From positions 1 through 41,201 of IMG/VR virus record IMGVR_UViG_3300048599_000883: 41,201 nucleotides of DNA. One strand, given 5' to 3'. Shown here piece after piece: positions 1 to 41,201 of the stretch. Source of the DNA: a virus (lineage: Duplodnaviria > Caudoviricetes). The position numbers and the translations under genes are program-made. The first letter of the stretch is position 1, and each line of letters starts with the position of its first letter. The notes under the pieces are model-generated. The model saw only the letters and a list, made by a program, of their open reading frames with translations, was not told the origin of the DNA and searched no databases.

Positions 1-1218
1 ATGGCGGGGTCGAAGCGAGAGCGGCCGAAGGGCTCAGGGCGGTGGGAGCTCCGGGTCTACCTCGGTGTCGAGAACGGGAAGAAGCGCTGGGCGTCGCGGG
101 TGCACCGCGGCGACGCGAAGAGCGCCGAACTTGAGCTCGCCCGCATGACCGTGCGCGCCGCCGACGGGGAGTACTCCGCTCCGCCGGCACCCGACCCGGA
201 CGACCCGACGCTACGCGAGTGGCTCGAGGACTGGTACGCCCGCGAGTCGCCCGAGTGGTCACCGACGTCGGCCAGCACCGCGCGGTCGCACATCGACAAC
301 CACATCACGCCCGGGCTCGGCGATCGCCGGCTCACCGAGATCCGCCTGCGCGACGTCGAGCTCTGGCTGCGCTCGCTGCGCGACAAGGGCCTCAAGCCCT
401 CGACACAGCTGCGCGTGTTCGGCGTGCTCCGGAGCTCTCTCGACCAGGCCGAACGCTGGGAGCTCATCGACCGCAACCCAGCGGCCCGCGCCGACCTGCC
501 CGAGGTCCGCTACGAGGAGCCGAACTGGCCCGGCGTCGACGACCTGCTCACCGCGCTCCGGCTCGCAGCGAACGAGCACGAGCGCACGCTGATCTGGCTC
601 GCCGCCGCGACCGGCGGCCGCCGTGGCCAGCTCGTCGCGCTCCGCTGGTCCGACTTCGACCTCGACGAGCAGCTGCTCACGTTCCACCGCGGTGTCATCA
701 AGGTCGACGGCGGCACCCAGATCAAGGCCCCGAAGGCCGGGAAGCCGATCACGCTGCCGATCGACGAGCTCACCGTCGACGTCGTGAAGCGCTACCGCCG
801 GCACCGCCAGGAGTTCGCGCTGTCCGCCGGCGTCGGCCGGCTGAAGCCGAGCTCGTACCTCTTCGCCCGCGACCCCTCGGGCATCGAGTGCTGGTACCCA
901 GACCGCGCCACGAAGATCTGGGACCGGATCCGTAACGCCCGCGCGGAGCCCGCCGACGGCCGGGAGCAGGGCGAGCTGCTCGCGCCCGGGCTGCAGGGCA
1001 CGCGGCTGCACGACCTGCGCCATGCCCACGCCTCGCTGCTGATCATGGACGGAGCCCCGCGGCGCACGGTGGGCGACCGGCTCGGCCACTCCCAGCTGGC
1101 GACCCTCGACCGGTACAGCCACGGCGTCGACGAGGTCGCTCGAGCAGCCGCGCGCCGGATCGGCGAGCTGCTCGCCGGCGGCGCAGCGGCGTGGCCAACC
1201 GAGGGGTCCGGCACGTAG
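1..1218 (+). CDS. int: Tyrosine integrase
   Basis: TGGRRGQ (catalytic R), HDLRH and LGHS...Y motifs; N-terminal arm-binding-like and SAM-like domains; 405 aa. Confidence 0.97.
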   Translation: MAGSKRERPKGSGRWELRVYLGVENGKKRWASRVHRGDAKSAELELARMTVRAADGEYSAPPAPDPDDPTLREWLEDWYARESPEWSPTSASTARSHIDNHITPGLGDRRLTEIRLRDVELWLRSLRDKGLKPSTQLRVFGVLRSSLDQAERWELIDRNPAARADLPEVRYEEPNWPGVDDLLTALRLAANEHERTLIWLAAATGGRRGQLVALRWSDFDLDEQLLTFHRGVIKVDGGTQIKAPKAGKPITLPIDELTVDVVKRYRRHRQEFALSAGVGRLKPSSYLFARDPSGIECWYPDRATKIWDRIRNARAEPADGREQGELLAPGLQGTRLHDLRHAHASLLIMDGAPRRTVGDRLGHSQLATLDRYSHGVDEVARAAARRIGELLAGGAAAWPTEGSGT

Positions 1219-1256
1219 CTCGGTACGCTCGACCCTCGAGGAAGGGATGGGAGCCG

Positions 1257-1727
1257 ATGACCGACGCGCACGCGGACCGATCGAAGGCACAGGGGCCCGG
1301 CTGGTGGAAACACACCGATGACCTCTGGTACGGGCCCGACGAGACCACACCAGACGGATCCACCGCTCCGTGGAAGCAGCAGCCGGCACCGCGCCGCAAC
1401 GCCGTGGTCTGGATCGTCGCCGGCGTGCTCGGCGTCGGCATCATGGTGCTGATCCTCGGCCGGGCGGGAGACGAGGCCTCGACATCGGTGAAGAGCTACG
1501 AGGCGGAGTCGATCTGCGAGCAGTTCATCGACGACCGCCTGAAGGCCCCGGCGTCGGCTGACTACACGTTCACCGCGACGATCGAGAGTGCCGGCACCTG
1601 GACGGCGCGGGGCCACGTCGACGCTGAGAACGGGTTCGGTGCCCAGATCCGCTCCGAGTTCCGCTGCAAGGTGACCCCGGACGACGGGACCGACCGGTGG
1701 CGACTCGAGGACCTGCAGCTCAGCTGA
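1257..1727 (+). CDS. Membrane-anchored protein, possible superinfection-exclusion or lysogenic conversion factor
   Basis: ATG at 1257; PGWW...WYGP N-terminus, one TM helix (AVVWIVAGVLGVGIMVLILG), extracytoplasmic domain with C...LKAP...VDAENGFGA...C. Confidence 0.8.
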   Translation: MTDAHADRSKAQGPGWWKHTDDLWYGPDETTPDGSTAPWKQQPAPRRNAVVWIVAGVLGVGIMVLILGRAGDEASTSVKSYEAESICEQFIDDRLKAPASADYTFTATIESAGTWTARGHVDAENGFGAQIRSEFRCKVTPDDGTDRWRLEDLQLS

Positions 1728-1766
1728 CCGGGGCGGGCTGTCACAGCTGGTCGGCATGCTCCTTCG

Positions 1767-1985
1767 GTGGAAGCACCTGCAGCTGGTGAGACGGTGATCG
1801 CTCGAGACCGGGTCAGCCCGGGCGAGACGACCTGCGAGATCCACGGCCGCGAGCACACGGTGGTGTTCGAGTACGGCCGTCCATCGTCGGGCGGCCGCCG
1901 CGTGCATCTGGTGCGGGAGCTCGACCGCGGCTCGATCGATCTCGGCGTCGAGCTCGGCCGGCTTGAGGTCGTCAGCCGGGGTTGA
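1767..1985 (+). CDS. Hypothetical protein (72 aa)
   Basis: High third-position GC; CATGCT six nt before GTG suggests a leaderless start; converges on the xis-like gene. Confidence 0.5.
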   Translation: MEAPAAGETVIARDRVSPGETTCEIHGREHTVVFEYGRPSSGGRRVHLVRELDRGSIDLGVELGRLEVVSRG

Positions 1986-2172
1986 TGTCCAGGCCGAGGC
2001 TGCGCCTGAGCACGGCGGTTGAGACTCGGATCTTCTTGCCGATGCGGATGATGCCCGGGATGTCCCCGCGCTTCGCTGCCTCGTAGGTCGCAGCTCGCCC
2101 GAGCCCGTAGGCCTGGCCCACGTCTGGCCAGAGCGGCACGGTTGGTTGGTCTTCCGGCATCGGGAGCGGCAT
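1972..2172 (-). CDS. Excisionase-like helix-turn-helix protein (66 aa)
   Basis: VGQAYGLGRAATYEAAKRGDIPGIIRIGKKIRVSTAVL is a typical HTH_17/Xis winged helix; ATG at 2172. Confidence 0.85.
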   Translation of the reverse strand: MPLPMPEDQPTVPLWPDVGQAYGLGRAATYEAAKRGDIPGIIRIGKKIRVSTAVLRRSLGLDINPG

Positions 2173-2207
2173 CTGGTGATGATCTCTGACGGGTCGTCCG
2201 GCGTCAC
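2173..2207 (-). promoter_or_regulatory. Leaderless sigma70-type promoter of the xis-like gene, with an inverted repeat
   Basis: Minus strand GTGACG-N17-GATCAT-N6-ATG; TGACG...CGTCA inverted repeat overlaps the -35 element and spacer. Confidence 0.5.
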
Positions 2208-2241
2208 GATGGAATCCCACTACATCGGTGCCCGGACGCGC

Positions 2242-2284
2242 AGAAGCCCCCGCCACCGTGCCCTGCTGAGGCGGGTGGCGGGGG
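2242..2284 (-). terminator. Intrinsic terminator of the late/lysis operon
   Basis: 11-bp stem CCCCCGCCACC (2247-2257) / GGTGGCGGGGG (2274-2284), followed on the minus strand by CTTCT, downstream of the holin. Confidence 0.7.
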
Positions 2285-2338
2285 ACTCCAGTAGCAACCA
2301 CGCAGCTGGTCTGCGCCCACCCGGGGGGTGGGGTGGTC

Positions 2339-2743
2339 TCAGCCCGCGGCGAACGGCGGCGGTCCGCCGTCGTGCTTGCCGCGAAGCCGCAGGTCCTCGG
2401 TGACCGGGCCGAGCCCCCTCGTCGGGGCCAGGTGGTCGTTGATGTTCAGTGATCTGAAGAACCCGGCGTACGTGGCGATCGCCACCAGCCAGTTCGCGGC
2501 GGCGAGTATCAGGGTCTCGAGGGAGAACACGGCCGAGCCGTCGGCGAGCGTCGACTGCACGATCAGCGCAGCGGCACCGGCGAGCACGATCGTGATCGCC
2601 TGCTTGAGCCCGGGTGACGCTCCGGATCTGGTGACGAGGCCCACCAGGATCGGGATGAGCGTGCCCGTGAGCAGCGTCACCACGATCGGGGTGAGCGTGA
2701 TGGTCGTCGCGATTGCGACGGCCAGCAGGGTGTACAGGGACAT
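2339..2743 (-). CDS. Holin
   Basis: 134 aa with several hydrophobic helices and a charged C-terminus; AGGAGG RBS; directly follows the endolysin. Confidence 0.8.
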   Translation of the reverse strand: MSLYTLLAVAIATTITLTPIVVTLLTGTLIPILVGLVTRSGASPGLKQAITIVLAGAAALIVQSTLADGSAVFSLETLILAAANWLVAIATYAGFFRSLNINDHLAPTRGLGPVTEDLRLRGKHDGGPPPFAAG

Positions 2744-2789
2744 GGGGTGACCTCCTGGTCGTTGACGGGTTGGAGAGCGGGCGGGCTGC

Positions 2790-3584
2790 TCAGATCGGTG
2801 TGGCACCGGGGAGGAGCCGAGTGCCGTTGAACTCGCCCCAGGTCATGGGCTTGGGGCGGACGTTGCCGGCGGCGTCGGTCAGGACGTCCTTGGCCACGCC
2901 GACGCGGTGCAGCGCGTTGGCCTTCGCCGGCGACGAGAGCGGCAGGGCTTCGAACCCGTCGAAGAGGAACCAGGTGTCGGAGCTGATGGTGCCTGGCGGG
3001 TCGGTGATGTGGATGATGGTGGAGCTGCGCATGTCGTCGTCCTCCTGGGGGATCGTGAACGTCGGGGGTGGGAGAGGCGGTGTCGCCGGCGCCTGGTGAG
3101 CGATGTGCGAGGCGGCGAGCATCGCCACCAGGAACCGGGCCTCGGACACGGAGCCTCGGAACTCGAAGTGCATGGGGTCGGGCCGCTTGGTCCAACGGCC
3201 TCCCCACTCGAAGCCGTAGGCCTCGAACAGATCCACGATCCACTGCGGCGGACGGCGACGGATCTGGCCGATCGGGTACTCCTGGGCGTCGATGTCGCCG
3301 GCGAGACCCCAGCTGTGGTTCGACGGGACCGGGTAGCGATCGTTCTCGGTGCCGCGCACCGGTCGACTGGAGAACCCCCAGTCGTCGTCGGTGTCCTCGG
3401 GCCCGTGGTCGAACAGGTAGCCGCGCCGCTCGGCCTCGTCGACGATGAACCGCCAGATCGGCCCGATCTCGTGGTGGAGCCACCAGCGGGCGCCAGAGAT
3501 CCTCGCCTGCACGACGCGCTGGTCCGTCTGTCGGTTCGTTGGCCAGCCCGAGCCCCAGCCGCGCAGGTTCGCTGGTGTGCTCAT
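2790..3584 (-). CDS. Endolysin, M15-family peptidase with a C-terminal domain
   Basis: R...SNHSWGLAGDID, FEWGGRW and DPMHFE zinc-peptidase motifs; Pro-rich linker before a C-terminal domain. Confidence 0.92.
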   Translation of the reverse strand: MSTPANLRGWGSGWPTNRQTDQRVVQARISGARWWLHHEIGPIWRFIVDEAERRGYLFDHGPEDTDDDWGFSSRPVRGTENDRYPVPSNHSWGLAGDIDAQEYPIGQIRRRPPQWIVDLFEAYGFEWGGRWTKRPDPMHFEFRGSVSEARFLVAMLAASHIAHQAPATPPLPPPTFTIPQEDDDMRSSTIIHITDPPGTISSDTWFLFDGFEALPLSSPAKANALHRVGVAKDVLTDAAGNVRPKPMTWGEFNGTRLLPGATPI

Positions 3585-3883
3585 CGGTCCTCCCGTGTGA
3601 CGGCGCGCTCGACGTCGGTGATCCGCTCGTGGACAGGCTTCGATTTGCCGTTCGGGCCGAGGTGGTAGCGGGTGTAGTCCTTGTGCTCCTCGAGCGACTT
3701 GGTCACCTCGAGCTGCTCGGCGCGGACGTCGTTGAGGTCCTCCCGCATCGATCGCACCCCGGCCTCGATGCCGCGGGCGAGCCAGCGCTGCCCGATCCCG
3801 GTCAGCTTCTCGAAGACGGTCAGCGCGCCGACGACGACGCCGAGCACGACACCGATCCCTCCGAACACCTCGATCCAGTTCAC
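3581..3883 (-). CDS. Lysis-cassette membrane protein (N-terminal TM plus coiled coil)
   Basis: Hydrophobic N-terminus and coiled coil; overlaps the endolysin start; AAGGAAGG RBS. Confidence 0.7.
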   Translation of the reverse strand: MNWIEVFGGIGVVLGVVVGALTVFEKLTGIGQRWLARGIEAGVRSMREDLNDVRAEQLEVTKSLEEHKDYTRYHLGPNGKSKPVHERITDVERAVTREDR

Positions 3884-3899
3884 GATCTGCCTTCCTTGG

Positions 3900-4676
3900 T
3901 CATCCCCATGCGTGCCCTCGGACCCACCCGCGGCCGGCGTCGCCTGGGCGGATGCCGACCCAGCCGGTCACTGTGAAGTTCGTCGAGGACCACATCGAGT
4001 GGTCGGGTGCGGCGAAGCCCTCGACGGGCCCGCCTGGGAGCGTCACGGCCTTGCAGGTGGGGTGCGGGCCGTTCGCCCGGTAGGTGACCGGCGCAGAGCC
4101 GACGCGGACGGCGTGGAGCCCTGCGACGACCTCGGTGAGCGACCCTGAGCTGTCCTGCATCGGGAACCAGGCGTTCGGCGCGTCGTCGGCGACGGCCTCT
4201 TCGTAGGCCTCGATGCCGAGGCTCATGGCGCCGCGGTGCTCGGCGATCCGGGAGTCGGCCAACGCTCGGGACCAGAACGAGACCTGGGTGATCTGGCCGT
4301 CCCAGGAGCCGTTGCCGTAGGGGTGGAACCCGATGTTGAACGTGCCCGAACCGTTCGCCTGGCGGTCATCGCCGCTGTTGCTCGCCGCGCCGATCGACAC
4401 GCCATCGACGAACAGGCTGAGCGTCTCCGCGGAGAGGCGCATCGCGACGTGGTGCCAGGCGCCGATCGTGGGGCGGCCGCCGAACCGGTTGCGATACCCG
4501 GTGTCCCAGATGTCGTTGACGCGGGCGATCCATTGCCCGGCGGGCGACGAGGGGATGCCGGTGCCGCCAGGTCCGGCGCCGGCGGCGATGAGTTGCCACT
4601 CTGCCGGTGGGGTGACCGACGCCTTCGTCCAGACGTAGCGCCGCGAGCCGTCGGGGAGTCCGCTCTCCTCGCTCAT
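3900..4676 (-). CDS. Minor tail protein with a LamG/ConA-like domain (candidate receptor-binding protein)
   Basis: WHHVA...LFVDG...FNIG...WDGQITQVSFWSRAL motifs; ATG at 4676 overlaps the upstream stop. Confidence 0.8.
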   Translation of the reverse strand: MSEESGLPDGSRRYVWTKASVTPPAEWQLIAAGAGPGGTGIPSSPAGQWIARVNDIWDTGYRNRFGGRPTIGAWHHVAMRLSAETLSLFVDGVSIGAASNSGDDRQANGSGTFNIGFHPYGNGSWDGQITQVSFWSRALADSRIAEHRGAMSLGIEAYEEAVADDAPNAWFPMQDSSGSLTEVVAGLHAVRVGSAPVTYRANGPHPTCKAVTLPGGPVEGFAAPDHSMWSSTNFTVTGWVGIRPGDAGRGWVRGHAWG

Positions 4677-7600
4677 TGCCAGGGGAGCCTTCCTGTGGGT
4701 TCGACGCGCGCCGCCGATGCTTCGACAGCGATGACGGCCACCTCGAGCAGGCCGCCGCCGGCGCCCTTGTCGGCCAGCTCGAAGTGGAGCGTGTCGCCGG
4801 CGACGAAGGTGTGCGCCATGGCCAGCCAGATCGTCTGGTGCACGCCTGCGGGGATCCAGATCGGCACGTCGACCTGAACCCCGTTCTTCATCATCCGGAT
4901 CGTCAGGTCCGACGTGAGGGTCCCCATGCACGTGGCCCGGATCCAGGTGAGTCGAACCGGCCGGTCGAACGTCTCCGGCGTCGAGCGGCCCTTGAGCGGG
5001 TCGTCGTTCATGTCGAACAGCTCGCTCTGGGCGAACGGTGCGATTTGGTAGCGGCGCACCACACCGGAGGTGACACCGGTGGAGAGCCACCTGGTCGGCG
5101 TCGCGCCCCGCGAGCCGCCGGCGAGCGTGCCGGTGACCCCGCGGTTCAGCATCGCAGCGGCACGCTCTTCCTCGGTTTCGAGGCGGGTGTGCATCTCGGG
5201 GGTAGTGGTGGCGCGCCCGTCGCTGTCCTCGACGGCCCGGATCCGAACGACGCGACCCGGTTCGGCTCCGGGGAGGGTGATCGTGTCGCCGGTGCGGAAA
5301 GCCCGGTAGGCGGACACGTCGTGGCTCAGCCCTGTGAGCGCTGTGACGATCCGGACGGACTGGCCACCGGCGGCGAGCCGTGCGAGCTCGGCGTCTGCCT
5401 CGGCGATCGCCGCGGTGAGCTCGCGGGTGTCGGCCAGGTCGAGGTCCTCCTCGATCGCTCCGTCGGCGGCGACTCGGGCGGGGTCGGAGCGGACGAACTC
5501 GCCATCGGCCCACGTGACACGGAGCCTGTTCGGCTGCGCCGCGCGGACCTCGCGCTCGAGGCGCTGCAGCGCGTTCGTGCCGTCGACCTGGACCACCGTC
5601 GCGGAGCCCTTGCCGTGGTCGCCCCAGACGTGGAACCGGAGCCCGGGCGCCGCGGCGGACTCGTAGCCGAGGCCGTGCGCCCTGCGGAGCACGTCCCAGA
5701 CCTCGTCGTTCTGGCGGACGGTGGTCTCGGTGTTCAGCGGCCACGGCCGGCCACCGGAGTCGAGGGTCGCGGTGAACGTCGGTGTGAACGCCGCCGGGAT
5801 CGACTCGCGGGCCTTCCCTTCGGCGATCAGCTGCAGCAGGATCGTGCCCCACGACGGAGCGGGGATCGTCGCTGGGTTGTCGAGGCACCACCAGTTCGTG
5901 GTGTCGGACGACATGACGAGCGTCGCCGAGCTGAGCGGGGTGCCCTCACCGTTGACCAGGTGGTGCAGGTTCACCGACACGCAGTGCTCGAGGTTGAACG
6001 TGGCCAGCGTGCCCGGCGCCCAGGACAGGTCGACCATCTGGCCCTTGTCGACCTTGATGCCGATGCGGTGCGTGCCGGCGGTCGCTTGGAACGTCACGCC
6101 GACCGGTTCCCGCCAGGCGTTCGCTGGCGCTGGTGCGGACTGCTCGACCTTGATCCCGTCGATGAAGATCTCGACCTGGTGACAGGCCGCGACCCACAGC
6201 TGGTAGAGGCCATCCGCGGGGAAGGTCGTGTCGCTGACGAACAGGCCGGTGCGCGGCGCCAGGCTCCGGACGTGCGAGCTCGAGATGATCGCGGTCGACG
6301 CGACGGGCCAGCCGTCCGGCGGGAGCCACGGGGTGAACCACGGCGGATCGGTGTTCGGGATGCGCCACGAGTACGAGATGGTCAGCTGTCGGCCGACGGG
6401 CCGAGACCAGCCGGCGAGGCTCATCTCGGGCGAGTGCCATGCGAACGTGCGCAGCGACGACGCCGGCTTCGACCCGACGCCGCCCCACGAGCGGACCTTG
6501 GAGCGGCGCAGCCAGACCCGCGGGTCGGTGACCTTGATCGTGCGCCGGAGCGCATCGCCGCTCAGGGCGTGCTCCACGGTCTTCCCTGGGGCGTTGATGC
6601 GGCCGGTCCAGGCCCAGTCGCCTCGCAGGTGGAAGCGGAGGTGTCGGCCCTCGGTCAGCTGGTCGGCCGCGGTGCGCTCGGCGGTGGTGCCGGTGAGGAC
6701 CTGCAGCTCGCCGGTGCCGAGCTCGACGATGTCGTCGAGCCACTCGCGCGAGCCGCGCACGCACGACACCGTGGCGATCTTGGTGGCGTCGGCTTCGTCC
6801 CACAGCTCGACGGTGATGTCGTCGACCTGGTCGAACGGCTCCGCCGGTGGCGAGGGGAACACGAGCCGTGCGCCGAACCCTCGTGACGCCGCGCCGGCCT
6901 GTGGCATCTCGAACACGGTCGGTCCGAACGACACCACGGGCCCGTGCGCGGTAGAGGGGAGCCGTGGGGCGGGGCCCTCGAGGATGAGGCCGACCTCGGA
7001 GATCTCGACGTCGTGGGTTGCGGTGTCGGTCATCGAGTCGTTGTCGGTGACCGTGAGCGTGATCGTGTAGGTGCCCGGGGTGGTGTAGGTGTGCGAGGTG
7101 GTCGATCCGGAGCCGGGCGGGGTGCTGTCGCCGAAGTCCCAGGACCACGAGACGATCGTGCCGTCGCTGTCGGTGGATCCGGTGCCGTCGACGTCGAAGG
7201 GCACGAGAACCGTGCCGGTGCCGGCGGCGGTGATGTCGGCGACCGGGTCGATGCCGGCGGTGAAGTAGGTGTTGTCGATCCAGTCGTACAGCGCGGTGCG
7301 GTCGCCGGCGCTGAGCGTGGCGTCGAGCACCGCGAGGAACGCGATCCGACCGTCGAAGAAGAACTGGGTGGAGGTGCGGGTCAGCGCACCCATGACGAAG
7401 TTGTCGCGGCTGCCGGTGTCGCCGAACCAGTCGCCGGTGTTCGAACCGCCGGACACCGTGAGGGTCTCGGCGACGTTGTCGATCCGGAGCGCGTAGGCGG
7501 ATCCGGTCGAGGACCACTCGGCGACCATCGCCGAGGTGGTCATGACCGTCGCGCCGCGGACAGCGTCGCCGGTGTCGGCGTTGGCCTGGTTGATCTGCAG

Positions 7601-7972
7601 CCGGCCGGACGCGTCGCCGGTGCCGAGCAGCCACCGGTTCGTCGAGGACGTGTCGGCCGAGGACCAGGAGATCGTGGTGTTGTTGTTGGTTGGCTGGTCG
7701 TGGGCGAGCACGGCGATGACGCAGCCGCCGGTGGCCGAGGTCAGCGCTGATGCGAGGGTGAGGAAGTCGGCGGCGCCGTCGAACTCGACACACGGCTGGG
7801 ACAGCGCAGCGAAGCCCGAGGCGCGCATCGTCGGCCGTGCGCCGCCCGACTGGGTGAGCGTGTGGCCGTTGACCCGGTCGACCCACGAGTCGACCGGGTC
7901 ACCATCGCTGTAGGCGAGGTCGCCTGCCCACCACACCCCGACGGTGGAGGTGAGCGCCGGAGGGGCTGCCAT
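4673..7972 (-). CDS. Large minor tail/hub protein with N-terminal lectin-like and PKD domains (1099 aa)
   Basis: ATG at 7972; LamG-like N-terminus; clear PKD motif (DSDGTIVSWSWDFGD...HTYTTPGTYTITLTVTD); remainder resembles siphovirus hub/Tal proteins (GDTITL...VVRI). Confidence 0.85.
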   Translation of the reverse strand: MAAPPALTSTVGVWWAGDLAYSDGDPVDSWVDRVNGHTLTQSGGARPTMRASGFAALSQPCVEFDGAADFLTLASALTSATGGCVIAVLAHDQPTNNNTTISWSSADTSSTNRWLLGTGDASGRLQINQANADTGDAVRGATVMTTSAMVAEWSSTGSAYALRIDNVAETLTVSGGSNTGDWFGDTGSRDNFVMGALTRTSTQFFFDGRIAFLAVLDATLSAGDRTALYDWIDNTYFTAGIDPVADITAAGTGTVLVPFDVDGTGSTDSDGTIVSWSWDFGDSTPPGSGSTTSHTYTTPGTYTITLTVTDNDSMTDTATHDVEISEVGLILEGPAPRLPSTAHGPVVSFGPTVFEMPQAGAASRGFGARLVFPSPPAEPFDQVDDITVELWDEADATKIATVSCVRGSREWLDDIVELGTGELQVLTGTTAERTAADQLTEGRHLRFHLRGDWAWTGRINAPGKTVEHALSGDALRRTIKVTDPRVWLRRSKVRSWGGVGSKPASSLRTFAWHSPEMSLAGWSRPVGRQLTISYSWRIPNTDPPWFTPWLPPDGWPVASTAIISSSHVRSLAPRTGLFVSDTTFPADGLYQLWVAACHQVEIFIDGIKVEQSAPAPANAWREPVGVTFQATAGTHRIGIKVDKGQMVDLSWAPGTLATFNLEHCVSVNLHHLVNGEGTPLSSATLVMSSDTTNWWCLDNPATIPAPSWGTILLQLIAEGKARESIPAAFTPTFTATLDSGGRPWPLNTETTVRQNDEVWDVLRRAHGLGYESAAAPGLRFHVWGDHGKGSATVVQVDGTNALQRLEREVRAAQPNRLRVTWADGEFVRSDPARVAADGAIEEDLDLADTRELTAAIAEADAELARLAAGGQSVRIVTALTGLSHDVSAYRAFRTGDTITLPGAEPGRVVRIRAVEDSDGRATTTPEMHTRLETEEERAAAMLNRGVTGTLAGGSRGATPTRWLSTGVTSGVVRRYQIAPFAQSELFDMNDDPLKGRSTPETFDRPVRLTWIRATCMGTLTSDLTIRMMKNGVQVDVPIWIPAGVHQTIWLAMAHTFVAGDTLHFELADKGAGGGLLEVAVIAVEASAARVEPTGRLPWQ

Positions 7973-7973
7973 G

Positions 7974-8378
7974 TCAGTAGGCGATGCCGTTCGGCCACTC
8001 GAAGCGGACGTCGGGGTGGGTCGTGGTGGAGAACGACAGCGGGCCACCGGCCCACGTCTCGTCTGCCCAGACGATCAGTGGCGACGTCGCTGCGCTGCCG
8101 GTGTCCTTGTAGATCGCGTAGCCCTGCACGGTCTTCGCGGTGGTGAGCCCGGTGAACGTGACCGGGTCTGCGAACAGCACGCCTGCCGGCGAGGACTTCC
8201 CGGTGAGGTTCCCCGAGGTGGCGATGCGGTCCCCGGCCGAGATCGACGAGAGAAACTGGTGGGCCTCGGAGTAGACGTAGGTCTCGTCGACCAGGACGAG
8301 CTTGATGTTGTCGACGAGCCAGTCGATGTCGGCGTCCTTGAACGCCTTGCGGGCCAACGGGTACACGGCAGCGGTCAC
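7974..8378 (-). CDS. Minor tail protein
   Basis: IDWLVDNIKLVLVD...FADPVTF...IYKDTG...PLI pattern of a common phage structural family; located in the tail operon. Confidence 0.75.
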   Translation of the reverse strand: MTAAVYPLARKAFKDADIDWLVDNIKLVLVDETYVYSEAHQFLSSISAGDRIATSGNLTGKSSPAGVLFADPVTFTGLTTAKTVQGYAIYKDTGSAATSPLIVWADETWAGGPLSFSTTTHPDVRFEWPNGIAY

Positions 8379-8863
8379 GGGGTCTCCTCGAGGAGGGCCG
8401 TCGGGACGACGACGCGGATCATCACGAGCGCCTGGCCGCTCAGGTCGATGTCAGACTCGCCCCAGTCGTCGAGCTGCACGCCACCGACGAGCACGAGCCC
8501 GGTGCGGCGCACGAGACGGGCCGGGACGCACCCGAAGTCGTCCTCGGCGGCGTCGACGGTGCGGGCCCGGAGCCAGTCGAGGTTCGTGCGGCACCCAGTG
8601 AGCCGGTCGGTGACCAGGTCGCCGGTGTCGGCGTCGACGTCGCCACGGACGAGCACCTTCAGGTCGCCGACTCGCTGACCGCGTGCACCGCGGCGGCCGA
8701 CGAGACCGTCAGTGTCGCTCAGCGCCACGTTGCTGTGCTTCTTCGCCCCAGCGACAGCCATGAACCCGGCGTTCAGGGCGCAGAACGCTCCGCCGGCGTT
8801 CAGCGGCACGGTGTTCAGATCGAGGCAGTCGCCCACCCCGGTGAGGTCGGGCCAGCCCGCCAT
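8375..8863 (-). CDS. Distal tail (Dit)-like protein
   Basis: Immediately follows the tape measure gene (TGATG overlap); 162 aa; assigned by synteny. Confidence 0.6.
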   Translation of the reverse strand: MAGWPDLTGVGDCLDLNTVPLNAGGAFCALNAGFMAVAGAKKHSNVALSDTDGLVGRRGARGQRVGDLKVLVRGDVDADTGDLVTDRLTGCRTNLDWLRARTVDAAEDDFGCVPARLVRRTGLVLVGGVQLDDWGESDIDLSGQALVMIRVVVPTALLEETP

Positions 8864-11800
8864 CAAGTGACCTTCAGCTCACGTCGATCGAGCTGGCGGA
8901 TCAGCTCTCCAGCGGTGTCCATCGGGTCGCCGGAGCGGTCCTCGATGCTGATCTCGTAGGTGTTGCCCGCCTCCGTGGCGCCGAACGTCGCAGCGACCTG
9001 GCTCTGGTTGAGGATCTGCCCAGCGCTGTCGGGCCACCACAGCTCCCAGCCCTTCTCACCGACGATCGCCGGCTCGTTCGCACCGAGGTGCCCGCCGTCG
9101 GCGAGCTGCCTCTCGGGCAGGAGCCCGCCGAGGACGCCCTGGAAGAGGCCCCGGGACTGGAACCACTCGCGGATGGTGGCGTCGGCTCGGCTCATGTCGG
9201 CGTCGATGTCGAGCGTGAAGGTCTTGCCCTGCTGCGCCGCGCCCCACCGGGACACACCGATGTCGGCGGGGTTCGTGTTCGCCCCGACCGGGACGTCGAT
9301 GCTCGGCCGGCCGAGCATGAACCGCTCCCAGGCGTTGACCTCGTCGGAGGCGGGGACCGTGTCAGCGTCGACCGGCACGGTGGCGCCGTTCTCGGTCTGG
9401 GCCCAGTCGATCCAGCCGGTGAGGCCTTCGGTGGCCATCGTCGGGTCGGCGTTGAGAGCGATGAGCAGCGGGTTCTCGAGCAGCCCGTCCTGCATGTCGA
9501 TCGCGAACGCCTCGACGAGCGACTGCGCGGTAGCCCAGTCGCCCTCGGCGATCTTCGCTCCGATGAACGCGTTCAGGTGCACGTTGCCCTGGGCGTCAAG
9601 CTGGCCGCCGATGAACTCGCGCAGCACCTGGATCTTCGCCATCGCCTCGGTCTCGCCGGAGACGGCGATGGCGACGTCGACCTGCTCGGGGAGCAGGCCC
9701 ATGGTCTCGAGCAGCTCGTGGGTCTGGCTGTCGGAGAGGCCGGCGGCGTCGAAGATGCCGAGCAGGCCGTCGCGGATCCGATCCGCTGTGGCTCGGGCGG
9801 AGTCCGCGCCGCGGAACTCGAGCGCCGCTGCGATCGACTGCTGCGCAGCGTCGCCTGCCGACATGATGTCGCTGAGCGCTGCGCGGGCCTCGCCAGACAC
9901 GCCCTGGAGGCCCTCGGCGACGTCGGACACATCGAGGTCACCGATCTGGTTGACGCTCTCGAACACGCGGCTCATGGCGTCGTCGACGGCGAGCGTGGCG
10001 CTCAGAAGGTTGTCGATCGACGTCGAGTCCTCGAGCGACTGGAGGAACGCGTCGGCGCCTGCAGCTGCAGCGTCGAGTCCGGAGCGGGCCATCGCACCGG
10101 AGAACTCGAGTCGATCGAGCTCCCGACCGAACGACGTCGTCGCCTCGCGGGCGTCGAGCGACTTGGTGCGCACCAGGTCGATGTCGACGCCGAGCAGCTC
10201 GGCGACGTTCCACCCGTGCTTCGCGACGCCGGCTTCGAAGCCGGTGGCGAGCGCTGCGCCGGTGGACTCGCCGAGCTCGGACGCCTCGCCGGTGCTGAAC
10301 CCGAGCGCGCGGGCGATCAGCCCGGCGACACCGGTGACCGGGAGCAGGATCCCGTCGAGGATGAGCCGGCCGATCTGCTGGCCGACGTCGCCCCAGTTCT
10401 CGGCCTGGATCAGTCCGGCGATCGGCTCGAGGATGAAGTTCGCGACGTCCTCGCCCAGCCCGAGCCCGGCACGCTTCACGGTCTCGAGCGACGACTCGAG
10501 GCCTGCGAGGTCGTCCTGGGCGTCCTGCGCTGCTCCGGAGATCTCGCCGATCTCGTTCGCCGCGGTCGACAGGTCCATGGCGAGCAGCGCGTTCTGCATG
10601 TCTTCGGACTGGGTGCCGAAGAGCTGCACGGCGATCGCCGCCTGCTGAGCCGGATCCTCGACCTTGCGGAGCTCGTCGAGCACACGGTCGAGCGCTGCCG
10701 ATGCCCGCGGGCCGCCGGCGGCGATCGCGTCGGACACAGCGGTCCACTCAAGGCCGAGTGCCTGAAGCCCGGAGATCGTCGTGTCGGAGCCGTCCTGGGC
10801 CCGGATCGCGAACTCCTTCAGGGTGTCGGCGGCGATGTCGGCGTCGCGGGCGCCAGCCTGGATGCCCTGGGTGATCAGCCCGAGGGCCTCCTCGCCCTCG
10901 AGGCCGAGCTCGCGGAACTGGGTCGAGTACTCGTTGAAGGTGTCGAGCAGGTCGCCGCTCTTGTCCGCGACGCCCTGCAGGCCGACCGTGATGAGGTCGA
11001 ACGCCTCGGTCGAGTTGTCGACCAGCCCGGTCCTCACCAGCTGCGACGCCGCGTTGATCGACTGGTTGAGGTCCTGGTCCCAGACCGCCGCGGTGGTGAG
11101 CGCCGCCGCGCTGATCTGGCGCAGCTCGGCGGTGGTCGATGCGCCGAGACCGGCGGCGTTGCGGCGTACATCGGCGACCGCCGCGGCGACCTGCTCGACC
11201 GACCCGCCGTAGTTCCCGCGGAACAGGTCCTTGCTGAGCCCGGAGAGACGCTCCGCCTCGAGCTCGGTGGCGCCGAGCTCGGCGCGGAGTCGTGCTCGGA
11301 CACCATCGAAGTTGATCGAGTCGATCGCGCCCTTGACGAGCGCCAGCCCGATGATGCCGCCGGCAGCAGTCGCCGGGTTCGTCAGGGCAGGCCCGAGCGG
11401 GCCCAGGGCGTCGCCCAGCACGTTGGAGATCCCCGCTGCGGACTCTGCGAGACCCGATGCGAGCCCGCTGGTTACGCCCGACGCAGCGGCGCCGCCCAGA
11501 TCGGCGCCGCGGGCGGCTGCTTCGACACCGAGCTCGGCGAACTCGCCGCCGATCTCGACGCCTGCCTCCGCGAGCCCGGACAGCACACCGGATGCGATGT
11601 CGGAGCCGGCCTCCTGACCAGCGGAGAACCCCTGCGAGCCGAGCGATGCGAAGGCGGGATCGAGCGAGTTGCCCAGATCCGCAGTGCCGGAGCGGAACGA
11701 GTCGTTGACGCCGGCGGCGAGCTCGCCGCCGGCGTCGCGGCCGACCTGGTCGGCGCGCCGCTCGAGCTCGGTGCTCTGGGAGCGCAGCTGGTCGCCGAGG

Positions 11801-12174
11801 TCGCTGCCGAGCCCGCGGGTCCCTTCGGCGAGGCCGGCCTCGATGTTCTCACCTACGCGGCGCCCGGAGTCGGTGCCGACGCCGGAGATCGACGACTCCA
11901 GGCCGCCGTCGATCCCGGCGCCGAGCTGTCGGCCGAGCTCGTCGCCGGCGGAGCCGGCCGAGCTCGACGCTGAATCCGTGATGCGCTTCACCGCGGCGGA
12001 GACGTCGCCGCCGGCCTGGGCGAGCCCGTCTGCGATGCTCGCGCCGAGATCCCGGCCGGCGGACGTGCCCACCGCTGCGAGGATTGGGGCGAGCTGCCGG
12101 TTCATGGCGGCGGACGCACCGTCGAGGCTCGGGATGACCTGCAGCGTGGAGTAGCCGAACACCGGGCTGGTCAC
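8863..12174 (-). CDS. Tape measure protein
   Basis: 1103 aa, Ala/Gly-rich; core DLLDTFNEYSTQF...ADTLKEFAIR; C-terminal ADGG...IVGEKGWEL. Confidence 0.95.
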   Translation of the reverse strand: MTSPVFGYSTLQVIPSLDGASAAMNRQLAPILAAVGTSAGRDLGASIADGLAQAGGDVSAAVKRITDSASSSAGSAGDELGRQLGAGIDGGLESSISGVGTDSGRRVGENIEAGLAEGTRGLGSDLGDQLRSQSTELERRADQVGRDAGGELAAGVNDSFRSGTADLGNSLDPAFASLGSQGFSAGQEAGSDIASGVLSGLAEAGVEIGGEFAELGVEAAARGADLGGAAASGVTSGLASGLAESAAGISNVLGDALGPLGPALTNPATAAGGIIGLALVKGAIDSINFDGVRARLRAELGATELEAERLSGLSKDLFRGNYGGSVEQVAAAVADVRRNAAGLGASTTAELRQISAAALTTAAVWDQDLNQSINAASQLVRTGLVDNSTEAFDLITVGLQGVADKSGDLLDTFNEYSTQFRELGLEGEEALGLITQGIQAGARDADIAADTLKEFAIRAQDGSDTTISGLQALGLEWTAVSDAIAAGGPRASAALDRVLDELRKVEDPAQQAAIAVQLFGTQSEDMQNALLAMDLSTAANEIGEISGAAQDAQDDLAGLESSLETVKRAGLGLGEDVANFILEPIAGLIQAENWGDVGQQIGRLILDGILLPVTGVAGLIARALGFSTGEASELGESTGAALATGFEAGVAKHGWNVAELLGVDIDLVRTKSLDAREATTSFGRELDRLEFSGAMARSGLDAAAAGADAFLQSLEDSTSIDNLLSATLAVDDAMSRVFESVNQIGDLDVSDVAEGLQGVSGEARAALSDIMSAGDAAQQSIAAALEFRGADSARATADRIRDGLLGIFDAAGLSDSQTHELLETMGLLPEQVDVAIAVSGETEAMAKIQVLREFIGGQLDAQGNVHLNAFIGAKIAEGDWATAQSLVEAFAIDMQDGLLENPLLIALNADPTMATEGLTGWIDWAQTENGATVPVDADTVPASDEVNAWERFMLGRPSIDVPVGANTNPADIGVSRWGAAQQGKTFTLDIDADMSRADATIREWFQSRGLFQGVLGGLLPERQLADGGHLGANEPAIVGEKGWELWWPDSAGQILNQSQVAATFGATEAGNTYEISIEDRSGDPMDTAGELIRQLDRRELKVT

Positions 12175-12180
12175 TGCTGG

Positions 12181-12591
12181 CTACTCCTTCCGTTCAGCGA
12201 GTCGATCGAGCTCGGCCTGCCGCCGGGCCTTCGCGGCTTCCCAGACGGCCTCACGGTCGACGGGGCTGCCATCTGCGTCGGGGTCGTCGTCGATCGGGAT
12301 CCGGCCGTGCCACGGCGGGGGCACCTGCCTCGTGACGAGGGCGAGGACAGCGCGGCGGATCTCGTCGAGGATGTGGTCGCGGCGCTCGAACGGCCGCCCG
12401 TAGAGCTCGGTGAGCACAGCGCCGCCGGGGACTGGATGGCGGACCACCAGGGCGTTGATGCGACGCAGCGTGAGCGCCGGGTGGCGCCCGGCTCCCGGGC
12501 GCCACCGGTCTCTGATGTCGACCCCGCGGGTCTGGAGGTCGGCCTCCACAGCGGATGCGTGGTCACGCAGCAGCTGCAGGAGGCCGGTCAT
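12181..12591 (-). CDS. Tail assembly chaperone, -1 frameshifted C-terminal part
   Basis: AVEADLQ..GVDIRD.W motif; lies in the -1 frame of the upstream chaperone at a GGGGGAA site. Confidence 0.85.
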   Translation of the reverse strand: MTGLLQLLRDHASAVEADLQTRGVDIRDRWRPGAGRHPALTLRRINALVVRHPVPGGAVLTELYGRPFERRDHILDEIRRAVLALVTRQVPPPWHGRIPIDDDPDADGSPVDREAVWEAAKARRQAELDRLAERKE

Positions 12592-12866
12592 TCCCCCGCG
12601 GTCTTGAACCCCATGGCGACGGCGATGTGGCCGGCGAGCTCGTCGAGCTCAGACCGGCGCGCCGATCGGCCGAGGTGGCGCCACTGCTCGGGTCCGACGA
12701 GTCCCTCGATCGCCGCGGCGTTGTGGCCTCTCGAGAAGTACGCCATCGTCTCGATCGTCGGGTCGGGGTCGATCTCGTAGACCGTCCCCTTCCACTCGAA
12801 CGTGGTCGGGATGCCCGAGACCTCCGCCTGTTCGGCGGAGGCCTCGGCGTCGGCGTGTTCGCTCAC
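12588..12866 (-). CDS. Tail assembly chaperone
   Basis: Between tail tube and tape measure genes; LVGPEQW motif; ends at the slippery site. Confidence 0.85.
   Translation of the reverse strand: MSEHADAEASAEQAEVSGIPTTFEWKGTVYEIDPDPTIETMAYFSRGHNAAAIEGLVGPEQWRHLGRSARRSELDELAGHIAVAMGFKTAGE
12591..12597 (-). other. Programmed -1 ribosomal frameshift slippery site GGGGGAA
   Basis: Minus strand GCG GGG GAA TGA; the -1 frame reads GGA ATG ACC GGC into the next ORF. Confidence 0.85.
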
Positions 12867-13408
12867 GACGACGTGACCAGACCGCGCTGGATCAGGAACA
12901 GCCCGGAGTCGGTGTCCGGGAAGATCGTCGCGATGAACGGGTGCCGCTCCGACTGCGACTCGCCTTCGGTGGTGTCGCCGTTGATCCGCACCTCGGCCTC
13001 GTTCTTCGAGATGCGCCGCTGCTTGATCCCGCGGCCGGTGTCGTAGGTCTCGAAGCCGATCTTCACGCGCTCGGGGCCCCGCTGGTACTGGACACCGTCC
13101 TCGATGTGCTCGAGCCGATCGATCGTCGGGTTGGTCTCCAGAGCGGTGAACGTCTTCGTGGTCGTCACGCCGGACTCGAGATCCGCGATCTGGATGTTGC
13201 CCCAGGCGCTCTCGGTCGAACGCGTCGAGGTGCGCCCGGTCGTGAAGCCCTGGCCGCCGTCGAGGAGGCCGACGGCATCCCAGCCCTCACCGAACTCGTC
13301 GTTGAGCGTCTCCGGCGGCTCCGGGAACACGCCCGCGATCGCGAACGCGATGTAGACGATCGCGTTGCGCCACGCGCGTGCGTTGTCGGGGTTGCCCCAA
13401 TCGGGCAT
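12863..13408 (-). CDS. Major tail (tube) protein
   Basis: ATG at 13408 after AAGGAGG; GNPDNARAW...WDAVGLLDGGQGF...FTALETN; ends in ...VTSS. Confidence 0.9.
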   Translation of the reverse strand: MPDWGNPDNARAWRNAIVYIAFAIAGVFPEPPETLNDEFGEGWDAVGLLDGGQGFTTGRTSTRSTESAWGNIQIADLESGVTTTKTFTALETNPTIDRLEHIEDGVQYQRGPERVKIGFETYDTGRGIKQRRISKNEAEVRINGDTTEGESQSERHPFIATIFPDTDSGLFLIQRGLVTSS

Positions 13409-13463
13409 GGTCGACCTCCTTGGTCGGTGGTGGTTGACCGCGCCCGATCTGGGGCGGTTCGCG

Positions 13464-13889
13464 CTAGGCGAGGGTGGAGCGCATCTCCATGCGCACGGTC
13501 GAGGCGGCGATCTCGCCGCCCGTCGACGGGTCCTCGCCGGGCTGCACACCCGTGAGGAACGTGACGCCGCAGACGCCGCCGAACCCCGGGTGGGCGAGCA
13601 GCACGCCCTGGGCGAGGGCACAGAGCCGCTTCGCTCGGCCGGTGGTTGCGGCGTACGCGACGAGACGGATCGTCTGGAAGGCCAAGAGCAGACCGTCGCC
13701 GCCCGGGGTGGCGTCCCACGCGACGAGCACGTGCTCGTCGGATTCGGGGGTCCAGTCCTCGGGCAGGTCGACGGCGACGGTCACCGGGGCATTCACGTCG
13801 GCAGCCCAGCGGGAGGGGAGCTGGTCGCCGAGCCAGAGCGTCGCGGCCTCCTGGCCGTCGGCGAAGACGTAGACGGGGAGCTCGGTCAC
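13464..13889 (-). CDS. Tail terminator-like protein
   Basis: Upstream of the tail tube gene; LVAWD...IRLVAYA...AKRLCALAQGVLLAHPG. Confidence 0.75.
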   Translation of the reverse strand: MTELPVYVFADGQEAATLWLGDQLPSRWAADVNAPVTVAVDLPEDWTPESDEHVLVAWDATPGGDGLLLAFQTIRLVAYAATTGRAKRLCALAQGVLLAHPGFGGVCGVTFLTGVQPGEDPSTGGEIAASTVRMEMRSTLA

Positions 13890-14158
13890 TTCGTCGTCAC
13901 CTCGTGGCCTGCTGCGCCGGCGGCGCGGGTCCAGATGCCGTCGCGCACCGCCCAGGTCCGGGCCCGTACGTCGCGGATCGTCACCGACGCCGCCGAGCGG
14001 TCCGTTCGGTAGGTGTCGACGACCACGTCGGCGTCGGGCTGGATGGCCTCGACGTTCCGGGCGATCGCCTGAGCCTCCGACCGGCACGCCTGGGTGGCCT
14101 CGGGACTGTTGAGCACGGTGAGGAACCCAGCGCGGTTCGGGCGGAACGCCGCCGTCAT
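13886..14158 (-). CDS. Neck/head-tail joining protein
   Basis: FRPNRAGF..VLNS...YRTDR..ASV...DG...RAAG pattern of actinophage neck proteins; coupled overlaps. Confidence 0.75.
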   Translation of the reverse strand: MTAAFRPNRAGFLTVLNSPEATQACRSEAQAIARNVEAIQPDADVVVDTYRTDRSAASVTIRDVRARTWAVRDGIWTRAAGAAGHEVTTK

Positions 14159-14523
14159 CAGAGCGTGCCGCGGGTGAGCAGCTCGAGCAGGCCGTGGCCC
14201 TGGATCACAGCGTCCTCGTCCTCGTAGACGTGCGTCGCGCCGCTCCGGGTGCGGATCGTGACCGTCGAGATCCCTTCCTCGCCCGGGGCGGTGGCGTCGA
14301 CCGACTCGATGCTGGCCAACCGGAGGCGTGTGCCGGCGAGCTCGACCCACTCCGCCGGCCCAGCCTCGGTCTGGTCGATGTCGTCGAGGCGCTCCGCGAT
14401 GCGGCGCAGCTCGACCTGCACGGCGTTGCCCGGCTGTGAGCCGTCGAGCATCGAACGCTGCCGGTCCTGCTCGTCGAGCAGCTCGGCAACCTGGCGCAGG
14501 ATGTCGCCGTCGGTGTCGCTCAT
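14158..14523 (-). CDS. Hypothetical protein inserted in the neck module
   Basis: 121 aa, translationally coupled on both sides; no motif recognised. Confidence 0.7.
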   Translation of the reverse strand: MSDTDGDILRQVAELLDEQDRQRSMLDGSQPGNAVQVELRRIAERLDDIDQTEAGPAEWVELAGTRLRLASIESVDATAPGEEGISTVTIRTRSGATHVYEDEDAVIQGHGLLELLTRGTL

Positions 14524-14885
14524 CCTCGACCTCGCTTCAGTCGGATCTCGATGCCGGCGGTGCCGAGTCCGGACTCGGCCTCCGCCCAGACCGCAGGAAC
14601 GCCCTCGACCTGGTAGGTGGCGCCGTCGACCTCGACCCGGTCGACGTCGGCCAGGTCGAGCACGACGCCTTCGGGCAGGTCCTCGACCGCTGACAGGTCC
14701 GGGAGCGCCGGCCGGTAGAGCGACAGGTCGACGGCGACGCCGTCTCGGCCTCGGCCGCCGACGTCGGCGGAGTTCCGTGGGCCCATGTGGCAGTCGTCGA
14801 CGTCGACCCGGATCGGCTCGCCGGCGACTGGGGTCCCGAGCGGGTCACGCCCGCCCGGGTGGTCCCAGATGAGCGTGGCGATCAC
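14520..14885 (-). CDS. Head-to-tail stopper
   Basis: GRDPLG N-terminus and DRVEVDGATYQVEGVPAVW...IRLKRGRG C-terminus; GTG at 14885. Confidence 0.8.
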   Translation of the reverse strand: MIATLIWDHPGGRDPLGTPVAGEPIRVDVDDCHMGPRNSADVGGRGRDGVAVDLSLYRPALPDLSAVEDLPEGVVLDLADVDRVEVDGATYQVEGVPAVWAEAESGLGTAGIEIRLKRGRG

Positions 14886-15499
14886 TCGAACTCGCCGACC
14901 CAGACCGAGTGCGCCCACGGCGTCGGGTCGGCGTAGGGCCGCTGCTCGAGCTCGTCGGTCTGGGTCCAGCCGCCGGCACGCTTCGTGCGCACCAGGGTGC
15001 ACTCGCGGGCCGCTCCGGACTCGCCGGAGAGCAGGACCTCGTCGAGGGGCAGGTGGTACCCGGTCGGGACCGTCACCAGCAGCTGGCCACCGGGGGCCAG
15101 GAGACCGCGGAGGTGCTCGAGCGCAGCGATCGCCGCGCCCGGGTCGAGGTCCTCGGGCTGGCCCTCCCAGCCGACGTGTTCGATCGTGCTGATCGACACG
15201 ATGGCGTCGTACTCGCCCTCGATGTCGAACAGGTCGACGTTCTCGACGCCCTCGGCGACCTCGAACAGGTCGACGATGCGGTACGTGCCGCCGGCGATCG
15301 GCTCGGCGAGGCCGTAGTGGCTGAGCACGTTGCCGACCTCGAGCACCGCCGGCGCCTCGCCGGTCTCGCCGGCCCGGGCGCCGACACCCGCGAGGAACAG
15401 CTCGGCGATCGGGATCTCGACGCGCCGCTCGTTGAGCTTCGTGTCGTTGTACTCGTGGTCGAAGCCCTCGAGCTCGATGCCGTGGAACTTGAACTTCAT
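14882..15499 (-). CDS. Class I SAM-dependent methyltransferase (DUF268-like)
   Basis: VLEVGN motif I, YDAIVSISTIEHVG, LLAPGGQLLVTVP; has its own AGGAGG RBS. Confidence 0.85.
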   Translation of the reverse strand: MKFKFHGIELEGFDHEYNDTKLNERRVEIPIAELFLAGVGARAGETGEAPAVLEVGNVLSHYGLAEPIAGGTYRIVDLFEVAEGVENVDLFDIEGEYDAIVSISTIEHVGWEGQPEDLDPGAAIAALEHLRGLLAPGGQLLVTVPTGYHLPLDEVLLSGESGAARECTLVRTKRAGGWTQTDELEQRPYADPTPWAHSVWVGEFE

Positions 15500-15514
15500 A
15501 GGGGTGCCTCCTGG

Positions 15515-16105
15515 TCAGGCGTTGTGCGAGTTGTGCCAGTGGTGCGCCCCGAAGCAGTAGGGGTGCGCCGTGGCGTGGTCCTCGCCGCGGCGGTGCTTCT
15601 CGTTCCACAGGTACGGGCTGAAGCACACGGGCGGCAGGCAGAGCACGTCGGAGCGGTCACGGAGCGTGTCCTGGGCGACCTTCGGGCCCGAGTGGAGGGC
15701 TCCGAGGGGGAGCCGTTCGATGGCGAGCTCGATGCACTCGAGGAACGCCGGGTGGCCCGGGCGCGAGCCGAGCACGGCGTCGTTGAGCGACCACGGGGAC
15801 TCCCACGTGGCGAACGCCTCGAGGCCGATCAGCGGGTCGAGCCGCCGGTAGAGCTCGACGTCGCTGTCGAGGTAGATCCCGCCCCAGGTCCAGAGCGCCT
15901 CGAGGCGGATGAGCCCGGCGCGCTGTGCACCGTTGAGGCACTGGTCCCAGTGGCCGGCGGTGAGCGGGAACAGCGCTGGGTCGATCGGGTCGCGCAGGTC
16001 GAGGAACTCCCAGCCGGGGTGGAGCTCCTGGGTGTGCGCCCAGAAGCCGTCGACCTCGGCGGTGGTGTGCTCGGGGACCGTTCGGATGATCCGACGGGGG
16101 ATCAC
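15515..16105 (-). CDS. Glycosyltransferase, GT32/DxD sugar-binding type
   Basis: MIPRRI start, HPGWEF, RLEALW..GGIYLDSDVE, PGHP and GP motifs. Confidence 0.92.
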   Translation of the reverse strand: MIPRRIIRTVPEHTTAEVDGFWAHTQELHPGWEFLDLRDPIDPALFPLTAGHWDQCLNGAQRAGLIRLEALWTWGGIYLDSDVELYRRLDPLIGLEAFATWESPWSLNDAVLGSRPGHPAFLECIELAIERLPLGALHSGPKVAQDTLRDRSDVLCLPPVCFSPYLWNEKHRRGEDHATAHPYCFGAHHWHNSHNA

Positions 16106-16710
16106 CGCTCGGCGATCAGGGCCCGCATCTGGGCCTCGTCGTTCACGGCCGCCCAGTAGCGCTGGGCGAGCACGGCGTTGGGGCGGTGGCGCTCGGATCC
16201 GATGTCGCGCACCGCGGGGTGCCAGAGCGACACGGCGAGGCCACGGTGGCGGACGACGCCGGAGAAGCACGTCGCTACGGCGACCAGCTGGTCGTCTTCG
16301 CCGCCCCAGCCACTGAACCGCTCGTCCTGGCCACCGATCAGGTCCCAACCGGCGGCCGAGACCACGATGACACCGCCGTTGGCGAGCCCGGGCCGGCTGT
16401 CGGTGCCGGCGTAGAGGCACTGGTCGAACGGGTAGTGCAGCCGGCGGTCGCCGGCATCGGCGAGCGCTGCGATGAGCCCGCTGGGTGACGGGACCGTGTC
16501 GGCGTCGGTGATCACGAACCGGTCGTGGCCTGCAGCTGCAGCAGCGGCGGCTCCGGCGTTTCGACAGGCGCCGAGGTTGAAGATCTCGTGGTCGGTGTCG
16601 ACCTCGAACACCTCAGCGTCGGGCAGGTGCTGGGCGTACCAGCCGAGGACGAAGTCGTGGGCGGCCTGCCGCGTCGGCGAGGGCCGCCACGGGACGATGA
16701 GTGCGGTCAT
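16102..16710 (-). CDS. Glycosyltransferase, GT-A fold with a GT7/galactosyltransferase C-terminal motif
   Basis: IVPWR, FN...RNAG, DAD, GGQDERFSGWGGEDD and LWH motifs. Confidence 0.92.
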   Translation of the reverse strand: MTALIVPWRPSPTRQAAHDFVLGWYAQHLPDAEVFEVDTDHEIFNLGACRNAGAAAAAAAGHDRFVITDADTVPSPSGLIAALADAGDRRLHYPFDQCLYAGTDSRPGLANGGVIVVSAAGWDLIGGQDERFSGWGGEDDQLVAVATCFSGVVRHRGLAVSLWHPAVRDIGSERHRPNAVLAQRYWAAVNDEAQMRALIAER

Positions 16711-17645
16711 CCGGCGAGCTTCTCCAGGTGGTCGACGAACAGGTCGAGATCGACGGCGGGGTCGAGCTGGGCGGAACGCTGCGAGGCGAGTTCGGATGCG
16801 GCCGCCCACTCGTCGGGGTCCTTCAGCCGCTCGATCTCGGCGACCCAGCCGTCGATGTCGTCGCGGTCGACGAAGATGCCGGCGGTGCCGAGCGACTCGA
16901 TCAGCCCGCCTGTGGGGTGTGCGATGACCGGGATGCCCGAGGCCATCGCCTCGACCCCGGTGCGGCCCCACGACTCGCTCTGCGACGGCATCAGCAGCAC
17001 CCGGGTCCGGGCGTAGACGGCGTCGCGCATCTTCGGCGTGGTCTGGATCGTCTCGACGTTCGGGCACCGCGGGATGACCTGGTGGCCGTAGTCGCCGCGC
17101 ACCCCGAGGAACCCGGTCATCGGCATGCGCTCGGCGATACGCCACATGACCCGGCCGCCCTTCGGCTCGGAGAGGTTCACGAGGGTGACCAGGTCGCCGG
17201 GCGTGGTGGCGTAGTCGGCAGGGTCGACCGGCGGCCGGCACACGACCGACGAGCAGCTGTGCGAGGTGGCGGCCTCGAGCGACGTGCTGTTGAACACTGC
17301 GAGCGCGGCGCCGGCGAGCTCGTCACCGGTGAACCTGCTGTGCACCATCCGGACTGACGGCCGACCGACCTCGGCGGCGATCTGGGAGCCGAGCCGGCCG
17401 TCGCCGCAGTGCGACACGACGACATCCGCGTCGCGGGCGAGGTTCACGGCGTGCATGCGGCCGCGGATCCCGCCGGTGTCGACGGTGATCCCGTCGATCG
17501 TGTAGCCGCGCTCGTCGGACAGCGCCGAGAACACGTGCACCTGGTGGCCACGGCCGAGGGCGTGGCGCAGGAACTCGTGGGTGGCGAGCCAGGCACCGAC
17601 GCGGCTCTGAGGCGGGTAGAGCGGCGTGACCGCAACGATCCTCAC
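16707..17645 (-). CDS. Glycosyltransferase, GT4 (GT-B fold)
   Basis: RGHQVHV, KGG and PSQSESWGRTGVEAMASGIPVI (Ex7E) motifs. Confidence 0.95.
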   Translation of the reverse strand: MRIVAVTPLYPPQSRVGAWLATHEFLRHALGRGHQVHVFSALSDERGYTIDGITVDTGGIRGRMHAVNLARDADVVVSHCGDGRLGSQIAAEVGRPSVRMVHSRFTGDELAGAALAVFNSTSLEAATSHSCSSVVCRPPVDPADYATTPGDLVTLVNLSEPKGGRVMWRIAERMPMTGFLGVRGDYGHQVIPRCPNVETIQTTPKMRDAVYARTRVLLMPSQSESWGRTGVEAMASGIPVIAHPTGGLIESLGTAGIFVDRDDIDGWVAEIERLKDPDEWAAASELASQRSAQLDPAVDLDLFVDHLEKLAG

Positions 17646-18091
17646 AGGAGGTCCCTCCAGTCGACGTCGTAGTCGTCGAAGCCGACGTCTGGGGTCTCGA
17701 GCTCACCGCGGGTGGTCGAGATGGTGCCGAGACCGCGGATGCCCTTCGAGCGGATCCCGACGCGTGCCTTCTCCTCGTCGGAGAGCGACATGCCGAGCGC
17801 GTACCAAGCGGCGACGCTCTTCGAGAACGGCCCGGACACCTGCTGGGTGATGCCCTTGGGGTTGAAGTAGACGCGGGCGGCGACCTCGAGCACGACGCTG
17901 CGCGCCTCGCCGAGCTGGACCTCGGACACGTCCGGCTCAGGCTCGCCGTCCTCGCCCACCCACGCGCGGTCCGTCTCGGATCGCACGAGGGTGGACGCGG
18001 CGGTGAGGATGGCCTCCGCCCGCGAATCGTTCGTGACCGGGTCAGGGACCCACGTCACGAACGTCTCAAGATCGACGAGCGGAGGCAGCAT
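17642..18091 (-). CDS. Head-to-tail adaptor
   Basis: Follows the capsid gene; AEAIL..AS.LVR...VAARVYFNPKG.TQQVSGPFS. Confidence 0.88.
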   Translation of the reverse strand: MLPPLVDLETFVTWVPDPVTNDSRAEAILTAASTLVRSETDRAWVGEDGEPEPDVSEVQLGEARSVVLEVAARVYFNPKGITQQVSGPFSKSVAAWYALGMSLSDEEKARVGIRSKGIRGLGTISTTRGELETPDVGFDDYDVDWRDLL

Positions 18092-19056
18092 CAGGAGCCG
18101 GCGCGGGTGATCTTCACCGCACGGATGAACTGCAGGTCCGTGCCGTTCTCGTTGTCCGGCTCCTCCGCGGCGACCCAGCGGCCGTCGTCGTCGAACTCGC
18201 CGTGGTCCTGCACGATGTTCGTGCCCACGAACGAGTCGAAGCCCAGGATGTCCTGCCAGGCGTCAGCGGACGGGTCGAACGCCCGGATGGCGCGCATCGC
18301 GAAGCCGCCCTTGGACATCGTGGTGCCCCACGGCACGCCCTCGGGCACCTGGGGCACCTTCGAGGAACCCGCGTACGCGGTGCGGTGGAACGCGAAGCCC
18401 TCGTCGGGGTCGAGCGCGGCGGAGACGAGGATGCGACCGAACCCGGCGAGCGGGAGGATCATCGCCTCGCGCAGCGCCGCGTTGCCGCTGTCACCTGCGG
18501 AGTCGGCCCGGCGGGCCTGGTCCGACGTGATGATGTCCTCGGCGATGTTCGCCCCGACGACGGCGACGCGGCCCGACTGGGGCACGAACGCCATGTTGAG
18601 GTGCTTGCCGGCGCGGGCGAACGAACGCTGGGGATCGTCGGGGTCGAACGCCACGGACTTCGCGTACGTCGCGCTGCCCATGAGGTCGGCGACCTCGTCC
18701 TCCCAGCCCTGCACCATGCCGGCGGAGATGGGCTGGAGGACCTGAGCGCCGAAGTCCTCGATGTCGAGCGTGAGCTCGGCGTCGGTGATCTCGACGTCCT
18801 TGTAGAGGTTGGTGGTCAGCGTGACTGCCACCGTGCCCTCGGCCAGCCCGTCGCGAGTGCGGGTCGCGCCGGAGCGCAGACCGCGCTTGCGTGCGGACGT
18901 CACGGCGGGGATGCGGAGGGTGATCGTGTCGCCCTTCGCGCCCTTGAAGTCGCCGGCGGGATCGAGCCAGATGAGCTGGGGGAGCACGGTCTCGCGGCGC
19001 AGGGCCCCGATCAGTGCGCCGACCACCTTCTCGGCCTTGATGAACTCCATCGCCAC
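18091..19056 (-). CDS. Major capsid protein
   Basis: 321 aa after the scaffold gene; DFKGAKGDTITLRIP, ELTLDIEDFGAQVL.P, AFHRTAY; ends in ...ITRAGS. Confidence 0.93.
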   Translation of the reverse strand: MAMEFIKAEKVVGALIGALRRETVLPQLIWLDPAGDFKGAKGDTITLRIPAVTSARKRGLRSGATRTRDGLAEGTVAVTLTTNLYKDVEITDAELTLDIEDFGAQVLQPISAGMVQGWEDEVADLMGSATYAKSVAFDPDDPQRSFARAGKHLNMAFVPQSGRVAVVGANIAEDIITSDQARRADSAGDSGNAALREAMILPLAGFGRILVSAALDPDEGFAFHRTAYAGSSKVPQVPEGVPWGTTMSKGGFAMRAIRAFDPSADAWQDILGFDSFVGTNIVQDHGEFDDDGRWVAAEEPDNENGTDLQFIRAVKITRAGS

Positions 19057-19121
19057 GGGGGACCTCCTTGGTCATGGGGGTGTGACCGCGTCGGCTCCGT
19101 GGCGGGGCCGTGCGGGGTTCC

Positions 19122-19658
19122 TCAGGGCCGGGGGATGGCGTCCGCGAGCTTGTCGGGGTCCATCTCCTCGACCTCCTCGGTCGGGTCCGTCCCGCCCCTC
19201 AGGGACTCGGACGGCTTGCTCGATGGCGGCGGGGTCGGCTTCTTCTCCGTGGCACCCGCGGGGAACTGCTCGAGGATCTCGTCCGCGTCGGCGGCGAGCT
19301 CCTCGATGGTGCTGCCGCTGAGCCGCTTCGCCTGGCCGGCGGTGAGGCCCTTGTCGAGAGCGACCTGGAGCCGGTCAGCGCGCTGGGCTTCGCTCGTGGC
19401 CTTGGCCTCGGCGGCGGCGAGCTTGTCGGCGGCCTTCTGAGCCTCCGACTTCTGCTCCTCCTCGAGCGCGTCGAACTTGTCGGCCTTGGCCTTGAGCTCG
19501 TTGTTCTTCGTGCGAGCTCCGGCGTTCTCCTGGCGGAGGCTCCGGACCATCGCCCTGAGCTCTTCGGGGTCGTCGGGCAGGTCGCCCTTCTTCGGCTCGT
19601 CCTTCTTCGGCTCCGGCTTCTTGCCGTCGTCCTTCGGGTCGTCGGTGCCTGGTGGCAT
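19122..19658 (-). CDS. Capsid scaffolding protein
   Basis: Charged coiled coil; KSEAQK, AKRLSGSTIEELAADADE and LRGG.DP motifs. Confidence 0.9.
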   Translation of the reverse strand: MPPGTDDPKDDGKKPEPKKDEPKKGDLPDDPEELRAMVRSLRQENAGARTKNNELKAKADKFDALEEEQKSEAQKAADKLAAAEAKATSEAQRADRLQVALDKGLTAGQAKRLSGSTIEELAADADEILEQFPAGATEKKPTPPPSSKPSESLRGGTDPTEEVEEMDPDKLADAIPRP

Positions 19659-19742
19659 GTGGTGGCCCTCCTGGGGCGTGTACCCCCGCCTCCTGGGCGG
19701 GGTCGGTCCGCGGTGTGCGGAGCGAATTGGGGTGCTGGTGGT

Positions 19743-20459
19743 TCAGCTCGAGCCGACCCAGGCGCGGACGCGGGCGTTCGCGTCGGCGCGCTGGGCGTCG
19801 GTCAGGTCGCGGCGCATGAACTGGGCGACCCGTTGGGTGTCGCCCCAGCCGTCGATGTAGAGCGGCTGCGAAGAGCAGCTGCAGCTGTCGTGCGCGGCGA
19901 AGTGCCGGGTGGCCTCGTCGTACACAGCCCCTCGGTCAGCGAGGTTCGAGCAGAACTTGCAGGCGGATCCGGAGGTGACCCGGCGGTACCCGCGGGCGGC
20001 GGGGTCGGCCTTGGTCGTCTCTGCGATGGTCTCGCGGCCGCCGGCGAGGGCGTGGCGCATGCCCGATGCCGCCGACGTCGCCTGAGCGGTCTCCGCTGCA
20101 GCGGCGAGCGGCCGGGCGAGCGTCATCGCCTGCTTGAGCGCTACCGGTCCGGTCACGGTCAGCGACGTCGTCAGGGCCGTGACGTCGACCGCGGACATGA
20201 CGACCGGGGCGAACATCTCGCCGACGGCGAGCAGCCTCGACACGTTCAGGAAGTCCGCGGCGAGCCGCGCCGACTCCGTGCGCCGCTGCTGTATCACCCG
20301 CGTTGAGACGAGCAGCCAGTTCGGCGTCGTCTCGTCGAGACGCTTCGGGTCGATCAGCGACCAGGTGGCGAGGAGATCGGCGACCGTTGCGACTCCGAGC
20401 CGGGCCTGAGCGAGCCGATGGGCCTCGGTGATTCGCGACGCCTCGAGCGTCGCGCTCAC
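19743..20459 (-). CDS. MuF-like minor head / capsid maturation protein
   Basis: Follows the portal gene; GGRET, RRV...CKFC..LA.RGAVY...AHDSCSC motifs. Confidence 0.85.
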   Translation of the reverse strand: MSATLEASRITEAHRLAQARLGVATVADLLATWSLIDPKRLDETTPNWLLVSTRVIQQRRTESARLAADFLNVSRLLAVGEMFAPVVMSAVDVTALTTSLTVTGPVALKQAMTLARPLAAAAETAQATSAASGMRHALAGGRETIAETTKADPAARGYRRVTSGSACKFCSNLADRGAVYDEATRHFAAHDSCSCSSQPLYIDGWGDTQRVAQFMRRDLTDAQRADANARVRAWVGSS

Positions 20460-21844
20460 GCTGCACCAGGCAGCACGAGCCCCGATTCGGGTTCGGGCGA
20501 CACCTGTCCCGCCTTCAACTCCCGGATGAGCTCGCCGAGGCCGCCACCGCGCTCGGTGATCTCCTTGGCCTCGTCGATGTCGGTCTGGGTGAAGCCCGGA
20601 ATCTTCGGCCAGAGGACCTCGACGGGCACGCCGAGCTGCTGTGCCAGCTTGCCGAGCGCGTCGGCGGCCTGGGACAGCGAACGAATGCTGGTGTCGGCCC
20701 ACCGGACGTTCGCTGCGAAGTCAGCAGCACCGTCGGCGTCGCCGAGGATGGCGCAGTTCAGACGGAGGTGCTGAGCCAGGTCCTCACCGAGGGTGAGCTT
20801 CCGCTCGTCGGACTTCGCCGTCTGGGACGCCTTCGCCGCGGCGAGCGCCTCAGCCGACAGGTTCGCCATCTGGCCGAGCAGCTCGAACGCCGGCGTCTGC
20901 GACACGGCAGCGAGGTCGGTCTTGTCGGCCTCGTGCGCCTTGATGAACCCGTCGAGTTGGGTCGCCGGCAGCGATCCGAACTTCGTGTCCTTGTCCTCAG
21001 CGACCAGGAAGTCCTCGACTGAAAGCCGGATCTTCGCCTGCTCGCTCGACTCGCCCTCGCGTGCGGATTCCTCGACGGACATGCCGGCGATCGTCTTCAC
21101 GATCCACGAGGCGAACCGCTGCACGATCAGCCGGTCGTAGGAGGTCTGGTCGATCTTGCCGAGTAGCGGGATGAACGGCTCGACCTCACCGGTCGATCGA
21201 CCCTCGAGGTCGAACCGGTTGCAGTAGCGCACGACCGGCGTGACACCGACCTCGTGCACCTCTTCCTCCCAGCCCTTCGGCTTGTCCTCGAGGTTCTCGA
21301 TCGTCGCCGTGTACCGCAGCGTGTCGTCGAGCACCCGGAGGCGGTAGCCGCCCTTGACCTTCGACACGGCGAGTGTGAACTGGGGCCACTCGTCCTCGGC
21401 GACATCGGCGTAGACGGCCACCATGTCGCGGGGGCTCACCGCCCGCATCACTGGCATCGGCTCGCCGGTCAGCGCGTCGACGCCGGGCATGGACGTGCCG
21501 TAGGCGATGCCGTAGGTGAGGACCGAGCGGTACAGCGCGACCTGGCGGCCGCCGAACCGGTTGGCCTGGAAGGTGCGCCAGGCGGTCGTGTCGTCGGGGT
21601 CGTCGGGTCGGCGGTACCCGACGGCGTTGAGCGTCTGAGCGACGCTCGAGACGATCAGGTCGCCCCACGGGGCTTGGGCCCGCTTCGCGAGCTCGGTGTG
21701 CTCGCTCGTCGCCCTCTTCGGCTTGCTCGGCTTGTCGTGGTCCCACCGGGCCCACCGGTCGATCCGGTTGAGCTTGCGGCGCTCTCGTCGCCACAGAGGG
21801 AGCAGCTGGTCTCCCACCAACTGCGACAGCTCGTTGTGATCCAC
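20456..21844 (-). CDS. Portal protein (SPP1 gp6-like)
   Basis: 462 aa after terL; H.VGVTPVVRY.N, GEVEP.I, NLSAEALAAA. Confidence 0.93.
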   Translation of the reverse strand: MDHNELSQLVGDQLLPLWRRERRKLNRIDRWARWDHDKPSKPKRATSEHTELAKRAQAPWGDLIVSSVAQTLNAVGYRRPDDPDDTTAWRTFQANRFGGRQVALYRSVLTYGIAYGTSMPGVDALTGEPMPVMRAVSPRDMVAVYADVAEDEWPQFTLAVSKVKGGYRLRVLDDTLRYTATIENLEDKPKGWEEEVHEVGVTPVVRYCNRFDLEGRSTGEVEPFIPLLGKIDQTSYDRLIVQRFASWIVKTIAGMSVEESAREGESSEQAKIRLSVEDFLVAEDKDTKFGSLPATQLDGFIKAHEADKTDLAAVSQTPAFELLGQMANLSAEALAAAKASQTAKSDERKLTLGEDLAQHLRLNCAILGDADGAADFAANVRWADTSIRSLSQAADALGKLAQQLGVPVEVLWPKIPGFTQTDIDEAKEITERGGGLGELIRELKAGQVSPEPESGLVLPGAA

Positions 21845-21857
21845 CAGGCCCCTCCTT

Positions 21858-23648
21858 TCACCAGACGCGGCCGCTGCGCTTCTGCGTGAGCACGCCGCTG
21901 TTGAGCACCAGGCGCCGGAGCATCCGGCCGCCGACCATGCACACCGCGAGGTCGACCTTCTTGGGCGACTCGCGGTGCCCCTTCCAGAGCGACACGCCGT
22001 AGCGGTTGGGGTACCGCTTCGCGTTGCGCACGTGGATCCGCATGCGTCCGTCGCCGTCCCATGTGAGCGCCGGCGTCTCGTCGTTCATGACGGCGGTCGC
22101 TGCCGCTTCCATGTCGGCGATGCACCGCTCGGCCGCCGCGGTGAACTCCGCGGTTCGGCCGGGCGAGGCCATGTCCCACATGATCGAGTGGCCGGTCTTG
22201 CCGGGCTTCGCCCACAGGAGCAGCTGGTCCTTGTACCGGCGATGCCACTCGTCGATGAGGTCGTCCCAGAACCGCTCCTGAGTCTCGTCATCTCGGGCGT
22301 GGCTCGGGTCGGCGAAGAACGCGACGACCTCGTAGTCCTCGAACACCTGGGTCACTCGGGCGTCGACGGAGTGCCGCGGAACGATCCAGTCCTTCGCCCG
22401 GCCCTTCGGCGGTTTCTGCCACAGGCCGAGCGTGATGACGTGGCCATCCGAGATGCGCACGCCCACGAGGGCGGTCGCATCGTCGGACTTCGAGCCGTCG
22501 AAGAACAGGACGATCTGGTCGGACCCGATGACCTTCGTGCGGTCGATCAGCAGCTCGAACTTCTGGGGGTCGGCCCAGGCGTCCTCCGTGGCGGTGACCT
22601 GGTTGTACCAGAACCGCCTCGATCGGCTCGGGGAGTTGCGTGGGTCGAGGATCGACTTCACGATCCGCTTCGTCGAGAGCCAGACCGAGTCGCCGCGGAT
22701 GGCCTCGACGACCGCGGGCGCATCCTCGGCGGTGAGCGGCGCCTCGGGTGGCGCCTCGAGCGAGTCGTACAGCGTCGACGAGTCGAGCTCGGTCTCGCCG
22801 GCGAGGGCGAGCTCCCACGCTTCGCGGTCGCGGAGACCAACCGAGTCCTGCGACGGGTCCGGGGCGTTGGTGATCGCGAGCGACCTTGCGGCGCCGTCGG
22901 AGCTCTTCGTGGCGTTGCGCTCGATGACGTCCGCCATCTCATGGCCCGAGTTGGACTCGAGCCAGTGCTGGGTCTCGTTCTTCAGCACCGCGGTGGCCCG
23001 GACGCCCTCGAGGGTCGTCGGGGACGAGGTGACCGCCTCGATCAGGCGGTCGTCGCCCAGGCCGTGGACCGTCTCCTTCAGGATCTGCAGGCGGAACCGG
23101 CGCTTCGCCTCCGGCGTCCAGAGCCGCGGGAAGAGCCGCATCGTGTTCTTCGTCTGCTGCAGCGATGTCGCCGCGACTTGGACCCACGCCTCGGGCGAGT
23201 CGGTGGCGATCGGGTGATCGCCGTCCCAGCCGGCGAAGCGGCAGGGCCCGAAGGCCTCGATCCCGAGGTAGGTCGCGCCGACCGGATCTTTGCCCCAGCC
23301 CTTCAGCCGCTGGAGCACACCGTCGTCGTAGGCGAACGAGCCATCCGGCTCGAGCGAGTACCACCAGAGGAGGAACCGGGCCTGCTCGAGGGTGTAGCGC
23401 CAGGGCTTGCCCGGCGCGTGCTGGAAGTTGGTGCCGGCGAATCCGAGCGCGTCCCACCCGAGCGTCGCGTGTGGCAGGACCCACAGTCCGTCGCGGCCGA
23501 TCTGCCAGGTCGGACCCAGCCGGACGGGCTCCCACGGGCAGCCGGCCCAGGGCAGCTCGGCCGGCCGAGCGAGCTGCTCGCGGTACCAGCGGATGACATC
23601 GTCGTGGTCTTCGCCGACCTGGACAGCGCGTACGGCCCTACGCGCCAC
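21858..23648 (-). CDS. terL: Terminase large subunit
   Basis: QRLKGWGKDP Walker A, NETQHW Walker B, FFDGSKSDDATAL nuclease, SPKKVDLAV. Confidence 0.96.
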   Translation of the reverse strand: MARRAVRAVQVGEDHDDVIRWYREQLARPAELPWAGCPWEPVRLGPTWQIGRDGLWVLPHATLGWDALGFAGTNFQHAPGKPWRYTLEQARFLLWWYSLEPDGSFAYDDGVLQRLKGWGKDPVGATYLGIEAFGPCRFAGWDGDHPIATDSPEAWVQVAATSLQQTKNTMRLFPRLWTPEAKRRFRLQILKETVHGLGDDRLIEAVTSSPTTLEGVRATAVLKNETQHWLESNSGHEMADVIERNATKSSDGAARSLAITNAPDPSQDSVGLRDREAWELALAGETELDSSTLYDSLEAPPEAPLTAEDAPAVVEAIRGDSVWLSTKRIVKSILDPRNSPSRSRRFWYNQVTATEDAWADPQKFELLIDRTKVIGSDQIVLFFDGSKSDDATALVGVRISDGHVITLGLWQKPPKGRAKDWIVPRHSVDARVTQVFEDYEVVAFFADPSHARDDETQERFWDDLIDEWHRRYKDQLLLWAKPGKTGHSIMWDMASPGRTAEFTAAAERCIADMEAAATAVMNDETPALTWDGDGRMRIHVRNAKRYPNRYGVSLWKGHRESPKKVDLAVCMVGGRMLRRLVLNSGVLTQKRSGRVW

Positions 23649-24003
23649 TGCGCCATCGAGACTCTGCGGCGGCCCGAGCCCCGGTGGAGTCGCCCTGCCC
23701 CTCGCCGGGCACTGGGGTGCCGTCGTCGGGCAGCTTCAGCGCGGCGAACAGCTGGCGCAGCTGGCCGCGGTGCTGGCGGATCTCCTGGACAAGCGGGTTG
23801 GCGACGGGCTGGCCCATCGAGCCGTGCACGATGAGCTCGGCATCCTGCAGCGCCTCCTCGAGCCGGTCGATCAGGTCGACCTCGCGGCACGCGTCCTCGA
23901 GGATCCGGTACTCGTCGGGTCGGAGCACGTAGGTCGAGCAGACCGCCTTCCACATCTTGCGGCCGGCGGCGCCGAGGTTCTTCGGCGCGGGCTTCGTCGC
24001 CAC
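23638..24003 (-). CDS. terS: Terminase small subunit
   Basis: P..LG.AGRK.W, LEDACREVD, GSMGQPVANPLVQE.RQHR; GTG at 24003 after AGGAGG. Confidence 0.9.
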   Translation of the reverse strand: MATKPAPKNLGAAGRKMWKAVCSTYVLRPDEYRILEDACREVDLIDRLEEALQDAELIVHGSMGQPVANPLVQEIRQHRGQLRQLFAALKLPDDGTPVPGEGQGDSTGARAAAESRWRSGA

Positions 24004-24089
24004 GGTGACCTCCTGGGTCGCCGCCACCTGGGCGGTTGGGCACTACCGGGCCGGCCTGAAAAACAGGGGAAGGGCCCGCACGCATCCGG

Positions 24090-24141
24090 AGCTGCTATGC
24101 CGAACGGCCGTGGTGGGGGTGGGGGAGGGGGGTCACCCCCC
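24090..24141 (-). other. Putative cos/packaging site (candidate 3' overhang CGTTCGGCAT, 24106-24097)
   Basis: Gap between HNH and terS; GGGGGGTGACCCCCC inverted repeat and C-runs followed by CGGCCGTTCGGCATAGC. Resembles the layout of 3'-cos actinophages as recalled, not as searched. Confidence 0.5.
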
Positions 24142-24423
24142 ACCCCTGCGGCGCAGTCCCGGGTGCTGCTCAGGTGGTCGAGTCCGGCTCTTCCGGGCCC
24201 GGCCACGTTGTTGCTCAGCGCGTGTCTTCTCCCTGTGGTGGCCGCGGCACAGCCCCTGGCCGTTGGACTCGTCGTCCGTGCCGCCCTCGGCCTTCGGGAT
24301 GACGTGGTCCGCTTCGACCGACGGGCGGTCGCAGTCGGGCCACATGCACACCGGATTGCGCTCGAGGATCCGCCTGGCCGTCGCAGTCGGGAAGCCATCG
24401 CTGTGGCTGCCGGCCCAGCTCAT
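24133..24423 (-). CDS. HNH endonuclease (terminase-associated)
   Basis: C....C...ADHVIP..EGGTD...N.QGLC..HH.EKT; directly upstream of terS. Confidence 0.92.
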   Translation of the reverse strand: MSWAGSHSDGFPTATARRILERNPVCMWPDCDRPSVEADHVIPKAEGGTDDESNGQGLCRGHHREKTRAEQQRGRARKSRTRPPEQHPGLRRRGGG

Positions 24424-24447
24424 CGGGTCAGACCCTGAGACGCGAAC

Positions 24448-24522
24448 GAGGCGTGGCCCACCAGGGGCGCACGCCTCAGCAATGGCGGCAACGTACCACC
24501 TCGGTGGTGACAGGTGGTGACA
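24448..24522 (-). promoter_or_regulatory. Putative late promoter with a tandem direct repeat and leader hairpin
   Basis: Minus strand TGTCACCACC twice (24503-24522), extended -10 TGG-TACGTT (24490-24498), then hairpin GAGGCGTG...CACGCCTC (24448-24477). Confidence 0.55.
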
Positions 24523-24529
24523 TCGCTGC

Positions 24530-24922
24530 TCAGTGCTCCTCGTTGACGCGGTACAGGTGCTGCTGCGCGACCACCGTGAGACCCAGCAGGCCGAGGGTGC
24601 GCTCCTCGCCACCGAAGCGGACGCCGTACGACGGGGCACCGTCGTGGTCGAGGTAGCTGTACGCCGCGACGTAGCCGTTCAGGATCGCAACCCGCGGGTC
24701 GAGAGCGACGATCAACGGAGCGAGGCCGTGGGCATCAGTGCCGAGCTGTTCCCCGGCAGTGCGCAGCCGCCTGACCTCCGTCAGCGCTGATGCTGCCTTC
24801 GATCCGCCGAGTGGGCCAGGGCGGCCAAGCGCGTCGAAGACCAGGTCCCACTCGTTCAGGACCTGCACCGCTGACTCCTTCCACGCTCGGAGCCGCTCGA
24901 GCTCGTCGACCTGGTCACCCAT
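24530..24922 (-). CDS. Hypothetical protein
   Basis: 130 aa ORF in the coupled early operon with phage-like codon bias. Confidence 0.7.
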   Translation of the reverse strand: MGDQVDELERLRAWKESAVQVLNEWDLVFDALGRPGPLGGSKAASALTEVRRLRTAGEQLGTDAHGLAPLIVALDPRVAILNGYVAAYSYLDHDGAPSYGVRFGGEERTLGLLGLTVVAQQHLYRVNEEH

Positions 24923-25259
24923 TGGCTCGCACCAGTCGAAGCACCCAGACATTCGGTTCGCCGTCGCCTGCTTCGGCCAGCTCGATCAGGCCGGCTGCCT
25001 GCAGATCAGCCCAGCAGTTCCGGATCGTCTGGCGCGACGTAAGCCCGGTCATCTCCAGCAGCAGCCGCACCGGGTCGCTGAACTCTCCGTGCTCGTTGGA
25101 CCGCTCGAGCATCGCCAGCCCAACGAGCTTGCGGGTCGACGACAGGCTGGTGTCCCAGAGCGCCCACCGCCACTCCCGGCGGAGCGTGAACTCTCGCCGC
25201 TGGCGTCGCTCCACCCGCTCGGCTGGGGTGCGGTACACCGAGGCGAGGTCGATCGTCAT
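24915..25259 (-). CDS. Stand-alone winged-helix protein (initiator N-terminal/HTH_36-like)
   Basis: LSSTRKLVGLAM...MTGLTSRQTIRNCWADLQAAGLI; GGGAG RBS. Confidence 0.7.
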   Translation of the reverse strand: MTIDLASVYRTPAERVERRQRREFTLRREWRWALWDTSLSSTRKLVGLAMLERSNEHGEFSDPVRLLLEMTGLTSRQTIRNCWADLQAAGLIELAEAGDGEPNVWVLRLVRANG

Positions 25260-25303
25260 GTGCTTCTCCCTGGAGTGTCGGGACAGGATCGAGAGTGAGG
25301 TCG

Positions 25304-26005
25304 TCATCCATCGGCGTCGCCGCTGAGGATGCGTGCGAGCACGTCGTCAGGCACGGCCGGCCCGAGCCGTGCGAGCTCTTCCTGCTGACGCCACGTGAGG
25401 TTGTACTCGCGCCCCTGGAAGAACATCGACGTGACTCGGGAGCCGTCGGTGCGCACCAGCGTGCGGTCCTCTGAGATGCCCGACCACTTCGCCCGGTCGC
25501 GTTCGAACTGGGCCCGGTCGGCGCCCCCTGGTCCTTCCCAGGCCGCCTCGACACGGAGCCACGCCCGGTAGCAGGCCTGGCAGTAGTCGCCGCGTGGGCG
25601 GTCGTTCGCCGTCATGGCGATCACGCGCTCGCAGGCCTTGCACGCCACCTTGGGGCGCTCGGGCTTCTCAGCGGTCTCGCCCATGCGCCCGATCGGTGAG
25701 AGCCGCTCGAGCTCACGGCGAGCCCCGTAGGCGCCGGCATAGATCGTGGCCAGCTCGTCGTCGACGTTGGCCAGGACCTTGGCGGCGAACTCGCGGGCGA
25801 AGAACTCCGCCAGGACCGGGTCGGAGTGGGTGTCGCCGCCGCTCACCCGTTCGGCGATCGAGGCGCCGCCTGGGGACATCAGCAGTGCTGCGCCCGTCTG
25901 GGCGGCGTCGAGCTCGGTGAGCAGCGCTGTGACGCGCTCGACGAGGCCCAGAAGGTGGCTGCGTCGGTCGCGGAACTGGCGGTGGAGCTCTGAGGGTCGT
26001 GTCAC
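25304..26005 (-). CDS. Hypothetical Zn-finger protein
   Basis: CKAC...CQAC motif; RVSGG.HSDP; 233 aa. Confidence 0.7.
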   Translation of the reverse strand: MTRPSELHRQFRDRRSHLLGLVERVTALLTELDAAQTGAALLMSPGGASIAERVSGGDTHSDPVLAEFFAREFAAKVLANVDDELATIYAGAYGARRELERLSPIGRMGETAEKPERPKVACKACERVIAMTANDRPRGDYCQACYRAWLRVEAAWEGPGGADRAQFERDRAKWSGISEDRTLVRTDGSRVTSMFFQGREYNLTWRQQEELARLGPAVPDDVLARILSGDADG

Positions 26006-26193
26006 GTTTCGTAGTGCAATCGGCTCGGTCCGCCGTCACGGCGGAGGGGTTCGGGTCGTCCTTCGGTGGGGTCGCCGCCGCTCTTCACGTCGGGCAGGCG
26101 TCGCATCGCCTTGTCGAAGCGCTCGAGCTCGGGATGACCGCGGTGCCAGCTCTTGCGCCGCTTCGACCCCTTGCCCTTCTGGCGGCGGCCCAT
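26002..26193 (-). CDS. Small basic hypothetical protein
   Basis: 63 aa, coupled on both sides, Lys/Arg-rich N-terminus. Confidence 0.6.
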   Translation of the reverse strand: MGRRQKGKGSKRRKSWHRGHPELERFDKAMRRLPDVKSGGDPTEGRPEPLRRDGGPSRLHYET

Positions 26194-26624
26194 CAGATCG
26201 GCTGGCCGTCGTGGTAGGGCGTGCCCATGACTCGCTGCCGGTACTCAGCGAGCGCAGCCTCGTAGGCGACCGGGAAGAGCCGGGCGGCCATCTCGTTGCG
26301 GTGTCGGTTGTCCCGATAGCCGTCGCCGCTGACGGCCACGATCTCGTGGTTGCCGCGGTCGCGGGCGGTCCATCGGTGCTCGTGGGCGGTGTCCTCGAAG
26401 AGCAGGAGCTCGACGCGTGGGTCGGCGACGACGATGAGCCCGTCCTGGGCGATGCCCATCAGCGCGTCGTGGGCGATCGCCGCGGCGTCGATGGCGAGCT
26501 CGGGCACGCCGTCGACGATGCGCGTGAACGCCTTGGCCTGGTGTGCGTTGATGGCCCGCACGATCGGGGCGGTGGTGCCGGAGTTGATCCAGCTGGGGAC
26601 GGGCGGGTCGACGGTGGTGGTCAT
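26193..26624 (-). CDS. Hypothetical protein with a YegP/DUF1508-like segment
   Basis: FEDT..EHRWTA...NHEIVAVSGDGY; AGGAG RBS. Confidence 0.6.
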   Translation of the reverse strand: MTTTVDPPVPSWINSGTTAPIVRAINAHQAKAFTRIVDGVPELAIDAAAIAHDALMGIAQDGLIVVADPRVELLLFEDTAHEHRWTARDRGNHEIVAVSGDGYRDNRHRNEMAARLFPVAYEAALAEYRQRVMGTPYHDGQPI

Positions 26625-27574
26625 GGGGTTGCTCCTGCTGTTCGTTGGCGGTGGGCTGCGAGGTCGATGACGGGGGCGCCGTTGTCGGCGGTGTCGACGA
26701 CGGCGGTGTCTTCGGTGAGGCGATCGGGGCGTGGTGGTGCTGGTCCGTGGTTGGCGACGACGGTGAGCGGCGGCGCGCCGGTGCAGCCGGGGACGACGTG
26801 CTCGGCGAGCTGCTCGGGCGTGAGCTCGGGGTGCTGCTCGGCGGCCAGCGCGACGTCGCCGAGCCAGACCCGGGTCGCGGTCTCGATGCAGCCGGCTCGG
26901 TGAGCGGTGCGGCTGGTGCGGATGTGCACGCCGTCGTCGACGGCTCGCTGGTGATCGGCGGCGCCGATGACGGCGCACGCTGCTCGAGCTCGATCGACCG
27001 TGGCCGAGTCGTCGTCCGTCGTTGTGGTCGCACTTGAACGACTCGAAGACGACGACGGGGAAGTAGGGGAACAGGGGAGTCGCGGGGCTGACCCCGCGCT
27101 GTAGGTGCCGCTACCCCGCGCTCTAGGGTGCGCCACCCCGCGCTCTAGGTCGTTGTCCACAGGCCCGGGCTCAGAGTAGGGAGCGGGGTCAACCCCGCTC
27201 CCTAGGTCGTGCACACGGTCGTGTGCGTCGGGGTAGAGCGCGGGGTCAGCCCCGCGCTCTACGGGGAGGAAGGTCGGGCGCCGGCGCGCGCCGGCGTGGC
27301 GGTTGCCGGCGCTCTCGCGGATCCAGTAGCCGAGGTCGTGGAGCGCGGCGAGTATGCCGCGCACCGCGGAGTCGGGCAGCGCGAGCACGGTGCAGATCTG
27401 GGGGACGGTCTCGTCGGCATAGCCGCGGTCGTCTCGGTAGCGGTCGGCGAGGAGCAGGGCGACCATGACGACTCGGTCGGCGCTGGGGCGGCGCTTCGCA
27501 TTCGGGAGCTCAGCGACTCGAGAGCGGAGCTCGGGGATGATCGCCCAGGTGGCGGTCGTGGCTGTCAGGCTCAC
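26621..27574 (-). CDS. Replication initiator (lambda O-like architecture)
   Basis: N-terminal winged helix (VALLLADRY...GYA...AVRGILAALHDLGYW), a low-complexity linker encoded by iteron repeats, and a C-terminal helical domain. Confidence 0.75.
   Translation of the reverse strand: MSLTATTATWAIIPELRSRVAELPNAKRRPSADRVVMVALLLADRYRDDRGYADETVPQICTVLALPDSAVRGILAALHDLGYWIRESAGNRHAGARRRPTFLPVERGADPALYPDAHDRVHDLGSGVDPAPYSEPGPVDNDLERGVAHPRARGSGTYSAGSAPRLPCSPTSPSSSSSRSSATTTTDDDSATVDRARAACAVIGAADHQRAVDDGVHIRTSRTAHRAGCIETATRVWLGDVALAAEQHPELTPEQLAEHVVPGCTGAPPLTVVANHGPAPPRPDRLTEDTAVVDTADNGAPVIDLAAHRQRTAGATP
27081..27262. repeat. Replication origin: iterons, palindromes and a DnaA box
   Basis: ACCCCGCGCT(C/G)TAGG at 27091, 27113 and 27135 (22-bp period); TTGTCCACA at 27153-27161; perfect 13-bp inverted repeats at 27177-27204 and 27233-27262 built from the same unit. 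Confidence 0.85.
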
Positions 27575-28419
27575 GTAGGGGGCGCCTCCTCGGTCTGCTC
27601 GTGGCTCCCCAGCCGGACGGATGGATCTGCGAACGCCGTGGTGAGCGCGGTGCGCACCTGGTCGGTGCCGTCGGCGATCGCGCGGAGCTGCTCACCCTGT
27701 CGGGTGAGCCGATCGGCGATCGTGTCGGGCCCCTGGATGACGGCCTGGTCGACGAGTCGAACGAGCGCCCCGAGGCGCTGGGCGTGGTGCGGGTAGCGGC
27801 CGAGCCTGAGGCCGGACGCGTCTTCGAAGGCGCTGATCGTCTCCTCGAGCCGGTCGCGTTCGTTGCGCACGCTCTGCACGGCGTAGGAGTCCTCTGACGG
27901 CGCGCCCCACTCGGGCTGTCGCTTCGCGTGTTCGTAGCCCTGGTCGAAGCCGACGGAGCGCTCTCGGTTGAGGGCGTTGATGCCGGCGTCGGCCGACGCT
28001 CGCAGCATCCCGACGAGCGTGGGCCACCCCAAGTCGGCGCGCTCGGTGTTGCGCGGCGCCGCTACCGCCTGGCGTGCGCCTTTCGAGGTGCAGGCGAGCA
28101 GGCCCCACGTCGGTGGGAGCTCCGCGCGGATCTTCGGTGCGATCTCGGCCGGTGCTGCGATCCAGAAGCGGTCGCAGCGCTGCCACCACCAGTCGGCCTT
28201 CTCGGGCTCTTTGAGCTCACGGCGGAAGTCGGACATCGAGACCTTGATCTCGATGCCGTCGATGGCCAGGCCCCGCGACTTCCAGAGCGACACGACCAGG
28301 GCGTCGAGCTTGCGGCCGCCGCGGTCCGAGCCCTGGGGCGCTTCGAAGATCGTGAGGTACTGGTCGCCCGGGTACCGGGCGAGGAGTGCGTCGCGCACGT
28401 CCGCCGCGGTCATCGTCAC
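27571..28419 (-). CDS. PD-(D/E)XK nuclease (MmcB-like) with a coiled-coil C-terminus
   Basis: E...RKLDAL...GIEIKVS.SDFRRELKEPEK...CDRFWIAAP...P.WGL. Confidence 0.75.
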   Translation of the reverse strand: MTMTAADVRDALLARYPGDQYLTIFEAPQGSDRGGRKLDALVVSLWKSRGLAIDGIEIKVSMSDFRRELKEPEKADWWWQRCDRFWIAAPAEIAPKIRAELPPTWGLLACTSKGARQAVAAPRNTERADLGWPTLVGMLRASADAGINALNRERSVGFDQGYEHAKRQPEWGAPSEDSYAVQSVRNERDRLEETISAFEDASGLRLGRYPHHAQRLGALVRLVDQAVIQGPDTIADRLTRQGEQLRAIADGTDQVRTALTTAFADPSVRLGSHEQTEEAPPT

Positions 28420-28748
28420 GGGACGAGCCTCCGGCGGCGGCGCTCACGGGCCTCACGCACAGCGCGCTGCCACGAGCGGATGTAGGACTCGGCGTCCTCC
28501 TGCAGGAACACAATCGCCTCGGTCTCGTCGAGCTCGACGAACACGTCGACGTCGGTCCTCGGGTGCTCGAGGTAGCGGTCCGGGTTCGCGGTGATCATCT
28601 GCTCGAGCGCGGCCTTCACGTCGCCGTCGTCCCTCAGAACGCGTGGGTGCTTCCTGAGCCAGCCGGCGAGTTCGACGGCGATGTCGTACGCGGAGTTGAT
28701 GCTGATGTCGTTGGTCTCTTGTTCGGTCCGGGTGACGTGGATGTTCAC
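28416..28748 (-). CDS. Hypothetical protein
   Basis: 110 aa with GTGA overlaps on both sides. Confidence 0.7.
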   Translation of the reverse strand: MNIHVTRTEQETNDISINSAYDIAVELAGWLRKHPRVLRDDGDVKAALEQMITANPDRYLEHPRTDVDVFVELDETEAIVFLQEDAESYIRSWQRAVREARERRRRRLVP

Positions 28749-29152
28749 GCGCGGGCCTCGTCGAGGTAGCGCCACTCGATGCGAGTGACGTGGTCGTCAG
28801 GGCGGCATCCCATCTGCTCGCAGAACCAGGTGACCCACGACCCGACGGTGGGCTGGCCGGTGTCGCCGTAGAACTCGTCGAAGTCGTGCTCGTCGACGGG
28901 CACGACCTCGAGAGCGATGTCCTCGTCTGTGATGTCCCACAGCCGCTCGCGACGAACCTCGACGACCTCGACCAGGGCGAGGCGCACGAGCGGCTCGACG
29001 GTGCCGTCAGGGCGCCGGCGGCCCATCACCTTGCGGCACAGCTGCAGCTGGTCGCCGGCCTTCAGGGCGTGCCACCCGAGGCGGCGCGTGACGGTCTTTC
29101 GGCGCTCGACCACGGCCTGCTCGGTGAGCGCTACCGACATGAGGCGCGCCAT
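28745..29152 (-). CDS. ASCH/PUA-like domain protein
   Basis: KTVTRRLGW..LKAGD...VRRERL.DIT.ED...E...VTRIEW. Confidence 0.8.
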   Translation of the reverse strand: MARLMSVALTEQAVVERRKTVTRRLGWHALKAGDQLQLCRKVMGRRRPDGTVEPLVRLALVEVVEVRRERLWDITDEDIALEVVPVDEHDFDEFYGDTGQPTVGSWVTWFCEQMGCRPDDHVTRIEWRYLDEARA

Positions 29153-29487
29153 CAGCGTGTGCCTCGGTCGGCGAGCTGCTCGCGTGCCTGGGCGACGAGC
29201 TGGTCGTAGGTGAGGCGCTTCTCGTTCTCACCAGCGCGGTTGCCTCGCACGAGCGCCTGGGGGGTGGAGTCGCGGTCGATCAGCGTGTGCCCGTGTTCCT
29301 CGAGGCGAGTGCGTGCGGCCTGGGCGAGTTCGAGCGCCTCACGGGCGTCGGCCACTTCGGCGTCGAGAATCTCGAGTACTTCGGTCTCGGTGAACGCTCG
29401 GCTGGGGGCGTCGCACGGGCCGGACCACTCGACGTAGACGTCGTCGGCGAGCTTGATGATCGGGCCGTGCCGTCGGCGGCGCGTCAT
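29152..29487 (-). CDS. Hypothetical protein
   Basis: 111 aa; YVEWS..CDAP...NRAGENE..LT; GGAGG RBS. Confidence 0.7.
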   Translation of the reverse strand: MTRRRRHGPIIKLADDVYVEWSGPCDAPSRAFTETEVLEILDAEVADAREALELAQAARTRLEEHGHTLIDRDSTPQALVRGNRAGENEKRLTYDQLVAQAREQLADRGTR

Positions 29488-29804
29488 CGTTGGTTCCTCC
29501 GCGTGACCACGTCGAGGGCGACGATCGTGAGCTGGGCGTGCGCGACGCCCTCGGCCAGCGCGGCGATGCGCGCGACGCCGCTCCACGAGTAGACGACCCC
29601 AGCGGCGATGAGGAACTGGGGGACCGCGAACCACCAGCGGCCCTCGCTCCAGAGGTGGATGCCGTCGACGGCTGCGCTGAACCCGACCAGCGCGAACACG
29701 ATCTTGACGACGTGCGCGGCGAGGACGAGCCGTCGGATGGCGGGTGGGCAGTGGCGCGCGAGGTCGATCTGAGCGGCGAGCTTCTGGCGGCCGGTCGCGG
29801 TCAT
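29484..29804 (-). CDS. Hypothetical membrane protein
   Basis: Two hydrophobic helices; coupled overlaps. Confidence 0.65.
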   Translation of the reverse strand: MTATGRQKLAAQIDLARHCPPAIRRLVLAAHVVKIVFALVGFSAAVDGIHLWSEGRWWFAVPQFLIAAGVVYSWSGVARIAALAEGVAHAQLTIVALDVVTRRNQR

Positions 29805-30124
29805 GTGTCCGCGCCGATCGCGGGGCCGGCGGTCATCGGGGTGAGCGGACCGTGCCCCTCGAGCAGAGCGCGCCAGGTCGTCGACGGGCCCGATGGATGT
29901 CGCAGCCAGTTGCCGGACGGGATCAGGTGCCAGACCGCACCGTCGCAGTCGAGGACCGCGCGGATGCCGGCGGGGCCGTTGGACGCGACCCACTCGTCGC
30001 AGAGCGGCTTGAGGATCGATCCTGCGAGCTCCAGGCGTTCGGGCGGCGAGGTGGCGATCTCGCGGATCTGGTCGTCGGTGAGCTCGACGTCGAATGTGAC
30101 GAGCAGACCCGGGTTCTCATCCAC
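29801..30124 (-). CDS. Hypothetical protein
   Basis: 107 aa; GGAGG RBS; VLDCDGAVW...W..LLE.HGPL. Confidence 0.65.
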   Translation of the reverse strand: MDENPGLLVTFDVELTDDQIREIATSPPERLELAGSILKPLCDEWVASNGPAGIRAVLDCDGAVWHLIPSGNWLRHPSGPSTTWRALLEGHGPLTPMTAGPAIGADT

Positions 30125-30965
30125 GGGTGCCTCCGGTGGTGTCGGCGGGGGCGCTCATGTGCTGGCCGCCGTAGCGCTCGCGCTTGGCCAGCGCCGAGCT
30201 CACGAGGCTGGCGATGGCGTCGGTGACGGAGCGGCCGCCGCTGCTCGAGGAGTGGATGGCGTCGTCGTCGAGGTCCCAGCTGTTCTCGCCCTTGCCGGGC
30301 ACGGGGATCGGGACGCCGGGGGTGACCTTGGTGCTGTAGGTGACGCGGGCGGGTCGGAGGCGGCCGAGGCGGGTTGGCCAGGTGGTGACGTGTCGGGTGG
30401 TCTCGTAGGTGGCCGGGTAGTTGCGTTCGGGCATCGGGACGGTGCAGACGCCGTCGTCGACGATGGATGTCGTGTGGTGGGCGCGGCCGAGGAGGTTGCT
30501 GATGCCGATGGTGTGTTCGGTGCGGTGCCAGGGGGCGTCTCGGGACCAGCTGTCGCGAGGTGCCCAGATCTGGATGCGGGCCTTCGCGTGGTCCCAGTGG
30601 CCGGTCGAGTCGGTGGCGTGGAGCTGGGCACCGACGACGCGCGACTCGTAGCCGGGGACGAGCCAGTGTTCGGGGAGGAGCCCGGACGTGTGCAGCCAGA
30701 GCGACCCGAGGCGGGAGGCGTAGAGCGCGAGGGCGAGATCTCGTTCGGATCCGGCGGTGCCGACCTTGAGCTGCCAGCCGAGGCCGTGGCCACGGGTGAG
30801 CAGGGACCATTCGGCGCCGAGCTCGAGGTCCCAGCGGTGGCCGTTGCGCGGGTTGGTGCGGCCGCCTCGGCGTCTCCTCCAGAGCGCGCGGCCGGCGCGC
30901 CAGAGCGGGCGGTCGCGGTCGAGAGGGCGCAGGTACGCCCAGATGGGGGATTCGGTGTCGGTCAT
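30117..30965 (-). CDS. Hypothetical Trp-rich beta protein
   Basis: 282 aa; IPVPGKGENSWD.DDDA...R.RYG C-terminus; coupled to the upstream gene. Confidence 0.7.
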   Translation of the reverse strand: MTDTESPIWAYLRPLDRDRPLWRAGRALWRRRRGGRTNPRNGHRWDLELGAEWSLLTRGHGLGWQLKVGTAGSERDLALALYASRLGSLWLHTSGLLPEHWLVPGYESRVVGAQLHATDSTGHWDHAKARIQIWAPRDSWSRDAPWHRTEHTIGISNLLGRAHHTTSIVDDGVCTVPMPERNYPATYETTRHVTTWPTRLGRLRPARVTYSTKVTPGVPIPVPGKGENSWDLDDDAIHSSSSGGRSVTDAIASLVSSALAKRERYGGQHMSAPADTTGGTRG

Positions 30966-31336
30966 GCGGCCTCGTCAGGGCGGGGTGTGAGCTCGACGAC
31001 GACGTCGGAGCTCGTGGTGGACAGGACGGGTTCCGTGGTGGTGACCCAGGCGGCGTTGTCGTCGGGCCAGACGCCGGCGTCGACCAGGCCGTCGATGACG
31101 GCCTTCATGGTCGGGGCCCAGTTGTGCGGGTCGCGTGTGCGGGCCGCTCGGACCGGGATCGTGATGGTCACGGTGCACGGGGGTCGGGCCCGGGCGGCGG
31201 GGGAGCGGCCGAGCTGGAGCGCGGCGGTGTGCGCGGTCTGGCGCCACAGGCGGGTGCGGCGACGCTGCACGGCCCAGTGGTCGCGGTCGTTCATCGTGAG
31301 CGGCTTGCCCGGCGGGGGGAATGTGAACCGGTTCAC
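30962..31336 (-). CDS. rusA: RusA-like Holliday junction resolvase
   Basis: LTMN.R.HW...RDPHN..PT.KAVIDGLVDAGVWPDDN. Confidence 0.85.
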   Translation of the reverse strand: MNRFTFPPPGKPLTMNDRDHWAVQRRRTRLWRQTAHTAALQLGRSPAARARPPCTVTITIPVRAARTRDPHNWAPTMKAVIDGLVDAGVWPDDNAAWVTTTEPVLSTTSSDVVVELTPRPDEAA

Positions 31337-31722
31337 GAGGTAAGGCCCATGAACGTGAAGGTGACGATGTAGCGGTCGGTGGTGGGCTCGTCGACCGCGC
31401 GGGAGCTGACGAGCACGTGCTCCTGGACGCGGTGGTAGTAGCGGGCGGCGTAGCCGAGCGCGCGGTGCAGCGCCTTCTGCAGCGATGTGTCGCGCAGGTG
31501 GAACTGGAGCTCGTGGGCCGGGTCGGTTCGTGGCTTCTCACCGGTAAGCCGGCCGCGGTACTCGAGGGTGACTTTCCACTCGCTCTTCCCGGGGGCGCGG
31601 ACAGCCCTCGAGGACACGAGGTCGTAGGGCGTGGCACCGAACCAGGCCTTCGCGGTGTCGGTCGCGGCGGGCATGGCGTCGAGCAGCTCGTGGACGTGCG
31701 CGGTGACGGCCAGGTCATGCAC
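31333..31722 (-). CDS. Hypothetical protein
   Basis: 129 aa ORF filling the operon gap. Confidence 0.6.
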   Translation of the reverse strand: MHDLAVTAHVHELLDAMPAATDTAKAWFGATPYDLVSSRAVRAPGKSEWKVTLEYRGRLTGEKPRTDPAHELQFHLRDTSLQKALHRALGYAARYYHRVQEHVLVSSRAVDEPTTDRYIVTFTFMGLTS

Positions 31723-32179
31723 TGGCGCCTCCGGTGCGTGCTCGCCCGCGGCGGGCCTTGAGCGGCACGACGCCGGCGACGTCGCCGGCCTGGGCGGCGT
31801 CGTGCGCGGCCTGGGTCGCTACGAGCTCGTCGAACTCGTCGCGGTGCTCATCGATGAGCTGGGCGATGGCGAGGACCTCGTAGCGGAACGTCGGCTCGCC
31901 GCGTCGGCGGCCCCAGCCCGCTGTGGTCTGGATCTCGCGCGCCAGGCAGGCGACCGGGTTCTCGTCCCACGACGGGTGGCGCTGCGCCGTGTGGAGACAC
32001 GTCACACACGTCGTCATGTACGTGCGCTCCCGGCCGAGGCGCTTCGCCTTCGCTGCCAGCTCGTCGCGGCTGATCGTCTGGTGCTTCTCCGGGTCGAGTC
32101 CGCACTCGGTGCGGCGCTGGGCGGTACGCCACGGGAGCGTCGGTCGTTCGACGTGGTCGAGGATGAGCGGCTCTGTCAC
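31715..32179 (-). CDS. Hypothetical protein with a Cys/His cluster
   Basis: H...TECG...CVTC; 154 aa. Confidence 0.65.
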   Translation of the reverse strand: MTEPLILDHVERPTLPWRTAQRRTECGLDPEKHQTISRDELAAKAKRLGRERTYMTTCVTCLHTAQRHPSWDENPVACLAREIQTTAGWGRRRGEPTFRYEVLAIAQLIDEHRDEFDELVATQAAHDAAQAGDVAGVVPLKARRGRARTGGASA

Positions 32180-32400
32180 GGCTCGAGGACCTCGGAGAGG
32201 ACGTGATCGAGCAGGTCATCGTCGACGTCGATCGCCGTGATGATCCCGACGGCCAGCTGTAGCGCGAGCTCGTGCTCGATCGCCACGGCTCGCGAATCGC
32301 CGATCGAGAACCGGACGTGGGTGTCGTCCGACTCGATCACGAGGACCATGGCGTCGGCGTCCTGGTCCTCGTGATCGCCGGGTGCGGTCTGGTCGGCCAC
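32176..32400 (-). CDS. Small acidic hypothetical protein
   Basis: CAGGAG RBS before GTG at 32400; 74 aa. Confidence 0.55.
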   Translation of the reverse strand: MADQTAPGDHEDQDADAMVLVIESDDTHVRFSIGDSRAVAIEHELALQLAVGIITAIDVDDDLLDHVLSEVLEP

Positions 32401-32432
32401 GGTGGGCTCCTGTCGGGTTGTGTCGGCGCGGC

Positions 32433-32906
32433 TCACCGGGCGTGGCCCGGGCCGAGTGCTGGCAGATCGGACGGCATGGCGCCGGTGGCGTACGCGGCTT
32501 CGACCTGCGGGGCCATCCACTCGCCGGCGGTCTGACCGTTCGGGAGCACGATGTGACCGAGGAACTCGGTCTCGAACGCGCTGATGCCGGCGTCGACGGC
32601 CTCGAGCTTGGCCTTCACGACGAGCGACAGGGCGCGCCACCGCTGCCGGCACGCCTGCTCCCACAGCTTGAGCGCCGCGTCGGGGGTGCGGGCGCCTCTC
32701 GAGTGGTGGGTGAAGGTGCGGTCGTCACGCGCGGGCATGCGGAGCACGAACCTCACCTGGCGGCCCTCGCAACGGAACCCGATGACGGCCTGGTCCTGGT
32801 CCCAGCCGTACATGAACTGATCAGCGCCGTAGCGCTGCAGCGTGCGCTCGATCTCACCGCGCGACGCCTCGGACGACACCGTGGTGTTCTCCGCGTACCG
32901 GCTCAT
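32433..32906 (-). CDS. Conserved phage hypothetical protein
   Basis: YAENTTV...SR.EIE.TL.RYGA..F...RQRWRAL.LV.KAKLEAV..GI..FE.EFL, a pattern recurrent in phages; function unknown. Confidence 0.8.
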   Translation of the reverse strand: MSRYAENTTVSSEASRGEIERTLQRYGADQFMYGWDQDQAVIGFRCEGRQVRFVLRMPARDDRTFTHHSRGARTPDAALKLWEQACRQRWRALSLVVKAKLEAVDAGISAFETEFLGHIVLPNGQTAGEWMAPQVEAAYATGAMPSDLPALGPGHAR

Positions 32907-33292
32907 CGTCGACCTGCCTTCTCGGCGGCGTTGGCCGCGCCGTTGGCGGAGTCGCGCAGGAGCCGGCCGAGGCTGCGCAGCCCGTCGGGTTCACCGAGGA
33001 ACGCGAGCTTCGTGACGGGTGTCGGCCCCGAGATCGGGTCGCCGATCTGCCAGGTCATCTCGAGGATGGCGAGCGGGCCCAGGCGGTCGTGGAGCGCGAC
33101 CATCGAGCGGACGTCGACTTGGTCAGCGATCGGGCAGTCGAGCCCGAACGCAGCGGAGAGCCCTTCCTTCGGGATCGTCTCGTACGGCAGTTCGGTGCCG
33201 CCACGGGTGTGCTCGAGCCAGAGCCGCATCGGGTGATCGCCGATCGGGTCGCCGCACACCCGGCATGGCATGTCGAGCTCGTCGGTGCTCAC
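32903..33292 (-). CDS. Hypothetical protein
   Basis: N-terminal CxxC...H...H; AAGGAGG RBS. Confidence 0.65.
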   Translation of the reverse strand: MSTDELDMPCRVCGDPIGDHPMRLWLEHTRGGTELPYETIPKEGLSAAFGLDCPIADQVDVRSMVALHDRLGPLAILEMTWQIGDPISGPTPVTKLAFLGEPDGLRSLGRLLRDSANGAANAAEKAGRR

Positions 33293-33669
33293 GATGGGCC
33301 CTCCTTGGACTCGTTGTGGGAGCGCACGGCGCGCTCGAGGCGCGTCCGGGCGGCGAAGTACTTCTTGCAGTCACAGTCGGCGCCGGGCGGGTTCGGGCAC
33401 TCGGACCAGTGGCCGACGAGCTCGTTCACGAGCACGGCGTCTGCGACCAGGGCTTCGAGCGCCGCGAGGCGAGACGCCGACGCCGGCTGGAGCTGGGTGA
33501 CCCTGACCCGAAGCGTGACTTTCTCGTTCTCGATGGTGGCGACGGGCGGGGGGAACCCGACCGCCTCCATCCCGCGGCACCACTCGGGCACCTCCCAGGA
33601 CCACTCGATGGCGAGCGGACCCAGGTCGTCCAGGCCGTCGACTTCGACGTCGATCCTCATGATGGGCAT
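33289..33669 (-). CDS. Hypothetical protein
   Basis: 126 aa; C-terminal H...C......CDC. Confidence 0.6.
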   Translation of the reverse strand: MPIMRIDVEVDGLDDLGPLAIEWSWEVPEWCRGMEAVGFPPPVATIENEKVTLRVRVTQLQPASASRLAALEALVADAVLVNELVGHWSECPNPPGADCDCKKYFAARTRLERAVRSHNESKEGPS

Positions 33670-33935
33670 GTCCCGGTTAGCGCCACGACCGTCGGGCATG
33701 GCCACGCGCGAAGGAGCGCCGTGTCGCCGTCGTGGTCGTGGCCGCACTCGTTGCAGACCAGCATCGGCACCGTGTGCCCTTCGCAGGTCGCCGGCGTGCA
33801 CTCAGGGAACCGCTCGGCGTGCTCTTCGGCTCCTGGGCCGTCGACCCAGAGCTCGGCCTCGGTCTCATAGGACCGGTGGATCCCCGGCACCGTGGCCACC
33901 CGCGCGGCGAGCACCGCCTCGTTCGCCGCGCTCAC
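33657..33935 (-). CDS. Hypothetical Zn-binding protein
   Basis: H...CNEC...WPCPT motif common in small actinophage proteins. Confidence 0.65.
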   Translation of the reverse strand: MSAANEAVLAARVATVPGIHRSYETEAELWVDGPGAEEHAERFPECTPATCEGHTVPMLVCNECGHDHDGDTALLRAWPCPTVVALTGTCPS

Positions 33936-34102
33936 GACGCACCGCCAGGGATCGCGCGCAGGTGGCCCCGTGACGTGGGAGAGTTGCTGGGCGAGACCGA
34001 CATCGGTGGAGTGGACACCTCGGGTCGGGCCCGCCCAGCAGGCGTGGCGCCACAGGCGGCGCAGCCCGGCACGTGGCACTCGATCGTGGACTGCTCGCTC
34101 AT
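33932..34102 (-). CDS. Small hypothetical protein
   Basis: 56 aa with ATGA/GTGA overlaps; CH..GC..C. Confidence 0.5.
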   Translation of the reverse strand: MSEQSTIECHVPGCAACGATPAGRARPEVSTPPMSVSPSNSPTSRGHLRAIPGGAS

Positions 34103-35430
34103 GCCGTCACCGGCCTGGTGCGCAGCACGTAGGTGAACTGCTCGACCTTCACGACGTAGAGGTCGGACTTGAGTCGGGACAGCGCCTGGAGCAGCTGCTC
34201 GTTCGTCGCGTCCGAGATCTGGCGGGCGAGCTGGTCGAGGTGCCATCGCGCTCCCGGGACGCCGGTGAGCATCACGTCGACGATCTGGCGGGGGACCCCG
34301 AGGATCGCGTCCGGCGACGGGATGGCGAACTCGAGCACCGTCGGCTCGTCGTCGGGTTCGGTGGCCGGCGGGGTGGGGGCAGGGTCGCCATCCGCCAGAA
34401 CGGTGCCTGCCGCGCCCTCCCCGCCGGCGTTCTCGTCGGCCGCCGGTGGATCGGCGTGCTCGAGCGTTGACGGTTCGGGCTCCGGGCCGCGCTCGTTGGC
34501 CTGGTAGACGCCCGGCGAGATGCGACGGAGCCTGTTCTTCGCTGCGAGGTTGGCCATGGTGGCGCCGACGTTCTTCACCTTCGGATGGCCCAGGACGTCG
34601 GCGACCGACGCCGGGTCCCACTCCTCGGCCGGGTACGCATCGAGCAGCGCGACGATCCGATCGGTCAGCCGGTGCGTGTCGTCGAGCGGAGGCTCATGCA
34701 TCTGGGACCCCCCCCGCTCGATCGGGCCGCCCCACGCCTCGACCTGGTCGCCGTCCTCGGCCGGGGTGACATCGGGGGTAAAGGTTTCAGCGGCGATGTC
34801 ACCTTCGGAGGTGCCGGCGCCCGGCGGGGCGATCACGACGTGGTCGACCAGGGCGTCGTCGACCTCGGTCGTGCCCGTCGAGACGTGGGAGCCGTCGTGC
34901 CCGGGCGGCAGCGTGCAGGCGAAGCCGAGCACGTCCGCAGGGCACACGGCGGCGGGGTCATCGTCGGTGGCCGGCTGGCCCGCCACCCACGTCATGTCGT
35001 CGACGCTGCTGCGGTGCGCGCCGGCGTGGCCGGCCTCTCGGTCGCACACGGTGAAGTCGCCGTCGCTGATCCAGGACGCACCGCAGTAGTGGGGCGTGCT
35101 GGCGGTGTACCCGACCGGTGCGAAGCCATCGGGCCCGGTGGGCTCGCCGAAGACACTCCCCAGAGGGGCGACCCAGATCCGCCCGTCGCCTGGGAGTTGC
35201 GTCACGCCGGCGAGCGTGCGGAGGTCCTTCTCGTCCTGGTCGAGCAGCGCATCGATGTCGGCCCTGATCGCCTCGGCGCTGGCGGGGCCTTCGGTCATCG
35301 CATCGAACACGTCCTCGGGGATGCCTGCGCCGGCGGGCGCGGGATCCGGGGGGTCGATGGTGACGTTGCAGGTCACGGTCGTCTCTGGGCCGGTCGAGCT
35401 GAACGTCAGGTTGAGGTTGATGGTTGTCAC
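34099..35430 (-). CDS. Mosaic protein with two C-C-H-H fingers and two winged helices
   Basis: C..C....GH.G.H twice; LTDRIVALL...LAAKNRLRRISPGVY winged helix plus a second helix-turn-helix-like C-terminal unit; acidic linkers. Confidence 0.7.
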   Translation of the reverse strand: MTTINLNLTFSSTGPETTVTCNVTIDPPDPAPAGAGIPEDVFDAMTEGPASAEAIRADIDALLDQDEKDLRTLAGVTQLPGDGRIWVAPLGSVFGEPTGPDGFAPVGYTASTPHYCGASWISDGDFTVCDREAGHAGAHRSSVDDMTWVAGQPATDDDPAAVCPADVLGFACTLPPGHDGSHVSTGTTEVDDALVDHVVIAPPGAGTSEGDIAAETFTPDVTPAEDGDQVEAWGGPIERGGSQMHEPPLDDTHRLTDRIVALLDAYPAEEWDPASVADVLGHPKVKNVGATMANLAAKNRLRRISPGVYQANERGPEPEPSTLEHADPPAADENAGGEGAAGTVLADGDPAPTPPATEPDDEPTVLEFAIPSPDAILGVPRQIVDVMLTGVPGARWHLDQLARQISDATNEQLLQALSRLKSDLYVVKVEQFTYVLRTRPVTA

Positions 35431-35873
35431 CGGTGGGATCTCCGAGGGGTTCGGCGGGAACTGGGGGCGATGATCGGTATGCAGTCGCGGCGCTCTCGCC
35501 CCGGGCGCCACAGGGCGTCGTCGCCCTGGCCGCGGGCGAGGATCAGCCAGCGGCACCGGTCGAGCTCACGGCGGGCGTTGTGCAGCTGGGCGTCGGTCAT
35601 GCCGCGGAACATCGATGGCGGTGGTAGCTGCCGGCGGAACGCAGCGACGGTGTCGGTGCCGTTGCGCTGCAGGTCGTCGAGGTCGTCGTGGCGCTCGTTG
35701 ACCCAGCGGATCCACTCGCGCACCGTCACGACCAGCACCCGGCGGGGGTCGGGCTTGGTGACGTCGGTGTCGGCCCGCTCGAGCAGATCGCGGAGGACCT
35801 CGTACACCTGGGCCGAACCGCGGCCGGCGTGGCGGTGGAGGGCAGGGATGCCGTCGAGGGTCGAGGCCGTCAC
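35427..35873 (-). CDS. Hypothetical protein (possible winged helix)
   Basis: 148 aa, coupled; QLHNARRELDRCRWLI. Confidence 0.6.
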   Translation of the reverse strand: MTASTLDGIPALHRHAGRGSAQVYEVLRDLLERADTDVTKPDPRRVLVVTVREWIRWVNERHDDLDDLQRNGTDTVAAFRRQLPPPSMFRGMTDAQLHNARRELDRCRWLILARGQGDDALWRPGRERRDCIPIIAPSSRRTPRRSHR

Positions 35874-35989
35874 CACACCGCCTTCACGACGAGCGTGGTG
35901 ACAGCGATGCCACCGAACCAGCACGAGACCAGGAGCAGCGACCAGAGCGTGCAGCCGGCCTGCCAAGGGAGCCGAGCGAGCCGGCTCAC
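35870..35989 (-). CDS. Small membrane peptide (39 aa), absent from the ORF track
   Basis: MSRLARLPWQAGCTLWSLLLVSCWFGGIAVTTLVVKAVW; exact GTGA overlaps with both neighbours. Confidence 0.65.
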   Translation of the reverse strand: MSRLARLPWQAGCTLWSLLLVSCWFGGIAVTTLVVKAVW

Positions 35990-36297
35990 CGGGCCCGCCT
36001 CCGAGTGGTGCCCGCCGGAACGGACGAGAGGCGGGCCCGGCCATCTGCGCGGGTCGCTGGCATCTCGGGACTGACAGGGCGCGGCGAGATCACCTTCCGG
36101 TCACGCTCGACGTGCCGACGCGCGGCGGCCTCGCGGCGGGCCCGCTCCCTCGCCTCGTCGCGCTCGCGGCGCAGCTGCCGGGCGCACAGCGCCTCCCACA
36201 GCACGATGCCGAGAACGATGCCGAACGCGACGCCCGAGATAGCGAGACCGCGCGGGACGCAGTCGGTCGCGACCTGGGCGCACTGCTCGCCGGTCAC
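35986..36297 (-). CDS. Membrane protein (TM plus basic coiled coil)
   Basis: GLAISGVAFGIVLGIVLW followed by an R/E-rich helix. Confidence 0.65.
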   Translation of the reverse strand: MTGEQCAQVATDCVPRGLAISGVAFGIVLGIVLWEALCARQLRRERDEARERARREAAARRHVERDRKVISPRPVSPEMPATRADGRARLSSVPAGTTRRRAR

Positions 36298-37784
36298 TCG
36301 GCCCCGCCCTCGGCCGAGATCTCGCCCTTGGTCAGGACGTCGATGCGGGTACGGAGCTCGTCGAGGTTCGGGGGCGGATCGCCCGCGTCGATGCACGCCT
36401 GCAGCGCCCACAGCAGACCAGGGGCGAACACGACGTCGCTCTCTTCCAGGTCCTCGGGGTAGTTCGCCCAGCTGGTGACGACCTGGCGGAGCATCTCGCC
36501 GAGCTCGGCGACGAGGCTGGTGACATCCCATGTGCTCCCGAGCGAGGACGCCATGCCGAGCGCGAGGGCGGTGCGCGCCTCGGTGTCGAGCCTGTCGAGC
36601 TGCTCTGCGATGCGTTCGTTGAGCAGCTCCTCCGCCCGGCTCGACAGCCCCCACCGGTCAGCACCGCGGAGCGGCTCACCGGGCCGGCGGCCGTCCTGGC
36701 GCTTCTGGTACGCGTCGACCAGATCCTGCTCGGAGACGTAGCCCTTGCGACGCGGGTTCGTGTAGAGCCCGGGGTCGGTCGTCACCACGACGTTGTCCCA
36801 GGGCAGCTTGAGCATGACGACGTCGTCGCGCTCGCACGTGCGCAGCTCGGAGAGGGCCCGGTGGTCGCCTCGACCGAGGCCGAGCGCAGTGATCGGCTTG
36901 GCCTTCGGCGGGATCGTGTCGATCGATCCGCCGACGTAGAGGTCGAGCTCGTAGCGCTCCGGAGCGATCGTCCACACGACGACAGAGCGCGAGTAGGGGC
37001 TCCAGGCCGGGACGATGTCGTCGCCGTCGAGCATGCCCTCGGGCAGGTTCAGCTGCCCGGGCTTCGAGCCGATCTCGACCTTGCCCCACGGGCCCGGCGC
37101 GACGTAGGTCCCGGCCAGGACCAGTCGGTCGCCCCACTGCCGGTCGGCAGCCTTGCGGGCGTCGGCGTCCTTCTCCCGGGCCTGGGCCTCCTCGATCGCA
37201 CGGGGCCGCTCCCGAGCGTCCTTCGATGCGAGCGCTGCCTTCTCGTCGTCCCCGGCCTTGAGCGCGGCGATCGACGCCGCCTCACCGATCGGCAGGTCGC
37301 CGGCGACGACCAGGTCCTGCACCTGGTCCGGCAGCTGCTCGACCAGGCGGAGCCGCTGCGACACCCACTCGGGGGAGCGGTGCAGCCGCTTCGCGAGCTG
37401 GGCGATCGTGCGGTGCTGACCCAGAGCGCGGAGCGACGCGATGGCGTTGCCCTCGTCGATCGGGTTGAGCTCCGAGCGCTGCAGGTTCTCCGCCAGCTGC
37501 AGCTCGATGCGCTCAGCCTCCGTCGGCGGGTCGACGACCTGACACGGGATCGACCGCAGGCCGGCCAGCTCCGCCGCGGTGACACGGCGGTTGCCGAACA
37601 GGACCCGGTAGACGTCGCCGAACCGGTACACCGACGGGGGCTGGAGGATGCCGTTCGCACGGATGTCCGCTGCGAGCTCGGTCAGATCACCCAGGTCGTG
37701 GCGTACGTTGTCCGGATCGACCTCGACCTCGTTGATCGAGAACCAGCGAACGTCGAGGGTGTGCTGCACCACGGTGTCGGTCAT
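36294..37784 (-). CDS. parB: ParB/RepB/Spo0J-family protein with a long C-terminal extension
   Basis: PDNVR, GILQP, GNRR, ENLQRSELNPIDE and HTH (IAQLAKRLHRSPEWVSQRLRL) motifs; 496 aa. Confidence 0.9.
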   Translation of the reverse strand: MTDTVVQHTLDVRWFSINEVEVDPDNVRHDLGDLTELAADIRANGILQPPSVYRFGDVYRVLFGNRRVTAAELAGLRSIPCQVVDPPTEAERIELQLAENLQRSELNPIDEGNAIASLRALGQHRTIAQLAKRLHRSPEWVSQRLRLVEQLPDQVQDLVVAGDLPIGEAASIAALKAGDDEKAALASKDARERPRAIEEAQAREKDADARKAADRQWGDRLVLAGTYVAPGPWGKVEIGSKPGQLNLPEGMLDGDDIVPAWSPYSRSVVVWTIAPERYELDLYVGGSIDTIPPKAKPITALGLGRGDHRALSELRTCERDDVVMLKLPWDNVVVTTDPGLYTNPRRKGYVSEQDLVDAYQKRQDGRRPGEPLRGADRWGLSSRAEELLNERIAEQLDRLDTEARTALALGMASSLGSTWDVTSLVAELGEMLRQVVTSWANYPEDLEESDVVFAPGLLWALQACIDAGDPPPNLDELRTRIDVLTKGEISAEGGAE

Positions 37785-38170
37785 CGGTGTGCCCCTCGGC
37801 CGTGGATCGGGGTGCCGATGGCTGGGAGAGCGGCGACGTCGTCGAGCGCCGCGGCGGCGACGGCGTGGCGCACGTGCTCGGGCCAGTCGCAGCCCGGCTC
37901 GACACCGATCGCCTTGAGCAGTTCGGCGGTGCGGTTGGCCACCAGGTCCTGGGACGCCCACACGACGTGGAACGGGTGCGACTCGTCGCGGGCGCCCTGG
38001 TCAGCCAGGTCGATCGCGATGCGGGTGGCGGACAGGTGGATCGCGGAGAGCGCCCGGGCGAGCGCTCCGAGCTCGGCGCTGCCACCGAGCGCAGCTGCGA
38101 TCTCCTCGGTGAGCTCGTCGACACGATCCTGGCGGATCGGCCGGAGCGCGACGGCGGGGGACGCGTTCAT
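37781..38170 (-). CDS. Hypothetical protein
   Basis: 129 aa helical ORF, coupled. Confidence 0.65.
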   Translation of the reverse strand: MNASPAVALRPIRQDRVDELTEEIAAALGGSAELGALARALSAIHLSATRIAIDLADQGARDESHPFHVVWASQDLVANRTAELLKAIGVEPGCDWPEHVRHAVAAAALDDVAALPAIGTPIHGRGAHR

Positions 38171-38640
38171 CGGTCACCTCTATCGGCCAGGAGTCCGGTG
38201 ATCTCGTCGAGCGCGAGCAGATGCGACGCGCGGAGCCGGCCGGTGAAGTCCTCTGCGAGCAGCTCGTCGAGCACGAGGCGCGCCCGGGCGTGTTGCTCGG
38301 CGCCGGCCGGGGTGATCTCGAGGAGCACGCCCCTGCGGTCCTCGTCCGTGCGGGTTCGGCGCACCCTCTGCGTCGGTGCATTGGTGGCGAGGGCGTCGAC
38401 GACTCGGGTCAGCCCGGACGGCGACAGCAGCGCACGGTCGGCGACCTCGTTCATCCGGAGTGGGCCGTCGACGACGGAGTCGAGCACGTCGAACTGGGTG
38501 AGGCTCAGACCGCACCGCTCGACGAGGTGCGAGTCGATCGAGCCGGCGACGAGCTCGTGTGCACGGTGGAACCGGGCCCAGGTCCGGCGCGCCATCGCGG
38601 CGCGGGCCTCGGCCGGAGTGAGGGACATCACGGCAGCCAT
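38167..38640 (-). CDS. MarR-family transcriptional regulator
   Basis: GLSLTQFDVL...GPLRMNEVADRALLSPSGLTRVVD.L...DRRGVLLEITPAG. Confidence 0.9.
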   Translation of the reverse strand: MAAVMSLTPAEARAAMARRTWARFHRAHELVAGSIDSHLVERCGLSLTQFDVLDSVVDGPLRMNEVADRALLSPSGLTRVVDALATNAPTQRVRRTRTDEDRRGVLLEITPAGAEQHARARLVLDELLAEDFTGRLRASHLLALDEITGLLADRGDR

Positions 38641-38945
38641 CAGACGGTCACCGCCTCGGGCTTGAGCCCCTCGAGCGCTGCAACCATCGGCTCGGTGTCG
38701 GAGCGGACGTCGGGTGCGTCCAGCTCGCGGAGCGCCTTGATCATCAGCCGGTACCGACCCCACAGCTCGGCGTGCTCCTCGGCGAGCTCCTCGGCGGCGG
38801 TGTCGAGCAGCGCCCTGGCGCTGGTGCCGGTGGGGAACTCGAGCGCGACTTCCTTGGCCCGGCGGGCATGCTCGAACGCGGTGTGTACACGGGTCTGGAA
38901 GTACTCGACTGCGTCGGTGAGGACGTCGAGGTGCTGTCGTTCCAT
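38640..38945 (-). CDS. Hypothetical protein
   Basis: 101 aa with TGATG overlaps. Confidence 0.65.
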   Translation of the reverse strand: MERQHLDVLTDAVEYFQTRVHTAFEHARRAKEVALEFPTGTSARALLDTAAEELAEEHAELWGRYRLMIKALRELDAPDVRSDTEPMVAALEGLKPEAVTV

Positions 38946-39274
38946 CACGCACCGTCCTGGGGTGCGGCGAACGCCAGGTGGCCGATCGTGGTGTGGGCCT
39001 GGTCGAGGGCAGCGGCGGCGCCCCGGAGCATGTCCTTCGCGGATGCCAGGTAGACGTCGAGCTCCGCCAGGTGCTCGACGACCTCGCGGTCGTCGTCGGC
39101 GTGGGACGCGTTCTCGGCAGCGCGGTTGAGGTCCGTGACCAGGTCCGCAGTGCGGCGCACGACGTCGATCAGCTCCGCGATCGTGTGGTAGCTGGCCGAA
39201 GGGTCAGCGGCGAGGTTCCGGTCGTGGAGCTCCTGGCGGAGCGCCTGCGCGGCAGCGTCGGTGTGGACGGTCAT
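38945..39274 (-). CDS. Hypothetical helical-bundle protein
   Basis: 109 aa; GAGGAGG RBS; TGATG overlaps. Confidence 0.7.
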   Translation of the reverse strand: MTVHTDAAAQALRQELHDRNLAADPSASYHTIAELIDVVRRTADLVTDLNRAAENASHADDDREVVEHLAELDVYLASAKDMLRGAAAALDQAHTTIGHLAFAAPQDGA

Positions 39275-39738
39275 CACTCACCCTCCTCGGTCGAAGCGGG
39301 GCGGGTGGGGAGCTGCTCGAGCACCGCGACCAGGTCGTGCACCGCCGAGAGCGCCTCGTCGACGATCGCCTGGTCGATCGACGAGCTCGTCGCCGAGGTC
39401 CAGAGCACCGGGCGCAGCTGCTCGTGCGCCGCCTTCACCGCCCGGGCGATCGCCTCGAGCTGCTCGTACTGCTCCTCGTTGCCGTACTGGCGCATCGCGC
39501 ACATCTCGACGTCGAGAGCAGCGCCGACGAGAGGGCTCGCCTTCTCAGCCTGGTAGTGGTCGTTCGCCGAGGGCAGCGAGATCAGGCGGGTGTAGTCGAC
39601 GACGCTCGCGAGGGCGTCGTAGAGCTTCCCGGTCTCCCAGTGGTTCGCGGCGAACATCGGTTGCGCTATGCGGCAGAGCGACTGTTGGACGGCTTCGAGC
39701 CGGTCCGAATCGCTCAGCGATGTGGTCGTGGTGGGCAT
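39274..39738 (-). CDS. Hypothetical protein
   Basis: AGGAGG RBS before ATG at 39738; 154 aa. Confidence 0.7.
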   Translation of the reverse strand: MPTTTTSLSDSDRLEAVQQSLCRIAQPMFAANHWETGKLYDALASVVDYTRLISLPSANDHYQAEKASPLVGAALDVEMCAMRQYGNEEQYEQLEAIARAVKAAHEQLRPVLWTSATSSSIDQAIVDEALSAVHDLVAVLEQLPTRPASTEEGE

Positions 39739-39756
39739 AGGATTCCTCCTGGTTCT

Positions 39757-39970
39757 GGCGTCACCCCTGACCTGCAACGGAGGGAGGTGGCGCCGGGCTT
39801 GTTCTGGATCGGGACCCACCCCGACCGGCCCCATCAGGACGGTCGGGGTGGGGGTTGGCTGCCGAACTGCGCCCTGGGTGAGGAAGGGAAGAGTTCGGGC
39901 GGTCCGGCAGCGCAGGAACCTCGCTCGCCGCTGGGGTCAAGCGAGCGAGGTACCAACGGCGCCGGGCCGT
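39757..39970. ncRNA. Candidate structured RNA / early-operon leader (five hairpins)
   Basis: Stems at 39757-39794, 39815-39852 (13 bp perfect), 39858-39911, 39918-39951 (11 bp perfect) and 39956-39970 fill most of a 243-nt non-coding gap. Confidence 0.5.
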
Positions 39971-39981
39971 CAGCCGGGTGG

Positions 39982-40290
39982 TCAGTCGGGAGCGGCGGGC
40001 TCGTCGACGCCGGCGATGTGCAGCGGGAACTTCTGGCGGAACTCGGGATCCAGCTCGAACAGCGCGACGGTGGGGATCAGGACGATCGACACCGCTCCGG
40101 TGTTCGTCGTGCGCAGCTGACCGTCGCGCACGAGCCGGCGAATCGACTGGGTCGACATGCTCGTGAGGCGTGCCGCCTCGGCGACCGTCACGTGGATGGG
40201 GTAGGGGGCCGGCCGCTCGAGTTTGATCGAGGTCAGCACCTCGATCAGCAGGGCCCGGATGACGGCCAGGAAGGCGTCGAACGGGTTCAC
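39982..40290 (-). CDS. Excisionase-like HTH protein
   Basis: VTVAEAARLTSMSTQSIRRLVRDGQLR; coupled to cro. Confidence 0.8.
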   Translation of the reverse strand: MNPFDAFLAVIRALLIEVLTSIKLERPAPYPIHVTVAEAARLTSMSTQSIRRLVRDGQLRTTNTGAVSIVLIPTVALFELDPEFRQKFPLHIAGVDEPAAPD

Positions 40291-40523
40291 GCTGCCTCCT
40301 GGATCAGAGCGAGAGCACCGGCGGCGACGCCGAGCTCGGTCGCGCATCGCTCGAGGAGAGCGGCGCTTGGCTGACGTCGGCCGGTCTCGATCAGGGCGAT
40401 CATCCCGGTCGTGCAGCCGACAGCGGCGGCGAGGGCTTCCTGGGAGAGCTCACGCTCCTTGCGCCAGGCGCGAAACGCATCCGGGAGCGCCGTGATCGAG
40501 GGGCGACGGGTCGGGTGGGGCAC
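40287..40523 (-). CDS. Cro-like XRE-family regulator
   Basis: WRKERELSQEALAAAVGCTTGMIALIETGRRQPS; divergent from the repressor; GTG at 40523. Confidence 0.88.
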   Translation of the reverse strand: MPHPTRRPSITALPDAFRAWRKERELSQEALAAAVGCTTGMIALIETGRRQPSAALLERCATELGVAAGALALIQEAA

Positions 40524-40558
40524 CGCACGATCATTGCTTAGTAAGTAAGCGAGCGCAA
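40524..40558 (-). promoter_or_regulatory. Early lytic (cro) leaderless promoter with an operator
   Basis: Minus strand TTGCGC-N17-AATGAT-N6-GTG; the spacer contains the inverted repeat GCTTA-N5-TAAGC (40536-40550). Confidence 0.7.
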
Positions 40559-40715
40559 GCACTTCTTGATCGTTGTGGGCCTCAGACCGCAAGGGAGGCG
40601 GGAACCACGCTTACGTAACTACGGCGGTGTCAGCTACCTGCGATCGCTTGCCCTTGTAGGGTTCGCCGGGGGTTTCGCTGGTTATTACCAACCGGCTCCC
40701 GGTAAGGATCACGGC

Positions 40716-41201
40716 ATGGAAGTAGACGACGAGCGGGGAGAGCTCGCGAACCTCGTCCGTGAGGCTCGGGCGCGTGTCGGGCTGTCGCAGCGCGACGTCG
40801 CGCGGGCGGTCGGCGTGACCAACGGGGCGATCGGCCAGCTCGAGACCGGCACCGGCAAGCTGAGCCGGGAGAAGCTCGAGCGCCTCGGCGATGTGCTGAG
40901 CATGCCCGACGACGCGGTGAGGGAGATGCTGTTCCTAGCGGCGGTCGGGGAGCCGGGGCGCGGGCCCGAGACTCGGGCGCGCACCGACGTCCTCGTGGCC
41001 GGCTTCGCGTCGATCGACTCGAAGCTCACCCGGCTGCTGCGCCTGGTGCCCGGCGTCGAGATCGCCGGCCGCTACGAGCCGCTGCTCGCGGTGCTCGACC
41101 GGGCGACCGACGAGCAGGTCGACACCGTCACCGAGATCGCTCGGGGAATGGTGGAGGGAGCAGGCGGGTCAGCCGCCGGCGGCAACCCGACCGGCGTCTG
41201 A
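40716..41201 (+). CDS. Immunity repressor (XRE family)
   Basis: LVREARARVGLSQRDVARAVGVTNGAIGQLETG; divergent from cro; ATG at 40716; no peptidase domain. Confidence 0.88.
   Translation: MEVDDERGELANLVREARARVGLSQRDVARAVGVTNGAIGQLETGTGKLSREKLERLGDVLSMPDDAVREMLFLAAVGEPGRGPETRARTDVLVAGFASIDSKLTRLLRLVPGVEIAGRYEPLLAVLDRATDEQVDTVTEIARGMVEGAGGSAAGGNPTGV

What the first reader, a model, noticed from the sequence alone, without database searches (positions are those of the whole stretch)
14882..17645. Three glycosyltransferases plus a methyltransferase built into the head-neck operon: a candidate methylated-glycan virion coat
Seen: GT4, GT7-like, GT32-like and class I methyltransferase genes sit between the head-to-tail adaptor and stopper. 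They are joined by GTGA/ATGA overlaps or a 15-nt gap, so they would be expressed with structural proteins. The major capsid protein ends in ...ITRAGS and the tail tube protein in ...LVTSS. Known: some mycobacteriophages (e.g. Che8) use phage-encoded glycosyltransferases to O-glycosylate a C-terminal serine of capsid and tail-tube subunits. Inferred: this phage builds an oligosaccharide with several linkage types on its virion, and the methyltransferase caps or decorates it. As far as I recall, a methylated virion glycan encoded inside the neck module of a phage lacking lysin B is not characterised.
Basis: partly seen in the sequence, partly recalled or inferred. Interest (0 to 1): 0.9.

Follow-up and report, generated by a model that had tools for sequence, protein, structure and literature searches.

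The report
Phage virion sugar-coating cassette with methyltransferase
This actinobacterial prophage carries three sugar-transferase genes and a methyltransferase gene inside its head-neck genes, which likely hang a small, possibly methylated glycan on the terminal serine of its capsid and tail-tube proteins, a trait already described in mycobacteriophages but here built from mostly different enzymes.

Summary
Observation confirmed: GT4, GT7-like, GT32-like and class I methyltransferase genes lie coupled between head-tail adaptor and head closure; capsid ends ITRAGS, tail tube LVTSS. Among relatives picked by capsid or portal (not by glycosyltransferase), capsids end in Ser in 57 of 61 clusters with a head-module glycosyltransferase against 16 of 36 without; the tree-corrected test points the same way but misses significance (median p 0.06). 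The methyltransferase family lies within three genes of a sugar enzyme in 41 of 50 clusters. Best reading (0.7): O-glycosylation of capsid and tail-tube C-termini; methylated glycan about 0.5; nothing biochemical is shown. The idea is not new: Corndog has an O-methyltransferase plus three glycosyltransferases in its virion operon, proposed in 2015 to add methyl and glycan groups to the capsid, and Che8 gp108 carries the same methyltransferase domain. Different here: a GT4 family and an unrelated DUF268-like methyltransferase, and no GT25-like enzyme. Against: the lineage with the closest GT7 and GT32 has non-Ser capsid ends, and Ser ends occur without detectable glycosyltransferases. The scan noted such cassettes on other DNA (61 findings match the search words). 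New variant of a known kind; interest 0.35.

The parts
18091..19056 (-). Major capsid protein, ends ...ITRAGS; predicted glycan acceptor (terminal Ser)
   Evidence: phrog_283 E 2e-38; C-terminus
17642..18091 (-). Head-tail adaptor Ad1 (upstream neighbour)
   Evidence: phrog_137 E 3e-15
16707..17645 (-). GT4 (GT-B fold) glycosyltransferase, soluble; candidate initiating enzyme
   Evidence: Pfam PF00534/PF13692; phrog_26352 E 2e-97; model pLDDT 97.6, best Z 31.2, rmsd 2.4, 309 aligned, to a GT4 enzyme; 40% to TurkishDelight gp20
16102..16710 (-). GT7-like (GT-A) glycosyltransferase, same PHROG as mycobacteriophage 'galactosyl transferases'
   Evidence: PF02709, phrog_1721, 217 phage records at about 26-29% in the rows shown; weak pairwise match to Che8 gp109 (E 2e-4)
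15515..16105 (-). GT32-like DxD glycosyltransferase
   Evidence: PF04488; 46% to Phrappuccino gp142
14882..15499 (-). Class I SAM-dependent methyltransferase fold, DUF268-like; substrate unknown, likely the glycan
   Evidence: Pfam weak hits; 325 homologues; model pLDDT 96.5, Z 11.8, rmsd 2.9, 148 aligned, tied among many methyltransferases; Atlas neighbours DUF268/Methyltransf_11
14520..14885 (-). Head closure / stopper Hc1 (downstream neighbour)
   Evidence: phrog_501 E 9e-13
12863..13408 (-). Tail tube protein, ends ...GLVTSS; predicted second acceptor
   Evidence: phrog_117 E 2e-11; C-terminus

Best explanation
The four coupled genes are a virion glycosylation cassette that likely attaches a short O-linked glycan to the C-terminal serine of the capsid and tail-tube subunits, and the methyltransferase likely O-methylates that glycan. 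Shown: gene identity, order and coupling inside the late structural operon, no membrane segment, intact motifs, Ser ends, and the association across relatives. Inferred: the enzymes act in the cytoplasm during lytic growth on host nucleotide sugars (the cassette has no donor-synthesis gene); the GT4 probably makes the first, alpha-linked sugar-Ser bond, because it is the only glycosyltransferase in the head module of many Streptomyces-type prophages whose capsid and tail tube end in Ser; the GT7-like and GT32-like enzymes would extend the chain (beta and alpha linkages by family knowledge, recalled); the methyltransferase would be an optional cap, one of several interchangeable decorating enzymes. 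Odds: glycosylation of virion C-termini 0.7; methyl group on that glycan about 0.5 overall.
For: (1) Relatives chosen by capsid or portal profile, 197 complete capsids in 127 clusters at 90% identity (61 with an inserted glycosyltransferase, 36 without, 30 cut short): last residue Ser in 57 of 61 against 16 of 36 (Fisher p 1e-7); Ser/Thr in the last two 61 of 61 against 21 of 36; at 70% identity 32 of 33 against 12 of 24; tail tube 19 of 25 against 12 of 28, p 0.025. Counting the 30 undetermined as negative gives 27 of 66. (2) L416 and L426 nest with strong support in a cassette-bearing clade ending KLTLGS, lack the cassette in that slot and end KLTLGA and KLTLGV. (3) In 160 GT4-family loci, 123 hold structural genes; 109 of 110 distinct capsids and 91 of 93 tail tubes have Ser/Thr in the last two residues, against terminal Ser in 2 of 93 portals, 3 of 101 adaptors, 2 of 97 closures and 10% of all other called genes. 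(4) Che8 (KTGS, SDGS) and Corndog (LVGS, KGDS), both reported glycosylated (PMC12363180), end the same way; three cultured relatives with no annotated glycosyltransferase genome-wide end in Pro, Ala or Val. (5) Methyltransferase family: 41 of 50 clusters lie within three genes of a glycosyltransferase or nucleotide-sugar enzyme; in one of the nine exceptions it stands alone before the portal, yet 4 of 5 records carry GT4, followed by GT7 and GT32, after the capsid gene. (6) The insert slot in relatives also holds TylF-like and FkbM methyltransferases, a sulfotransferase, a pyruvyl transferase and a deacetylase; TylF and FkbM include sugar O-methyltransferases (recalled). (7) GT4 includes protein Ser O-GlcNAc transferases GtfA and SdgB (Z 25.1 and 24.4).
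Against: No glycan, activity or expression was observed. Independent-pair tests are not significant: 6.1 against 0.5 of 13 pairs and 5.7 against 0.3 of 10 pairs, median p 0.0625 each; with the last-two-residue trait p 0.125. The lineage holding the closest GT7 (62%) and GT32 (67%) has capsids ending TDCSRG/E or PLVCA and a second capsid-like gene ending EEALV/T/I; only one of two tail-tube paralogues ends ...LASA. 16 of 36 cassette-less clusters still end in Ser, and 8 such records scanned whole (33-91% complete) showed no glycosyltransferase with my profiles, one having a TylF-domain protein. 37 of 160 GT4-family loci are not in phage structural modules. The four nearest capsid relatives include three without GT4 (L246, L247, L393), so the initiating enzyme is not fixed. 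17 of 37 fully spanned cassettes have no methyltransferase. The methyltransferase lacks the second Gly of the usual motif I (EVGNV) and its fold gives no substrate. The GT4 loci are dominated by related Streptomyces prophages and only identical sequences were merged.
Confidence: 0.7

Rival explanations
1. The cassette modifies the virion, but not as drawn: the acceptor is an internal Ser/Thr or another structural protein, or the methyltransferase acts on a protein side chain or the terminal carboxylate rather than on a sugar.
For: The same GT4-GT7-GT32 trio serves a lineage whose capsid does not end in Ser; tail terminators end in Ser in 47 of 89 GT4 loci; fold neighbours of the methyltransferase include N-, C- and carboxyl methyltransferases with tied scores; host-dependent methylation of a phage tail protein is reported (PMC13445384, passages).
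Against: Ser/Thr within the last two residues in 61 of 61 cassette-bearing capsid clusters; the methyltransferase family tracks sugar enzymes, also in large sugar-gene clusters without capsid genes in view.
Confidence: 0.15
2. The enzymes modify host surface glycans or a receptor (lysogenic conversion or superinfection exclusion).
For: PHROGs files the GT7 family under moron/host takeover; the phage is temperate (integrase and repressor); 37 of 160 GT4-family loci lie outside structural modules, most in Streptomyces or Kitasatospora chromosomes.
Against: No membrane segment (best 19-residue hydropathy 1.0-1.3); genes are coupled on both sides into the late operon, with no sigma-70-like promoter in 12000-20000 (a weak test in an actinobacterium); it does not explain the Ser association.
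Confidence: 0.06
3. The enzymes glycosylate or methylate phage DNA before packaging, as protection against restriction.
For: GT4 matches PF20706 'GT4 in conflict systems' over its generic C-terminal part (E 7e-10); GT-B fold is shared with T4 alpha-glucosyltransferase (Z 20.6) and phage HY126 glycosyltransferase (Z 21.2).
Against: Those scores are ten Z units under the GT4 matches; no base-hydroxylating or nucleotide-modifying gene was recognised among the called genes scanned; no DNA-methyltransferase profile hits the methyltransferase; it does not explain the Ser association.
Confidence: 0.05
4. The genes are intact but idle or dispensable cargo in this prophage.
For: Cassette content turns over quickly between close relatives.
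Against: All four frames are open with conserved motifs, base composition matches the operon, and the same four families recur together in seven methyltransferase clusters.
Confidence: 0.04

Closest known systems
Cluster O mycobacteriophage Corndog gp35-gp38 (PMC4351075, passages; PMC11600133, passages; record)
   Same: One methyltransferase plus three glycosyltransferases coupled inside the virion structural operon; capsid and tail tube end in Ser (LVGS, KGDS); the paper proposes methyl and glycan modification of the capsid; gp37 matches my GT7 profile.
   Different: Sits between portal and protease; gp35 is TylF-like with no similarity to the window's methyltransferase; gp38 is GT25-like and has no counterpart here; no GT4 or GT32; lytic phage of a mycolate host.
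Mycobacteriophage Che8 gp108-gp110 (Freeman et al. 2023, not held; known here through PMC12363180, PMC11256854, PMC13445384 passages)
   Same: Phage-encoded glycosylation of capsid and tail tube; both end in Ser (KTGS, SDGS); gp109 is GT7-like; gp108 carries a TylF-like methyltransferase domain, 54% identical to Corndog gp35.
   Different: Genes at the right genome end; the enzyme called essential, gp110, is GT25-like and absent here; methyltransferase of another family.
Streptomyces phage TurkishDelight gp20
   Same: Only cultured phage in the collection with this GT4 family, a two-domain GT4 between capsid and tail-tube genes; both proteins end in Ser (GSTS, CVAS).
   Different: No GT7, GT32 or methyltransferase beside it; function annotated only.
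Mycobacteriophage Phrappuccino gp142-gp145
   Same: GT32-like (46%), two GT7-like and a class I methyltransferase in tandem.
   Different: Outside the structural operon; no GT4 in the stretch seen; methyltransferase not matched by the window's.
Chlorovirus PBCV-1 A064R and A061L (PMC9614988, passages)
   Same: Virus-encoded glycosyltransferases and class I methyltransferases build and O-methylate a capsid glycan; biochemically shown.
   Different: Eukaryotic giant virus, N-linked glycans; I did not compare the sequences.

Membership tests
Actinobacteriophage virion O-glycosylation system (Che8/Corndog/Myrna type) | Phage-encoded soluble glycosyltransferase genes | tested here: met
   Three glycosyltransferases, no membrane segment
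Actinobacteriophage virion O-glycosylation system (Che8/Corndog/Myrna type) | Ser at the C-terminus of capsid and tail tube (C-terminal attachment recalled from Freeman 2023; Ser ends read from the records) | tested here: met
   ITRAGS and GLVTSS; Che8 and Corndog end in Ser
Actinobacteriophage virion O-glycosylation system (Che8/Corndog/Myrna type) | GT7-like enzyme of the Che8 gp109 / Corndog gp37 kind | tested here: met
   phrog_1721; shared cluster label; pairwise E 2e-4 only
Che8/Corndog cassette in the narrow sense | GT25-like essential enzyme (Che8 gp110, Corndog gp38) | tested here: not met
   gp110 and gp38 hit PF01755; none of the window's four does and phmmer finds no match
Che8/Corndog cassette in the narrow sense | TylF-like O-methyltransferase | tested here: not met
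   Corndog gp35 and Che8 gp108 hit PF05711; the window's enzyme does not, no phmmer match, no tblastn hit in cultured phages
Actinobacteriophage virion O-glycosylation system (Che8/Corndog/Myrna type) | Glycan detected on virion proteins, dependent on the phage genes | not testable with these tools
   Needs virions and MS
GT4 glycosyltransferase | GT-B fold with EX7E motif | tested here: met
   E224-E232 invariant in 73 aligned sequences; Z 31.2, rmsd 2.4, 309 aligned
Class I SAM-dependent methyltransferase | Rossmann-like fold with SAM-binding residues | tested here: met
   Z 11.8, rmsd 2.9, 148 aligned; invariant E54, G56, D77 and nearly invariant D89; motif I is atypical (EVGNV)
Sugar O-methyltransferase | Methyl transfer to a sugar hydroxyl | tested here: inconclusive
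   Gene context favours it (41 of 50); structure matches are tied across substrates; DUF268 is linked to glycosylation gene clusters without biochemistry (PMC7614267, passages)
T4-type DNA glucosylation | DNA glucosyltransferase plus a modified-base pathway | tested here: inconclusive
   T4 alpha-glucosyltransferase Z 20.6 against 31.2 for GT4; no modified-base gene recognised, but most early genes have no family

The most novel reading that the evidence does not exclude
The GT4 family is an undescribed initiating protein O-glycosyltransferase that reads a free C-terminal serine tag on capsid and tail tube, working alone in many Streptomyces-type prophages and, with GT7, GT32 and a DUF268-like cap, building a methylated virion glycan in non-mycolate actinobacterial phages; this would make glycan coats common outside mycobacteriophages, give DUF268-like enzymes their first substrate, and offer a two-residue glycosylation tag.
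Probability: 0.35. Interest if true: 0.6.

Novelty: new variant of a known kind. Interest (0 to 1): 0.35.

Why it matters
Virion glycosylation has been shown for three mycobacteriophages (as cited in PMC12363180). If right, this cassette shows the trait is reached with other enzyme families (GT4, GT32, DUF268-like) in phages of other actinobacteria, where antibody shielding is unlikely to be the selective reason, so the glycan's natural role (stability, adsorption, protection from proteases or grazers) becomes the open question. The single-GT4 prophages give a minimal system for testing a C-terminal Ser tag. The concept itself, including a methylated capsid glycan, has been proposed since 2015, which caps the surprise.

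Tried and rejected
Freeman et al. 2023 is not held, so whether it already reports methylated sugars on Che8 or Corndog is unknown to me; its text and supplements bear directly on novelty. Ten paper searches; two searches returned nothing, and none listed a characterised methylated phage-virion glycan or a paper on this GT4 family, in an open-licence library only. PMC13419713 held only an abstract-length text without the terms; PMC12582341 adds one sentence. Single-sequence scans with capsid and tail tube gave 2 and 1 loci; profiles were needed. tblastn of the methyltransferase against cultured phages: no match. PDB sequence and fold searches gave no specific methyltransferase neighbour. No sequencing run was listed. 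The methyltransferase profile found nothing in five GT4-bearing records, three of them at least 90% complete. PF00535 found no match over the cut-off in 19 cassette-less records; L426 was not held, so loss of the cassette elsewhere in that genome is unchecked. A suspected glycosyltransferase in L267 proved to be a tail-tube-like protein. The host could not be named: integrase relatives carry only 'Actinomycetota'. No complex prediction was run (enzyme-substrate pairs are poorly served). Rejected: that the adaptor-closure slot is special; that the methyltransferase is a Corndog gp35 homologue.
Full report
Setting. The window is a 41,201-base virus record with integrase at one end and a repressor-like gene at the other; its proteins are also held on a 348,013-base contig, so it is most likely an integrated prophage. 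GC is about 71%. Endolysin is an M15 peptidase and no lysin B was recognised. Relatives point to an actinobacterial host: the best GT4 match among GTDB genomes is an Aquihabitans prophage at 52%. The host is inferred, not identified.

Observation. Order on the - strand: capsid, adaptor, GT4, GT7-like, GT32-like, methyltransferase, head closure, an unknown 121-aa gene, neck, terminator, tail tube. Four of five junctions are 4-base overlaps; the fifth is a 15-nt gap with a ribosome-binding site. Family calls: PF00534, PF02709, PF04488 over their cut-offs; the methyltransferase only under cut-off (PF13489, DUF268). Models are confident (pLDDT 97.6 and 96.5). GT4 is a GT-B enzyme closest to GT4 structures (Z 31.2, rmsd 2.4, 309 aligned; GtfA 25.1; T4 alpha-glucosyltransferase 20.6; Foldseek agrees). 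The methyltransferase is class I with tied matches near Z 11-12. None has a membrane segment. Base composition equals the flanks.

Is it a recurring unit? Profiles were built from 80 of the 120 listed methyltransferase homologues and relatives and 73 GT4 sequences. Genes were called with my own caller, which reproduced the window's genes, clustered and labelled from PHROGs and Pfam scans of representatives; some labels (gt132, gt143, gt147) rest on weak hits. All four families stand together in seven methyltransferase clusters, in the window's order in five (L013, L014, L015, L016, L034/L041), usually right after the capsid gene. Of 160 GT4-family loci, 123 carry structural genes; in most the GT4 is the only glycosyltransferase and follows the capsid gene directly. 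There, 88 of 110 distinct capsids end in Ser, 9 in Thr, and 109 have Ser/Thr in the last two places; tail tubes 82 and 91 of 93. Other structural proteins mostly do not (portal 2 of 93, adaptor 3 of 101, closure 2 of 97, neck 0 of 79; tape measure 14 of 59; terminator 47 of 89). This set is rich in related Streptomyces prophages.

Controlled test. To avoid selecting on the glycosyltransferase I fetched loci by capsid profile (best 80 of 325 and of 255) and portal profile (best 80 of 566). 197 complete capsids of the window's family fell into 127 clusters at 90% identity: 61 with a glycosyltransferase between capsid and tail tube (the window included), 36 spanned without one, 30 too short and set aside. 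Terminal Ser: 57 of 61 against 16 of 36 (p 1e-7); the four exceptions have Ser second from last. At 70% identity 32 of 33 against 12 of 24 (one mixed cluster and 15 undetermined left out). Tail tubes: 19 of 25 against 12 of 28. On capsid trees built without the last 12 residues the cassette changes state at least 15 times; independent pairs go the expected way 6.1 against 0.5 (13 pairs) and 5.7 against 0.3 (10 pairs), median p 0.0625 in both, so the corrected test is suggestive only. The clearest case is L416/L426, nested among KLTLGS capsids with cassettes, which carry a 599- or 498-aa gene in the slot (the 599-aa one with a weak Ig-like hit) and end KLTLGA and KLTLGV. Among cultured phages, hand-picked from the rows: Che8, Corndog, TurkishDelight and Sephiroth (all with glycosyltransferases) end in Ser or Ser-Ala; Attoomi, YesChef and Legacy (none annotated, whole genomes seen) end in Pro, Ala or Val; OhShagHennessy and Dulcita (head region only) end TVPA/TVSA and TVTA/TVSV.

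Results against. A terminal Ser does not imply a glycosyltransferase: eight Ser-ending records without a cassette, scanned whole but only 33-91% complete, showed none. The lineage with the closest GT7 and GT32 and the same GT4-GT7-GT32 order has capsids that do not end in Ser. Three of the four nearest capsid relatives lack GT4 and begin their insert with a GT7-like gene, so my choice of GT4 as initiator rests on the single-GT4 prophages. 37 GT4 loci lie outside phage modules.

The methyltransferase. Its family lies within three genes of a glycosyltransferase or nucleotide-sugar enzyme in 41 of 50 clusters (81 calls in 80 loci; two clusters are pieces of one locus). In the largest exception it sits alone before the portal, but 4 of 5 records have the GT4-GT7-GT32 trio after the capsid gene, so it travels with the trio even when apart. 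It is optional: 20 of 37 fully spanned cassettes hold any methyltransferase, drawn from several families (TylF-like, FkbM, others), next to sulfo-, pyruvyl- and nucleotidyl-transferases. This pattern fits interchangeable glycan decoration; it does not prove the substrate.

Prior knowledge. Cresawn 2015 (PMC4351075, passages) describes an O-methyltransferase and three glycosyltransferases between portal and protease of Corndog, finds them in infected cells but not in purified virions, and suggests they add methyl and glycan groups to the capsid. Later papers (passages) cite Freeman 2023 for glycosylated capsid and tail tube in Che8, Corndog and Myrna and name gp110/gp38 as essential; I could not read that paper. 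I found that Che8 gp108 ends in a TylF-like domain 54% identical to Corndog gp35, so the characterised systems already include a methyltransferase. A methylated, virus-made capsid glycan is biochemically shown in chlorovirus PBCV-1 (PMC9614988, passages). Earlier notes of this scan describe similar cassettes in other genomes (61 findings match the words) and a Ser-tag association in a Streptomyces-type phage (seen after my own test); they are not counted as evidence.

Verdict. It works like the mycobacteriophage virion glycosylation systems and meets their general features, but fails membership in the narrow Che8/Corndog cassette (no GT25-like enzyme, no TylF-like methyltransferase). New variant of a known kind. 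Glycosylation of virion C-termini 0.7, methylated glycan about 0.5, interest 0.35.

Noticed in passing
L182, L188, L195, L199-L201, L203, L204, L208, L209 and about 25 more GTDB loci: The same GT4 family occurs in Streptomyces and Kitasatospora chromosomes outside phage modules, mostly beside proteins that share a C-terminal beta-rich domain of roughly 135 aa (weak Ig-like hit) behind NHL-like, Gly-rich or unknown N-termini; possibly a domesticated protein-glycosylation pair.
   Followed up: partly
L416:1803-3602, L426:11025-12521: Capsid relatives that lack the cassette and the terminal Ser carry one 599- or 498-aa gene in the same slot, the former with a weak Ig-like hit; a decoration protein may replace the glycan.
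   Followed up: partly
L012:6172-7347 (Che8 gp108): Annotated only as a glycosyltransferase, it is a GT2 fused to a TylF-like methyltransferase 54% identical to Corndog gp35.
   Followed up: yes
GT4-family loci L093-L245: Tail terminator ends in Ser in 47 of 89 distinct sequences, a possible third acceptor or a lineage effect; the window's own ends RSTLA.
   Followed up: no
L166:8234-14064 (Aquihabitans sp. G128): Cultured host with a prophage holding adaptor-GT4-two further transferases-closure; capsid ends VTSS, tail tube ALASA; a possible bench model.
   Followed up: partly
L288:2906-5052, L395:7739-8897, L352:8242-8898, L431:3893-4477: Same slot holds a GT29-like/cytidylyltransferase fusion with a HAD phosphatase, a sulfotransferase with a kinase-like gene, a pyruvyl transferase, and a deacetylase: wide chemical variety of predicted coats.
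   Followed up: no
window 14158-14523 (-): A 121-aa gene of unknown function is coupled between head closure and neck; weak phrog_20755 hit.
   Followed up: no
window 3900-7972 (-): Distal tail proteins with PKD and concanavalin-like (LamG) domains, likely carbohydrate-binding receptor parts.
   Followed up: no
window 34099-37784 (-): A 496-aa ParB-like protein and a 443-aa acidic, Pro-rich protein with no family in the early region.
   Followed up: no
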